Shown piece by piece: positions 1 through 64,000 of a stretch of DNA of 64,000 nt. Origin of the DNA: Thermoanaerobaculia bacterium (lineage in GTDB: Bacteria; Acidobacteriota; Thermoanaerobaculia; Multivoradales; Multivoraceae); assembly GCA_963664405.1 (NCBI GenBank), contig OY761158.1:4544001-4608000 (forward strand). The letters run 5' to 3'. Below the pieces are notes generated by a model that was given only the letters and a program-made list of their open reading frames with translations, did no database searches and had not been told where the DNA came from. The translations under genes and the position numbers were made by a program. Positions within the stretch are counted from its first letter, which is position 1. The number at the start of each line of letters is the position of its first letter.

Positions 1-107
1 AGCGTCTTCTCGACATCTTCGAGCCCACCAGCCAGACCGTTGATGCGCTGATGAAGCTCGAGCTCCCGGCTGGCGTCGACGTAGAGATCAAGGCACTCGG
101 TAAGTAG
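1..107 (+). CDS. rpsJ: 30S ribosomal protein S10 (C-terminal part, truncated by window edge)
   Basis: Frame 3 reads [34 protein letters not shown], the S10 C-terminus; directly upstream of rplC. Confidence 0.95.
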
Positions 108-110
108 GAG

Positions 111-746
111 ATGGGGATGGAAGGCATTCTCGGCCGCAAGATCGGCATGACTCAGATCTTTGAGGAGGACGGCACCGCCGTGCCGGTGACCCTCGTCAAG
201 GCCGGCCCCTGCGTCGTCGTGCAGCGCAAGACTTCGAAGGTCGACGGCTACGAAGCGATACAGGTCGGACTCCTTGAAGCCAAACCGGAGAAGCATGTTT
301 CTCAGCCGGCGGCTGGCCATTTCAAGAAGGCTGGCGTGCAGCCGATGCGAAGGCTCGAAGAGTTTCCTGTCCAGGCCGACGATGAGGCCAAGGCGGGGGA
401 TGAGCTTCGAGTGTCCATCTTTGCTGCCGACGAGTACATCGATGTGATCGCCAAGAGCAAGGGCAAAGGATTTCAGGGTGTCATGAAACGCCATGGCTTC
501 CATGGTGGTCGCGCCACTCATGGATCCATGTTTCATCGCGGACCCGGCTCGATCGGCCAAGCGTCCGACCCCTCGCGAGTCTTTCCCGGCACCCGGTTGC
601 CAGGGAGAATGGGTGGGAAACGCGTGACCACGAAGAACCTACGCATCGTCAAGATCGACGAAGAGAGGGACCTCCTCTTCATCAGAGGAGCCGTACCGGG
701 ACCCAGAGGCGGATACTTGACAATCCGCAGGGCGAAGAAGGGATGA
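111..746 (+). CDS. rplC: 50S ribosomal protein L3
   Basis: GRKIGMTQIF, KGKGFQGVMKRH, GRMGG motifs; operon position. Confidence 0.98.
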   Translation: MGMEGILGRKIGMTQIFEEDGTAVPVTLVKAGPCVVVQRKTSKVDGYEAIQVGLLEAKPEKHVSQPAAGHFKKAGVQPMRRLEEFPVQADDEAKAGDELRVSIFAADEYIDVIAKSKGKGFQGVMKRHGFHGGRATHGSMFHRGPGSIGQASDPSRVFPGTRLPGRMGGKRVTTKNLRIVKIDEERDLLFIRGAVPGPRGGYLTIRRAKKG

Positions 747-1372
747 CGATGAAGATCTCGGTCAAGAATCTCGCCAACGAGATAGTCAGAGAGATGGACC
801 TCCCCGAGGGCGTCTTTGGCTATCCTTACAAGGCCGATCTGATTCACGCGTCGGTGGTCGCGGTTCAGGCCGCTCAACGCAGCGGTACTCACAAGACCAA
901 GACCCGCAGCGAAGTTAGCGGCTCTGGTCGGAAGCCTTGGCGGCAGAAGGGCACCGGCCGCGCCCGCGCCGGCGACATCCGTACTCCGCTCTGGCGCAAG
1001 GGTGGCATCGTTCATGGTCCCCAGCCGCGAAGCTACGTTTCGGGGTTGTCACGTCGCGAGAAGCGAAACGCGTTGAAGTCCGCTCTTTCACGGAAGCTCC
1101 ATGATGAGGCGATCGTCGTCCTAGAAGGTTTGGAGCTGGATACGCACCGCACGGCGGAGTTGGTCGCAGTGATGAACCGCTTGGGGGTCGATGGTAAGGC
1201 CCTTGTGGTGGACCGCGGCGACAATCAGAAGCTCGATCTCGCTTCGCGCAACAATCCGCACCTGAAGGTAGTGGATGCGCTCAGTGTGAATGTTTACGAC
1301 ATCGTAGATAGGCCTTTTCTCGTTACCAGCGAGGCGGCCTTGGGTCGCCTGATCGAGGTGCTGTCGAAATGA
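743..1372 (+). CDS. rplD: 50S ribosomal protein L4
   Basis: TKTRSEVSGSGRKPWRQKGTGRARAG motif. Confidence 0.98.
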   Translation: MTMKISVKNLANEIVREMDLPEGVFGYPYKADLIHASVVAVQAAQRSGTHKTKTRSEVSGSGRKPWRQKGTGRARAGDIRTPLWRKGGIVHGPQPRSYVSGLSRREKRNALKSALSRKLHDEAIVVLEGLELDTHRTAELVAVMNRLGVDGKALVVDRGDNQKLDLASRNNPHLKVVDALSVNVYDIVDRPFLVTSEAALGRLIEVLSK

Positions 1373-1659
1373 GAATTCAAGACGTGATCCGGCGCCCCCT
1401 GATTACCGAGAAGTCGACGGAGCTGCGCGATGTGGCGAACATCGTCGCTTTCGAGGTCGATGTGGCTGCGAACAAGTTGGAGATCAAGCGGGCTGTCGAG
1501 GCCCAGTTTCAGCGCAAGGTCGCTGAGGTTCGGGTGTCGCGCTTTCGCGGTAAGGTGCGACGTCAGGGTCGCTACTCCGGCCGGAGGCCGGAGTGGAAGA
1601 AGGCCTACGTCCGCTTAGTCGAAGGTCAGAAGTCGATCGAGTTCTTCGAGGGTATGTAG
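1369..1659 (+). CDS. rplW: 50S ribosomal protein L23
   Basis: PLITEKS, ANKLEIKRAVE, WKKAYVRL. Confidence 0.97.
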   Translation: MRIQDVIRRPLITEKSTELRDVANIVAFEVDVAANKLEIKRAVEAQFQRKVAEVRVSRFRGKVRRQGRYSGRRPEWKKAYVRLVEGQKSIEFFEGM

Positions 1660-1677
1660 AAGTAGAGCGAGGTTCGG

Positions 1678-2505
1678 ATGGCACCCAAACAGAGAAAACC
1701 CACAAACCCAGGGAGTCGTTTCCAGGAATACGCGAGCTTTACCGAGCTCAGCGGCGTCGAAGCCCACAAACCTCTGGTCAAGGGGCGCAAGCGGGGCGGC
1801 GGTCGCAATAACCGTGGGCGTACCACTGTGCGCTTCCGTGGCGGCGGGCATCGTCGACGCTATCGCGAGATAGATTTCCGGCGCGACAAGCTCGAAGTTC
1901 CGGCGAAAGTAGTGAGCATTGAGTACGATCCGAACCGTACCGCCCGGATCTGCCTTCTCCACTATGCCGACGGCGAGAAGCGTTACATCCTCTGGCCCTC
2001 GGGGCTGAAGGTGGGTGATGCCGTCGCTGCCGGAGAAGATGTCGCGATCAATCTCGGCAACGCGCTCCCGATTCGCCAGATACCTCTCGGTACTCTCATT
2101 CACAATGTCGAGCTCAAACAGGGCGGTGGCGGACAGATGGTGCGTAGCGCCGGTGCAGGCGCACAGCTGATGGCGAAAGAAGGGAATGTCGCCCAGGTGA
2201 AGCTCCCTTCGGGCGAGGTTCGTCGAGTGCATATCGATTGCTACGCGACGATCGGCCGGATCGGGAATTCGGAGCATTCCAATATCGCGCTCGGCAAGGC
2301 CGGTCGCTCACGACGCCTCGGTCGGCGGCCCCATAACCGGGGAGTGACGATGAACCCCGTCGACCACCCGATGGGTGGCGGTGAGGGCAAGGCATCCGGG
2401 GGGCGACATCCCTGTTCTCCCTGGGGCATGCCGGCGAAGGGGTACCGGACAAGAAACAACAAGCGCACGGACCGCTCGATCGTGCGGCGGCGCTACCAGA
2501 AGTAG
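1678..2505 (+). CDS. rplB: 50S ribosomal protein L2
   Basis: [27 protein letters not shown]. Confidence 0.98.
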
Positions 2506-2517
2506 CTCGGGGGATTC

Positions 2518-2802
2518 ATGGCACGTTCACTCAGAAAAGGCTTCTTCATCGATCAGCACCTTCTCGACAAGGTGCAAGAGGCGAGCGGTAGCGAGCGCCG
2601 GGTGATTCGCACCTGGTCGCGGAGATCGACGATCATCCCCGACATGGTCGGGCTCACCGTCGCTGTGCACAACGGTCTCAAGTTCATTCCGATCTATGTC
2701 AGCGAGAACATGGTCGGGCACAAGCTGGGAGAGTTCGCGCAGACTCGCACCTTTCGCGGCCATATCGGCGGTCGTAGCGAGCGCAGGGGAGCCCCCCGTT
2801 AG
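2518..2802 (+). CDS. rpsS: 30S ribosomal protein S19
   Basis: [19 protein letters not shown]. Confidence 0.98.
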
Positions 2803-2840
2803 TTCGGGGCGGCAACGGCAAGGATAAGAGGAGCGAGATC

Positions 2841-3206
2841 ATGGAAGTCAGTGCGAGACTCCGCTATCTGCGAGCTTCACCTCAGAAGGTGAGGTTGGTG
2901 GCGAATCTCATTCGCGGCAAGGCCGTGCAGGAGGCTTCGAATCTTCTGTATGTGTCGAACAAGGGGGCAGCAAGGCCGCTGCGAAAGCTCTTGGGCTCGG
3001 CTGTAGCCAATGCGGAGAACCTCGACGAGCACGTGGACGTGGACAACCTCTACGTGAAAGAGATCTTTGTCGACCAGGGTCCGGTTCTCAAGAGACTGCG
3101 GCCGGCGCCGATGGGCCGCGCCTTTCGAATCCTCAAACGTCAGAGTCACGTCACCATCAAACTCGACACCCGAGAGCAGGCGTCGACGAGTAGCGGAGAA
3201 GAATAG
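2841..3206 (+). CDS. rplV: 50S ribosomal protein L22
   Basis: [22 protein letters not shown]. Confidence 0.97.
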
Positions 3207-3856
3207 TGGGTCAGAAGACACATCCGTACGGGTTCCGCCTGGTCTACAACAAGAGCTGGCACTCTCGGTGGTTTGCCGATCGCGACTACGCGACGATTCT
3301 CGAGGCCGACGTCCGACTGCGTAGCCACTTGAAGAAGCGCTTGGGTCATGCGGGGGTTAGCGAGATCGATATCGAGCGAGCCGCGGACCAGCTCAGAGTC
3401 ACCATCTACACCTCGCGGCCTGGGATCATTATCGGCCGCAAGGGGGCTGAGGTGGACAAGCTCCGAGATGACTTGATGAAGCAGATGGGGCGGCCGGTGC
3501 ACATCAATATTCAGGAGATCCAACGTCCAGAGCTCGATGCCCAGTTGGTAGCTCAATCGATCGCGGGTCAGCTCCAACGTCGCATTGCCTTCCGCCGAGC
3601 GATGAAGAAGTCGATGGAGTCCGCCTTTCGCTTCGGTGCGAAGGGAATCAAGATCATGGTGTCGGGCCGTCTGGGAGGGCATGAGATCGCCCGCCGAGAG
3701 TGGTATCAAGAGGGCCGGCTGCCGTTGCATACGCTGAAGGCGGAGATCGACTATGGCTTCGCAGAGTCGAAGACGACCTCCGGAGTGATCGGTTGCAAAG
3801 TGTGGGTCTACCGAGGTGACTTGCTCAAAGAAAGGCGTCGTCAGGCCTCTGCCTGA
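3206..3856 (+). CDS. rpsC: 30S ribosomal protein S3
   Basis: [27 protein letters not shown]; GTG start. Confidence 0.98.
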
Positions 3857-3899
3857 CGCGACGTCGAGTCCCGCCTGATTCGTCCAGGAGCCAACTGCC

Positions 3900-4322
3900 A
3901 TGTTGATGCCAAAAAAGGTCAAGTACCGCAAGCGACACCGAGGTCGTCGCAGGGGGCGCGCCAAGGGCGGCGACTATCTTGCGTTCGGAGACTATGGTCT
4001 CCAGGCCCTCAGCGATGGTTGGGTTACGGCCCGCCAGATCGAGTCCGCCCGTGTCGCGATTACCCGACATGTCAAGCGTGGCGGCAAGGTGTGGATCCGT
4101 GTATTCCCCGACAAACCCATCACCAAGAAGCCGCTCGAGACTCGGATGGGAAAAGGTAAGGGAAGTCCTGAGGAGTGGGTCGCGGTGGTCAAACCGGCGC
4201 GAATCCTCTACGAGCTCGAGGGCGTCGATCCGGTGGTCGCTGAGAGAGCCATGAAACTGGCATCACACAAGCTCGGGATCAAGACTCGGTTCGTGAGCCG
4301 CCATCATGAGGTGGCGCCATGA
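3900..4322 (+). CDS. rplP: 50S ribosomal protein L16
   Basis: [18 protein letters not shown]. Confidence 0.98.
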
Positions 4323-4510
4323 AGGCTTCCGAATTGAGAGAGCTCAAGGTAGAAGAGCTGCGTTCCCGGGAGACCGATCTTGTCGAACAACTATTTGCCC
4401 TCCGCCTACAGAAGGTGACGGGTCAGATAGAGAGCCCATCGAAGCTGCGCACGACTCGGCATGACCTGGCTCGGGTGCTGACAGTTCTGACAGAGAAGCA
4501 GGCCGACTGA
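4319..4510 (+). CDS. rpmC: 50S ribosomal protein L29
   Basis: MKASELR...ARVLTVL; position. Confidence 0.95.
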
Positions 4511-4544
4511 ATTCAGACAGTCGTTAGACCGCAAGGACACATTG

Positions 4545-4820
4545 ATGAGCAATACGGACACAGGGCGAGGCCGCACACAGACGTTGGTTGGCATCGTCGT
4601 CGGCGACAAGATGGACAAGACAGTTACCGTTCAGGTAGAGCTAACGGTGGTGCACCGTCTCTACCACCGCTACTCCAAGAAGACACAGAAATACGCGGCC
4701 CACGACGAGACCAATGCGTGCAAAGTCGGAGATCGCGTGGTCGTCGCCTCGATGAGGCCGATGTCGAAGAACAAGCGGTGGCGGGTGCGGGAGATTCTGG
4801 ATCGGGGCGAGGAGAAATAG
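4545..4820 (+). CDS. rpsQ: 30S ribosomal protein S17
   Basis: KMDKTVTV, AHDETN, RPMSKNKRW. Confidence 0.96.
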   Translation: MSNTDTGRGRTQTLVGIVVGDKMDKTVTVQVELTVVHRLYHRYSKKTQKYAAHDETNACKVGDRVVVASMRPMSKNKRWRVREILDRGEEK

Positions 4821-4823
4821 TCA

Positions 4824-5192
4824 ATGATCCAGATGGGAACAGTGCTCGATGTCGCAGACAACTCGGGCGCAAAAAAGATCGCCTGCATTACGCTGAAGGG
4901 TGGTTCTTCGGGCCGCTATGGCGCCCTGGGAGACATCATCACGGCTTCGGTCAAGGAGGCTACGCCCGATGGCACGGTCAAGAAGGGCCAAGTTGTAAAG
5001 GCGGTGATCGTGCGCACGGCCAAGGAGCATCGCCGTAAAGACGGCAGCTACATACGCTTCGAGAACAATTCGGCCGTTCTTATCGATGAAGGGCGCGAGC
5101 CGGTGGGCACGCGTGTCTTTGGTCCGGTGGCTCGGGAGCTACGCGAGCGTCGCTTCATGAAGATCGTGTCTCTGGCCCCGGAAGTGCTTTGA
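4824..5192 (+). CDS. rplN: 50S ribosomal protein L14
   Basis: [28 protein letters not shown]. Confidence 0.98.
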
Positions 5193-5202
5193 TTCGGAGG
5201 CG

Positions 5203-5529
5203 ATGATGGCGAAGTTGAAGATAAAGAAGGACGACACCGTCATGGTGATCACCGGCAGAGATCGCGGGGTGAGAGGAAAGGTCATGCGAGTCTTTCCCGC
5301 CACGGGCTCGGTGATCGTCGAGGGCGTCAATATGATCAAGCGCCATACCAAGCCGAATCCCCAGCAGCAGATCAAAGGCGGAGTGGTTGAGAAAGAGGCT
5401 CCGATTCAGGTGTCGAAGCTGATGCTGGTGTGTCCCGAGAGCGGCAAGCTCTCTCGTGTAGGTCGTAAGCGTCTAGATGACGGTACCGGCGCTCGTGTGG
5501 TGAAGAGATCGGGAGCAGTGCTCTCGTAG
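5203..5529 (+). CDS. rplX: 50S ribosomal protein L24
   Basis: KOW motif [23 protein letters not shown]. Confidence 0.96.
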
Positions 5530-5555
5530 TTAGAGGGTTGCAGGAGAGAAGAAGC

Positions 5556-6170
5556 ATGGCGAAGAAGGGGCAGAAAGAGAAGGCTGCGGCCGGGAACGGC
5601 ACGGGCGGAGGCCCGGAGCCCCGCATGCGCCGACTTTACGAAGACGAGGTGCGGCCGGCTCTGCAGGAGAAGTTCGCTTTGGCGAATGTGATGGCGGCGC
5701 CGCGGGTTGAGAAGGTGGTGCTGAATATCGGCTTGGGTGAAGCCCGTCGCAACATCAAGCTTCTCGACGGTGCTATGGAAGAGCTCACTGCGATCGCTGG
5801 ACAGCGGCCGACCATCACCCGTGCGAGGAAGTCGATCGCGGCTTTCAAGCTACGTGAGGGCATGCCCATCGGCTGTAGGGTGACCCTTCGTCGCGATCGG
5901 ATGTGGGAGTTTCTCGATCGCCTCATCAACGTCGGTCTGCCGCGGGTGCGCGACTTTCGCGGAGTGCCGGCAAGCAGTTTCGACGGTCGAGGGAGCTACA
6001 CGCTTGGAATTCAGGATCACTTGATTTTCCCCGAGGTGGACTACAACAGGGTCGAGGGGACCAAAGGCATGAACATCACAATCGTCACTTCAGCGGCGAA
6101 CGACGAGCAAGCAGCCTTCCTGCTGACTGGGCTGGGAATGCCCTTCAATCGTGAAGGAGAGGCGGCTTGA
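5556..6170 (+). CDS. rplE: 50S ribosomal protein L5
   Basis: [26 protein letters not shown]; short Lys/Gly-rich N-terminal extension. Confidence 0.97.
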
Positions 6171-6189
6171 GCGCCGGGAGATCTTTTCG

Positions 6190-6588
6190 ATGACAATGAC
6201 CGATCCCATCGCCGACTACATGACCAGGATTCGTAATGCTCTGCTGGTCAATCACGATCGAGTCGAGGTTCCGCTCTCGAAGCTGAAGCTCGAGCTGAGC
6301 AATGTCCTCAAGGAAGAGGGCTACATCAGTGACTTCGAAGTCATTGAGGACAGCCCTCAATCCAGGATTCGTATTTTTCTCAGTTACGCTAAAGACGGTA
6401 GTCCCGCAATTACCAAGATGGCGCGGGTATCCAAGCCCGGGCGGCGGGTCTACCGACGGGCCTCGGAGATTAAACCGGTGCTGAGTGGCATTGGAGTCGG
6501 GATCATCTCGACCTCCCGCGGCATGCTGACGTTCGAGAAGGCTCGACAGCAGGGTGTCGGCGGTGAAGTCATCTGTGAGATCTGGTAG
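6190..6588 (+). CDS. rpsH: 30S ribosomal protein S8
   Basis: MTDPIADYMTRIRNA, SKPGRRVY, GGEVICEIW; start reassigned to ATG 6190. Confidence 0.97.
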   Translation: MTMTDPIADYMTRIRNALLVNHDRVEVPLSKLKLELSNVLKEEGYISDFEVIEDSPQSRIRIFLSYAKDGSPAITKMARVSKPGRRVYRRASEIKPVLSGIGVGIISTSRGMLTFEKARQQGVGGEVICEIW

Positions 6589-6597
6589 GAGAAGGAA

Positions 6598-7146
6598 ATG
6601 TCTCGCATTGGCAAACTTCCGATCCCGGTACCCAAGGGTGTCACCGTGACCCTCGAGGGGGCCGCGTTTTTGGCGGACGGACCCAAGGGGAAGGTGTCTC
6701 TCGACGTGGTGCGTGGCATCGAGGTGCGGATAGAGGACGGCGTCGTAACTGTGCATCGCGCAGATGACACGGGTCCGTCCAGAGCAAAGCATGGTTTGGT
6801 GCGGGCACTCTTGGCGAACGCCGTACGGGGCGTCGCCGAGGGTTGGTCGAAGGAGCTGGAGATTCAGGGGGTTGGATATCGAGCCGAGTCGAAGGGACGA
6901 GATGTCCATTTCACTTTGGGCTACTCCCACCCGATCGTCTACTCGGTTCCGGAAGGCGTCGAGATCGAAGTCGATGGCAACACGCGACTCGTTGTGCGCG
7001 GCCCGGATCGTCAGGCTGTAGGTCAGGTCGCCGCCGAGATCCGTAAACTGCGAAAGCCGGACGCATACAAAGGAAAAGGCATCCGCTACAAGGATGAAAC
7101 TGTACGCCTCAAGGTCGGGAAGGCAGGCGTGAGCGGGGCAGCATAA
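6598..7146 (+). CDS. rplF: 50S ribosomal protein L6
   Basis: [20 protein letters not shown]. Confidence 0.98.
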
Positions 7147-7147
7147 G

Positions 7148-7534
7148 ATGAGTGATCTCCATAGGAAACGAGTAATACAGAAGCGAGCTCGGCGAGAGCG
7201 CGCTCATCGACGGGTCAGGGCCAAGGTCAAGGGCTCCGAGGAGCGGCCGAGGTTGTGTGTGACCAAGAGTCTGCGTTACATCTACGCTCAGGTGATCGAC
7301 GATCGCTCGGGCCGGACGCTTGCGCAGGCCAACTCACTGGAGAAAGGGCTGCGCGAGGGTCTCGACGGCGCCTGTGGCAACAAGGAGGCGGCCCGCACGG
7401 TGGGTGAGAAAGTAGCCGAGAGATCGCTCGAGCTTGGTATCAAGAAGGTGGTCTTCGATCGAGGCGGGTACGTGTACCACGGCAAGATCAAGGCTCTGGC
7501 CGACGCCGCCCGAGAGAAAGGATTGGTGTTCTAG
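7148..7534 (+). CDS. rplR: 50S ribosomal protein L18
   Basis: [21 protein letters not shown]. Confidence 0.97.
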
Positions 7535-7586
7535 GAATGCCGAGGCTTAGTAGCGATATGAAAAATGGCCAGCAAGGAGAGTTGCG

Positions 7587-8303
7587 GTGACGACAAGGGA
7601 CGCTGGCGAGCTTTTCGAACAGGTGATTCACATCAATCGTGTCACCAAGGTTGTCAAGGGGGGAAAGAACTTCTCCTTCTCGGCACTCGTGGTGGTGGGC
7701 GATGGTAACGGGCGAGTTGGCTATGGTGCGGGCAAGGCCAAGGAAGTTCCGGTGGCGATCCGAAAGGGTATCGAGATAGCCAAGAAGAACATGATCGCTC
7801 TGACGCTCAAGGGGACCAGTATTCCCCACGAGATTACTGGGGTTTACGGTGCCGGTCGGGTTCTTCTGCGCCCCGCGTCGGAAGGCACCGGGGTCATCGC
7901 TGGAGGTCCCGTCCGCGCGGTTATCGAGACTGCCGGTATTCAGGACATCCTTACCAAGTCGTTAGGGTCGAAGAACCCTCATAACGTAGTGAAGGCTACC
8001 TTCGACGGTCTTTTGCGTCTCCGCACTAGAGAACAGGCCCTGCGGCAGCGAGGCTTCGCCGACGGCGTGCGAGAAGAAGTCGTCGTCGAGCCGGCGCCAG
8101 CCGCGCCTGCCGCTGAGGCCGAAGCGAGCGCGCCTCCGGAGCCATCCGCGGCACCGGTGGTCGTCGAGTCGGTAGCTGAGGAGAGTGCGCCGGTTGTAGA
8201 GCAAACGGCTGCGCCTGAGACCACGCCCGCGGCGGAGACGGCTCCCGATGCCAGCGAGGATGCTGAGGCTGAGACCAAGACTGAAACTGAGACCAGCTCA
8301 TGA
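7587..8303 (+). CDS. rpsE: 30S ribosomal protein S5 with acidic Ala/Pro/Glu-rich C-terminal extension
   Basis: [24 protein letters not shown]; low-complexity tail after about residue 160. Confidence 0.96.
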
Positions 8304-8494
8304 GCAAGATTCCGACCATCCGTATTCAGCAGACGAAGAGCGCGATCGGAAGCACGCGCAAGCAGCGCGAAGTGCTACGCACTCTGGGTCTGAGAAAACT
8401 CAACCGTGTGGTCGAGCGCCAGGACATTCCTGCCGTCCGAGGCGCGGTCACCAAGATTGCGCATCTGGTCACGATTCTCGAGGAGAAGGAATGA
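8300..8494 (+). CDS. rpmD: 50S ribosomal protein L30
   Basis: KSAIG...LGLRK...[11 protein letters not shown]. Confidence 0.95.
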
Positions 8495-8922
8495 AGCTGC
8501 ACGAGCTGGGTCCAAAAAAGGGCAGCCGCCGCGAGCGCAAGCGGGTCGGGCGAGGTCCGGGGTCGGGCGTCGGTAAGACTTCGGGCCGCGGCCACAATGG
8601 GCAGAGGTCGCGCTCTGGTTTCAGTCGCCGCGCGGGATTCGAGGGCGGGCAGATGCCGCTCGTTCGTCGGACGCCGAAGCGCGGCTTCACCAACATCTTT
8701 CGGATCGAGGTCTCGGCCGTGAATCTGTCGCGGCTCGAGGGGCTAGGAGGCGAGATCAGCCCGGAGCTGTTGCAGGAGCACGGTTTGGCTCGGGTGGGCC
8801 GGCCGGTCAAGATTCTTGGCGACGGTGAAGTTACCCAGGCTCTCAAGGTCTCGGCACACCAATTCTCCAAGAGCGCTAGAGCCAAGATCGAAGCTGCCGG
8901 AGGTAGCTGCGAGACTCTATGA
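8491..8922 (+). CDS. rplO: 50S ribosomal protein L15
   Basis: MKLHELGP...[25 protein letters not shown]; ATG 8491 overlaps the rpmD stop. Confidence 0.97.
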
Positions 8923-10301
8923 TCGATAGCTTTCGCAATATTTTCGCGATCCCGGAGTTGCGCAAGCGGCTGGCCTTTACCTTTGGCCTGCTCGCCGTCT
9001 ACCGGTTGGGTTGCTATATCCCAACGCCCGGTATTGATCCGGACGCTCTTTTGGAGCTGATGGACTCGCTGCGGGGCACAGTGTTCGGCTTCGTCAACAC
9101 CTTTACCGGCGGCAGCCTCGAGCGGGTCGCGGTCTTCGCCCTCGGGATCATGCCCTACATCACCTCTTCGATCATCCTGCAGCTTCTCACGGTGGTGGTG
9201 CCCTACCTGGAGAAGCTCTCCAAGGAAGGTGAGCTTGGGCGCAAGAAGATCACCCAGTACACACGCTATCTGATGGTCGCGATCGCGATCGTGCAGTCTT
9301 TGGGCATCGCATTCTTCTTGGAGAACAGCCCCACCCCTGGCGGCGCTGCTCTGGTCCCCGACACCGGTTGGGACTTCCGAATGATGACGGTTCTGTCGCT
9401 CACCACCGGATGCGCTTTCGTAATGTGGCTCGGCGAGCAGATCACTGAGCGGGGAATCGGCAACGGCATTTCGCTGGTGATCTTCGCCGGTATCGTGGTC
9501 GGACTTCCGCGCGCGATTCTCACCATCATCTCTCAGGTCTCCTCTGGAACCCTCTCGGTTCTCCAGGTCGTGATCCTGGCGGTTTTCATGGTTCTTGTCA
9601 TCGCCTTCATCGTGCGGATGGAGCGAGCCCAGCGACGAATCCCAGTGCAATACGCCAAGCGAATTGTCGGGCGTCGCCAATACGGCGGCCAGAGCACCTA
9701 CCTGCCGCTGCGTTTGAATACCGGTGGAGTCATTCCGGTGATTTTCGCAAGCTCGGTGGTGACGATCCCGCAGACGATCGCGCAGATGATCCCGATCGAC
9801 TGGATGCAGACTGTCGCCGACGCGATTCAATGGGGCCAACCGGTCTACTACCTGCTCTACGTGTCAGCGATCATCTTCTTCTGTTACTTCTACGTTTCGA
9901 TCATCTTCAACCCGGCCGACCTGGCCGAGAACATGCGCAAGTATGGCGGCTTCATTCCCGGCATTCGATCGGGCCGGCGGACCGCGGAGTACATCGATCG
10001 TATTCTCACCCGCCTGACCGTTGTCGGGGCTCTCTACCTAGCGGGGGTCTCGGTGCTTCCGGAGTTCCTCATCGCAGGCTTCAAGGTGAGTGGCATCCCG
10101 TTTATCGGGCCGACTCTCGACTCGATCGCGCCCGCCTGGTTCTCGCAGGGGCTGGGGCTGAACTTCTATTTCGGCGGAACGTCGCTGCTCATCGTTGTCG
10201 GCGTGGCAATGGATACGCTCCAGCAGGTCGAGAGCCAACTGGTGATGCGCAACTACGACGGCTTCATGAAGCGAGGGAGGATGCGTGGGCGTCGTGGCTG
10301 A
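8919..10301 (+). CDS. secY: Preprotein translocase subunit SecY
   Basis: [33 protein letters not shown]; about 10 TM segments. Confidence 0.98.
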
Positions 10302-10305
10302 GGTC

Positions 10306-10863
10306 GTGCGGATCGTTTTTCTGGGCCCTCCCGGCTCGGGGAAGGGTACTCAGGCGGCGTTGCTTGCCGACGAGTGCGGAATGCCGGCGATCTCGACCGG
10401 AGACATGCTGCGCGGGGCGGTCACCGAGGGCAGCGATCTTGGAAGTCGCGTGGAAGGCGTTATGGCGTCTGGAGACTTGGTGAGCGACGACTTGATGGCC
10501 GAGGTAGTTGGCGACCGGCTGGCGCAAGCCGACGCAGACAACGGCTTTCTACTCGACGGATATCCGCGGACCGCTTCTCAGGCCGAGACCCTGGCTGGGA
10601 TCCTCGAAGCCGGGTCACAAACCCTCGATCATGTCGTGTTCATCGACGTTCCCGAGGAGACCCTGGTCGCTCGCGCTCTGAGCCGGAATCGCGCCGATGA
10701 CAAAGAAGAGGTGGTTCGAGAGCGGCTCCGGGTGTACCGAGAGAAAACTCAGCCCCTGGTCGAGTACTATAGGGGGCTCGGCCTGCTGCGCGAGATCGAT
10801 GGCGACCGCAGAATTGGTGAGGTCGAGACGTCGATCCGGCTTGCTCTCGAGGGAAGTGACTGA
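10306..10863 (+). CDS. adk: Adenylate kinase, short (LID-less) type
   Basis: GPPGSGKGTQA P-loop, LLDGYPRT; short LID region SRNRADD; probable GTG start 10306. Confidence 0.95.
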   Translation: MRIVFLGPPGSGKGTQAALLADECGMPAISTGDMLRGAVTEGSDLGSRVEGVMASGDLVSDDLMAEVVGDRLAQADADNGFLLDGYPRTASQAETLAGILEAGSQTLDHVVFIDVPEETLVARALSRNRADDKEEVVRERLRVYREKTQPLVEYYRGLGLLREIDGDRRIGEVETSIRLALEGSD

Positions 10864-11615
10864 TGGTGCTCAAGACTAAAGGCGAGATCGAGCTGATGGC
10901 GGAAGCGAACGCCATTCTCCACGAGGTTCTTGACCTGCTTGGGGAGGTGATCGCACCTGGTGTTACCACCGGCGAGCTCGACCGCATCGCGGAAGAGAGA
11001 ATAAGGGCACGGGGCGCGGCCCCCGGCTTCCTGCACTACAGGGGGTTCCCCGCGACTCTTTGCACTTCTCTGGACGACGTCATCGTCCACGGCATCCCCG
11101 ACGCTCAGCCGCTCAAGGAAGGCGCGATTCTAGGCGTCGACTGTGGTGTGCTCCATCAGGGCTACTATGGTGATGCCGCTCGGACCTTCGCGGTGGGGGA
11201 GATCAGTGCCGAGGCCGCTCATCTACTGGAAGTGACTCGCCGCTCGCTGGAGCTGGCGGTAGAGCAGGCACGACCCGGAAATCGGCTCTCCGACATAGGA
11301 CACGCTGTCGAGAGCTATGTTGTGCCGCAGGGGTACTCGGTTGTTCGTGAGTTCGTGGGGCATGGTATCGGTACGGCGCTGCACGAAGACCCTCAGATCC
11401 CGAACTTCGGGAGGCCTGGGAAGGGGCTTCGCATAGAGCCCGGAATGGTGCTTGCGATCGAGCCGATGGTCAACGTCGGTGGTCCCGGAGTGAAGGTCGA
11501 CACAGATGGTTGGACGGCTCGGACCGCGGATGGCTCGCTCTCGGCTCATTTCGAGTACTCGGTGGCGGTGACCGATGTTGGGCCGCGGATCCTCAACGGG
11601 AGTGCCACGACATGA
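10863..11615 (+). CDS. map: Type I methionine aminopeptidase
   Basis: VHGIP, YYGDAART, GHGIG, AIEPM, SAHFE. Confidence 0.97.
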   Translation: MVLKTKGEIELMAEANAILHEVLDLLGEVIAPGVTTGELDRIAEERIRARGAAPGFLHYRGFPATLCTSLDDVIVHGIPDAQPLKEGAILGVDCGVLHQGYYGDAARTFAVGEISAEAAHLLEVTRRSLELAVEQARPGNRLSDIGHAVESYVVPQGYSVVREFVGHGIGTALHEDPQIPNFGRPGKGLRIEPGMVLAIEPMVNVGGPGVKVDTDGWTARTADGSLSAHFEYSVAVTDVGPRILNGSATT

Positions 11616-11630
11616 AGAGAGGTTACTGAG

Positions 11631-11855
11631 TTGGCGAGTAAGGAAGACGCGATAGAGGTCGAGGCGACGGTTGTCGAAACGCTTCCCAATGCAATGTTCC
11701 GGGTCGAGCTCGAGAATAAGCACCTGGCTTTGGCGCACATCTCGGGAAAGATGAGAAAACACTTCATTCGTATCCTGCCGGGAGACCGGGTTCTCGTCGA
11801 GCTATCGCCCTATGATCCCAGTCGCGGCAGAATCGTCTATAGGCTTCGTGGATAG
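11631..11855 (+). CDS. infA: Translation initiation factor IF-1
   Basis: [23 protein letters not shown]; TTG start. Confidence 0.97.
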
Positions 11856-11869
11856 AAGAAGGTGAAGAG

Positions 11870-11983
11870 ATGAAAGTACGACCCTCAGTGAAGAGGATGT
11901 GTCCGAAGTGCAAGGTCATTCGACGCCATGGCGTCATCAGGGTGATCTGCGAGAACCCTAAACATAAGCAGCGGCAGGGGTAG
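11870..11983 (+). CDS. rpmJ: 50S ribosomal protein L36 (Zn-ribbon form; too short for the ORF track)
   Basis: Read manually: [37 protein letters not shown]. Confidence 0.97.
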
Positions 11984-11985
11984 CG

Positions 11986-12366
11986 ATGGCACGCATAGCA
12001 GGAATAGATCTTCCCCCTCAGAAGCGAGTGGAAATCGGCCTGACGAGTATCTTCGGCGTCGGCCGCGTGCGCGCAGTCGAGGTCCTCGCAAAGGCCGAGG
12101 TGGATCGAGCTACGAAGGTGAAGGATCTGACCGAAGAGGAAGCCAGGCGCATTCGTAAGGTCATCCAGGACGAGGGTAGGGTAGAGGGCGACTTGCGCAA
12201 AGAGGTGACACAGGACATCAAGCGGCTGATGGAGATCGGCTGCTATCGCGGCGTTCGTCATCGCCGGGGTCTGCCGGTTCGCGGCCAGAGGACACACACC
12301 AACGCTCGCACCCGAAAGGGTCCACGACGGATGTCGGTGGCGGGCAAGAAGACGGTGACCAAGTAG
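11986..12366 (+). CDS. rpsM: 30S ribosomal protein S13
   Basis: [28 protein letters not shown]. Confidence 0.98.
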
Positions 12367-12382
12367 AGGCTGAGGAGAGGAT

Positions 12383-12781
12383 ATGGCGAAGACTGCAGAA
12401 AAGAAGAGTGGCGGCAAGCGGAAGGAGAAGCGGATCGTTCCTCACGCTGTCGCTCATATTCAGGCCACGTTCAACAACACCCTCATTTCGATTACCGATC
12501 CTGAGGGCAACATAATCACTTGGTCATCGGCTGGGCGCAGTGGTTTCCAAGGCTCCCGTAAGGGAACGCCTTTTGCTGCGCAGGTCGCAGCCCAGGGGGC
12601 AGGCCATCAAGCTAGAGACTTCGGAGTACGCACGGTTGACGTGCTGGTCAAGGGGCCGGGAGCGGGCCGTGAGTCCGCGATTCGGGCACTCCAGACGACT
12701 GGCATCGACGTCAAGTCGATCCGTGACGCGACTCCTATTCCCCACAACGGGTGCCGTCCCCGCAAGCGGCGTCGGGTGTAG
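12383..12781 (+). CDS. rpsK: 30S ribosomal protein S11
   Basis: [25 protein letters not shown]. Confidence 0.98.
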
Positions 12782-12856
12782 AGACCGAGTCTTTACCCGG
12801 TGGACATCGGCGGCGCGCCGCGTCGTCTAGCTACAGCAGAACGAAGGAGTTTACCA

Positions 12857-13846
12857 ATGCTTTGGAAGGGTTTTCAGCGCCCTCAGCTTGTTGAGGTCGA
12901 GCGCAGCACGCTGACCGATACCTACGGCAAATTTTCGGCCCAACCGTTCGAGCGCGGCTTCGCCGTGACCGTCGGGAATGCTCTTCGCCGGAGCCTGCTC
13001 TCGTCTATCGAAGGTGCGGCGATTACGGCGGTTCACATCGAAGGAGTGCTTCACGAGTTCTCCTCACTTTCGGGCGTGGTGGAGGATGTTTCCGACATCG
13101 TCCTCAACCTCAAACAGGTCCCGATTCGGCTTCACAGCGATGAGCCGAAGATCATTGCCATCGATGCGAAAGGCGCCGGCACTGTGACCGCGGGCGACTT
13201 CATTGCTGACCCTCAGGTCGAGATCGCGGACCCCTCGATGCGGATCGCTACGCTCAACGATGAGGGTACTCTCAAGCTCGAGGCTCAGGTCCAGAACGGC
13301 CGAGGCTATGTCAGCGCCGACAAGAACTTCGAAGAGACCATGGGCATAGGTTGGGTGCCGATCGACTCGGTGAACAGCCCGGTGCGCAAGGTCAACTACG
13401 CCGTCGAGTCAGCCCGAGTCGGTCGCTCGACGGAGTACGAGCGTCTGGTACTCGAGGTGTGGACCAACGGTACTGTGAAGCCTGAGGACGCGGTATCGCT
13501 TGCGTCCATGCTGCTCAAGGATCACCTCACTATCTTCATCAGCCTCGAAGAGAGCATGGTGGAGGATCCGGTCATGGAGAGCACTTCCGTGCTCTCCGGT
13601 GTAGCGGCTCTCCTCGCCAAGGAGATCGATGAGCTCGATCTCTCCGTGCGTTCTGCAAACTGCCTCAAGAATGCCAATATCCACACCCTAGGCGATCTCG
13701 TTCGCCGGACCGAGAAGGACATGCTCGAGACCAAGAACTTCGGGCGCAAGTCGCTCGAAGAGCTTCAGGATCTCCTTTCCAAGCTCGGCTTGGGCTTTAG
13801 CATGGACGTCGCGGAGCCGGAACCGGCATCGCCCGTCGTGGTTTAG
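12857..13846 (+). CDS. rpoA: DNA-directed RNA polymerase subunit alpha
   Basis: [35 protein letters not shown]; AAGGAG SD before ATG 12857. Confidence 0.98.
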
Positions 13847-13871
13847 GGCTCAGAAGCGAGGAGCCGAAGCC

Positions 13872-14252
13872 ATGAGACATGCAGTGAAGGGTAGGAAGCT
13901 CGGGCGCACCACCGCTCATCGGCGGGCTCTTTTCCGGAATCAGCTGGCGTCACTGATGACCCATGAGAGGATCGTCACCACCTTGGCAAAGGCCAAGGAG
14001 CTGCGTCCGATCGCCGAGAAGCTGGTTACGAAGGGAAAGAAAGACTCGGTTGCATCACGCCGCCTGGTCCGCCGTTGGCTCGAGAGTCGCGACGACGTCG
14101 GCAGGCTCTTCGATCACATCGCACCCCGTTTCTCGGATCGATCCGGAGGCTATCTGAGGATCGTGAAGCTGGGGCCACGGCAGGGAGACGCTGCAGAGAC
14201 CGCTGCTCTGCAGTTCGTCGACTACGATCCGGAGCGCAAGGAAGAGGAATAG
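13872..14252 (+). CDS. rplQ: 50S ribosomal protein L17
   Basis: MRHAVKGRKLGR, TTLAKAKE, GGYLRIVK. Confidence 0.98.
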   Translation: MRHAVKGRKLGRTTAHRRALFRNQLASLMTHERIVTTLAKAKELRPIAEKLVTKGKKDSVASRRLVRRWLESRDDVGRLFDHIAPRFSDRSGGYLRIVKLGPRQGDAAETAALQFVDYDPERKEEE

Positions 14253-14253
14253 G

Positions 14254-14278
14254 CCTGGGGGGAATCGTTCTCTCCAGG
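14254..14278. terminator. Hairpin just after rplQ between convergent genes
   Basis: CCTGGGGGGAA-TCG-TTCTCTCCAGG stem with G-U pairs; no clear U tract. Confidence 0.35.
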
Positions 14279-14379
14279 GCCGGCTGCATCGCCCGTCCGG
14301 CGTGGCTGCCGCCTGCGCTTCCGCCCTCTTGCTTGCTCGGTGAAGATCCCAGCGGCGAGGGGTCGGTCTTGGGCGCGCC

Positions 14380-16473
14380 CTAAGAAGCTGCTGCTTCTTT
14401 GGCGCGCTGCTCTTCTGCGACGATCTTCTCCTGCACCATCCGCGGAACTTCTTCGTAGCTCGAGTGAGCCATGGTGAAGCTCGAGCGACCCTGGGTCATC
14501 GAGGTCAGGGCTTGGGAGTAGTCGAGCATCTCGGCTAGAGGCACCAGGGCTCGCACGATCTGCGTACCCTCGCCTGCGGCTTCCATCCCCTGGGGGCGTC
14601 CGCGGCGTTGGGAGAGGTCGCTCATGATGTCGCCCATGAACTCCTCGGGGGTGACGACCTCGATCTGCATCACCGGCTCGAGCAAGGTCGGTCTCGCTTG
14701 TGACATGGCGTCTTTGAAGGCCATGGAACCGGCGATCTTGAAAGCCATCTCTGAGGAGTCTACGTCGTGGTACTGCCCATCGATCAGGCGGACTTTGAAG
14801 TCGACGACCGGATGAGATGTGCTGTAGCCACCCGACGCGGCCTCCTGGATCCCCTTGTCGACCGCTGGGCGATAGTTCTGGGGGATCGAGCCACCGAAGA
14901 TCTCGTCGCGGAACTCGAAGCCGGAGTCGCGAGGGACCGGCTCTACGATGATCTTGCAATCGGCGAACTGGCCGCGCCCACCGGTCTGCTTCTTGTGACG
15001 ACCGTGACCCTCGGCGGAACGAGTGATGGTCTCGCGATAGGGAACCTTGGGCGGATGGAGGATGACCTCCACCTTGAATCGGCTCTTGAGCTTCGCGACG
15101 GCGATCTCGACGTGCAGCTGGCCGCTACCTGAAACGAGATACTCGCCGGTCTGGGCATCTCGTCCGGTACCGAGCCCGATGTCTTCGTCGCGGAGACGGT
15201 GCATGGCTTCGCCGATCTTTTCGTCGTCGCCCTTGGCCTTGGGCTCAACTGCAAAGGAGATCGCTGGAGGCGGTACCTCGAACCAACCTAGGTGGACCGG
15301 GCTCTCCTTGGCGCACAGAGTGTCGCCGGTGTTCGCTGTCTTGAGCTTGGCTACCGACCCGATGTCTCCGCTGACCAGGGACGAGGTTGCCGTACCCACC
15401 TTCCCCTGCGTGGTGAGTAAAGAACCGATCCGCTCACTCTCTTCTACTCGAGTGTTCCAGAGATTGGAGTCCGAGCTCAAGGTTCCGCTGACGACTCGTA
15501 GTAGAGAGACGCGGCCGCTGAATGGGTCGTTGAGGGTCTTGAAGATGAGCGCGCTCGTCGGTGCGTCGGGAGTAGGGAGGACGTCGACTTGGGCTCCGCC
15601 AACATTGGTGGCGGGATAGTTGGCCCTGTCGGCGGGTGAGGGTGCGAGATCGACCAAGGTGTCGAGCAGCGCAGAAGTGCCGATACCGTGGAGTGCACAG
15701 CCGGCGGTGATCGGGAAGATGTCCCGGTTGGCAACCGCCTTGCGCAGTCCCCCGATCAGCTCGTCGACGCTCAAAGTGCCCTCTTCGAAGAACTTCTCCA
15801 TCAGGGCTTCGTCGCTCTCCGCGACCGCTTCGATAAGGGCGGTACGCCACTCTTCCACGGTCTCTGCCAGATCTTCCGGAATGTCGGATTCAGTCGCCGT
15901 TCCGTTACCATCCTTGGCGAACAGCAGAGCCTTGTTGCGGACCAGGTCGACCACTCCTTCGAAGCCGTGCTCCTTGCCGATCGCTACCTGGACCGGTAGC
16001 GCGCCGCGACCGAATCTCTTCACCAGGGCCTCTGCCACCACGGTCATATCCGCTCTCTCTCGATCCATCTTGGTGAGATGGAAGACGACCGGCAGCCCCG
16101 CTTGCGCCGCCATCTGCCACACCCTCTCGGTGGTGACCTCGATTCCGGAGGCGGCGTTGATGCAGACAATGGCAGCGTCGGCCGCCTGCAGACCGCTCTG
16201 GATCTCGGTCATGAAGATGGCGTATCCGGGGCAGTCCAAGAGGTTGATCTTGGTCTGCCTCCAGGGCGCGAAGGCGATCGAGAGATTGATCGAGATCTTG
16301 CGCTCGATCTCCTGCAGGTCGAAGTCTGTGGTGGCGTGTCCGTCGTCGACAGTGTTGAGTCTGTTGGTGACTCCTGCGGAGTAGAGAAGCGCACTGACCA
16401 GAGTCGTCTTGCCAGTATCGTTGTGTCCGACGATCGCGAGATTACGGATCTGTTCCGGGCCCGAGACCTGCAT
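14380..16473 (-). CDS. Elongation factor G paralog (EF-G2 / EF-G II)
   Basis: Five-domain EF-G; G1 GHNDTGKTT, G2 RKISI, G3 DCPGY, HKKQTGGRGQF, YHDVDSSEMAF; start MQVSG 16473. Confidence 0.93.
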   Translation of the reverse strand: MQVSGPEQIRNLAIVGHNDTGKTTLVSALLYSAGVTNRLNTVDDGHATTDFDLQEIERKISINLSIAFAPWRQTKINLLDCPGYAIFMTEIQSGLQAADAAIVCINAASGIEVTTERVWQMAAQAGLPVVFHLTKMDRERADMTVVAEALVKRFGRGALPVQVAIGKEHGFEGVVDLVRNKALLFAKDGNGTATESDIPEDLAETVEEWRTALIEAVAESDEALMEKFFEEGTLSVDELIGGLRKAVANRDIFPITAGCALHGIGTSALLDTLVDLAPSPADRANYPATNVGGAQVDVLPTPDAPTSALIFKTLNDPFSGRVSLLRVVSGTLSSDSNLWNTRVEESERIGSLLTTQGKVGTATSSLVSGDIGSVAKLKTANTGDTLCAKESPVHLGWFEVPPPAISFAVEPKAKGDDEKIGEAMHRLRDEDIGLGTGRDAQTGEYLVSGSGQLHVEIAVAKLKSRFKVEVILHPPKVPYRETITRSAEGHGRHKKQTGGRGQFADCKIIVEPVPRDSGFEFRDEIFGGSIPQNYRPAVDKGIQEAASGGYSTSHPVVDFKVRLIDGQYHDVDSSEMAFKIAGSMAFKDAMSQARPTLLEPVMQIEVVTPEEFMGDIMSDLSQRRGRPQGMEAAGEGTQIVRALVPLAEMLDYSQALTSMTQGRSSFTMAHSSYEEVPRMVQEKIVAEEQRAKEAAAS

Positions 16474-16509
16474 CTTTCTCTCTTCCTCCGTGCCGATAAT
16501 GAGTTGGTC

Positions 16510-16518
16510 ACTATAGCA
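16510..16518 (-). promoter_or_regulatory. Extended -10 promoter candidate for EF-G2
   Basis: Minus strand TGcTATAGT about 37 nt upstream of the ATG. Confidence 0.45.
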
Positions 16519-16567
16519 CGGAGATCTCGCCCCTTGGCGTCCCACGGGGGGCCGCGAGCGTTCCGCG

Positions 16568-17929
16568 TCAAGCTGCCGGAGCGACCGGCTCGAGTACCTC
16601 TACTTCGCCGAAGTGCTGAAACTGTGGAGCGAGCTCGGTGGCTGGCCCGACGGCCACGATTGCGGTCGAATCGGGGTCGATGTGAGATCTGGCAACGCTC
16701 AGCAGGCGACCTTCGTCTACTGTCGAGATCTCCTCGAGACGGCGGTCGAAGTAGTCGTCCGGCAAGTCGTAGACAGCGAGCTCCTGAAGGCGTCTGAGGA
16801 TCCCTCCGTTGGTCTGGAGACCGTAGGGAAAGACTCCTTGCAGAAAGCTTCTCGTTTCCAACAGCTCCTCCTCGCTTACCGCTTCTTCTCGAAGCCGGGA
16901 CAGTTCGTGGAGAATCTCGCCGCTGGCCGCACCCGCGACGTCGTTGGCCACCGCCGTCCACACCAGGAAGGGCGCGGGACCGATGCGCTCGATAAAGGCG
17001 CTGTGTGCCCCGTAGGTGTAGCCGTTGCGCTCCCTCAAGTTGAGATTGATGCGGCTGGTGAACTTGCCGCCGAGGAGGGAGTTGAGAACCGAGAGCGCCG
17101 TGCGGTCCCGGTGGGAGCGACGTGGCCCGACGTGCCCGATGCGGATCTCGGTCTGCTGAGCATCGGGGCGATCGACGATCTTCACCTGTCGTCGTGAGGG
17201 TGGCGAGTCGAAGAGCGGCGCTTCCGTCCGAGGACCCTCTGCCAACTCGCCAAGCCTTCGCACTGCGACATCGAGCACTCGCGCCGGCTCGACGTCGCCC
17301 GCGACCAATAGGAAGGCGCCGTGAGCTTGGCTGTGCGCGCGCCAGAACGTCGAGATCTCATCCGCGCCTATGGTCTGGAGGGAGCGTTGGTCGCCCAAGA
17401 GGGTGTGTCCGTAGACGCCCTCACCGTAAAGAGTCGAGGCGAAGACCTCTTCGGCGATAGCGGTGGGCTGATCGCGCCGTCGTAGCCACTCCGCCAGTCT
17501 TTCTCTTCGCGTGCGCTCGATCTCTTCAGCCTGGAACGCAGGGTTGGTTGCCACGTCGGCCAACAGCTCGAAGGCCGTCTCCAGATGGGGAGTGAGAACG
17601 GTCGAGGCTATGGATGCAGTCGCCCATCCCGCGCCGGTTGAAAGAGTGCCGCCGACCGACTCGATGCGATCGGCAATCTCTTTCGAAGAGAGGCTCGTCG
17701 TGCCTTCTTCGAGGAGAGACGCCGCGAACGCAGCAAGACCGGGATGCGGGGCAGGATCGAAATGAGCGCCGGCGGGGAGCACGAGCTGGAGGCTCACCAG
17801 GGGGGCGTTCTCACGTCTCAGTGCGTAGACCTCGAGGCCGGTCGCCAGCTTCTGGTGAGTGAATTCCGGAAAGTGGAAGGGCTCGCCCGCATTCGACTCC
17901 GGTGGGTGTGCCCGATCCAGCGCTTTCAT
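16568..17929 (-). CDS. M16B peptidase family, non-catalytic subunit
   Basis: Pitrilysin fold, SRINLNLRERNGYTYGA R/Y motif, no HXXEH. Confidence 0.88.
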   Translation of the reverse strand: MKALDRAHPPESNAGEPFHFPEFTHQKLATGLEVYALRRENAPLVSLQLVLPAGAHFDPAPHPGLAAFAASLLEEGTTSLSSKEIADRIESVGGTLSTGAGWATASIASTVLTPHLETAFELLADVATNPAFQAEEIERTRRERLAEWLRRRDQPTAIAEEVFASTLYGEGVYGHTLLGDQRSLQTIGADEISTFWRAHSQAHGAFLLVAGDVEPARVLDVAVRRLGELAEGPRTEAPLFDSPPSRRQVKIVDRPDAQQTEIRIGHVGPRRSHRDRTALSVLNSLLGGKFTSRINLNLRERNGYTYGAHSAFIERIGPAPFLVWTAVANDVAGAASGEILHELSRLREEAVSEEELLETRSFLQGVFPYGLQTNGGILRRLQELAVYDLPDDYFDRRLEEISTVDEGRLLSVARSHIDPDSTAIVAVGPATELAPQFQHFGEVEVLEPVAPAA

Positions 17930-19209
17930 GCCCCTGACTCGGCGGGGAGGACGTGAATTCGTGCTCGATTGTCACAACGAAGGTAGCGTGCGGCCACGGA
18001 GCTCAGCTCCTTGGCCTCGATCTGTTGATAAAGGGCCGCCTCCCGGCCTACATCCTGTGGGCGGTCGAAGAAGGTGGTGAACTGTGAGAGAAGATCAGCC
18101 CTGCGGTCCAGAGTCTGGAGCTCGCTGAAGTAGCCGGCGAGGATCCGGTTGCGTGCGCGCTCCAACTCTTCTTCGTCGATGCCGGCGGCGGCGACCGCGG
18201 CAAGGTGGTCGTCAAGCGCTGTCTGGAGATCTCCGATCGGCGTCCCCGGACGGCAGGTCGCGACCACTTGGAAGGAGCCGCATTCTTCGGTGGGCAGGGC
18301 GTAGCATCCGACGGACTGGGCTAGCTCGCGCTCGTAGACCAGGTCGCGGTAGAAACGACTCGCCTTGCCGACGGTCAGGACGTGGGCGAGAAGATCGGCC
18401 GCGTACCAGTCTCGATCGCCGTACGCTGGCAGTCGATAAGCGAGATAAAGCCGAGGAAGTTGGACGTTGTCTTCGAGCTCCTCCCACCTTTCGCCGGTCG
18501 CCTCCAGCTTGGTGTTCTCTGGCGGCGGAACTTCATCGCCGGCTTGGAGGCTACCGAAGTAGCGGTCGACCAGTTCGAGCGCCGCCTCGGTCTCGAAGTC
18601 GCCGGCGAGGGTGAGAACTGCGTTGTTGGGTACGTAGTAGGTAGAGAAGAAATGCTGGACGTCCACTAGAGTAGCGGCAGCGATGTCTTCCATGTAGCCG
18701 ATCACCGGCCATCGATAGGGGTGACCCTCGGGGTAGAGGAGCTCGCTGAGGCGCTCGGAGGCCTTGCCGTAGGGCTGATTGTCGACCCTCTGTCTGCGCT
18801 CGTTCATCACCACCTGGCGCTGGTTCTCGAGCTTCTCAGAAGATAGTGCGTCGAGTAGGAATCCCATTCGATCCGACTCGAGCCAGAGACCCAGCTCGAG
18901 GCTGTTCGAGGGCAATGTCTCGTAGTAGTTGGTGCGGTCGAACCAGGTGGACCCGTTGGCTACACCTCCGACGCCTTGGACATAGCGGAAGTGGTCGGTG
19001 TCCTCAACGTGAGCACTACCCTGGAACAACATGTGCTCAAAGAGATGCGCAAACCCGGTCTTGCCCGGGCGCTCGTTCTTCGAACCGGCGTGATACCAGA
19101 GATTGATGGCGACGAGAGGAAGGGAACGGTCCCGGTGCAGGACAACTCTCAGGCCGTTTCCGAGCTGATGGGCTTCGCAGGCGAGCGTGGGGGGCTGGAG
19201 GTCTCGCAT
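17926..19209 (-). CDS. M16B zinc peptidase, catalytic subunit
   Basis: GKTGFAHLFEHMLFQGS (HXXEH), NGST..DRTNY, LESDRM; start MRDLQP 19209. Confidence 0.92.
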   Translation of the reverse strand: MRDLQPPTLACEAHQLGNGLRVVLHRDRSLPLVAINLWYHAGSKNERPGKTGFAHLFEHMLFQGSAHVEDTDHFRYVQGVGGVANGSTWFDRTNYYETLPSNSLELGLWLESDRMGFLLDALSSEKLENQRQVVMNERRQRVDNQPYGKASERLSELLYPEGHPYRWPVIGYMEDIAAATLVDVQHFFSTYYVPNNAVLTLAGDFETEAALELVDRYFGSLQAGDEVPPPENTKLEATGERWEELEDNVQLPRLYLAYRLPAYGDRDWYAADLLAHVLTVGKASRFYRDLVYERELAQSVGCYALPTEECGSFQVVATCRPGTPIGDLQTALDDHLAAVAAAGIDEEELERARNRILAGYFSELQTLDRRADLLSQFTTFFDRPQDVGREAALYQQIEAKELSSVAARYLRCDNRARIHVLPAESGA

Positions 19210-19266
19210 GGCGGAGAGCGCGCGAAGTCTAGCAGAAGGAGAGCCGGGCGAAGGGCCGGCGAGCGC

Positions 19267-19295
19267 TTGACTTGCGCCTTGTTTACGCTGATACT
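19267..19295 (+). promoter_or_regulatory. Sigma70-type promoter of lexA (probably leaderless)
   Basis: TTGACT-17nt-GATACT ending 7 nt before the ATG at 19303. Confidence 0.55.
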
Positions 19296-19302
19296 CGGGG
19301 GC

Positions 19303-19929
19303 ATGAAACAGCCTAGGAACTACCTGACGCCGCGCCAGAAAGAGGTCCTCGAGTTCATCCAGGCTTTCCAGGAGGAGAACGGCTTCTCGCCCACCCATCG
19401 CGAGATCTGTGAGCGCTTCGGCTACTCCTCGTACGGCACGGTGCACAAGCATCTGAAGCTACTCGAGGCGAAGGGCTTTCTCCGCCGAGACTGGAATCAG
19501 AAACGAGGAGTAGAGCTGACGCCCCGCCCGGACTCCCGGCCTCCCTCCCTTACTGAGCTGCCCTTTCTGGGTCGAATCGCCGCAGGCAAGCCGATAGAGG
19601 CGGTACAAGATCAAGAGACCCTCGTCGTCCCGCCGTCTCTGGTTCGAGGAGGCGACGGTGAGCACTTCGTTCTCAGGGTAGTAGGCGAGTCCATGATCGA
19701 GGAGGGAGTTCATGACGGCGACCTCGTTGTCGTTCAGAAGCGCGACACGGCCGACTCCGGCGACATGGTAGTTGCGCTGATAGACGAAGATGCAACGCTC
19801 AAGCGCTTTTACTCCGAGGGCGAAACGGTCCGCTTGCAACCGGCGAACCGGCACATGGAGCCGATCCTGGTCGCTGCCGACAAGGTTCGAATCCAGGGCG
19901 TGGCTGTGGGCCTGATGCGACGCTTCTGA
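19303..19929 (+). CDS. lexA: SOS repressor LexA
   Basis: wHTH LTPRQKEVLEFI..SPTHREI, cleavage site IAAG, catalytic Ser GESM and Lys TLKR. Confidence 0.96.
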   Translation: MKQPRNYLTPRQKEVLEFIQAFQEENGFSPTHREICERFGYSSYGTVHKHLKLLEAKGFLRRDWNQKRGVELTPRPDSRPPSLTELPFLGRIAAGKPIEAVQDQETLVVPPSLVRGGDGEHFVLRVVGESMIEEGVHDGDLVVVQKRDTADSGDMVVALIDEDATLKRFYSEGETVRLQPANRHMEPILVAADKVRIQGVAVGLMRRF

Positions 19930-20051
19930 GTGAAGAAACCGGGTTCGGCTCGGCGGTCTTGGAAATTCCTTCGTGTTATTGCTATTATTTGATGTCCGCG
20001 ATCTAGTCTTACGCCGAGTCGGCGCGTTTTGACTCTCGGAGAGGACAACGA

Positions 20052-21488
20052 ATGTCAGTAGCATCGATGGAACCTAGCAGTCAGCCACGGGATATCGACA
20101 CTCTGCTACGGCAGATGACCGAGATGGGGGCGTCTGATCTGCATTTGCGGCCGGCGCGCCGACCTTTGGTACGGCTCCACGGGCGTCTGCAACCGCTTGA
20201 CGGAGATCCGCTCAGGCCTGCCGACATCGGCTCCATGATGGACACCATCATGCAGCCTCATCACAAGGCCAAATTCGAGAAGAACCTCTCGGTCGACCTC
20301 GGCTACGGAATCCCTGGCTTAGCTCGGTTTCGCTGCAATGTCTTCCTCCAGCGAGGGACTCTGGCCGCCGCCTTCCGGATGATCCCGGACCAGATCAAGA
20401 ACGTCCAGGAGTTGGAGCTCCCCGAGTCGTTGATCGATTTCTGCCGACTTCCGATGGGCCTGGTGCTGATCACCGGTCCAACAGGAAGCGGAAAGTCCAC
20501 GACTCTGGCGGCGATGGTCCAGTACATCGCCGACAACTCCCCTATTCATATCGTCAGCATCGAAGATCCTATCGAGTTTCTTCTCCATGACGAGGTGGGC
20601 ACGGTCTCGCAGAGAGAGGTTGGTACCGATACTCCCGGCTTCTTCGAGGCATTGAAGAACTCGTTGCGGCAGGACCCTGATGTGATCATGATCGGAGAGA
20701 TGCGCGACCCCGAGACGGTGGCGACGGTCATCAGTGCGGCGGAGACCGGTCATCTGGTGTTCTCGACCTTGCATACCAACAACACCTCTCAGACCATCGA
20801 TCGCATCATGGACAACTTTCCTCCGGCCCAGCAACTGCAGGTGCGATTCCAGCTCTCTCAGGTTCTCAAGGGGGTCGTTTCGATGCAGCTGGTGCGGAGA
20901 CAGGATGGCTCAGGCCGCATCGGCGCCCTGGAGATCCTTCGCAACTCTCCGGACATCGAGAAGATGATCGCAACTGGAGCAACAGCTGAGGTCCTGGAAC
21001 GGATCGAGAGCTCGGTTGCGGGCTTCAAGATGCAATCGATGAACCAGTCTCTGCTTGCGTTGTTGGTCCACGGAACGATTTCTTACGATGAGGCAATGCG
21101 GCGTTCGACCGAACCCGGCGATCTAGACCTCAAGCTGCGTACCTTGTTCCCGAAATTGGTCGAGCAGGAGGACGATATGAGTAGTAGTGCCGATTTTTTC
21201 CAGATCTTCGAGCTCCTGCAGTTCCGCAAACTCTACGAAGAGCAAGACGAGCAGGGCCAGATTCAGCTCTCCGAGAAGGACGAGGTCATCGGCGATCTCC
21301 GTCAGCGCTTGGAGCATCAGGGCTCCGAGCTGGAACGGCTACGTGGTGTCCTTGGTGAATCCGAAGAGCGCTTCGAGAAGCTCGACACAGAGCAAGAGCG
21401 AATGGCGAACGAAGCCAAGGCGCGCATCGACAAGCTTCAGGAGCGCATTCGCGAGCTCAATCAGCAGGTCTCCGCTCAAAAAGCCTAG
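20052..21488 (+). CDS. PilT/PilU family ATPase with C-terminal coiled-coil extension
   Basis: ASDLHL, Walker A GPTGSGKST, EDPIE, LRQDPDVIMIGEMRD, GHLVFSTLH; last about 100 aa heptad-rich. Confidence 0.9.
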   Translation: MSVASMEPSSQPRDIDTLLRQMTEMGASDLHLRPARRPLVRLHGRLQPLDGDPLRPADIGSMMDTIMQPHHKAKFEKNLSVDLGYGIPGLARFRCNVFLQRGTLAAAFRMIPDQIKNVQELELPESLIDFCRLPMGLVLITGPTGSGKSTTLAAMVQYIADNSPIHIVSIEDPIEFLLHDEVGTVSQREVGTDTPGFFEALKNSLRQDPDVIMIGEMRDPETVATVISAAETGHLVFSTLHTNNTSQTIDRIMDNFPPAQQLQVRFQLSQVLKGVVSMQLVRRQDGSGRIGALEILRNSPDIEKMIATGATAEVLERIESSVAGFKMQSMNQSLLALLVHGTISYDEAMRRSTEPGDLDLKLRTLFPKLVEQEDDMSSSADFFQIFELLQFRKLYEEQDEQGQIQLSEKDEVIGDLRQRLEHQGSELERLRGVLGESEERFEKLDTEQERMANEAKARIDKLQERIRELNQQVSAQKA

Positions 21489-21498
21489 CTGGCTCGAG

Positions 21499-21617
21499 CC
21501 TCGGCGCCATGTTCCGCAGGTGAAGGAAATGATAGCCATCATTTTCCCCGATGCGCCGTCCTCGGCGCCATGTTCCGCAGGTGAAGGAAATGATAGCCAT
21601 CATTTTCTTCACCTGCG
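21499..21617. repeat. 48-bp exact direct repeat pair with palindromic core (REP-like)
   Basis: CCTCGGCGCCATGTTCCGCAGGTGAAGGAAATGATAGCCATCATTTTC at 21499-21546 and 21560-21607; 19-bp stem hairpin 21576-21617. Confidence 0.85.
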
Positions 21618-21635
21618 CTACAATCTCTCTCCTAG

Positions 21636-21923
21636 ATGGCCCTAAGTGTCGATGAAGTAAGGAGAATTGCGCATCTGGCGCGCCTCCGCCTCTCCGCCGA
21701 GGAGGAAGAGGTCTTTGTTCCTCAGCTGGCTCAGATCATCGATTACTTCGACCAGCTGAAGGAGTACGGCTCGGAAGCGGAGATTCCAGAGGAGGCTCTT
21801 TGTCTCGAGGCCGAAGACTCGCCGGGCGAGTCTATGGATAGAGGGGCCTTCCTCTCCAACGCGCCCGATGCAATGGACACCTTCGTGCTCGTGCCACAAG
21901 TCAAGGTCACTGGAGATGAGTGA
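21636..21923 (+). CDS. gatC: Asp/Glu-tRNA amidotransferase subunit C
   Basis: EVRRIAHLARL, LSNAP, VPQV; precedes gatA. Confidence 0.92.
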   Translation: MALSVDEVRRIAHLARLRLSAEEEEVFVPQLAQIIDYFDQLKEYGSEAEIPEEALCLEAEDSPGESMDRGAFLSNAPDAMDTFVLVPQVKVTGDE

Positions 21924-23412
21924 ACTTTGGAGTTGGTCGGCCGAGGAGCTGGCAAACGCAGTACGCGGGCGGGAGCTCTCGGCTGCTGAAGTCGTCGGCG
22001 CCGCGATCGAGCGAACCCAACAGGTGGAACCTCTCCTCGGCGCGTATCTCGACCGCTTCGAAGATGAGGCACTCGAGCGGGCTGCGGACATAGATCGCCG
22101 ATGCGCAGCGGGTGAGGACCCTGGGGTTCTAGCTGGGGTGCCGGTTGCGCTGAAAGACAACCTCAATCTCGAGGGCAAGCCCACGACCTGCGGCTCGAAG
22201 ATTCTCGAGGGCTATGTCTCTCTCTACACCGCGACTGCTGTCGAGAGATTGCTCGATGCCGGTGCGGTGATTCTCGGGAAGACCAACCTCGACGAGTTCG
22301 CCATGGGCTCCTCGTGTGAGAACTCCGCATTCCATCCGACCCTGAATCCCTGGAACCGGGAAACGGTCCCTGGAGGCTCGAGCGGCGGCTCGGCCGCAGC
22401 AGTGGCCGGCGGAAGCGTGCCGTTGGCACTTGGCTCCGACACCGGAGGGTCGATTCGTCAGCCCGCCGCTTTTTGCGGAGTAGTAGGCCTCAAGCCCACT
22501 TACGGCCGTGTTTCTCGTTACGGCCTGGTGGCCTTCGCATCTTCGCTGGATCAGATTGGCCCCGTCAGCCGGAGCACTCGCGATGCGGCACTCTCTCTGT
22601 CGGTTATCGCCGGAGCGGATCCGCGCGATGCGACGAGCTCTGCGGAGCCGGTCGGGGACTACCTCGCCACCCTCGAGAACGGTGTAGAGGGGCTGCGGGC
22701 CGGAATTGTAGAAGAAGTAGACACTTCCTCATTGGAGCCAGGGGTCAAGGAAAACTGGGAACAGTCGCTGCGAACATTGCAGGCCTGTGGCGTAGAGATC
22801 GAGAGAATCTCGCTGCCCCATCTGCCAGCAACGATCGCGGTGTACTACGTCATTGCCAACAGCGAGGCGAGTGCCAATCTCGCTCGCTTCGACGGCGTTC
22901 GCTACGGTCACCGAAGCGAGCAGGCGGGTGGTCTCATGGATCTCTACCTCGAGAGCCGCGAAGAGGGCTTCGGCGCTGAGGTGAAGAGGCGCATTCTTCT
23001 AGGTACCTTCGCGTTGTCGTCGGGCTACTACGACGCCTACTACGGCCGGGCCCGGAGCGTGCGTACAGCTTTGCGACGACAGTTTCAGCAGGCGCTGACC
23101 GAGGTCGATGTGATTCTCACACCAACCTGCCCGAGTGGGGCCTTCGGTATCGGTGAGAAGATCGACGATCCGCTCTCGATGTACTTGTCGGACATCTACA
23201 CAGCTCCGATAAACCTGGCGGGTCTTCCGGCTGTGGCGGTCCCTTCGGGCTTGGACTCGAAGGGTATGCCTCTGTCGTTGCAGATCGTCGGTCGTCCTTT
23301 TGAAGAGGCGACAGTCCTTCGTGTCGCTCGCGCTTTCGAGCGTGAGAACGCAACGAGCTTCTGCCCGCCATTGGGAACAGTGGAAGGCCGCGGTGCGGCG
23401 GAGGCCGGGTGA
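21916..23412 (+). CDS. gatA: Asp/Glu-tRNA amidotransferase subunit A
   Basis: Amidase signature GGSSGGS, GSDTGGSIRQP, SANLARFDGVRYG, EVKRRILLGTF. Confidence 0.96.
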   Translation: MSELWSWSAEELANAVRGRELSAAEVVGAAIERTQQVEPLLGAYLDRFEDEALERAADIDRRCAAGEDPGVLAGVPVALKDNLNLEGKPTTCGSKILEGYVSLYTATAVERLLDAGAVILGKTNLDEFAMGSSCENSAFHPTLNPWNRETVPGGSSGGSAAAVAGGSVPLALGSDTGGSIRQPAAFCGVVGLKPTYGRVSRYGLVAFASSLDQIGPVSRSTRDAALSLSVIAGADPRDATSSAEPVGDYLATLENGVEGLRAGIVEEVDTSSLEPGVKENWEQSLRTLQACGVEIERISLPHLPATIAVYYVIANSEASANLARFDGVRYGHRSEQAGGLMDLYLESREEGFGAEVKRRILLGTFALSSGYYDAYYGRARSVRTALRRQFQQALTEVDVILTPTCPSGAFGIGEKIDDPLSMYLSDIYTAPINLAGLPAVAVPSGLDSKGMPLSLQIVGRPFEEATVLRVARAFERENATSFCPPLGTVEGRGAAEAG

Positions 23413-25163
23413 GGGGGCCAGTGGTGAGAGTCGGGTGGGTCTCGGCGGCGGCGTTGACGTTGCTTGTGCTGTCACCTCCGCGGGCTGGGGCAGAATCCTC
23501 GAGGGCTCGTGTCGACGGGGCTGCAGTCGCGGTGGTCACCGACTCCAACGAGCTTTTTCTCGAGGCGCCGCCGCTGGCAAACGAGGGGTGGATCCGATTC
23601 ACTCGACGCTTCTGTGCTTCGGACCAGGCTCGCTCCGAGGTCGAGGCCTACAACGGTAAAGCCACCCGTCTGCTCCGTGGTGTTCGCTACAAGGTCCCTT
23701 TTGGGCTGCTCCATGCGAAGTATCAGTTGGCGGTGATGCAGGCGTTGTTCGCAGACGATCTCGTCGGCAGTAGCGGTTGGCGTCACTATGTTCGCGGCGC
23801 CGAAGGTCGGACAAGTGAGAGTCTGTGGTCCATCTCGCAGTGGTTCACCGGCAGCGGCGAGAATTTCTCCGAGCTGCGCCGTCTGAATGCGCTCGACGAC
23901 GAGTTCCTGGCAGAGGGTCAGGAGGTGCTCATCTCGCCGACGCTCCTGCGGCAATCGCTAGCCGCTGCGCTGCCTTCGCCAACGTCCGCGTCCTCGGAGG
24001 TGGGGCTCGAGTACGGGCGTGACCAGGGCGGGCAGTTCGCCGTCTATCGGCTGCGGGCCGGCGAGGCGCTCTATTCGAGCGTAGTCGTGCGCCTGACCGG
24101 CCGGATCCACGCAGATGACGTCAATGAGCTAGTGGAGGGTATTGCCGAGCGTAGTGGGATCTCCGACGTCCGTACCATTCCCGTCGGCTACCGAGTAAAG
24201 ATCCCTGTCGACGTATTAGCCCCCGAGTTTCTTCCCCCGGCTCATCCGCGCCGTCTCGAGTACGAAGAGGGACGGTCGGAAACGGCGAGGTACACAAATC
24301 GGGCTCGCTCGAGGGACCTGGCGGGTGTGACTGTGATCCTCGACCCGGGGCACGGCGGCCGCGATGTCGGCGCCTCGATCTCGGGCGTTTGGGAGAGCGT
24401 CTACGTCTACGACATCGCGTTGCGCGTGCGGCGGGTCCTGCAAGACCGGAGCGCCGCCAAGGTCGTGCTGACCACCAAGGACGGCGCCGAATTCAGAGTC
24501 CAGGAGAAGGACGTGCTCGGCACTTCTCGTGGTCACAAGGTGCTGACCAGGCCTCCCTACGCGATCAGTGACTCGAAGGTGTCGAGCAACCTCCGCTGGT
24601 ACCTCGCCAACAGCGTCCTTGCGCGCGCGGTCGAGGCCGACAAGCGTGCCGACAAAGTCGTCTTCGTCTCCATCCATGCCGACTCGCTCCATCCGTCCTT
24701 GCGTGGGGCAATGGTCTATGTGCCTGGCCTACTCAAGAATCCTTCGAACTATGGGAAGACCGGAGTTGTGTACAGCTCTCGCCAGGAGGTCAAGGAGAGG
24801 CCGCGAGTGACCTTCAGCCGTCAGCAGAGGGTTGAGAGCGAGGGGCTCTCCCGCGATCTCGCCGGCCACCTGATCGATACTTTCAGGGAGAACGGACTCA
24901 CAATCCACGCCAACAAGCCCGTTCGCGATCGCGTGATTCGGGCGAACCGCGCCTGGGTGCCGGCCGTTCTTCGCTTCAATGCCGTGCCGTCCAAGGTGTT
25001 GCTGGAAGTGTGCAATTTGGCCAACGCCGAGGATCGCAGACTTATTCGCACAAGCTCCTTCCGCGAGAAGGTCGCGGCCGGAGTAGCAGATGCAATCATC
25101 TCCTACTACGGCGTCCGGCAGGACCACTCCGAGCCTCCGCAGGTCGCGAACCTACGGAAATGA
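23409..25163 (+). CDS. N-acetylmuramoyl-L-alanine amidase (Amidase_3) with N-terminal LysM-like regions
   Basis: Signal peptide; ILDPGHGG, VSIHAD, VLLEVCNL; LysM-like ESLWSISQWF...LRRLNAL and YRLRAGEALY. Confidence 0.85.
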   Translation: MRGPVVRVGWVSAAALTLLVLSPPRAGAESSRARVDGAAVAVVTDSNELFLEAPPLANEGWIRFTRRFCASDQARSEVEAYNGKATRLLRGVRYKVPFGLLHAKYQLAVMQALFADDLVGSSGWRHYVRGAEGRTSESLWSISQWFTGSGENFSELRRLNALDDEFLAEGQEVLISPTLLRQSLAAALPSPTSASSEVGLEYGRDQGGQFAVYRLRAGEALYSSVVVRLTGRIHADDVNELVEGIAERSGISDVRTIPVGYRVKIPVDVLAPEFLPPAHPRRLEYEEGRSETARYTNRARSRDLAGVTVILDPGHGGRDVGASISGVWESVYVYDIALRVRRVLQDRSAAKVVLTTKDGAEFRVQEKDVLGTSRGHKVLTRPPYAISDSKVSSNLRWYLANSVLARAVEADKRADKVVFVSIHADSLHPSLRGAMVYVPGLLKNPSNYGKTGVVYSSRQEVKERPRVTFSRQQRVESEGLSRDLAGHLIDTFRENGLTIHANKPVRDRVIRANRAWVPAVLRFNAVPSKVLLEVCNLANAEDRRLIRTSSFREKVAAGVADAIISYYGVRQDHSEPPQVANLRK

Positions 25164-25263
25164 TATTGATCATTTTCTTCGGCCGTCGGCCTCTGGATGC
25201 GCCGTCCTCGGCGCCTGTGTCGACTAGCCGAGGGAAATGATATTGATCATTTTCTTCGGCTAG
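25156..25263. repeat. Second copy of the REP-like composite element
   Basis: GGAAATGATATTGATCATTTTCTTCGGC at 25156-25183 and 25233-25260; GATGCGCCGTCCTCGGCGCC 25196-25215 identical to 21550-21569. Confidence 0.85.
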
Positions 25264-25931
25264 GGAACAAAGGCCAGCCTTCTTTTGTCTAATTAGTAAG
25301 AGGGATGTCAGCAGCCGAGGCACTTACAGGCAGGATCTCATCGAATCCGGACCTGGATCTGGCCGATCGACATCGATACGGAGATGCCACTGCCTTCGAA
25401 GAGATTTACGAGCGTTTCGCTCCGATGGTCTACAACCTGTGCCTACGGCTCTGCGGCAACTCCTGCCGCGCGCAGGATCTGAGCCAAGAGATCTTCCTTC
25501 GCGTTTTCAAGGGACTGAAACGCTTTCGGGGCCAATCGTCTCTACGGACCTGGATCTATCGCATCGCGCTGAATCACTGTCGTAGCCGTCTGGGGCGGAA
25601 AAAGTTGCTCCTCGAAGAGTTATTGGTGGCAACGTTTGAAAAGTGAGCCGTTCACCGTTTTGAAAGTGAGCCACTCTCAGCAAGTTTGAGTGTACGGGAT
25701 TTCCTGTCTTTCTCCCTTCTTCAGTGCTTCAGTACTAGATCGTCGTCGTCGCGGGTGCGGTAGCTGTGGGAAACCGGTCTGCCGGTTTTCCAAGGCCTGC
25801 GTGGAAACGGTCTGCCGTTTTCCGCAGGCGGTCAGATTCCGCAGCCGATTCCGGAGCGACGGCCGCGCGGAGAGGCTCGTAGAGGCCCGATCTCTGCCTG
25901 GTGCAGGCCGTAGGTACCCCTCGAGAGCGGC

Positions 25932-26684
25932 TCATTTGACTTTTCTCCGAGAGCGGGTGCGGTACGAGGAGCCCTTGGTGGTGAGGATGTGGGCATGATG
26001 CGAAAGCCGATCCAGAAGCGCCGTCGTGAGCTTTTCGTCGGCGAAGACCTTGACCCATTCTGAGAACGCCAGATTTGACGTCACGATCGTGGATTTCCTC
26101 TCGTATCGATCCGCGAAGACGTTGAAAAGGAGCTCCCCTCCAGCCCGGTCGAACGGCACAAAGCCCACTTCGTCGCAGACCAAGAGGTCGACTCGTAGAA
26201 GGCGTTGCTGGAGTCGGCGGAGCTCGCGGTGCTCGCGCGCCTCGAGCAGATCGCGGACCAAGTCGGAGACCTTGCAAAAGAGCACACGGTACCGGCGCTT
26301 CGCGGCCTCGATGCCCAGTGCAATACCCAGATGCGTTTTTCCCGTGCCGATCGGGCCGACCAATATGATGTCCTCGCCACGCTCGATGTACTCGCACGAG
26401 GCGAGCTCGTTGAGCTTCGGCTTGGAGACTCCAGACAGGGCGTTCCAATCGATCTGCTCGAGTGTCTTGTGGTCGGGGAAGCGAGCCGACTTGAGCCGGC
26501 GCTGCACGGTTCGGGCTTCTCGGTCCCGGATCTCCGTGTCTAGCAGATCGCGCAGGTAGTCCTCGTAGTCCCACTGGCCGTCCTGAGCCTGCCGGGCTCG
26601 ATCCTCGTAGTCTCGAAGGACGGAGGGAAGCTTCAAGCTCCGCAAGTACTCCTGCATCACCGCCCGACGCGCAGCCCGGCTCAT
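25932..26684 (-). CDS. istB: IS21 helper ATPase IstB
   Basis: [39 protein letters not shown]. Confidence 0.95.
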
Positions 26685-28129
26685 GACACAGACCCCTCTA
26701 GCAGCGCGTCGAAGTCAGCGGCTCGAGCGGATTCGATCTCGTGCTCTTTGAGACCCTCGGGAACCTCGTTTTTCGAGGGCTCAACAGGCCGCTCGAGACT
26801 CAGCAGGTCAAAACGACCGGCACCGAGTGCTTCCTCGAGCGCCACGGCTACATCCTCGGTCCCGTGATCCAACACCGAGCCCAGCAGTTTGGCGAACAGT
26901 CGCGCTGTTTCCAAGGCTCCATAGCGCGAGTCCAGCATCGTCCAGAGCTTGCGGTACGGCTCGCCGAGCTCGGCCAAGAGCTCCGGCGCCACTTGGCGCA
27001 CCGCCTGCGGCTTGCGAGCGAGCTCGTCGAAGTAGTGGGAATAGAGAATCTCTCGTTTCCCCCGACGGACACGGCGAGAGTGAACCTCCTCGCCGCGGCA
27101 CTGAAACGTGATCTCCTCGACTCCGATCAGCGCTGAGATCTGCAGACTCTTCCACCGTGACGGTACCGAGTAGGTCGATCCCTTCACCTGCACCATCGCC
27201 TGGCGGGATACCCGCACCACTTCCGGCGATCTGGGGTCGAACGCGAACCGCGGGAGCTCGAGCATCCCTTTCAGCTCCTCCTCCCACTTCGGCCCCGCCT
27301 TGCTGTGGAACGCCGATTCCACCGATGCGAGAACGGACTCCGCGATCTCGGTCAGAGATCGACCCCGAGGCACTGGCGTCAGATGCGCCAAGCGTAAACC
27401 CTTGCCTCGAGACTCCACGCTCCCCTTGTCGTGACCCTCACCGGGACGCGCGAAGCAAGCCTCGAACAAGTAGTGGCTCACCAACGCTTGGAATCGATCC
27501 GTCAGTACCCGCTCGACGCCCACCCGGCGACGGACGGCTGCTGTCAAATTGTCATAAACACAACGATGGGGAACGCAATCCAGGTACGCGAAGGCTCGAA
27601 CGTGACCCTCCAGAAACGACACCTGGTCCGCGCGATCGTAGAGCCAGACGAACGAACGGCCCGAGTACGGAAAGTGCATCACAAACTTCCACACCCGGTG
27701 TGCGGTGCCGTCTTCTTCGACCGTGACCTCGAAGAAGTCCACCTGCGCTTCCTCCCCAGGGCGGTGGATCAGCGGGATGTAGGCCTCCTGACGCTGACGC
27801 TTCCACTCTCGAAAGTAGCTCCGAACGGTCGTGATCCCGACCTCCAAGCCTTCCGACACCAGCTCGCTATGCAGACGACTCCCCGTGATCCGCTGCTTGC
27901 GAGTCGTCCGTCTCGACCAATCCTCAAGAAGCTCCTCCATACGCGGAGCCACCCGCTCCAGCACCATGCGACGGCGCGGTGCCAACACCACCCGCCGAGG
28001 CTCGCTCATCTCCCTGTACTTGCGAACCGTATTCCGGCTCACTCCCAGCTCAAGGGCCACCGATCGCTCGCTACGACCCTCGATCAGCACCTTGTGCCGG
28101 ATAACATGTACCTGATCCATCTTCAGCAT
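26681..28129 (-). CDS. istA: IS21 DDE transposase IstA
   Basis: [37 protein letters not shown]. Confidence 0.95.
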
Positions 28130-28504
28130 CCTTCCTCCAGTAGCTCAGTCCTTTTTCACAAGACCAAGCTACCGTCTTTTGGCCGAGGGTGGATCACTTT
28201 CTAAGCGTTGGCTGGCTCACTTTTCGGGCGTTGCGTCCAAGTTATCGACCGAGATTGAAGAGGGCGCTCTGCCCGACCCTTCTCGGGGTCCGGAGGAGCG
28301 CCTCATGGCCAGTGACTGCGGTCGACGAGTGGCGGATGCTCTAGTGCAGCTCCCTCGTTGCTTTCGCGAGGCGGTAGTACTGCGAGACATCGAAGAGCTC
28401 TCCTACGACGAGATCGCGACAGTACTCGGAGTCCGCATTGGGACTGTCCGCTCTCGAATCGCACGTGGGCGGGACCGCCTTCGCATTGTCTTGGAGGCTA
28501 GTGC

Positions 28505-29176
28505 ATGAGCACCCACCCCGCTACGCACCTACTTTCCGCCTACCTCGACCGGGAGCTGCATGACGAAGAGAAGCAGGTCGTTGCGCGTCACGTCGAGGAA
28601 TGTAGTGGTTGCCAACATCGCCTCGACGGGCTCCGCCGCGTCATCGACGAGCTCAGAAGCATCCCTGCGGCTCAGCCTCCAGAGCTCCTGACGAGGAGGA
28701 TCGAAGGGCACCTGGCCCGTGCCTGGCGTGAGAGGCGAGTGCAGAGCCCACTCGCTCGGGGTCAGGGCGAGCTCTTGGCGCAGCCTGGTTTACGACTTGG
28801 CTTCGCGTTGGTTATTTCATTGGCCTTGATGACCTTGATCTTTGCCCAGGGACTCTCTCGTCGCGACCACAGTGGCACTACTCTGGTGGTGCCGCCGGAG
28901 GCTACAGTTGTGGATCCCGCAGAGGGTCAGAGCCTCGAGATTGGCGGGCGTGTCTTCGGCTTCCGGACGGGCCGTTGGGTCGAGGTCGGTCTCGAGACTG
29001 CGGCGACGCGTATCTTGGTAACCTCTTCAGCGGAGGCCCGTCAGCTGCTCGAAGGTCAACAGTGGCTATCAGAGCTCTTGGCTCCGGGCCGTGGGGTGGT
29101 GCTGGCTTGGGAGGGAGAAGTGCTCGAGCTCGTACCGCTCCCACAGCTCAAGAAGAGCCAGGAGAGAGGTTCTTGA
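28505..29176 (+). CDS. Zinc-finger (ZAS, zf-HC2) transmembrane anti-sigma factor
   Basis: LLSAYLDREL...HVEECSGC (HxxxCxxC), one TM segment; ATGA overlap with the sigma stop. Confidence 0.85.
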   Translation: MSTHPATHLLSAYLDRELHDEEKQVVARHVEECSGCQHRLDGLRRVIDELRSIPAAQPPELLTRRIEGHLARAWRERRVQSPLARGQGELLAQPGLRLGFALVISLALMTLIFAQGLSRRDHSGTTLVVPPEATVVDPAEGQSLEIGGRVFGFRTGRWVEVGLETAATRILVTSSAEARQLLEGQQWLSELLAPGRGVVLAWEGEVLELVPLPQLKKSQERGS

Positions 29177-31214
29177 TGTCGGCTACTGTGAAGCTTCCTT
29201 CGGATAGCTCGACTACGTCCCCGAGTTCCTTCCCGAGAAGCTTACGGGCTACTTCGGACTCGTAGGACAGGATTCCCTCGGTCGGCGCGCTCTCCCAGGG
29301 TCCGAGGATGCTCAGGGTCTCCTCGCCGCCGTCTCCGTCTTTGAGAACCACGGTGGTGCCTACTCGCACTGCGCTTGCGTCGATACTATCGAGCTCCAGA
29401 GGCTGTGATCGCTCGAGCTCGTCGTTGAGGTGCTGGGCGCGAGCAGTTAGATATTCGTGGCGCTGACGCGCCGACTTGTACTCGAAGTTCTCCCTTAGAT
29501 CTCCCATCGCTCGAGCCTCTTCGATGGCCCGACGATTGGCTGGGATCTCCTCCTCGAGAATGGCTTTGAGCTCGGTCCTCTTGGCGTCGATCGACCCCTG
29601 GAGCGCATAAAGGGGCTCATTGGTCTCCCGCAGGCTGGGGAAGCGCAGGAGCAGGGCATCTTCCAGTGCGCGGCGTTGATCGACTCCCAGAGCGGAAGAG
29701 CGGCGGACGTCCTCGAGTGCGTCGACCGCGTCTTCTTCGGAGAGGTGGTCGAGGAGCCTCGGGATAGTTCCACCGGACTCACAGAGTTTGCTCAACCGCG
29801 CGCGGTGGGCCGAGAAGGCGTCCTGGGACAGCGAATTGAGGATCTTCCGAAAGAGCCTTGCGCCGCCGGTCGCCCGTAGCGCCTCCTCTTCGGCGGCAGT
29901 TTCCGCGATCCATGTGAAAAGGGCCGGCGCCTTCGCCGGACGAGCGAGGCCCCTCTCTATCGTTCTCTTGAACGCTCCGGGATCCTCACTTCTGAGGCCT
30001 TCGATCAGCAATGCGACGAGCCCGACGTAGGTCTCCGAAGGGATCGCGGCCTCGTACTCCTTGATCCATTCCTTTCGGATCTCTCGAGCCAGTCTGTAGG
30101 CTTGGTCCCGCATCGCCTTAGAGTCGACCCCAGCGACGAGCTGGGCCAGGGACCCCACCGAGCCGACGAGCTCACGAGAACTTATCTCGGATTGGTTGTC
30201 GTCACGCTCCAAGGCGAGGGCGATCTCGAAAGCGAGGCCGGTCTCTTTCCCCGCCTTCCTTTTGGCGATGGCGAGAAGGTCGGCCCGCATCTTGCCAAGA
30301 AGATCGCTGTCCTGTGAGGAGGCGCGGCGAAAGAGCTCGATCTTGCGCCTGGGAGATGCAGCGTCGAACTGTTGCGACATGGCGCCACTGGCCTCTTCGC
30401 TGGTCGTGGCCCAGGTATAGGCGTTGCGCACCTCACGACTCGAGACCACCTGAGGGTGCCGCTTTGCCGTTGTCCACCAGCTGTTCCACTTCTTGAGGTC
30501 TACAAGGCCGTATAGCGCGTCGCGGATCTCGCTGGACAGCAAGGGTCGGGAAAAGCTGATGAGTAGCTGTTCGAGGAGCTCGGCCGGAGGCAGGCTCGAG
30601 AGAGTCTCGGGCTTGGTTCGCTTTCTGACCAGGAAGTGACTCTCGTCCAGCGCTTGCAAGACTTTCGTCGCCGCTCGGAATCCGACTCTGACGCTTCCCT
30701 TCCCTTCGACCTCGACCTTGAATCCCTGCAAGCCGTAATTGACTTCTTCCACACGGCCGGCGCCTTTACCCTCTAACCAGACGATGGTTCCCTCGGTGTA
30801 TTGGAGCAGGTTCTCGAGCCGAGCAATCTGTCCCCAGGTGTGGCTGGCGTCGCCTCTTCGCCCGATCTCCAGAGTCTCGATGAGGCCCTCGAGGCTCGGA
30901 TTGGCGCTGTGTAGATCTCGTAGCCGCTCCAAGGTGGCCGCGTGAAGCCGGGCTTTCGGTACTGCTACTTCGCCGACGGCCTGAAGCAGATCCAGCCGCA
31001 TCTGATGCATATCCTTGGCGATGAGCGCCTCGTCTAGAAGCTCCAGAAGAGTCCGAGCCAGTGCCGGCTGGCCTGTAGCGGACAAAGTGCGAGCGACGGA
31101 GGAGAAGAAATCGAGGTCGTCCAGATCTTCGTCGACCCTTTCGAGCCAAGCCGTTTCGACCGCGTCGAAGTCTCCGCGCTCTATCCGTTGGCGCATCTCT
31201 CGTGAAAAAGCCAT
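29148..31214 (-). CDS. GreA/GreB elongation factor with large N-terminal extension
   Basis: C-terminal ARAMGDLRENFEYKSAR, ILGPWES, LSYESEVARKLLG; about 530-aa N-terminal region. Confidence 0.85.
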   Translation of the reverse strand: MAFSREMRQRIERGDFDAVETAWLERVDEDLDDLDFFSSVARTLSATGQPALARTLLELLDEALIAKDMHQMRLDLLQAVGEVAVPKARLHAATLERLRDLHSANPSLEGLIETLEIGRRGDASHTWGQIARLENLLQYTEGTIVWLEGKGAGRVEEVNYGLQGFKVEVEGKGSVRVGFRAATKVLQALDESHFLVRKRTKPETLSSLPPAELLEQLLISFSRPLLSSEIRDALYGLVDLKKWNSWWTTAKRHPQVVSSREVRNAYTWATTSEEASGAMSQQFDAASPRRKIELFRRASSQDSDLLGKMRADLLAIAKRKAGKETGLAFEIALALERDDNQSEISSRELVGSVGSLAQLVAGVDSKAMRDQAYRLAREIRKEWIKEYEAAIPSETYVGLVALLIEGLRSEDPGAFKRTIERGLARPAKAPALFTWIAETAAEEEALRATGGARLFRKILNSLSQDAFSAHRARLSKLCESGGTIPRLLDHLSEEDAVDALEDVRRSSALGVDQRRALEDALLLRFPSLRETNEPLYALQGSIDAKRTELKAILEEEIPANRRAIEEARAMGDLRENFEYKSARQRHEYLTARAQHLNDELERSQPLELDSIDASAVRVGTTVVLKDGDGGEETLSILGPWESAPTEGILSYESEVARKLLGKELGDVVELSEGSFTVADIKNLSPGSS

Positions 31215-31258
31215 GGGGCGAAAGAAGATATCAGAGGTTCACCCCTGTTAGGGGCTCA

Positions 31259-31287
31259 TTGACCAACTTCCTGACCGAGACTAGAGT
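31259..31287 (+). promoter_or_regulatory. Sigma70-type promoter of the RodZ-like gene
   Basis: TTGACC-17nt-TAGAGT. Confidence 0.55.
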
Positions 31288-31309
31288 ATCAGCGGGTAGC
31301 TCCACTCCG

Positions 31310-32134
31310 ATGAGTCAACGGAAGAAGGAAGAGAGTCGTAGACTCCGGCCGTGGGAGCAGGGGCTGGATTGCGACGCAGACTCGTTTGGCGGCTGGCTTC
31401 GACGTCAGCGCGAAATGAGGGAAGTGACTCTTCGGGAGATCTCCGACGTCACTAAGATCAACCTCCGCTACCTAGAGGCGCTGGAGCTCAACCGCTTCTC
31501 TATTCTGCCCGCTCCCGTTTTCGCCCGCGGCTTCCTCAGAGAGTATGCGAGCTATGTGGGACTCGATCCAGATGAGGTCGTCAACTACTACATGCTTGCG
31601 CAGCAGGAGTCGCCTTCGGAGTCGTCTTCTTCCGGTAGCCGGTCCTCACGTCTGCACTCCTCGACTCACTGGGCTTATGGCTTGGTGGTGACCGGCGCTG
31701 TCGTTGCCCTGTTCGGGCTGGTTGCCCTTGTTTCCTTCTGGGCGGAGAGACGCGGCCCAGTCGAGGCCGATCTGCCTCCCACGGCCGCGCCGGTTTTCTC
31801 GGCCCCTCCTGTCGTGCCACCGCCCGAGGTTGTCGCCCCCGCCACCCCTCTACTGGTGACCCTCGACTTCACCGAGAACTGTTGGGTGGAGGCGATTCTG
31901 GATGAGGGCGAGCGCATCAGCGAGCTGCGGGTGCAAGGTGAGTCCTTGCGTCTCGAGGCTACGCAGTCGGTTTCGCTGACCCTTGGAAACGCAACCGGAG
32001 TGCGCATAGAAGTGAATGGCCAACCCTTCGAGGTCGCTGGGGGCGAAAAGGTGGTTCGAGACCTGATCATCACGCTCGACTCGATCGACGGCGTCGGAAG
32101 TGTCGTCGACTCAGTCCGAGGTCCAGGCCTCTGA
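31310..32134 (+). CDS. RodZ-like HTH / TM / DUF4115 protein
   Basis: GGWLRRQRE..TKINLRYLEALE..FARGFLREYASYVGLD, TM segment, CWVE..LGNATGVRIEVNG. Confidence 0.85.
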   Translation: MSQRKKEESRRLRPWEQGLDCDADSFGGWLRRQREMREVTLREISDVTKINLRYLEALELNRFSILPAPVFARGFLREYASYVGLDPDEVVNYYMLAQQESPSESSSSGSRSSRLHSSTHWAYGLVVTGAVVALFGLVALVSFWAERRGPVEADLPPTAAPVFSAPPVVPPPEVVAPATPLLVTLDFTENCWVEAILDEGERISELRVQGESLRLEATQSVSLTLGNATGVRIEVNGQPFEVAGGEKVVRDLIITLDSIDGVGSVVDSVRGPGL

Positions 32135-33177
32135 GCGAAGAGCACCCGTTCGGGGAGGCATCGGGCGAGGGCCAGCAAGCTCTCCTGGCTCAAGTTCGAG
32201 CGGGAGACAGTCGCGAGCTCCTGCTGCTGGCTGCCCAGGGAGTGCTTCCGCTGGAGCGCGGGCCCCTCGTCGGCCTGCAGGCTTGGCTGTGTAGCTCCGC
32301 CGACGGAGAGGTTGCGAAGGTGGCGTTGGCGTCACTCGAGGCGACCGACCCCGAGATACTCGCTGGAGTCGTAGCCGAAGCCGAAGAAGAGACGATCGAG
32401 GTCCTCGCCGACAAGATCCCACACCCCGAGGTACTCACCGCGGTGTTGCAGCATCGGGGGCTGTCGAGCGATGCCCTGTGTGGGTTGGCGAGATGGATCC
32501 CGCCCGAGCTACAGGAAGTCCTGTTGCTTCGTCAAGATGACATCCGAGCTCACCACGAGATCCTGGATGAGCTCGAGAAGAACCCGCATCTGAGCGCCTA
32601 CTCTGAGCGGCTGGTTCACGAGTATCGGATCTATCTGCTTCCCCAGCGGGGGCAGACGCGTGCAGCGAGCGACGGAGAACTAGACGAGCTTAGTGATGAG
32701 ATGGTCGAGGAGGCCATCGCCGTCGTGGCTCGTCACGTCCCCAGAGTTGGCGACTTTGACGAAAGCACAGGGCTTACCGAGGCTCAGGTTCGAGCGCTGC
32801 CGCTGCCGATCCGAATCAAACTCGGCTTTGGCGCCTCGAGGACGCTGCGCAACATTCTTCTTCGGGACCCGAGCTCTCAGGTCGCTCTGACCGCGCTGAA
32901 TCGAAGTTCGATCTCGGAACGTGAGGTAGAGCAGCTATGCCGCAGTCGCAACGTCTCTGAAGAGGTGCTCTCGGACGTAGCTCGGCACCGCTCTTGGATT
33001 AGCAAGTATCGTATTGTACTGACCCTGTTGAAGAATCCTCGCACTCCCGTCAACGTATCGATGAAGCATCTCGCCCGGCTCGCTGCGCGAGATCTGAGGC
33101 TGCTGGGAGCCGATCGAAACGTCCCGGATCCGGTCAGGCGTCGCGCTCGAGTGCTCCATCAGCACAAAGTCAGGTAG
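32131..33177 (+). CDS. Conserved hypothetical helical-repeat protein (start uncertain: CTG 32131 or GTG 32242)
   Basis: Open frame from 32131; C-terminal RNILLRDP..RNVSEEVL..LLKNPRTP..DRNVP helical repeats; tightly packed between neighbours. Confidence 0.7.
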   Translation: MSEEHPFGEASGEGQQALLAQVRAGDSRELLLLAAQGVLPLERGPLVGLQAWLCSSADGEVAKVALASLEATDPEILAGVVAEAEEETIEVLADKIPHPEVLTAVLQHRGLSSDALCGLARWIPPELQEVLLLRQDDIRAHHEILDELEKNPHLSAYSERLVHEYRIYLLPQRGQTRAASDGELDELSDEMVEEAIAVVARHVPRVGDFDESTGLTEAQVRALPLPIRIKLGFGASRTLRNILLRDPSSQVALTALNRSSISEREVEQLCRSRNVSEEVLSDVARHRSWISKYRIVLTLLKNPRTPVNVSMKHLARLAARDLRLLGADRNVPDPVRRRARVLHQHKVR

Positions 33178-33182
33178 CGAGA

Positions 33183-33800
33183 ATGAAGCCGGAAAAGAAT
33201 CACTATGCGACGCTCGGGTTGCTTCCCGATGCAACTGCGGCCAAGATCAAGGCTCGGTTCAGGGAGCTCGCGCGTCGCCTTCATCCGGATCACCATCCTG
33301 GTGACGCGAAGAAACAGGCAGAACAAGAGTTTCAGGCCATCACCGAGGCTTTCAACGTGCTCCGTAAGCCCGATCGCCGCCGTGAGCACGATGCCGAGCT
33401 GGCTCGGCCGCGGCGAGAGAGCCGGGGGCAGGACTCCGACAGAGTGGCCCGTGTCTACGTGCAACGCGGCATCAAATCGTTTCGAGAAAAGAACTGGGCG
33501 CAGGCGGCCGAGAGCTTCCAAAGAGCGACCAACGTGAAACCCGAAAACGCCCAGGCCTGGTACTACCTCGCCCTCTCGTGTTCCGAGGGGCGGAGGTGGC
33601 AGGAACATGCGGTCCAGGCCATCGGTCGGGCCTGCGATCTGGAGCCGATGAACGTGGACTACCTCAAGCTGGCAGGGCGGATTATGGGCAGAGCCGGATT
33701 AACAAGCAGGGCCCAGAAGTTCTATACTGAGGCTCTACGTTGGGGGGGCACAGACCGTGCTCTGGAGCACGAATTGGCTCAGCTCAAGAAGGTTCGGTAG
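33183..33800 (+). CDS. J-domain (DnaJ) protein with TPR repeats
   Basis: HYATLGL...LHPD...ITEAFNVL J-domain; TPR-like NAQAWYYLAL. Confidence 0.88.
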   Translation: MKPEKNHYATLGLLPDATAAKIKARFRELARRLHPDHHPGDAKKQAEQEFQAITEAFNVLRKPDRRREHDAELARPRRESRGQDSDRVARVYVQRGIKSFREKNWAQAAESFQRATNVKPENAQAWYYLALSCSEGRRWQEHAVQAIGRACDLEPMNVDYLKLAGRIMGRAGLTSRAQKFYTEALRWGGTDRALEHELAQLKKVR

Positions 33801-33824
33801 ACAAGAACTGCGGCACGATTTCGT

Positions 33825-34598
33825 ATGACTCTGATGCTTTCCCATGGCCTCAGCGATACGGGTGTGGCGCGTTTGCACAACGAGGATGCGTTTCGCATCG
33901 ACGGCGAGCGTGGCTTGTATGTGGTCGCTGACGGGATGGGGGGCCACACCCATGGAGAGGTGGCCTCGCAGATCGCGGTGAAGACGATCGGTGATTTTTT
34001 CAGCAATCGTGCCGACCGCGCGGTGGTGAGCGGCAGCGACGGCTCCGATCTCCAGCCTCACTCAGTCGACTTCAAGACCGCAATAGAGCTGGCTCACCAA
34101 GCTATGCTCCAGGCCATAAACGAGGATCTCCGACTCCAGGGCATGGGTACTACGGTGGCCGGCATCGTGGTTCAGGATGGCATAGTGGCAGTAGGCCATG
34201 TTGGAGATAGTCGGGTCTATCGACTTCGTGACGGTGAGATGGAGTTGCTGACCGAGGACCACACCTGGGTAAACGAGCAGGTGGTCGCCGGGTACCTCAC
34301 CGAGGAACAGGCCCGCACCCACCCGCTGCGGAATGTCGTGACCCGTGCCCTCGGCGGTGAGGCGGCAGTGGTCGTCGATCTTCGAGAGACTCCGGTGTGC
34401 AAGGGAGACCTTTACCTGATCTGCTCGGATGGTTTGACGGCGATGCTCAGCGATCTCGACATTCAGGCGCGTTTGACCAGAGGGCTGCCGCTCACCGAGA
34501 TCTGCAAGAAACTCATCGACGACTCCAATGCTCGCGGCGGGGTAGATAACGTCACCGCGATCCTGGCTCGAATCGAAGAAGACTCATCTTCGGCATGA
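33825..34598 (+). CDS. PP2C-type (Stp1/PrpC) Ser/Thr protein phosphatase
   Basis: NEDA, VADGMGG, GMGTT, HVGDSR, ICSDGL, GGVDNVT. Confidence 0.94.
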
Positions 34599-37504
34599 GA
34601 GGGACTGACGGCACTGGCGCCGTCGATACCGGACTGGACACCCGGAGCTTCCCCGGAGCGTCGGGATCGGATCTTTCCGACTTCGTAGGGCGCCACATCG
34701 GCCCTGACCGGAGCGAGTTGGATGAAATGCTTTCAGAGCTGGGCCTCGACTCGCTCGAGGCCCTGGTCGACCAGACGATACCCTCGTCGATTCGGTCGAG
34801 TCGCGATCCGCATCTCGGTGACGGGGCGGGTGAAGAAGAGACACTCTCTCGCCTGCGCGGCATTGCAGAGCAGAATCGTGTGCTGAAGTCGCTCATGGGT
34901 ATGGGGTACCACGGCTGTCTTCCCCCCCTGGTCATCCAGCGAAACATCCTCGAGAACCCAGCCTGGTACACGGCATATACGCCCTACCAGGCGGAAATCT
35001 CGCAGGGACGGCTGGAGGCTCTGGTCAACTTCCAGACCATGATCTGCGACTTCACCGCGCTCGACATCGCGAACTCATCACTGCTGGACGAGGGGACCGC
35101 GGCGGCAGAAGCGCTCGCCTTGTCACTGGCCGCAGCGGGCTCTTCTCGAAGGCGTTTTTTTGTCGACACCGGTTGCCATCCGCAGACGATCGAGGTCATC
35201 GAAACGAGAGCTTGGGCTCTTGGCGTCGAAGTGATCTGCGGCGATCATCGCTCTTTCGAGCCCGACGAAACTCTCGCCGGAGCGATTGTGCAGTATCCGG
35301 ATACGAGCGGGGCGGTCTTCGACTACAGCGACCTGATCTCTCGCCTCCATGATGTCGGTGCGTTGGCCATCGTCGCTGCCGATTTGCTGAGCCTCGCATT
35401 GTTGCGCCCGCCTGGTGAGATGGCAGCGGACATCGCCGTGGGGTCGACGCAGCGCTTCGGCGTTCCGATGGGCTTCGGCGGACCTCATGCCGGCTACATG
35501 GCTACCAGGGAGTCTCTGCGCCGGAGGATCCCTGGTCGCGTCGTGGGTGTGTCGCAAGACTCTCGAGGTCGCAGGGCCTATCGCCTAGCACTCCAGACTC
35601 GCGAGCAGCACATTCGTCGCGAGAAGGCGACGAGCAACATCTGTACCGCCCAGGTTCTTCCGGCGGTGCTGGCCTCGATGTATGCCGTTTACCACGGTCC
35701 CGAGGGCCTTACCCGTATTGCGGAGACCGTGCATCGTCGGGCCGTGGCTTTGGCGGCGGCGATTTGCGCCCAGGGCCACCGGCTTCAGCAGGAGCCCTTC
35801 TTCGACACCCTGCGAATTGAGCTGGAGGGCGATGACGCAGAGGAGATTCGTCGACGAGCCGAAGAGCGTGGCTACAACCTTCGCGTCGTCGATCCCAAGA
35901 CGGTGTCTCTGGCTCTCGACGAGACTACGACCGACGAAGATCTCGATCAGCTCTCCGCGGTGTTCTCTGGGAAGGGAGCCGGCGGCACCGAGGCGCCGCC
36001 GGGAATTCCTGCGTGGGCGAGGCGAAGCTCTCCATTCCTGACCCATCCGGTTTTTCATCGTTACCGATCAGAGACCGAGATGCTGCGCTATATCCATCGT
36101 TTGGCCGGTAAGGATGTGTCCCTTAGCTCTTCGATGATTCCGCTGGGCTCGTGCACCATGAAGCTCAATGCGACGGTCGAGTTGGTGCCGGTGACGTGGC
36201 CTGAATTTGCGTCTCTCCACCCTTTCGTGCCGGCGGAGCAGAGCCAGGGGTACCGTCGCCTTTGTCGGGAGCTCGAAGCCATGCTGTCAGAGCTCACCGG
36301 CTTCCCGGCGGTCTCGCTGCAACCCAACGCGGGATCCCAGGGTGAGCTTGCGGGGTTGCTGGTGATTCGTCGCTACCACGAAGCGCGGGGAGACGAAGAG
36401 CGGCGCATCTGCCTCATACCCCAGTCGGCACACGGCACGAATCCTGCCAGCGCGGTGATGGCGGGGCTTCGAGTGGTGGTGGTGAAGTGCGATGAGGACG
36501 GCAACATCGACCTCGACGATCTCGAGCGAAGGGTGTCTGCCCACGGTGACGAGCTAGCGGCGCTGATGGTGACCTACCCCTCCACTCATGGAGTTTTCGA
36601 GGAGTCGATAGGACCCATTTGCGAGCTGGTTCACTCTCGAGGCGGTCAGGTCTACATGGATGGAGCCAACTTCAACGCGATGGTGGGCTTGTGCCGGCCT
36701 GCGGATATCGGCGCCGATGTCTGTCACCTCAACCTGCACAAGACTTTCTGCATCCCTCATGGGGGCGGTGGTCCTGGCATGGGTCCGATCGCGGCCGCCG
36801 CTCACCTCGGCCCCTATCTACCTGGCCACCGCGTAGGCGGTGTCGGCGGCGCCGAGAGTGTCGGCGCCATTTCTGCCACGCCGTGGGGCAGCGCGAGCAT
36901 TCTGCCGATCTCGTGGATGTATATCGAGCTCATGGGCGCCGCTGGGCTCCGTCGCGCTTCGCAGGTGGCCATTCTCAATGCCAACTACATTGCGCATAGA
37001 TTGGAGCCCTTCTACCCTGTGCTCTACCGAGGCCGGCGTGGTCGCGTAGCGCACGAATGCATCCTCGACCTCCGGCCGCTCAAGAAGGTGGCCGGCGTCG
37101 AGGTCGAAGACGTTGCGAAGCGGTTGATGGACTACGGCTTCCACGCGCCGACCGTGTCGTGGCCGGTGCCGGGAACAGTGATGGTCGAGCCGACCGAGAG
37201 TGAGTCGAAAGGGGAGCTCGATCGCTTCTGTGACGCCATGATCTCCATTCACAAGGAGGCGCTCTTGATCGAGACCGGCGAGATGCCGCTGGAGAACAGT
37301 CCCCTTCGCAATGCCCCACACCCTGCGGAGGACCTCCTGGTGGACGACTGGAGTCGACCTTACTCGAGGGCCGCGGCGGCATACCCAGCTCCCTGGACGC
37401 GAGGGCACAAATACTGGCCGCCGGTGTCACGCATCGATAATGCGTGGGGTGATCGCAACCTGTTCTGTACCTGCCCGCCGGTTGGCGACTTCGAAGAGGA
37501 GTAG
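34595..37504 (+). CDS. gcvP: Glycine dehydrogenase (decarboxylating), single-chain P protein
   Basis: [36 protein letters not shown] Lys in HLNLHKTF. Confidence 0.97.
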
Positions 37505-37554
37505 ACGAGCGCTGTCCCGACGTCTTCTGCGGACTGCGGGGAGTGTGGGCCAAT

Positions 37555-38813
37555 CTAGGCCGCGTTGGTAGAGAGCTTCTGAAGAGAGGCCGAGCCCAGC
37601 GCGAGTAGCACAGCTACCACGGTCAGGCTTGCCAGCGCTAGGTGAAAGTGACCGCTGAAGTCGTAGATCAGTCCAAGACTGATCGGGCCCAATACACCGC
37701 CGATTTCTGCGGCCGAGAAGAACATTCCGCTGGCGGCGCCCGCTCGCCTGTCTCCGATACCGGGCAGCTCTACCAGAGAAAGAACCAGGACGGTGGTCAG
37801 GGACGAACGAGCGATGCCCTGCAGAAGGAGTCCCGCACTCAGGGGAACCGGGTCGGCAGACTGAAGCAGAATACTCGCGGTGGCGGCAAGCAGGCACAAG
37901 ACGATGAGAATGTGAAAGCGACGACTTGGCGTGGCCAGGCGAGGGATCAGTAGCGACCCGGCAATGCCGATCACCGTAGGGAGGGCCGCCCAGTAGCCGG
38001 CTTCAAGGGTCGTCATACCACCGCTGCGTAGAAGCTCCGGGAGCCAGTTGTTCAGACTATGGTTGAAGAGGAACACGCCGACGCTCATCATCAGGACCAC
38101 CCGCACCGCGGGCGCAGCGGCCAATTCCCGCATGATCTGAAGCTGGGGGACGTAAGGTTCCGTTGCCGCTTGCTGCTGTTTGTCCACCCGGTTCAGAGTT
38201 GCGACCAGGAGCCAGAACAGAGCTCCGCCGCAGGACACCAGAGGCCATAGAGCCATTACCCGCCGCCAGCTGCCGTCGAATGCCGGCAGTAGCAATGAAT
38301 GGGTCAGAGTAAGCGACACCACTCCTCCCACGGCTGGGCCGGTCATGTAGATGCCCATCGCCAAGCCGCGCTGAGCGCCAGTAAAGAGCTGTGCCACGAC
38401 CTTCGGCGCGCCGGCCGAGATGATCGGGCCGCCAAGGCCAAACACCATGACCGCAAGAAGGAACGACCAATAGTCATCCGCGAAGGCACGTCCCGCGGCG
38501 GACAAGGCGATCAGAAGGGCGCCAATGAACAGCGCCCACTGCCCCCGAGTCGATCCAAAAGCAGGCGGCAAGGCATTGCAGAGAAGATGTAGACCAACTG
38601 CCACGCACCCATGAGACTTCCCATGGCCGTATGCGAGATTTGCAGCTCTTCTTCGACCGGCACTACCAGCGGAGCAAGGCTTGTTGCCGTCAGGCCGAAT
38701 GTGCAGTACAGCAGCCAGAGCCCGGACAGCACCCACCACCTTCTGCCGCCAAGGAGTCCGTGCGGCAGGACTCCTGATGCGCTGTTCTCGGCGCCTTCCC
38801 TCGCGTCAGTCAC
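37555..38813 (-). pseudogene. CynX/NimT-like MFS transporter, frameshifted (or sequencing indel)
   Basis: N-terminal TMs in ORF 38511-38813 continue in ORF 37555-38739 across ...LDRLG|QWALF at a G5 run (C5 on + strand, 38542-38546). Confidence 0.75.
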
Positions 38814-38830
38814 GGCTCCGTTGAGTAGCT

Positions 38831-39619
38831 TCAGTCTCTCAATCTGGACCGCAATCGATGGATGTGGTCGTCTTCCAAGCCGGCCTCGCGGGCGTAGCTC
38901 TCGATGCCGCCGAAGCTATCGTCCAGAAAGGCGAGAGTCCGAGACATAGTCTCGGGCAGGCAGCTACGAAAATAGATCGGTAGTGGCTCAGCTTCGGGAT
39001 CTCGGTCTTCGTCGTCCACATCGGGGACGGTCATGGCGGGGGCGGAGTGATCCCTGTAGGGGTCGTCCAGATAGACGTCGCTGAGGGCATAGTCCGCTGC
39101 GATGGCTTCATCGGTGACTCCGGCGATGCCAAGCAACAAGGCGGCAATCAGCCCGGTCCGGTCCTTCCCGGCGGAGCAGTGGAAGATCGATGCGTGGTCG
39201 CCGGTGCTCGCCAGTGTGCGCAGGATCTCGCCGATGATCTCTCTGCAGCTGGCGAGACCCACACAGTAGAGCTCTGACAACTTTTCCGCTTGACCGATCG
39301 AGGAGGGGTTAGATTTGAAGCCTTCCAGCCTGTCTCCCCACAGATCGAGGTGGTGATAGACGACATCCTGCGACTGAGCGAAGACGTTGGGAGCCAGCTC
39401 GAGCTCCCGAGGCAGTCTCAGGTCGACGACGGTCCCGATACCCCGATCAGTGAGCTCCTTTTGGTCGGCGTAGGTCAGTGTGCTCATGCCGGCGGAACGG
39501 AAGAAGCGCCGCCATCGAGTGGTGCCGCCATCCGACGTCGGATAGCCCCCCAGATCGCGTACGTTCGCTGCGCCTTCCATGGGGAGGTGGCGTCTGGGAT
39601 GTCGCAAAACGTGCTCCAC
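38831..39619 (-). CDS. Tyrosine-protein phosphatase family (Y_phosphatase3 / IphP-like)
   Basis: NVRDLGGY, VDLR, P-loop HCSAGKDRTG, DYALS. Confidence 0.9.
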   Translation of the reverse strand: MEHVLRHPRRHLPMEGAANVRDLGGYPTSDGGTTRWRRFFRSAGMSTLTYADQKELTDRGIGTVVDLRLPRELELAPNVFAQSQDVVYHHLDLWGDRLEGFKSNPSSIGQAEKLSELYCVGLASCREIIGEILRTLASTGDHASIFHCSAGKDRTGLIAALLLGIAGVTDEAIAADYALSDVYLDDPYRDHSAPAMTVPDVDDEDRDPEAEPLPIYFRSCLPETMSRTLAFLDDSFGGIESYAREAGLEDDHIHRLRSRLRD

Positions 39620-39658
39620 GGCAGTCGTGTGCGGCTCGGCTCTGTCTACGGCGTGGAG

Positions 39659-41245
39659 TCACACGCCGGCAACCGCCGGGTCGCGACCCTCGCTCTCCTT
39701 GAAGATCGCGTATTCCATGCTGTCGTAGAGGGCCTTCCAGCTGGCCTCGATGATATTGGTCGAGGCCCCCACCGTCGTCCAGGTGTTCGCGCCCTTCTTG
39801 AAGTCGATGAGCACTCGTGTCGTCGCCGCGGTTCCTTGATCCGAGTCCAGAATACGCACCTTGTAGTCGCTGAGGTGGATCTCCTCGACCTGGGGATAGG
39901 TGTCGCGGAGAGCCTTGTGAAGGGCCTGATTGAGGGCGTTTACTGGGCCGTTCCCGTCGGCGGCGGTGTGGGCGACCTTGCCGTCGATATCGACCTTCAC
40001 GGTGGCTTCGGAGAAGAGGCCTCGTCCTTCGCGATGCTCGACCACCACCATGAAGTCGACGAGATGGAAGGCCGGGCGGTAGTCGTCCGATGCGCGGTAG
40101 AGCATCATCTCCACCGAGGCTTCCGCTCCTTCGAAAGTGTACCCCTTGCTCTCGAGGTCCTTGACCTGGTCGAGGACTTCCCGCGCTCGGCTGCGATCCG
40201 CTTCCACGCCCTGCTTTTCGGCGAGATGAAGAATGTTGCCGCGACCCGAGAGCTCCGACACCACGGTTCGCATCTCGTTGCCGACCAGCTCGGGCTCGAT
40301 GTGCTGATAGCTCTCCGGGCACTTGAGTATGGCGGCGACGTGGATGCCTCCCTTGTGGGCGAAGGCGCTGCGGCCGACGTAGGGGGCGTGGTCGTCCTGA
40401 GGGATGTTGGCGATGGTGGAGACCAGTCGTGAGAGCTCGGTGAGCTGAACCAGGCGGTCAGGCGCCACACAGTCATGCCCCATCTTGAGCTGGAGGGCGG
40501 GAATGATGGTCACCAGATTGGCGTTCGACACCCTCTCGCCGTAGCCGTTGATCGTGCCCTGAACCATCGACGCTCCGACCCGGACCGCCGCCAGAGTGTT
40601 GGCGACACTGCAGCCACCGTCTTCGTGGGTGTGGATTCCGAGGGCGACTTCGGTGAGGCTCGCCACCTCGGCGACGATCGCTTCGATCTCCCAGGGAAGA
40701 GAGCCGCCGTTGGTGTCGCACAGCACCAGAAAGTCGGCTCCCCCGCGCTCGGCGGCCTCGAGGGTCTCGAGGGCGTAGCGGGGGTTCGCCTTGTAGCCAT
40801 CGAAGAAGTGCTCGGCGTCGTAGACGACTTCCTTCTCCGCTTCGCGCATATAGCGGACGCTGTCCTCGATCATCGCCAGATTCTCTTCCAGCGTGGTCTC
40901 GATGACAGCTTCCACATGGAGGTCCCAGCTCTTGCCGACCAGGGTCACGACGGGAGTCTCAGCGGCCAAGAGCGCGATGATGTTGCCGTCTTGCTCGCAG
41001 GTGGTGTTCTTGTATCGCGTACTACCGAAGGCGCAGATCTTTGCCTGTTTCAGGGGATCCTGGCGGATTTGGCTGAAGAATTCCGCGTCCTTCGGATTCG
41101 AGCCCGGCCAGCCCCCCTCGATATAGGGAATGCCGAAGGCGTCCAGACGCCGGGCGATCTTGACTTTGTCGTGCAGCGAGAGGGAAAGGTTCTCGCGCTG
41201 AGTGCCGTCCCTCAATGTGGTGTCGTACAGAATGACCTTGCTCAT
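39659..41245 (-). CDS. cimA: Citramalate synthase
   Basis: YDTTLRDGTQ, EGGWPGSNPKD, YDAEHFFDG, AFAHKGGIHV, WTTVG subfamily motifs. Confidence 0.9.
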   Translation of the reverse strand: MSKVILYDTTLRDGTQRENLSLSLHDKVKIARRLDAFGIPYIEGGWPGSNPKDAEFFSQIRQDPLKQAKICAFGSTRYKNTTCEQDGNIIALLAAETPVVTLVGKSWDLHVEAVIETTLEENLAMIEDSVRYMREAEKEVVYDAEHFFDGYKANPRYALETLEAAERGGADFLVLCDTNGGSLPWEIEAIVAEVASLTEVALGIHTHEDGGCSVANTLAAVRVGASMVQGTINGYGERVSNANLVTIIPALQLKMGHDCVAPDRLVQLTELSRLVSTIANIPQDDHAPYVGRSAFAHKGGIHVAAILKCPESYQHIEPELVGNEMRTVVSELSGRGNILHLAEKQGVEADRSRAREVLDQVKDLESKGYTFEGAEASVEMMLYRASDDYRPAFHLVDFMVVVEHREGRGLFSEATVKVDIDGKVAHTAADGNGPVNALNQALHKALRDTYPQVEEIHLSDYKVRILDSDQGTAATTRVLIDFKKGANTWTTVGASTNIIEASWKALYDSMEYAIFKESEGRDPAVAGV

Positions 41246-41458
41246 CTTCTTCACTCTCCGTCCCTGGGCTTCGGCGGAAGCCCCGATTCTTGTTGGGAAA
41301 CGAGGTGCCTGGTAAAGCTCTAGTGAACACTAAAGAGCTTCGCGATGGAGCAGGTGACAGTGGGCACTGTCACCATGGTTCTCTCTGTTCGGCGGGTTGG
41401 CATCAGAAGTTCGGCAGCGAGAATACCACGGGGGTAATCTTGGCAGCCCGCCCGTGTA

Positions 41459-44350
<2,892 letters not shown>

Positions 44351-44477
44351 CGGATTGGGCGTGGAGCCCTAGCTACCCCCCTGAGACGCCTCAGACAGTG
44401 ATCTGAGGCAAACCGCGAGTGTAGCAGGGAGATGGAATCGGTAGTAGCCCTTTTCGGATCAGAGTTTGGAGTCCGAT

Positions 44478-44506
44478 TTGACTTATGGGCCCTTGTTCCA
44501 TACAGT
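44478..44506 (+). promoter_or_regulatory. Sigma70 promoter of the ilv-leu operon
   Basis: TTGACT-17nt-TACAGT. Confidence 0.7.
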
Positions 44507-44518
44507 TTCGCGCCAGTT

Positions 44519-44632
44519 ATGACAAGTCGCGTGAGCTCGAACGCCTACCGTGCCCGTCGGGGCATTGGCGAAGGTGTGCTTGGAGAGTTGCTCGTACTCG
44601 TACTTATTGCCCACAGCCCGGGGGCGAAGTAA
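44519..44632 (+). CDS. ilv-leu operon attenuator leader peptide
   Basis: MTSRVSSNAYRARRGIGEGVLGELLVLVLIAHSPGAK with a run of Leu/Val/Ile codons, followed by antiterminator/terminator. Confidence 0.75.
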   Translation: MTSRVSSNAYRARRGIGEGVLGELLVLVLIAHSPGAK

Positions 44633-44661
44633 GCGTAGCAACAGAGAAGACGCGAAACTTG

Positions 44662-44693
44662 GCCCCCAGCAGAGCGCTGGGGGTTTTGTTTTA
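44662..44693 (+). terminator. Attenuator intrinsic terminator upstream of ilvE
   Basis: CCCCCAGC-AGAGC-GCTGGGGG followed by TTTTGTTTT. Confidence 0.85.
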
Positions 44694-44734
44694 TGGGGCT
44701 ATTGAGTCGATCGGGCCCAGGAGATATCAAGGCG

Positions 44735-45688
44735 ATGCCAATCGAGACCTCGGAGTGGATTTGGTACAACAGTAGGTGGGTGAAGTGGGAGGAGGCCACC
44801 GTCCATGTCACCGCCCATGCTCTTCACTATGGCTCGAGCGTCTTCGAGGGGGTTCGAGCGTACGAGGGAGACGAGGGCCCGCGCATCTTCCGCCTCGATC
44901 GCCATCTCGAGCGCTTTCTCGACTCCAGCAAGTTGTTGAGGTTCGACATGGGTGAGCACACGATGGAGAGGCTCACTCAGCTTTGTATCGATTTGGTAGC
45001 TCGCAATCGTCACAAGTCCTGCTACATCCGCCCAATCGCCTTCCGCGGAGAGGAGAGCATGGGCCTCTACCCTCTCGACTGTCCGGTCGAGGTCGTCCTC
45101 TTCAGTTTTCCGTGGGGTCCCTATCTCGGAGACGAGGCGATCGAGGATGGAGTCGACGTACAGGTCAGCTCCTGGCGTCGTTTCGCTCCCGGTACCGGCG
45201 CGCCACTTGGGAAGATCGGCGGTCAGTATGTGACCAACCAGTTCGTCTCCATAGAGGCGCGGCAAAACGGCTATGCCGAGGGCATCATGCTGGACAGTTT
45301 CGGATTTGTCAGCGAAGGTGCCGGTGAGAACGTGTTCGTCGTCAAGCGAGGTGAGATCACGACGCCGCCGATCAGTGCCTCGATCTTGTCTGGAGTGACT
45401 CGAGACAGTGTCATCATCCTGGCGCGGGATCTAGGAATCCCAGTCCACTTCGAGAATGTGACTCGAGAGATGCTCTATCTCAGCGACGAGCTCTTCATGA
45501 CCGGCACCGCGGCCGAGGTGAGTCCGGTGCGCTCCGTCGACCAGATTCCGATTGGCGAGGGTACGCGAGGGCCGATCACGAAGCGCTTGCAGGAGGAATT
45601 CTTCAACATCGTCGAGGGAACGATACCCGACCGGCACGGTTGGTTGACCTGCGTGCCACAAATCCAGTCTGTTGCGGTTCAGGACTGA
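44735..45688 (+). CDS. ilvE: Branched-chain amino acid aminotransferase
   Basis: LHYGSSVFEG, KIGGQY, EGAGENVF, ILSGVTR, GTAAEV. Confidence 0.96.
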   Translation: MPIETSEWIWYNSRWVKWEEATVHVTAHALHYGSSVFEGVRAYEGDEGPRIFRLDRHLERFLDSSKLLRFDMGEHTMERLTQLCIDLVARNRHKSCYIRPIAFRGEESMGLYPLDCPVEVVLFSFPWGPYLGDEAIEDGVDVQVSSWRRFAPGTGAPLGKIGGQYVTNQFVSIEARQNGYAEGIMLDSFGFVSEGAGENVFVVKRGEITTPPISASILSGVTRDSVIILARDLGIPVHFENVTREMLYLSDELFMTGTAAEVSPVRSVDQIPIGEGTRGPITKRLQEEFFNIVEGTIPDRHGWLTCVPQIQSVAVQD

Positions 45689-45719
45689 AGCCACCGGGCT
45701 CTTTGACTAGGAGAATCAG

Positions 45720-47426
45720 ATGAAGCTCACAGGCGCAGAGATCGTTTGGGAGTCACTCCTTCAGGAAGGCTCCGACCTCGTCTTCGGCTATCCGGGAGGG
45801 GCCATCCTCCCGACCTACGATGCTCTCAGCAAGTATCCGCAGATCCATCATGTGCTTACCCGCCACGAGCAGGGAGCCACCCATATGGCCGACGGGTTCG
45901 CGCGTGCGACAGGCAAAGTCGGCGTGGTGATCGCCACCAGCGGCCCGGGGGCGACCAATTTGGTCACCGGCATCGCGACCGCGATGATGGATTCCTCACC
46001 CATCGTGTGCATCACCGGACAGGTGCCGACGGGAGCAATCGGCACTGACGCGTTCCAGGAGACGGATGTGACGGGAATCACCCTGCCGATCACCAAGCAC
46101 AACTATCTGGTCACTGATGTTCGGGATCTGGCGGGAACCATTCGCGAAGCCTTTCATATCGCTCGCACGGGTCGTCCGGGGCCTGTCCTCGTCGACATTC
46201 CCAAGGATGTTCAGATCGCCGAGACTGTTTTCGAGTATCCGAGCGAGCCCATTCGCTTAGCCGGCTACCGGCTTCTCGACGCGCCACCCCCGGAGCAGGT
46301 CGAGGCCGCGATCGGGCTCATCCAGGCCGCTCGGCGGCCGCTGATCCTGGCCGGCCACGGCGTGCTCATGTCGGGTGCTGTTCGAGAGCTCAGAGAGTTT
46401 GCAGAGAAGACCCAGATACCCATTGCCCTGACGCTGTTGGGCAAGGGTGCAATCGCAGAGGGTCACCCGCTTTGCCTCGGAATGATGGGTATGCACGGAG
46501 AGGCCTGCGTGAACAATGCCATTCAAGATGCCGACTTGCTGTTGGCTTTCGGCATGCGCTTCGACGATCGGGTCACCGGCAACCTCGCCACCTACGCGAA
46601 GATCTCGAAGAAGATCCACGTCGACATCGACCCCTCGGAGATCAACAAGAACGTGCCGGTCGATGTAGGCATAGTGGGCGATTTGCGGGCGGTGCTGGCG
46701 CAGCTCATACCGCTGGCGGATCGAGAGGCAGAGGGCGAGTGGATGGACAAGATAAAGGGATGGCAGGGTGAGACCGAAGATCGAGACATCGCCGGCGAGG
46801 AGGGCTCGGACAAGCTTTACGCGGCGCATGTGATCCGAGACCTCTGGCGCTTCACGGACGGTGACGCCGTTACCGTCACCGATGTGGGTCAGCATCAGAT
46901 GTGGGAGGCCCAGTACTACCCCCATGAGCGACCGAACACACTGATCACGAGTGGCGGGCTGGGTACGATGGGTTTCGGGCTTCCTGCGGCGATCGGCGCC
47001 AAGATGGCCAAACCGAGTGAAGAGGTATGGGCGATAGTCGGTGATGGCGGCTTCCAGATGACCATGGCTGAGCTGGCGACGGCGGTTCAAGAGAAGGTCA
47101 ATGTGAAGGTGGCGATCATCAACAACGGCTATCTCGGGATGGTGCGTCAGTGGCAGGAGTTCTTCTACGAAGAGCGCTACAACGCCACTCCGATGATGAA
47201 CCCCGATTTCTGCAAGCTTGCTGAGGCTTATGGAATCCCGGCGATGAAGGTGACGAAGAGATCGGAAATGGAGTCGAGCGTGGCATGGGCCCGCGAGTAC
47301 CAGGACGGGCCGATTCTTGTCGAGTTCGTCGTCGAGAAGCATGACGTGGTCTACCCGATGGTGCCCACGGGTGCGACTCTCAACGAGATGATCCGTCGCC
47401 CCTCTGTCACGCCAGAGATGGTTTGA
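45720..47426 (+). CDS. ilvB: Acetolactate synthase large subunit
   Basis: FGYPGGA, RHEQGA, RFDDRVTG, GDGGFQM, LGMVRQWQ. Confidence 0.96.
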   Translation: MKLTGAEIVWESLLQEGSDLVFGYPGGAILPTYDALSKYPQIHHVLTRHEQGATHMADGFARATGKVGVVIATSGPGATNLVTGIATAMMDSSPIVCITGQVPTGAIGTDAFQETDVTGITLPITKHNYLVTDVRDLAGTIREAFHIARTGRPGPVLVDIPKDVQIAETVFEYPSEPIRLAGYRLLDAPPPEQVEAAIGLIQAARRPLILAGHGVLMSGAVRELREFAEKTQIPIALTLLGKGAIAEGHPLCLGMMGMHGEACVNNAIQDADLLLAFGMRFDDRVTGNLATYAKISKKIHVDIDPSEINKNVPVDVGIVGDLRAVLAQLIPLADREAEGEWMDKIKGWQGETEDRDIAGEEGSDKLYAAHVIRDLWRFTDGDAVTVTDVGQHQMWEAQYYPHERPNTLITSGGLGTMGFGLPAAIGAKMAKPSEEVWAIVGDGGFQMTMAELATAVQEKVNVKVAIINNGYLGMVRQWQEFFYEERYNATPMMNPDFCKLAEAYGIPAMKVTKRSEMESSVAWAREYQDGPILVEFVVEKHDVVYPMVPTGATLNEMIRRPSVTPEMV

Positions 47427-47451
47427 ATCGTTCGGGATCATAGAGGTAGAT

Positions 47452-47997
47452 ATGGGTAGACACATCCTTGCCGCATTGGTCGAGAATCGACCCGGCGTGT
47501 TGAGCCGGGTGGCGAACCTCTTTCGTCGACGTAGCTTCAACATCGATAGCCTGACCGTCGGGAGGACCCAGGACGACGACCACTCGCGGATCACTCTGGT
47601 CATGGAGGGCTCGCGCAAAGAAGCGGAGCGCCTAGAGCTGAACCTCTACAAGCTGATCAATGTGCTCGAGGTGGAGCATATGAGCGAGTCGCCTTCACTG
47701 GTGCGCGATCTTGCCCTGATCAAAGTGGCAGTCGACCGCGAGTCGAGGCGAGAAGTGCACCAGCTCACCCAGATTTTCCGCGCCCGAGTCATCGACGTCT
47801 CAGCAGAATCGATGATCATCGAGCTCACCGGTGAGGAGCGAAAGATAGAGAGCTTTGCCGAGCTCCTCAGACCCTTCGGCATTGTCGAGATGGTGCGTAC
47901 CGGGGTCGTCGCCATGGGTCGCGGAGAGCACACCTTGGAGCACGACGGCTATCAGCCCAGGGCCGGCGCCCTCGGCAGTCGTCGTTCAGTGTTGTAA
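47452..47997 (+). CDS. ilvN: Acetolactate synthase small subunit
   Basis: VENRPGVLSRV ACT domain, EMVRTG. Confidence 0.94.
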   Translation: MGRHILAALVENRPGVLSRVANLFRRRSFNIDSLTVGRTQDDDHSRITLVMEGSRKEAERLELNLYKLINVLEVEHMSESPSLVRDLALIKVAVDRESRREVHQLTQIFRARVIDVSAESMIIELTGEERKIESFAELLRPFGIVEMVRTGVVAMGRGEHTLEHDGYQPRAGALGSRRSVL

Positions 47998-48030
47998 CTA
48001 GAAAGAGAAGAAAAAAGGGAGAAAGCCTGG

Positions 48031-49041
48031 ATGGCTAAATTGTATTACGACGGCGATGCCGACCTTTCACTGCTCGACGGCAAGACCGTAGCGATTCTGG
48101 GTTACGGGAGTCAGGGTCATGCTCATGCACTCAATCTACGTGACAGCGGCGTCGAGGTCCTCGTAGGTCTTCAGGAGGAGTCGAAGAGTCGCGCGAAGGC
48201 GGAAGCCGAGGGTTTGCGAGTTCTGAGTCCGGCCGAGGCCGTTGCGGCCTCCAGTGTGGTCATGGTTCTGGTCCCCGATACGGCGCAGCACGACCTCTAT
48301 GAGAGCGACATCGCCCCCAATCTGGAAGCCGGAGACACTCTCATGTTCGCTCACGGCTTCAACATCCGCTTCGATGAGATCAAGCCGCCAGCCGAGGTGG
48401 ACGTGAGCATGGTCGCACCCAAGGCTCCGGGTCATCGTGTGCGCGAGGTCTTTCAGGAAGGCGCCGGTACCCCGGGGCTGGTTGCAGTCGAGCAGGACGC
48501 GAGCGGAGGTGCTTTGGCTTTGGCTCTGGCCTATGCCAAGGGCATCGGTTGTACGCGTGCCGGAGTCATCGAGACCACCTTCGCCGAGGAGACCGAGACC
48601 GATCTCTTCGGCGAGCAGGTGGTTCTGTGTGGCGGGGTCTCGGCGCTGGTGCGGGGAGCCTTCGAAACTCTCGTGGACGCCGGCTACCAGCCGGAGATCG
48701 CGTACTTCGAGTGTCTTCACGAGCTCAAGCTGATCGTCGACCTCATGTATGAGGGCGGTCTCAGCTATATGTGGTATTCGGTCTCCGATACTGCCGAGCA
48801 TGGCGGCTACGACGCCGGCGACAAAGTCGTTACAGCCGAGACCCGGGCGGCGATGAAGAAGATTCTCGAAGATATTCAACAGGGCGAGTACGCGAGGGGT
48901 TGGATCGATGAGAATCGGCGCGGCCGCCCTTGGTTCAACGAGAGGCGAGAGCAGGAGCGCTCCCATTCAGTCGAGGCGGTGGGCAAGAAGCTTCGCGCGA
49001 TGATGCCCTTCCTCGATGCCAAGGATCTGGCCAACGTTTGA
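48031..49041 (+). CDS. ilvC: Ketol-acid reductoisomerase
   Basis: [30 protein letters not shown]. Confidence 0.97.
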
Positions 49042-49185
49042 TTGCGTCTCGAGGAAAGGAGGTGGTTCTGTGTCAGCAGGTGGCCTTAGTGACGGAGAGC
49101 TTGTGAAGCACACATTTACGGTGCCGAGAGGCCTCGTGACGGAACACACCGCCTTGGCGATCGGCCCATAGCAGAGGTATCGAGT

Positions 49186-50784
49186 ATGACCCAGACTCCG
49201 GATCCCGACGTAGTTCGCATCTTTGACACTACTCTACGCGACGGGGAGCAATCCCCTGGCGCGACCCTGACCAGCGTGGAGAAGCTGGAGATCGCTAGAC
49301 AGCTGTCGATTCTCGGGGTCGACGTCATGGAGGCGGGATTCCCCGCCGCCAGCCCCGACGAGCTGCTCGGGACCAAGAGAATCGCCGAAGAGGTGGGCCG
49401 GCCGGATGGGCCGATCATCGCCGGCCTTGCCCGCACCAGCCGTGGCGACATCGACAAGGCCTGGGAAGCAGTGCAACCGGCAGCCAAGCCTCGTATTCAC
49501 ACCTTCATTGCCACCTCCGAGCTTCATATGGAACGCAAGCTCGAGATGACTCGCGAGCAGGTGGTAGCCCAGGTGCGAGACATGGTGACTTACGCACGAG
49601 GCCTGTGCGAGGATGTCGAGTTCAGCCCGGAGGACGGAAGCCGCTCCGATCGAGACTTCCTGGTCGAGGTGCTCGCGATCGCCATCGAGGCCGGTGCCAC
49701 GACCATCAATGTGCCCGACACGGTCGGGTACGCCACGCCGGAAGAGTATGCGGAGTTGTTTCGATTTCTGATCGCGTCGACTCCCGGCGCGGATGGAGTC
49801 ATCTGGTCAGTTCACTGTCACGACGATCTCGGCATGGCCACCGCCAACAGCATCGCCGGTCTCGCCGCCGGTGCCCGCCAAGCCGAAGTGACAATCAACG
49901 GCATCGGAGAGCGCGCCGGGAACACCAGTCTCGAGGAAGTGGTCATGGCCTTGCGGACACGCCATGGTCAGTACGGCCTGCGCACCGGCATCGAAAGCAC
50001 GCAGCTCACTCGCACCAGCCGAATGGTGAGCAATTACACCGGCATCGCAGTGCCTCCAAACAAGGCTATCGTCGGAGCCAATGCCTTCGCTCATGAAGCC
50101 GGTATCCATCAGGACGGCATGCTCAAAGACGAGCGCACCTACGAGATCATGACGCCGTCGACCGTCGGCCTCGCTGAGAGCAAGCTCGTGCTGGGCAAGC
50201 ACAGCGGTCGCCACGCCTTCCGGCTCCGCATGGCCGAGCTCGGCTTCGAGCTGTCTTCGGGCGATCTCTATCCCGCGTTCCAGCGCTTCAAGCTTCTCGC
50301 GGAGAAGAAGAAAGTGGTCACCGACGCGGATCTCCAGGCACTCGCCACCTCAGAGGTTACGTCGTTGGAGGAGCTCTTCTCGCTGGTCGATCTGCAGGTT
50401 GCGTGTGGCAAATCCGGTATGCCGACAGCAACAGTACGTTTGCGAGGGCCCGAGGGGGTCGAGGAGGTGGCGCCGGCCGTGGGCACCGGTCCGGTGGATG
50501 CTTCGTTTCAGGCCATCAACGCGATTGTTCGACAGGCCACTACTTTGGTTGAATACAGCGTCCACAGCGTTACCGAGGGTATCGATGCCCTCGGGGAGGT
50601 GAGCGTACGAATCAGGTCCGCCGACGGCGACCCCCGTACATTCGGGGGTTACAGTGCCGACACCGACGTCATCATGGCGAGCGCGCAGGCCTATCTGAGC
50701 GCGTTGAATCGGCTCCTCGTGGCGCAGGGGCAGGGAAGTACGGGCCGAGAAACAGGATCCGCGACGGTAAGCGTCGCGCGGTAG
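49186..50784 (+). CDS. leuA: 2-isopropylmalate synthase
   Basis: [38 protein letters not shown]-terminal allosteric domain. Confidence 0.95.
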
Positions 50785-50801
50785 GGAGGTTAGAGGCACG
50801 A

Positions 50802-52196
50802 ATGCAGAAGACGCTTCTTGAGAAGGTTTGGGATGGTCACGTCATTCCGGGAACGGGTGAAGACGGCTTACCGGCCGTTCTCTACATCGACCTCCATCTG
50901 ATTCATGAGGTCACCTCACCGCAGGCGTTCGCCGAGCTCGCCGAACGTGGGCTGGAAGTGCGCCGTCCGGATCAGACTCTCGCCACCATGGACCACTCGA
51001 CGCCGACCGATCCTACGATCGATGCAGCGAGATTGAAGGTGCTGGATCCGCAGGGGTTCGCGCAGTTGGAGCGCTTGGCGGAGAACTGCCGCAGGCACGG
51101 CATTCCCGTCTTCGACATGGCTAGCGAGCAGCGCGGCATCGTCCACGTGATCGGTCCGGAGCTGGGGGTCACTCAACCGGGCATGACAATTGTGTGTGGA
51201 GACAGTCACACCAGCACCCATGGCGCTTTCGGAGCACTTGCCTTCGGAATAGGCACCAGTGAGGTGGGGCACGTTCTGGCCACCCAGTGTCTGTTGCAGA
51301 ACCGGCCAAAGACCTTCGAGATTCGTCCAGACGGAGAGCTCCAGCCGGGGGTGACCGCCAAGGACTTGATCCTACATGTCATTTCGACCCTTGGCATTCA
51401 CGGCGGCACCGGACATGTCTTCGAATACCGCGGCGAGGCGATCAGCGCGCTGGGTATGGAAGAGAGGATGACCGTGTGCAATATGTCGATCGAAGGGGGC
51501 GCTCGCGCCGGCATGATCGCACCTGACGAGACTACGATCGAGTATCTTCGCGGTCGAGCTCACGCGCCTCGAGGCGACGCGTGGGAGAGGGCTGAGGAGG
51601 ATTGGCTCGATCTCGCCACCGACGCTGGAGCGGTGTTCGACAGGAGCCTCGCCGTAGACGCAGCCTCATTGGAGCCGATGGTCACATTCGGCACCAACCC
51701 GGGAATGGCGATTCCGGTGAGTGGCGAGATCCCTAGCGATGAAGAGACCTTTGGTAAAGCCCTCGCCTACATGGATCTCGAGGCGGGAGCTCCGATTCTA
51801 GGTCACAAGATCGAAGTGGTCTTTCTCGGCAGCTGCACGAACTCGCGGCTCTCGGACCTGCGTGCGGCGGCTTCCGTGCTCGAGGGGCGACAGGTTGCCA
51901 GGGGTGTCACGATGTTGGTGGTGCCGGGCTCTCAAGACGTCAAGCGTAAAGCGGAGGAGGAGCGCCTCGACGAAGTGTTTCGCGCGGCCGGGGCCCAGTG
52001 GCGGGAGGCGGGTTGCTCGATGTGTCTGGCGATGAACGGGGATCAGCTCGAGCCCGGCCAATACGCCGTCAGCACAAGCAATCGCAATTTCGAGGGACGC
52101 CAGGGGCCGGGTGGTCGCACCTTTCTCGCCAGCCCTCTCACCGCGGCCGCCTCGGCCATTCGCGGGGAAATCGCCGACGTGCGGGAGCTGCTTTGA
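50802..52196 (+). CDS. leuC: 3-isopropylmalate dehydratase large subunit
   Basis: [35 protein letters not shown]. Confidence 0.97.
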
Positions 52197-52807
52197 TGGC
52201 ACGCTTCGATACCCTGACAAGTCGCCTCGCCCCGCTGCCGCTAGACAATGTCGATACCGACCAGATCATTCCGGCCCGGTATCTCAAAGTGATCGACAAG
52301 GAGGGCCTCGGCGAGGGCCTCTTCTCGGCGTGGCGAACACTTCCGGATGGAAGTCGCGACCCCGCTTTCGTGCTCAACCAGAAGAAGTACGAAGGTGCGA
52401 AGATCCTCCTCGCGGGAGACAACTTCGGCTGTGGCAGCTCGAGAGAGCACGCCCCCTGGGCCCTACTGGGAGGAGGCTTCCGAGCCGTCATAAGCCCTCG
52501 CTTTGCGGATATCTTTCGCAATAACTCACTCAAGAACGGGCTCTTGATCGTTGAGGTCAGTCAGTCTGTCTACCGCCGCCTGCTAGCGCAGGTGGAAGCG
52601 GACCCTGTGGTAGAGGTCACCCTCGACCTGTCGCAAGAGCTCCTCTTCTTACCCGACGGCGAAGAGGTGTCTTTTCCTATCGACAGCTTCTCGCGACGTT
52701 GTTTGCTCGACGGCGTCGACCAACTCGGCTATCTCTTCGACCAGCTCGGCGCCATCGAGAGCTTCGAGCAGAGTCACGAGCCCCGAGTTAGGACCACTGA
52801 CTCCTAG
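52196..52807 (+). CDS. leuD: 3-isopropylmalate dehydratase small subunit
   Basis: NVDTDQIIPA, NFGCGSSREHAPWAL; ATG overlaps the leuC stop. Confidence 0.96.
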   Translation: MARFDTLTSRLAPLPLDNVDTDQIIPARYLKVIDKEGLGEGLFSAWRTLPDGSRDPAFVLNQKKYEGAKILLAGDNFGCGSSREHAPWALLGGGFRAVISPRFADIFRNNSLKNGLLIVEVSQSVYRRLLAQVEADPVVEVTLDLSQELLFLPDGEEVSFPIDSFSRRCLLDGVDQLGYLFDQLGAIESFEQSHEPRVRTTDS

Positions 52808-52816
52808 GGGAGCGCG

Positions 52817-53944
52817 ATGGGCGAAACGAATCAGCGAGCCAGGATTGTCCGTTTGCCGGGAGACGGCGTGGGCCCCGAGGTTCTCGGCGAAGGATGCCGG
52901 GTCCTGTCACTGGTGGCGGAGAGACGCGGCCTAATGCTGGATTTCGACGAGGCTCCGATCGGTGGCTGTGCTATCGACGCTTCGGGTAGTGCATTGCCGG
53001 ACGAGAGCGTCGCCATTTGTGAGAAGGCTGATGCGCTCTTCTTAGGAGCTGTCGGAGGGCCGAAGTGGTCGGATCCGACAGCGCCGGTTCGTCCTGAGCA
53101 GGGCCTTCTGGAGCTGCGTCGGCATTTCGGTCTTTTCGCCAACCTGCGACCCGTGCCGGTTTATGAGGGATTGCTCGACCTGACGCCGATCAAGGCCGAG
53201 CTCGCTCGAGGTGTCGACATCTTATTTGTTCGCGAGTTGACCGGCGGCATCTATTTCGGTCCACGGCTCGAACAGGGTGAAGGCACGACGGCGTCGGACA
53301 CCCTGGTTTATAGCTCGGACGAGGTGGAGCGGGTCGCTCGGGTCGCGTTTGAGGCCGCGAAGGATCGCCGCGGCAAAGTGACCTCGGTGGACAAGGCCAA
53401 TGTCCTGGCCTCGATGCGACTGTGGCGGCGGACCGTCGAGGTCGTCGCCAGAGACTATCCGGAGGTGGAGCTGGAGCACGTTCTGGTGGATGCCTGCGCC
53501 ATGCATCTGATCAGGACGCCGGCGACCTTCGACGTGATTCTGGCGGGGAACCTGTTTGGCGACATTCTCAGCGACGAAGCCTCGGTCCTTTCCGGCTCGC
53601 TTGGGATGTTGCCGTCAGCTTCTCTCGGCGACGGCCCAATGGGTCTCTACGAGCCGGTTCACGGGTCCGCTCCCGACATCGCAGGGCAAGGCATTGCCAA
53701 CCCTGTCGGCGCGATCCTGTCGGCGGCGATGTTGCTGCGCTTCAGTCTCGGTCGCGAGCAAGAGGCCTTGGCAGTCGAGGCCGCCGTAGCACGCACTTTG
53801 GACGACGGCATACGCACCTCGGATCTTGGATTGTCGGGCGCTAGCGGAGCCTCGACCCGAGAGATGGGTGACGCGATCTTGCAGCGCCTCGACGCCATCC
53901 TCACCGACCACTCATCGAGAGGTTGTCCCGGCGTCAGAGGATGA
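52817..53944 (+). CDS. leuB: 3-isopropylmalate dehydrogenase
   Basis: [50 protein letters not shown]. Confidence 0.96.
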
Positions 53945-55985
53945 CCGCTTCGGCTCCCAGATCTGCTATGAGATCGTCGAAGCGTTGCAGGATGGCGTCC
54001 CAGCGATCGAAGAGGCTCTTGAGCTCAGCGGGTCTCAGATAGGGCTCGAGTCGCTCCTCGACAGCGCCGCGATCCGCTGTCCGCAGCTTCTCCCAGAGCT
54101 CGCGCTCGCAGCGACTGAGCTTGGCGATCGCTTCCTCGCTGTGCTCGCTGAAGAAGGATCGACCGTGGTCGATGAGCCAGACCTTCCACTCGGAGTCGAT
54201 GAGATAGTTGCCTGGGTTGCGATCGTGATTGTTGATCAGGGCGTCGAAGACATCAACTTCTCCCATCTGGCGCGACCAGTCCCTGATATCGGGTGGCCGA
54301 AGCCCTTCTGAGCGCCTCCGCCCTTCGGTCATTGCATTCTCCAGCCAAGCCTGGATCGACCCCTTGGCGCCTTTGTAGGATCTTGGCGCGGTTGGCGGAA
54401 CGCGGTCGAGGCTGAGGATACGATCGAGCTCGTAGGCCGCGGTATCGAAGGCGTAGCTATCGCGGAAGTGCCGGTAGAACTTGCCGTCCCCGATCTTCTT
54501 GTTGCGGTGCTCCAGGTCTACATCACGGAAGATGGCGCGGGCTCGGATGCCGTCGCGCTCCAGCTCTACACGAATCGGCTGATTGATCCCTTCCTTGCTC
54601 CGCTTTCCGGACTTGACAGCGGCGGTACTGAGAAACTCCAGCAGCTGCTCGGCACTGCCAAAGGGTAGGGGCGCGCCATCGGCACCGGCCCATGACCAGG
54701 GCTGCGTCGTGGTCGCGACAGCAGCAGCGGGTGCCCCGCTCGCCGACAGGCTCAGGCGTTGACGGGGCGGCTCTTCGCTCTCCTTCCACAGCGGCACTCT
54801 GTTGTTCTTGTAGATCGCGGTGAAGGCACCATCCTGGATCTCGAGAGCGGAGGCCTGCCCACGATAGGTCGAGGTCAGCATGCCGGTGTCGATCAGGAAG
54901 ATTCGGCCGTCGAAACGCACACCGATTTCGCGATCGGTCTGCACATTGTGGCCCACGACGATGTGCTTCGTTCCTTGGGCCGCCAGGACCGCGTCAGTTA
55001 GCGCCGGTCCCTCCTCGTCACTCCAACCCGCCTCTCCTCCGGGCTCGGGAACGGAGTCTCGGTAGCCGCGGAACCAGAGCGGTCCCTCCGGAGCAAACAG
55101 ATACCACTCTTCGTAGTTGCTGCATTGGCTGAGCGTTTCGAGCTGTGAGACTTCGATCTCGCTGAGCCCCTTGTTCTGCTGTTTGACCTGGAGGCCGTTC
55201 AGCGTCGCGAAGCCCGACTGGATGAGGTCGGCAGTTGTCGATGTCAGGGTGAGATAACCCTCTCCGCGTAGCAGTGCGCGGCAGGCGTCTAGGTTCGCCA
55301 CTTCTTCGTGCACCTGCCGGTTGATGTCTTCGATCGGGCGAGCGCCGACCTCAGGGGTGAGACCGGCGTGGAGAAAGAGGGCGTTATCGACGCGAACGAT
55401 TGCGGGCAGGCCTCTGAGCCAGCTCCCGTACTTCCCTTCGGGCAGGAGTTGCTGGAGGTAGGCGATGGTTCCTTCAGGGTTCGCCTTCGACCACAGCTCG
55501 CGCTCGCTGGTGCCGAAGGCCGGACGCGGCAACGACAGCAATTTGGCTCGGTTGCGTGCGGCGCGGACCATGCTCTTGTACTCTTCGTCGCGCTTCGCCG
55601 TCGTGCTCTCGTCTGCGAAGTGACCGAGCGCTTCGGCGCTGACGTCTCTGAGCTCACCGACCAGATTCAGGGCTTCGTGGTTCCCCATCAGAACCTCGAC
55701 CCGACCTCCGGCGGCCGCCGCCTCTCGCTGGAGTCGCATCAGCAGGTCCATGACCTCGCGCACGCCCGGCCCCCGATCGGTGAAGTCGCCGGTTTGGACG
55801 AGGGTGCTATCGCCCCCCGACCACGTGAGCTTCTCGTCGATGAGGCCGCTGGCGATGAGAATCTCCACCAGCTCGTCGTAGGCGCCATGAATATCGCCAA
55901 TGGCGACGGTGCGGGCCCCAAGAACCGCGGCCGGCAACGAAAAGAGGAGGAGTACAAGTGCGGCGACGCGAGCGCCTGAGATCAT
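53934..55985 (-). CDS. Exported Shewanella-like metallophosphatase fused to a C-terminal atypical (PI3/4K/HipA-like) kinase domain
   Basis: Signal peptide; GDIHG, GDFTDRG, GNHE, HAG, GPLWFR, VGH, IDTG; C-terminal [41 protein letters not shown]. Confidence 0.82.
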
Positions 55986-57025
55986 GGCGCCACCTGCTGG
56001 AGCATCGTTCCTTCGCGAGCGATCTGTGCCGCGGCCTCGACCCAGTGGTCATCGCTGTTCAGAGAAGGAACCAGGCGGAGCTCTTGGCCCCCATGATCGA
56101 TGAAGTCCTGCCTGGCGCGGATGGCGATCTCTTCGAGGGTCTCGAGACAGTCGGCAACGAAGGCCGGAGAGAGAACGGCCAGCCGCTTCACGCCTTTCCT
56201 GGCGAGAGCCGGAACCCTGAGATCTGTGTAGGGCTTGATCCAAGGGTCGCGGCCGAGCCGAGATTGGAATGTCACCTCGTATTGACTCTCGTCGAGGCCG
56301 ACGAGCCTGGCGATGCCGCGGGCGGTCGCAAAGCACTGGGCCCGGTAGCAATTCCGGTTGGCGGCGACGATCGTGTCGCAACACCCATCGCCGAGACAGT
56401 GAGCGCCGTCGGACTCGTCGCTCTTGGTGACATGCCGCTCCGGCAGACCGTGGAAGCTCATGAGCGTAAAGTCTGGGGCGAAATGCTCGTGCACCCGCTT
56501 GGTCTGCTCCGCGAAGGATGCAAGGAATGCGGGATGATCGTAGAAGGGCGGCACGACTTGAATCGACGGTATGTTCCAGAATACCGACGCTTCTTCCATC
56601 ACCTTTTCAACGGCCGATCCCCAAGCCGCCGAGGAGTACTGGGGGAAGAGGGGGAAGACCACAAGCTTGTCGAGCGCCAGCTCGCGTAGGCGAATGAGAG
56701 CTTGGCGGATCGATGGGTTCTTGTAACGCATGGCGAGCTCGATTGCGACCTCGGGGCCGAGCTTCTTCTGGAGCTTTTTGGCCAGATCCTGCCCATGGAA
56801 AAGGAGAGGTGATCCGCGGTCGGTCCAGATCTGGCCGTATGCTTCGGCGGACTTGCGAGGCCGAAACGGAAGAATGAACAGATTGAGCACCAGCGCTCGC
56901 TGGATCGGGTGCACATCGAGCACGCGAGGGTCGGAGAGGAACTCTCGGAGGTAGCTGCGCACCTCGGCGGTACTGGGGCTGTCGGGAGTCCCGAGGTTGA
57001 CAAGGAGTAGGCCGTAGCGTGGCAC
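55982..57025 (-). CDS. hemH: Ferrochelatase with Cys-rich insertion
   Basis: LVNLGTP, YLREFLSDPRV, PLFPQYS, SFHGLP, FQSRLG, DCLETLEEI. Confidence 0.95.
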   Translation of the reverse strand: MPRYGLLLVNLGTPDSPSTAEVRSYLREFLSDPRVLDVHPIQRALVLNLFILPFRPRKSAEAYGQIWTDRGSPLLFHGQDLAKKLQKKLGPEVAIELAMRYKNPSIRQALIRLRELALDKLVVFPLFPQYSSAAWGSAVEKVMEEASVFWNIPSIQVVPPFYDHPAFLASFAEQTKRVHEHFAPDFTLMSFHGLPERHVTKSDESDGAHCLGDGCCDTIVAANRNCYRAQCFATARGIARLVGLDESQYEVTFQSRLGRDPWIKPYTDLRVPALARKGVKRLAVLSPAFVADCLETLEEIAIRARQDFIDHGGQELRLVPSLNSDDHWVEAAAQIAREGTMLQQVAP

Positions 57026-57086
57026 GGGGCGATCAAGTCTAGCAGTCAGTTGCCGGCCGCGCTTCGAGAAAAACTTGCTTCAAGCG

Positions 57087-59969
57087 TCACGCATGTGAGG
57101 TATTAGAGATACTTAGAACCCACCGAGCGGTTTCTTCGAGAAGAGGATCCGCGGGTCCTCGGGCGACCGATTCGACGAGCGGAGTGAGTCCTCTGATTTC
57201 CTCCTCGTGGACGAAGCTCAGTGCGGCCGCTCCCAGCCAGAGGCCGACGGCGTCGGAGTCTCTGGCTCCCTGGATGAGGTTGCGGACGATGTCCTGCTTC
57301 TCGCCGTGACTGATGTGGAATAACCGCTGAGCCTCGGCCAGACGCTCGTCGGAGGGTATGTCGTCGACCACGGCCAGCGTGTGCCGGCGGATGGACGGAG
57401 GGAGACTGTTATCGAGATACTCGAGAGCATGACCTCTCATCCTGGTGTCGGAGCTCTTGAGCTGTTCGAAAGCGGTGAGCCTTTCGTGTCGACTCTCCAC
57501 CATCGAGAGTAGAGCGAAGAGATTCGCCGAGTGGTCGGAGAGACGATCCATCAGCAGTTCCTGAAGCAGGGTTGGTGGCCGCTGGGAGCGCCAGCGGAGG
57601 CGGATTCCCCGAACGGAAAGCTCCCCGGGTCTCGAGATCGGGATCAGACGGGAGAAGGCACGGAGATAGAGTCTGGTCTCTTCTATGGCGTGCCTCTCGA
57701 CCACATGGCGATCGAAGCGGAGGCTCGGATCCTGGTCATGCAGTGAGGCCAGCGATGCGATGATCTTTCCGTTGAGGAAGGCGTCGTCGGTCGGGAGGCT
57801 GTCGATCAGGGCGTTCTTTGCGGCCTCTCCGCCGATGCGCGCGATGGTCTTGGGGAGGGCGCGCCGGATCCAGTAGAACTCTCTGGGGTCGGTCATGAAG
57901 TGGGCGAGTGCAGGGATCACCGCTTCGCCGCTGGCGACGAGGGCGTTGCGCACCTCGTGCTTCAGGCGCCGCTTCCTGAGCAGAGAGGTCAGAACCGGAA
58001 CGAATAGGTAGTTCACGCCGTCGCGCTCAATCTGTTGCAGCGCGCTGGCGATGGCTGCGCGAAGCACCTCGAGATCGGAGTCCGACAGCAGATGAAGAAG
58101 GCCAGCATGGGAGTCGGCGCCGCCGATAGAGCCCAGAGCTTGCGCCGCCGCCTCCCGGGTCTTGGGGTCGGCATCTCTGAGCATCCCGGCGAGCGCTCCC
58201 TGCGCTCGCTCGCCGATCTCTGGCTCGTTCTCGATCTGGAGGAGGCAGACGATGGCGGCGGCTCGCACCCGCTTGTCGGGGTCGCGCAGGCGGGGAACCA
58301 TCAGCGCAGAGATGTCTGTATCGGTGAGCGTTGCAAGCGTGCGCACCGCATCCACGCGCACGTCCGGATCGTTGTCGGCGACCAGGCGCTCGACCAGTGA
58401 CCGGGCGTCTCGACGTCCCAGATCGCTCAACAGGGCCAGGGTGCGGCGCCGGACCAGGGGGTCGTCGTGAAGAAGGAGCAGCGGCGGGACCAGGCGTCCG
58501 CGTCCCTGCGACGTCAACAGGTCGAGGCTGTGGAGCACTTCCCCCGAGTCCGCGCTTCCCAGTGAGCTGACAAGGACTTCCAGCGTGGTCACGTCAGAGG
58601 GATCGAGGCGCTCGTCGGGATCGATCCTTCTGGCCAACAGGCCCTCGCGAAAGATGGCGACGTAGTTCTTCCGCACGATGATGGTCAAAGCGAGCCAGGC
58701 AGCGACCAGAACCAGCACGGCCCAGCCCGTCTGGACCGGCGACACCCAGCCGAAGGTCACGCTCAACAGGAGCACCCCTGCTCCCGCCTTGGCGAATCGT
58801 TGCACCAGCACGTCGATGTAGGCCTTGATTCTGGGGCGGATGTTCAGGGGGACAGGAACGTAGAGAAGCTCTCTCGTGCCCTGGTCCAAGGAGTAGCGGA
58901 GCGCGCCCTCGCTGACTTTGAGCCCCGCCACCGCGGCGACGAGGAGGGAGGGCAACACAGCCGCGGAAAACAGCACGAGCATGGTGCCCAGGCCCATACA
59001 GACCGGCAGCACGCGGAGCGCGAAGCCCACGCCAAGCACCCGATGGACTCTCGAAGTCACCACCAGCTGCAACACCAGGGCGACCAAAGCGCTCAAACTG
59101 AAGAGGTTCCCGAACAGGCGGGTTCTTTGGTCCAGGAGGTCGGTGGACTGCTGGACGACCCAATTGAACTGCAGGTCGATGAACTGCGCCACGATGATGC
59201 TCACGAACATCAGCCCGGCAACCGCGAGGAGGTGTGGGGATTGGCGGATGGTGGCGAAGTCGCCGCGAGTGGCCTCCACCTTCGGCTCGGGTCGAGGCAT
59301 GGTGGTGGTTGCGTACGCGACCGTCTTGTTACCGTCGTGGATGCGGCGCACGAACGCCAGTGTTCCGAGTAACAGCAGGGTGGAGGCCAGGAGGGTGGCC
59401 CGGGTCTCCAGGAAGACGGAGCTCCAGCGGGCAACCTGACCGCCGATGACGCCGCCGAGGAGTCCCCCGGAGAGTACGAGGCCGAAGAGGCGGCGGGCTT
59501 GTCGTGGGTGGAGTAGTTGGCCGGCCCAGCTCCAGAACTGGCTGAAGAGAAGCAGGGTGACGATCGAGATCCAGATGTAGAAGACGAAGCTGACCCAGGG
59601 CCACGGGTAGGCGTAGAGAGACCAGAAGACCAACAGGGTCGCGACGACGACCAGGGTTGTCCACGAGATCAGCCGCTCGAGCGGGGCTCGTGCCGCTGCG
59701 CGGCTGTACCCTCGAAGAACCGGATAGGCGAAGAGAGCGACTACCACATAGACGATCGGTAGGCGCTCAAAGCCGAGGCTGTCCACGAAGGAGGATTGAC
59801 GGACGCTCTTGGCGGCGAATTGGAAGGCGCCGAGAAGAACGCAGTAGCCGAAGAGGGAGCCTACGAGGCCGGCTTCCTCCTGCCGAACGTCGAAGCCGAT
59901 TCGCGCGAGAGCCCGCCAAGGCCATCCAGTGGCTCTATGGGCCCCAGCCGGTTTTAGACTTCGGTCCAC
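57087..59969 (-). CDS. Npt1/Npt2 (NTT, ATP/ADP translocase-like) transporter fused to HEAT repeats
   Basis: About 12 TM N-terminal domain with KSVRQS, SQFWS, ARRLFG..GG..GG, LRYSLDQGTRELLYVPVP..KAYIDV; DPLVR/DPDVR/DKRVR HEAT repeats. Confidence 0.85.
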   Translation of the reverse strand: MDRSLKPAGAHRATGWPWRALARIGFDVRQEEAGLVGSLFGYCVLLGAFQFAAKSVRQSSFVDSLGFERLPIVYVVVALFAYPVLRGYSRAAARAPLERLISWTTLVVVATLLVFWSLYAYPWPWVSFVFYIWISIVTLLLFSQFWSWAGQLLHPRQARRLFGLVLSGGLLGGVIGGQVARWSSVFLETRATLLASTLLLLGTLAFVRRIHDGNKTVAYATTTMPRPEPKVEATRGDFATIRQSPHLLAVAGLMFVSIIVAQFIDLQFNWVVQQSTDLLDQRTRLFGNLFSLSALVALVLQLVVTSRVHRVLGVGFALRVLPVCMGLGTMLVLFSAAVLPSLLVAAVAGLKVSEGALRYSLDQGTRELLYVPVPLNIRPRIKAYIDVLVQRFAKAGAGVLLLSVTFGWVSPVQTGWAVLVLVAAWLALTIIVRKNYVAIFREGLLARRIDPDERLDPSDVTTLEVLVSSLGSADSGEVLHSLDLLTSQGRGRLVPPLLLLHDDPLVRRRTLALLSDLGRRDARSLVERLVADNDPDVRVDAVRTLATLTDTDISALMVPRLRDPDKRVRAAAIVCLLQIENEPEIGERAQGALAGMLRDADPKTREAAAQALGSIGGADSHAGLLHLLSDSDLEVLRAAIASALQQIERDGVNYLFVPVLTSLLRKRRLKHEVRNALVASGEAVIPALAHFMTDPREFYWIRRALPKTIARIGGEAAKNALIDSLPTDDAFLNGKIIASLASLHDQDPSLRFDRHVVERHAIEETRLYLRAFSRLIPISRPGELSVRGIRLRWRSQRPPTLLQELLMDRLSDHSANLFALLSMVESRHERLTAFEQLKSSDTRMRGHALEYLDNSLPPSIRRHTLAVVDDIPSDERLAEAQRLFHISHGEKQDIVRNLIQGARDSDAVGLWLGAAALSFVHEEEIRGLTPLVESVARGPADPLLEETARWVLSISNTSHA

Positions 59970-59976
59970 TAGCCGA

Positions 59977-60801
59977 CTAGTCTGCAGGTAGCATCAACAC
60001 CGCCGGATCGATCCGTGCTCCACGCCAACGAAGACCGAAGTGTAGATGAGGGCCCGTCACCCTTCCGGTGCTACCGACCCTGCCGATAGCTTTGCCGCCT
60101 TCGACTTTTTCGCCGGCCTCGACATCGATCCGGCTGAGATGCATATACATACTGATCAGTCCGTCTCCGTGGTCGATGAAGACGCTGTTGCCGCCGAAGA
60201 AGTGCTCCTCCGCAAGCACTACCTCGCCGGCCGCGGCGGCCAGTACCGTAGTGCCTGTCGAGGCCTTGTAGTCTTCGCCGCTGTGAGGGCTGCGCGGCTG
60301 GCCGTTGAAGACCCTTTTGGAGCCGAAGCTGGTGCCGGGTCGCGGATCTTTGATCGGGTGTGCAAGCGGAATCTCGAACTGTCTACCGGTGTCGCGATCC
60401 CACAGGGCATCGATCTGAGCTCTCTCCTCACCGGCGCGAGTGAGATTGGCCTCTGACAAGTTGACCTGGCCGTCGTCGCTCACCCGCAGATGCTGCACGC
60501 GATAGGGATAATCACCCAGCTTTACCGTGGCCGACTCTTGCGCTCCATTGCGACGGCGATGGATGGCAAGCTCGCCGCTGCGGTCGAGGTCGATCGGGAA
60601 GTAACAAGTGTCTCCGTGAGGGAGCCAGGAGCGGTCGTCCGCCGAGCAGCTTTCGGTGTCGGCTGCGACCCAACGAACGACGGTGCCGGCAACAGCGGAG
60701 ATGGGCTCGTCCTCGGCCACGAGGCCGGGTGCGAGAAGCGCGATTCCGAGAGCCGAGAGTACGAGGCTCGCCGCGAGTGGGCATCTGTTGCGGGTTGTCA
60801 T
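59977..60801 (-). CDS. Exported M23 family metallopeptidase
   Basis: Signal peptide; HSGED (HxxxD), YMHL, GSTGRVTGPHLHF. Confidence 0.92.
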   Translation of the reverse strand: MTTRNRCPLAASLVLSALGIALLAPGLVAEDEPISAVAGTVVRWVAADTESCSADDRSWLPHGDTCYFPIDLDRSGELAIHRRRNGAQESATVKLGDYPYRVQHLRVSDDGQVNLSEANLTRAGEERAQIDALWDRDTGRQFEIPLAHPIKDPRPGTSFGSKRVFNGQPRSPHSGEDYKASTGTTVLAAAAGEVVLAEEHFFGGNSVFIDHGDGLISMYMHLSRIDVEAGEKVEGGKAIGRVGSTGRVTGPHLHFGLRWRGARIDPAVLMLPAD

Positions 60802-60840
60802 GGTGGGGTCGGCTTGCTCTGCCGGATCGTAGCACCGGCC

Positions 60841-61128
60841 CTAAGGATCCAGCATGACAGTCGCTCTTCCCTGCTCGGCGATAAGCGCGCGGAAGTGGAC
60901 GAGGATTCGCTACCGGTCGGTGAGATCGCCGGTCTGCACCAAGGTCGTGTCGTCGCCGGACCAGGTGAGCTTGTCGTCGACCAGACCGGTGGTGCGAAGG
61001 ATCTCCACCAGCTCGCCGTAGGCACCGTGGATGTCACCGATGGCGACGGTACGCCCCGCGGACGCCGTGGCCGGCAGCGACGAGAGAATGAGTGCCGCCG
61101 CTGCGATCCGACCCAACGCCGAGCTCAT
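60841..61128 (-). pseudogene. Internally deleted paralog of the exported phosphatase-kinase gene
   Basis: Signal peptide plus [10 protein letters not shown]...GDLTDR, TAG, then in-frame RILVHFRALIAEQGRATVML resembling the C-terminus of 53934-55985. Confidence 0.8.
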
Positions 61129-61547
61129 CAGGAATCCCGGTCGACTTCGGGCTCTGAGAGAAATTCGCGAAATAGTGCCTTGACGATCTCGATGTTGTGA
61201 GAGAGCAGGTCGAAGAAGTCGTCGGCCTCGACAGCCAGGGTCACGGTAGAGCACTGGGCGGTAGCTCTGGAGGAGTGCAGGCGTCCGCTGAGGATCTCCC
61301 TCGCTCCGAATGTCTGGCGAGAGAGGGCACGCCGTGCCCCATCACTCGTGCCCACGAGCTCCACCTCACCCTCGACGACGCAGTAGAAGGCGTCCGCCGG
61401 CTCGTTGATGCCATAGACCTCCTCCCCTTCTTCGAAGTGTCGCTCACTGGAGATGCCGGCGATGCGCACAACCTCCTCGGCGCTGCAGTGGCTGAAGATG
61501 TCGACATTGCGCAGCATCATCACCTTTTCGATCTGGGCGAGCTTCAC
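61128..61547 (-). CDS. Stand-alone cyclic nucleotide-binding (cNMP) domain protein
   Basis: IEKVMMLRNVDIFS, F..GE, FYCVVEGEV, FGAREIL; no HTH. Confidence 0.85.
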   Translation of the reverse strand: MKLAQIEKVMMLRNVDIFSHCSAEEVVRIAGISSERHFEEGEEVYGINEPADAFYCVVEGEVELVGTSDGARRALSRQTFGAREILSGRLHSSRATAQCSTVTLAVEADDFFDLLSHNIEIVKALFREFLSEPEVDRDS

Positions 61548-61578
61548 GAGGCCGCCCAGTCTACCAGCCGGCCGAGTC

Positions 61579-62334
61579 TCAGATTCCTAACAAGCGGCGC
61601 TGGTTGTCTTCTATCGCCTCGAACACTTCTTCCTCCGAGGTCTCCTTGAGACGGGCGATCTCGGACAGGCTTATGCGCACATTCGCCGGCTCGTTACGCT
61701 CGCCCGGAGTCGGACCCAGTACCGGACTGTCGGTCTCGACCAGGAGGCAGGATAGCGGCAGACGCCGCACCAACTTCTGCTTCTGGGGAGAGCGCACCAC
61801 CGACGGCGGCACCGAGAAGTAGAAGCCGGCTTCGACTCCAGGGAGTGCCTTGGCGGCGCGGCCGTCGAAGGCATGAAGGAGAGCTTTCCTCGCTCCGGCT
61901 TCGAGTAAGAGGGCGATGGCGGCGCCGCCGGCAGAGCGTGAGTGAATGTTGAGGGGCAGGTCGGTCTCCGTCGATAGGCGGATGAAGCGAAGGAAGATCT
62001 CGCTTTGTAGCTCCCTTTGGGCAGGCTCTTTGACCTTCCAGTGGTCGAGACCGACCTCACCGATCGCCACCAGACGATCACGCTCGCGTCGAATGAGCTC
62101 TAGCATCTGCTCGGCCTCGCCCAGGTCCAGGATCGTCGGGTAGAGGCCGGCGGTAGGGCGGATGATGTCGGGGTGCGCCTCGGCCAGGTCGAGGTTCTTC
62201 TGTGCATCGTCGAGCGTTTCGCCGACACAGACGACTGCCCCTACCCCGGAGGCGCGGGCGCGCTCGAGAACCGCGGAGCGATCCTCGTCGAAGACCGGGT
62301 CGCAGAGATGGGCATGTACGTCGACGAGGGGCAT
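61579..62334 (-). CDS. TatD family hydrolase/nuclease
   Basis: DVHAHL, AIGEVGLD, NIHSRSA, LHAFDG, VETDSP, RNEP; start MPLVD 62334. Confidence 0.9.
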   Translation of the reverse strand: MPLVDVHAHLCDPVFDEDRSAVLERARASGVGAVVCVGETLDDAQKNLDLAEAHPDIIRPTAGLYPTILDLGEAEQMLELIRRERDRLVAIGEVGLDHWKVKEPAQRELQSEIFLRFIRLSTETDLPLNIHSRSAGGAAIALLLEAGARKALLHAFDGRAAKALPGVEAGFYFSVPPSVVRSPQKQKLVRRLPLSCLLVETDSPVLGPTPGERNEPANVRISLSEIARLKETSEEEVFEAIEDNQRRLLGI

Positions 62335-62350
62335 CGGCTCGGGTCGATGG

Positions 62351-63259
62351 CTAGGCGTCTCGGGACCGGGCTCTGTCCTCGAGCTCTTCGAGAGTGCGGG
62401 GCCAGTCCTTCTTGAGAAGACGGGAGAGGGCGCGATCGGCCAGAAGGCGCCCACGGTTCTGGCAGCGAGCGCAGTAATTGCACTCGTTCTCGGCATAGAC
62501 GATGCGCTGAACCGGCGAGCCGCAGTCAGGGCAGGGCTCGCGAAAGCGCCCGTGAACGGCCATTCCCGCGCGAAAGGCGGTTACCTTTTTGGGAAAGGTA
62601 ACGCCGGTCTCCTGCTCCAGTCGACTCTTCCACTCTTCCAGAACATCACGGGTGGCGACGTAGAGGCGCTCCAATTCTTCCTCGGAGAGCCGGGAGCTCA
62701 GCTTCATCGGTGAGAGTCTGGCGCGGTGCAGAATCTCGTCGGAATAAGCGTTGCCGATCCCCGACAGGATCCGGGGGTCGGTGAGGGCTCGCTTGAGAGT
62801 GTGGTTCTCTCGCGTCAATGCGGCGCCGAAGTGCGCCGCGTCTGTCGCCAATACCTCGAGCCCTCCACGGTCGAAGGCAGCGAGAGATTCTCTGCCGCGG
62901 ACGACGTGAAGGGATGCCCTCTTCTTGGAGCCCGCCTCTCGTAGGAGGAGGGTGCCCGGGGCAAAGTCGAAAGCGGCGAGCCCGACTTTCATCGGCAGTC
63001 GCGCACCGCTCGCGAGCCAGAGGAATCGCCCAGCGATCATCAGATGGATCACCAGAAAGAGGTCGCCTTCGAGCTCGACGATGATGCGCTTGCCGAGGCG
63101 ACTGACACCGGTGACGGTCAACCCCTCGGCGTCGGAGAGCGGTGGGTCTACTGAGCGCAGGACGAACGGGCTACCGAGCCGCGTCCGCTCCAGGATCTCG
63201 CCGACGATACGAGCTCGGAGCGCTCCGAGGTAGACCTCGATATCCGGCAGCTCGGGCAC
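62351..63259 (-). CDS. Fpg/Nei family DNA glycosylase/AP lyase
   Basis: N-terminal PELP, GK..HLMIAG, H2TH GIGNAYSDEIL, zinc finger CPDC..CARC. Confidence 0.9.
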   Translation of the reverse strand: MPELPDIEVYLGALRARIVGEILERTRLGSPFVLRSVDPPLSDAEGLTVTGVSRLGKRIIVELEGDLFLVIHLMIAGRFLWLASGARLPMKVGLAAFDFAPGTLLLREAGSKKRASLHVVRGRESLAAFDRGGLEVLATDAAHFGAALTRENHTLKRALTDPRILSGIGNAYSDEILHRARLSPMKLSSRLSEEELERLYVATRDVLEEWKSRLEQETGVTFPKKVTAFRAGMAVHGRFREPCPDCGSPVQRIVYAENECNYCARCQNRGRLLADRALSRLLKKDWPRTLEELEDRARSRDA

Positions 63260-63879
63260 TAGCGCAGAGTCAGGCCCAAGACGCCCTCGAGCTCGTTTAC
63301 GGCCTGCTCCCCATCGACCACTTTGATGGTGGTCACCCCCATAGCCCTGGCCGGTTTCAGATTACCGCCGATGTCGTCGAGAAAAATCGCCTCCGGCGGC
63401 TCGACTCCGAGCTGCGCGAAGGTGAGCTCGTAGATGGCGGGCTCAGGCTTGCGCATACCGACAACGCTCGACTCGATGAAGTGGTCGAAGAGGGGGCGAA
63501 GCTGATGGCGATCGCGTCCGTCATGAGCCCAGTTGTTGGTCAGGGCCGCGGTAATGACGCCGTTTCGGCGGAGCTGGCGGAGGGCTTGAATCATCTCCGG
63601 CCTCGGTGAGCCTCCCTGAGCGATGTGGGCCATGACCTCGGCAGTGGGAAGCAGATGGCCGCGCTCTGTACAAGCCTCGTCGAAGAGGGTGCAGAAGCTG
63701 TCGAGATCGAGGTCTCCTCGCTCCAGTCTCGCCCATGGCCCTTCGCTTCCTGTCTCTCTGACCACACGGTTGAGAAAGCCCTCGGGGATCCCCTTCTCGC
63801 GCTCGAAACCGGCGATGGAGTGGAGGGGAGATCCGAGCACGACCCCTCCAAGATCGAAGATAACGGCTTTGTGCGGCAT
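63259..63879 (-). CDS. HAD-family phosphatase
   Basis: VIFDLGGV, LTNN, RKPEPAIY, FLDD. Confidence 0.9.
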   Translation of the reverse strand: MPHKAVIFDLGGVVLGSPLHSIAGFEREKGIPEGFLNRVVRETGSEGPWARLERGDLDLDSFCTLFDEACTERGHLLPTAEVMAHIAQGGSPRPEMIQALRQLRRNGVITAALTNNWAHDGRDRHQLRPLFDHFIESSVVGMRKPEPAIYELTFAQLGVEPPEAIFLDDIGGNLKPARAMGVTTIKVVDGEQAVNELEGVLGLTLR

Positions 63880-64000
63880 AGACGTCTGCTCCCAGAGCGC
63901 GGATTGTATCCCGGGCTACGCAAATGATCGCTATCATGATCGCTGTCATGAAGGTCAGACAATTGGCCGCTTCGCGAGGTGTGAAAGCGGCACGCAGCCT

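Follow-up and report, generated by a model that had tools for sequence, protein, structure and literature searches.

An exported-type fusion of a Shewanella-like phosphatase and a Fam20-like kinase-fold domain is linked to NTT-HEAT genes in Acidobacteriota

The stretch of acidobacterial DNA analysed here, 64,000 nucleotides long and referred to as the window, contains a gene for a 683-amino-acid protein (53934..55985, minus strand) in which a Shewanella-like PPP metallophosphatase is predicted to be joined to a compact bacterial homologue of the Fam20 kinases of the animal secretory pathway. Comparison of related loci indicates that the phosphatase and the Fam20-like domain are a conserved functional pair in Acidobacteriota, fused or encoded by separate neighbouring genes according to lineage, and that this pair belongs to a three-part module with an NTT(TLC)-HEAT protein, often with a cyclic-nucleotide-binding partner. 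The new element is the genomic context, which ties NTT-HEAT to an exported-type kinase/phosphatase pair. A search of the literature, mainly open-access main texts, found no prior description of bacterial Fam20-like exported kinases, and in the same scope the module is undescribed in work on acidobacterial Shewanella-like phosphatases, on NTT-HEAT function and on periplasmic ATP or kinases.

The open reading frame listing and its translation returned the fusion gene at exactly the coordinates given by a first-pass annotation made from the sequence, on the minus strand with its stop codon at 53934-53936, and every motif listed there could be located in the translation; read on the plus strand, the same interval yields nothing but stops. 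The ATG and the stop of the ferrochelatase gene upstream lie within the same 4 bases (ATGA), and this overlap supports the choice of start codon. Residues 1-23 (55917..55985, minus strand) resemble a signal peptide, as had been proposed; MISGAR provides a positively charged n-region, a hydrophobic core follows with a Kyte-Doolittle maximum of 2.92 over 10 residues, and the stretch ends in AVLG before an alanine, placing V-L-G at -3 to -1. The call is heuristic, being based on hydropathy, charge and an AxA-like site, but the same succession of charges, hydrophobic core and AxA-like site is kept in 55 of the 57 fused homologues that start with methionine. A signal-like N-terminus is also found in 133/142 stand-alone Fam20-like proteins that have an N-terminal extension; two relatives of the SCO1664 type, the cytoplasmic P0206 and P0207, have none and retain the ATP-binding lysine. 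The fusion protein therefore appears to be a Sec-exported two-domain enzyme, and its description as secreted and as carrying opposing activities is one that we infer. Between the two domains lies a low-complexity Ala/Thr/Pro linker (residues 401-439; 54669..54785, minus strand), the Ala/Thr linker of the first-pass annotation, which is predicted to be disordered with a pLDDT below 50 at residues 405-426 of the full-length model. The mean pLDDT of that model is 91 and its pTM 0.62, so it does not fix how the two domains are oriented to each other. Of the 8000 candidates scored, 2363 are homologues at E<=0.001, and full-length homologues number more than 2000.

By sequence and predicted fold, the N-terminal half (residues 24-400; 54786..55916, minus strand) is an intact Shewanella-like PPP metallophosphatase. 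It matches Pfam Metallophos with an E-value of 4e-11 (44.1 bits, cut-off 21.5), and its best match among PDB sequences is the Shewanella cold-active phosphatase 2z72/1v73 (E 2.6e-24), with much weaker matches to ApaH (4.6e-6) and PP2A (0.08-0.3), which makes the Shewanella enzyme a nearer solved relative than ApaH, PP1/PP2A or the lambda-type phosphatases; a Foldseek search with the predicted fold also places 2z72 at the top (E 5e-17). Judged by the definitions of PMC535813, the full Shewanella-like motif set is present, with GDIHG at 30, GDFTDRG at 66, GNHE at 101, HAG at 206, GH at 345-346 and IDTG at 365, and the metal-binding and catalytic residues D31, H33, D67, D70, R71, N102, H103, H206, H346 and D366 are invariant in 62 homologues. 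A helical insert sits between GNHE and HAG. The protein also has a weak match to TIGR04075 (Pnkp; E 2.3e-5).

The C-terminal domain (residues 440-683, 244 amino acids; 53937..54668, minus strand) was modelled by AF2 with a pLDDT of 94.9, and it is clear from both the model and the profile matches that, among the PI3/4K, HipA and Fam20 groups named for it in the first-pass annotation, Fam20 is the closest. The predicted fold is indeed that of a kinase, so the lack of a kinase fold that the first-pass annotation had set as a ground for refutation did not come about, with a Foldseek E-value of 1.9e-10 and a TM-score of 0.76 (query) to the Fam20-type fold, and structural comparison gives Z scores of 20.4 for the Fam20B-type hydra Fam20 (5xom; rmsd 3.0 over 231 aligned residues), 20.1 for zebrafish Fam20C (5yh0) and 18.9 for C. 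elegans Fam20 (4kqa), the alignments covering 227-231 of the 244 residues. The corresponding values are 18.6 for PI4KIIa, 16.0 for CtkA, 11.8 for HipA and 10.1 for CotH. Sequence separates these groups further, since a profile of the family finds the Fam20 sequences of the PDB at E-values of 5e-15 to 9e-9 (Fam20A 4.9e-15, Fam20C 1.9e-12 and 4.4e-12, hydra Fam20 5.3e-10) and PI4KIIa at only 1.7e-3. The best of these matches, Fam20A, is a pseudokinase.

No curated family for the domain was found in Pfam, NCBIfam or ESM Atlas; in ESM Atlas, automatic cluster names call its relatives 'PI3K/PI4K catalytic domain-containing'. The fusion protein scores 11.8 bits against Pfam Fam20C (PF06702), under the cut-off of 26.8, and 18 of 56 family members match that profile at E<=0.01, with a best value of 6.6e-6. 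Against Pfam PI3_PI4 (PF00454) it has a weak match (E 0.01) of 16.2 bits, or 18.3 bits for the domain alone, where the cut-off is 27.1, and against TIGR03843, the SCO1664 family, an E-value of 1.5e-12 corresponds to 47.4 bits, far under the cut-off of 172.4. The Fam20-like family itself comprises 2690 representatives at E<=0.001.

The motifs of a kinase active site are found in order along the domain: AIFRD at 484, FDTAAYEL at 513, the catalytic loop DRNPGN at 588 and the magnesium-binding IDHG at 605, the last two bearing out what the first-pass annotation had read there. D588 and D606 align with the catalytic-loop aspartate (Asp299 of hydra Fam20) and the DFG-like metal-binding aspartate respectively, and among 329 homologous domains D588 is kept in 328, N593 of the catalytic loop in 323 and D606 in all 329; R609 lies a short way beyond D606. 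D509, which is Asp in 325 of these domains, falls at the position of hydra Fam20 Asp152 and human Fam20C Glu306, the acid that is ion-paired with the ATP-binding lysine and is needed for activity (PMC5865150). The lysine itself is replaced: R487 aligns with Lys133 of hydra Fam20 in the FKP strand. Structural alignment with Fam20 thus upholds the earlier reading of arginine at the beta3 Lys and aspartate (D514, the canonical alphaC position) at the alphaC Glu. The arginine is not peculiar to this one protein but usual in the family, where 248 of the 329 domains have Arg, 58 His, 14 Lys and 9 another residue. This position covaries with the canonical alphaC position, R occurring with E in 239 domains and H with Q in 52. 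A change from lysine to arginine at the ATP-binding position is a classic kinase-inactivating mutation. A substrate was also sought by analogy with Fam20B, and this was rejected as unsupported; the residue matching the critical Lys321 of Fam20B is Arg in 320/329 domains, as in Fam20C, and human Fam20B is reported to lose its activity on a K312R change (PMC5865150).

Upstream of the fusion gene, and in the same direction, lie genes for a ferrochelatase (hemH; 55982..57025, minus strand; Pfam Ferrochelatase E 1.7e-92), for a 960-amino-acid NTT(TLC)-HEAT protein (57087..59969, minus strand) and for an M23 peptidase with a signal-like N-terminus (59977..60801, minus strand; Peptidase_M23 E 2.6e-32). 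Taken from the peptidase gene towards the fusion gene, the gaps are 7 and 61 bases, followed by the 4-base overlap. The NTT-HEAT gene is thus two genes upstream of the fusion gene, with hemH sitting between them; in related loci the place of hemH, immediately downstream of NTT-HEAT, is often taken by a gene for a cNMP-binding protein. The 960-residue protein matches Pfam TLC with 28.2 bits (cut-off 21) and HEAT_2 with an E-value of 1.6e-23, and reaches only 26 bits against NCBIfam TIGR00769, whose cut-off is 387. Its N-terminal membrane domain has about 12 transmembrane segments (11 clear hydropathy peaks and one likely), and its HEAT-repeat domain is probably cytoplasmic. We regard it as an NTT/TLC nucleotide-transporter homologue and a putative ATP transporter; it does not figure in the first-pass annotation, and it bears on the source of ATP for a kinase beyond the cytoplasm. 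Beyond the peptidase gene there is a truncated remnant of the first ~72 residues of the phosphatase (60910..61128, minus strand), which runs from the signal peptide through GDLTDR to a stop and is identical to residues 6-71 of the fusion at 47/66 positions (E 1e-28). Neither hemH nor the M23 peptidase was a recurrent neighbour when 80 phosphatase loci were clustered, and both were dropped as parts of the module on this ground, the membership of the peptidase being uncertain. A simple scan of 53000-62000 found no promoter-like sites; its 2 terminator-like sites, fewer than the 4.4 expected after shuffling, both fall within the NTT-HEAT gene, and the scan is uninformative on the limits of the operon.

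Linkage of the three components was quantified in other genomes. In the 80 loci seeded with the phosphatase, the Fam20-like domain is fused to it in 14, adjacent (<300 bp) in 21 and within 6 kb in 13, the remaining 32 having the phosphatase only; NTT-HEAT homologues are found beside the phosphatase in 36. Other recurrent neighbours in these loci are a sigma-54 activator (10) and an ABC ATPase (9), and several further 'clusters' turned out to be mere shadows, on the opposite strand, of the three core genes. When 23 metagenome loci of at least 9 kb were seeded instead with the kinase-like domain, the phosphatase was present in 15, an NTT in 15 and both in 14. Among 151 genomes of the phylum, which are relatives of one another so that the counts overstate independence, the Fam20-like domain occurs in 37 and the phosphatase in 38, these being the same 37 and one weak match. 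An NTT is found in 59 genomes, including all 37, and 22 genomes have an NTT but not the pair; NTT frames of at least 750 amino acids occur in 33/37 Fam20-like-positive and 8/114 negative genomes. Physical proximity is looser than this phyletic coupling: 15 of the 37 genomes have their phosphatase and Fam20-like matches at a distance from one another, and in only 14 is a Fam20-like match <=5 kb from an NTT match. The near one-to-one coupling (37 and 38 of 151), together with repeated fusion, suggests that the pair acts on a shared substrate. The genome that contains the window has a second Fam20-like copy (C1:6683258-6683974), with neither phosphatase nor NTT nearby; its neighbours are housekeeping genes (methylmalonyl-CoA mutase, coaX, birA and a response regulator), and it deviates in its motifs, the Lys position being Gln, DRN reading DAN and IDH reading IDF.

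The reading of this arrangement that we favour, with a little less than an even chance, is that of a periplasmic kinase/phosphatase module fed with ATP by NTT-HEAT. The transporter homologue would exchange cytoplasmic ATP for periplasmic ADP, under the regulation of its cytoplasmic HEAT/cNMP part; the Fam20-like domain would use that ATP to phosphorylate an extracytoplasmic substrate, either protein or glycan, and the PPP domain would take the phosphate off again. Together these steps would amount to a cycle of reversible phosphorylation outside the cytoplasm, comparable to the use of imported ATP by Fam20 kinases in the Golgi lumen. Export, catalytic activity, the direction of nucleotide transport and a common substrate for both activities are elements of this model that we infer. 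It counts against such a module that ATP is commonly regarded as absent from the periplasm, and phosphorylation outside the bacterial cytoplasm has been considered implausible for the same reason. The arginine at the ATP-binding Lys position, the scores under the Pfam kinase cut-offs and the incomplete linkage of the genes, including the isolated second Fam20-like copy, weigh against it as well. Also counting against ATP export, the accessible part of a study of the Protochlamydia NTT describes a transporter that prefers ATP import and is built against running in reverse (PMC1951785). The fuller claim, that Acidobacteria possess true extracytoplasmic ATP-driven reversible phosphorylation built from three co-inherited parts, namely an NTT-HEAT antiporter that exports ATP and takes back ADP in response to cyclic nucleotides, a Fam20-like kinase and a PPP phosphatase, the latter two both exported, we hold to be rather doubtful. 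If it were true, this would be the first such extracytoplasmic phosphorylation system in bacteria, it would supply a long-missing function for the NTT-HEAT proteins of free-living bacteria, and it would reveal a prokaryotic relative of the Fam20 kinases of the animal secretory pathway, and perhaps their source.

Alternatively, the Fam20-like domain may be a pseudokinase that serves the phosphatase as a recognition, targeting or allosteric module, much as Fam20A does for Fam20C, which would make the protein no more than an exported phosphatase that carries an extra domain. The Arg or His at the ATP-binding Lys position in 306/329 domains, and the fact that the top PDB sequence match is Fam20A, both point in this direction. 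Fam20A, however, is a pseudokinase partly through loss of the Glu306-equivalent acid, which is Gln in that protein (PMC5865150), and this acid is Asp in nearly every domain here. Retention of the catalytic Asp (328/329), the magnesium-binding Asn (323/329) and the DFG-like Asp (329/329) would be hard to explain without catalysis, and the linkage to a nucleotide transporter would be left without a role; we therefore consider a pseudokinase unlikely. About as improbable, or slightly more so, is that the kinase fold carries out some other nucleotide-dependent modification, such as AMPylation/NMPylation or a SelO- or SidJ-type transfer, which the metallophosphoesterase would reverse as a phosphodiesterase. 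The unusual residue at the Lys position and the covarying alphaC residues suggest altered nucleotide binding, ApaH, a diadenosine tetraphosphatase that the phosphatase domain resembles (E 4.6e-6), belongs to the PPP superfamily, and kinase-fold proteins can perform reactions besides phosphate transfer, as noted in the accessible part of a review (PMC7948968). Yet Fam20B, Fam20C and PI4KII, which stand nearest to the domain in fold and in sequence, are true kinases, the top match of the phosphatase is a phosphomonoesterase, and the sequence holds no specific sign of a flipped nucleotide.

It could also be that the hydrophobic stretch at the N-terminus does not direct export, and that the protein is cytoplasmic or is anchored by its N-terminus with its domains on the cytoplasmic side, where ATP is abundant. 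Only one or two residues do separate the putative cleavage site from the first beta-strand of the phosphatase, but the conservation of a signal-like N-terminus in fused (55/57) and, independently, in stand-alone (133/142) homologues, and its lack in the cytoplasmic P0206 and P0207, make this very improbable indeed. A different function is conceivable for an exported protein, namely the scavenging of nucleotides or organophosphate from outside the cell, in which the exported enzymes would process extracellular phosphorylated compounds and NTT-HEAT would import nucleotides, with no regulatory phosphorylation cycle. Exported phosphatases are classic enzymes of phosphate scavenging. Characterised NTTs are importers, according to the accessible parts of two papers (PMC5381601, PMC1951785). 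Scavenging nevertheless seems an improbable function, as a kinase-fold domain with intact catalytic residues would have no obvious part in it, the phosphatase would destroy the very nucleotides meant for import, and both the phyletic coupling of the kinase-like domain with the phosphatase and their repeated fusion speak against it.

With an ATP-fed module as the reading that we carry forward, reversible phosphorylation may take place beyond the bacterial cytoplasm, and the tight link of a kinase-like domain to a nucleotide-transporter homologue and a phosphatase makes the question of extracytoplasmic ATP directly testable. It also yields a concrete hypothesis for NTT-HEAT, a protein described as widespread in free-living bacteria in the accessible part of PMC5381601. 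A prokaryotic relative would bear on the view of Fam20 as an animal invention, as put in the accessible part of a review (PMC7948968). Furthermore, a large bacterial family with export-type N-termini and the Fam20 catalytic core offers a minimal model for structural work on this fold, and the replacement of the 'invariant' kinase lysine by Arg or His, with all other catalytic residues kept, is a natural experiment in kinase chemistry.

Phosphate-adding and phosphate-removing modules are combined in one polypeptide in bacterial Pnkp, PFK-2/FBPase-2, AceK and HPr kinase/phosphorylase; these are cytoplasmic, with P-loop or unrelated kinase modules, and Pnkp uses a calcineurin-type metallophosphoesterase. 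To our knowledge, none of them carries, after a signal peptide, a protein-kinase-like fold together with a PPP domain. With the Shewanella-like PPP phosphatases (1v73/2z72; 'Shelphs', PMC535813) the fusion shares the PPP signature motifs, the bacterial-type (I/L/V)D(S/T)G and an insert between GNHE and H(A/G)G, and it differs from the Shewanella enzyme, which is reported to be Tyr-specific (PMC535813), in its longer helical inserts (residues ~115-300) and its C-terminal kinase-fold domain. The 960-residue neighbour has the same architecture as the NTT-HEAT and NTT-HEAT-cNBD fusions of Major, Embley & Williams 2017 (PMC5381601), and the cNMP-binding gene immediately downstream in related loci matches the accessible part of that paper, where the function of NTT-HEAT is reported as unknown and phosphatase or kinase neighbours are not mentioned.

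The atypical kinase fold is common to type II PI 4-kinases, the secreted H. pylori kinase CtkA (3akj), the SCO1664 family, HipA and CotH, but all of these are further than Fam20 by sequence and none reaches its family cut-off. The Fam20 kinases (the Golgi casein kinase Fam20C, the xylosylkinase Fam20B and the pseudokinase Fam20A; 5yh0, 5xom, 4kqa, 5wrr) share their fold with nearly the whole of the bacterial domain, together with the catalytic-loop Asp, the DFG-like Asp and the ion-pair acid, which is Asp as in the Fam20B-type hydra enzyme; the Arg after the DFG-like Asp is found in Fam20C as well. The bacterial domain, from Acidobacteriota, differs from a family treated as belonging to the animal kingdom in the accessible part of PMC7948968 in being a minimal core of 244 amino acids, against roughly 350-430 residues in solved Fam20 chains, in having one semi-conserved Cys only and therefore no Fam20-type disulfide set, in its Arg or His for the ATP-binding Lys and a score under the Pfam Fam20C cut-off, and in its association, by fusion or linkage, with a PPP phosphatase and an NTT transporter. 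The Fam20 kinases carry a secretion signal and the bacterial protein a putative one, and both would be expected to work outside the cytosol.

The interval named in the first-pass annotation, 53934..55985 of the window, is filled on the minus strand by a single open reading frame, 683 codons long; a plus-strand reading of the same interval was ruled out by stops throughout. The start ATG of the fusion and the TGA that ends the upstream ferrochelatase gene (hemH, 55982..57025, minus strand) share bases in an ATGA junction, which supports the start codon. The motifs previously listed were all found in the translation in the order given: GDIHG (residue 30), GDFTDRG (66), GNHE (101), HAG (206), GH (345-346) and IDTG (365) in the phosphatase half, then an Ala/Thr/Pro-rich linker, and AIFRD (484), FDTAAYEL (513), DRNPGN (588) and IDHG (605) in the C-terminal half. 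Convergent with the fusion gene is a complete branched-chain amino-acid cluster (44693..53944, plus strand) in the order ilvE-like aminotransferase, acetolactate synthase, ketol-acid reductoisomerase, leuA, leuC, leuD and leuB, the leu genes being named from their translations; the end of leuB and the stop region of the fusion overlap by 11 bases. A 963-aa SNF2-type helicase (41459..44350, minus strand) has an N-terminal Cys/His cluster that, judged by eye on the translation, resembles a SWIM zinc finger.

The N-terminal half is predicted to be an intact Shewanella-like PPP phosphatase. It scores 44.1 bits with Pfam Metallophos (cut-off 21.5), and its nearest solved relative by sequence is the Shewanella cold-active protein-tyrosine phosphatase (2z72/1v73, E 2.6e-24), with weaker matches to ApaH (4.6e-6) and PP2A-type enzymes (0.08-0.3). 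The Shewanella enzyme is also the top Foldseek match (E 5e-17) of the full-length AF2 model, which has a mean pLDDT of 91.0. Ten residues (D31, H33, D67, D70, R71, N102, H103, H206, H346 and D366) are invariant in 62 aligned full-length homologues; they belong to the signature motifs of PPP enzymes and to the (I/L/V)D(S/T)G motif of the bacterial type, as these are defined in passages of Andreeva and Kutuzov (PMC535813). The insert between GNHE and H(A/G)G described there for Shewanella-like phosphatases is likewise seen in the fusion protein. Every sequence feature tested for membership of this group was present, and the proposal of a full Shewanella-like PPP motif set is thereby borne out. 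Two further phosphatase sequences were observed in the same genome. At 60910..61128 (minus strand), directly upstream of an M23 peptidase gene, lies a truncated copy of the first ~72 codons of the fusion, running from the signal peptide to GDLTDR and then a stop (47/66 identity with residues 6-71, E 1e-28); it is probably what is left of a phosphatase gene, either duplicated or displaced, which formerly headed the cluster. A third Shewanella-like phosphatase-type match, in a 368-aa frame, is found elsewhere in the genome (C1:27125-27733, plus strand; 33% identity to residues 24-228).

Single-sequence profile searches with the C-terminal half were weak (PI3_PI4_kinase E 0.01, HipA_2 0.13, Fam20C 0.18), and the SCO1664 family TIGR03843 matched at 1.5e-12, yet far under its cut-off. 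An alignment of residues 440-683 with 55 homologues was the basis of both a structure prediction and a profile. The model (pLDDT 94.9, pTM 0.92) gave Fam20A, Fam20C and Fam20B-type chains as the leading Foldseek matches in the PDB (E 1.9e-10, query TM 0.76), followed by type II PI 4-kinases. A VIA fold search of 48,161 chains, independent of Foldseek, returned hydra Fam20 (5xom_A, Z 20.4, rmsd 3.0 Å over 231/244 residues), zebrafish Fam20C (5yh0, 20.1), C. elegans Fam20 (4kqa, 18.9), PI4KIIa (4pla, 18.6), the secreted H. pylori kinase CtkA (3akj, 16.0), actin-fragmin kinase (1cja, 12.5), HipA (4pu3, 11.8) and CotH (5jda, 10.1). Against PDB sequences, the profile matched Fam20A at 4.9e-15, Fam20C at 1.9e-12 and 4.4e-12, hydra Fam20 at 5.3e-10 and C. 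elegans Fam20 at 9.4e-9; PI4KIIa reached only 1.7e-3. Structure and sequence thus agree that the domain has a predicted kinase fold with Fam20 as the nearest characterised family. Lack of a kinase fold in a structure prediction had been named as the outcome that would speak against the kinase-like domain, and the fold recovered here favours that earlier reading. The assignments of both halves can be regarded as close to certain. The fusion protein falls outside Pfam Fam20C, scoring under its cut-off and lacking the Lys feature, and the domain is best called Fam20-like.

Residues were mapped on to Fam20 with an offset of 22 between the hydra chain index and the numbering used by Zhang et al. 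(PMC5865150), consistent at Lys133, Asp152, Asp299 and Lys321; the roles that follow are those stated in passages of that paper. Asp588 corresponds to the catalytic base (Asp299 in hydra) and Asp606 to the metal-binding, DFG-like Asp. Arg487 stands where the FKP strand of Fam20 has its ATP-binding Lys (hydra Lys133). Asp509 aligns with Asp152 of hydra, Glu213 of C. elegans and Glu306 of human Fam20C, a position that forms an essential ion pair with the ATP-binding Lys and is Gln in the pseudokinase Fam20A, while Asp514 is at the canonical αC Glu position (Glu218 in C. elegans). Arg609 aligns with Lys321 of Fam20B-type enzymes and is Arg in Fam20C; this position is critical for Fam20B, and human K312R abolishes activity. 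Alignment of 333 proteins to the family HMM gave 336 domain hits, of which 7 partial ones were dropped. Among the remaining 329 domains, conservation is near complete at Asp588 (328), Asn593 (323), Asp606 (329), Asp509 (325) and Arg609 (320). The Arg that had been noted in place of the β3 Lys is correct and is the family rule (248/329), the others having His (58), Lys (14) or another residue (9). The Asp for αC Glu was also correctly read, and is a minority state (14/329). The Lys position covaries with the αC position, R/D/E occurring in 239 domains and H/D/Q in 52; the R/D/D combination of the window protein is found in 8.

Scoring of 8000 candidates gave 2363 relatives of the whole protein at E<=0.001. 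Of the best 120, most are 650-800 aa long with coverage of at least 96%, and any that have a name are annotated as "metallophosphoesterase" in MAGs of Acidobacteriota, Thermoanaerobaculia or Terriglobales. With the C-terminal domain alone, 2690 cluster representatives were found at E<=0.001, 1185 at <=1e-10 and 368 at <=1e-30, including fused forms and stand-alone forms of about 285-330 aa. No Pfam model captures this family; at E<=0.01, 34 of 56 members touch PI3_PI4_kinase, 24 HipA_2 and 18 Fam20C, and its neighbours in the ESM Atlas are clusters from Acidobacteriota with the automatic names "PI3K/PI4K catalytic domain-containing" or "hypothetical". The domain is prone to expansion: one protein (P0208) has two in tandem, genome G046 has five tandem genes adjoining a phosphatase and an NTT gene (contig C23, 44541-48880), and up to 12 matches occur in a single genome (G092). 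The genome under study has a second, stand-alone Fam20-like gene (C1:6683258-6683974, minus strand; 9238..10269, minus strand, of locus L083) with 32% identity and its own signal-like N-terminus. Its Lys position holds Gln, DAN replaces DRN and IDF replaces IDH, and its neighbours are housekeeping genes, with neither phosphatase nor NTT near it in that locus; this gene may be a paralogue that has degenerated or taken on another role.

Linkage of the two domains was scored with purpose-built HMMs in 80 loci seeded by phosphatase motifs in one-genome-per-species contigs. Both domains are in one frame in 14, a separate Fam20-like gene lies within 300 bp in 21 (14 upstream on the same strand, 5 downstream convergent, 2 upstream divergent) or within 6 kb in 13, and the phosphatase is alone in the available DNA in 32, several of which are short contigs. 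In fusions the phosphatase precedes the kinase, whereas in split forms the kinase gene usually precedes the phosphatase gene; the association has therefore outlived repeated rearrangement. A few phosphatase loci, with or without the Fam20-like domain, are in bins labelled as groups other than Acidobacteriota (MAGs of Acidimicrobiia, L023 and L059; Myxococcota, L062; Gammaproteobacteria, L079 and L082; also L075 and L076), which could reflect horizontal transfer or mis-binning. Three profiles were run on one set of 151 genomes from the phylum: the Fam20-like domain was found in 37 (E<=1e-10), the phosphatase half in 38 (E<=1e-20) and the NTT domain in 59 (E<=1e-10). Comparison of the three tables shows that all 37 Fam20-like-positive genomes are also phosphatase- and NTT-positive, although these genomes are relatives and such counts are not independent trials; the sole extra phosphatase genome (G022) has a weak match in an 83%-complete assembly. 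By coordinates, the two domains are fused or ~4 kb apart or less in 22 of the 37. It is very probable that the phosphatase and the kinase-like domain are functionally coupled.

Clustering of all ORFs in the 80 phosphatase-seeded loci gave, besides antisense shadows, one recurrent neighbour: a ~950-1100-aa protein, present in 36, that combines membrane helices of MFS/TLC type with HEAT repeats and, in some cases, a cNMP-binding domain. The window has such a gene (960 aa, 57087..59969, minus strand) two genes upstream of the fusion on the same strand. It matches Pfam TLC (ATP/ADP transporter) at 28.2 bits (cut-off 21) and HEAT_2 at E 1.6e-23, and falls far under the cut-off of the NCBIfam NTP/NDP exchange model. 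This architecture is that of the NTT-HEAT proteins of Major, Embley and Williams (PMC5381601), which that paper describes as widespread among free-living bacteria, frequently with a cNMP-binding gene coming next, and as having no known function. In six loci (L003, which is the closest relative, L004, L008, L022, L063 and L073) a small cNMP-binding ORF lies between NTT-HEAT and phosphatase, in the place filled in the window by hemH; L005 instead has the cNMP-binding domain fused to the NTT-HEAT end. A hydropathy scan of the window protein gave 11 clear segments and one likely, and the N-terminus is Lys/Arg-rich, so that the HEAT domain is probably cytoplasmic. Members of the Cyanobacteria and Chlamydiae carry NTT-HEAT as well. 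Among 80 kinase-seeded metagenome loci, 21 have the phosphatase, 23 the NTT, 15 both and 18 a fusion, with neither in 51 (mostly contigs of a few kb); for the 23 loci of at least 9 kb these figures are 15, 15, 14, 12 and 7. In the 151 genomes, NTT frames of at least 750 aa, a length that serves as a stand-in for domain evidence of the HEAT fusion, occur in 33 of the 37 Fam20-like-positive genomes vs 8 of the 114 negative. One of these 8, G049, is marked as unpublished and enters into no other result. The Fam20-like match is less than 5 kb from an NTT match in 14 of the 37, and the phosphatase is so placed in 4 more.

Residues 1-23 (MISGAR, a hydrophobic core and AVLG, ahead of Ala24) resemble a Sec signal peptide, for which cleavage would be expected after Gly23. 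On a rough criterion, namely a Kyte-Doolittle mean that reaches 2.0 over 10 residues before the first motif, a signal-like segment is present in 55 of 57 Met-starting fused homologues (5 of 62 being left out for want of a Met start), nearly always with Arg/Lys before it and an AxA-like site after. Stand-alone C-domain proteins carry their own in 133 of 142 complete proteins with at least 25 residues ahead of the fold (35 with truncated or too short N-termini set aside); several of the 9 exceptions are visibly pieces of fused genes. A signal peptide, as had been proposed, is thus likely, and the putative export is well supported in silico.

Intact catalytic domains, export-type N-termini, repeated fusion and adjacency, near-identical phyletic distribution and linkage to an NTT homologue lead us to infer an extracytoplasmic phosphorylation/dephosphorylation module. 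In its full form, exchange by NTT-HEAT would supply ATP outside the cytoplasm, where the Fam20-like domain would phosphorylate and the phosphatase half would dephosphorylate; this mechanism is put forward tentatively. The Arg at the Lys position counts against it, and the C-terminal domain could instead be a pseudokinase accessory domain. The catalytic residues are, however, all fixed while the Lys is systematically replaced, a pattern which speaks for a functional active site that handles nucleotides differently, and against decay. Alternatively, the module may carry out a different nucleotide-dependent transfer, which would be reversed by a phosphodiesterase.

ATP is generally held to be absent from the periplasm, which also counts against the full mechanism. 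The fusion protein could, though improbably, be located in the cytoplasm, a placement to be set against the signal-like N-termini of its fused and stand-alone relatives. It is also possible that the system scavenges nucleotides or phosphate with the NTT as importer; one NTT is described in the abstract of PMC1951785 as biased toward ATP import, again a point against ATP supply to the outside. Finally, linkage is incomplete, since the pair is not co-located in 15 of the 37 genomes, partly through fragmentation of the assemblies, and 22 NTT-positive genomes of the sample are without the pair. What the first-pass annotation observed is real, and its interpretation has been supported and sharpened.

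In the literature searched, outside of which most subscription journals lie, no exported bacterial Fam20-like kinase, phosphatase fusion or NTT-HEAT function was described; as far as checked, the three-gene module and the hypothesis of ATP-driven phosphorylation outside the bacterial cytoplasm are undescribed. A 2021 Fam20 review (PMC7948968) places orthologues "across the animal kingdom", and names no prokaryotic ones in its main text; an earlier mention may exist elsewhere, for example in the original Fam20C structure paper. The fusion joins known folds in an architecture that is a new variant, and the protein would act as a Fam20-type kinase and a Shewanella-like phosphatase in one chain. 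The nearest parallel to the proposed module is the Fam20 kinases themselves, which act in a lumen dependent on ATP import.
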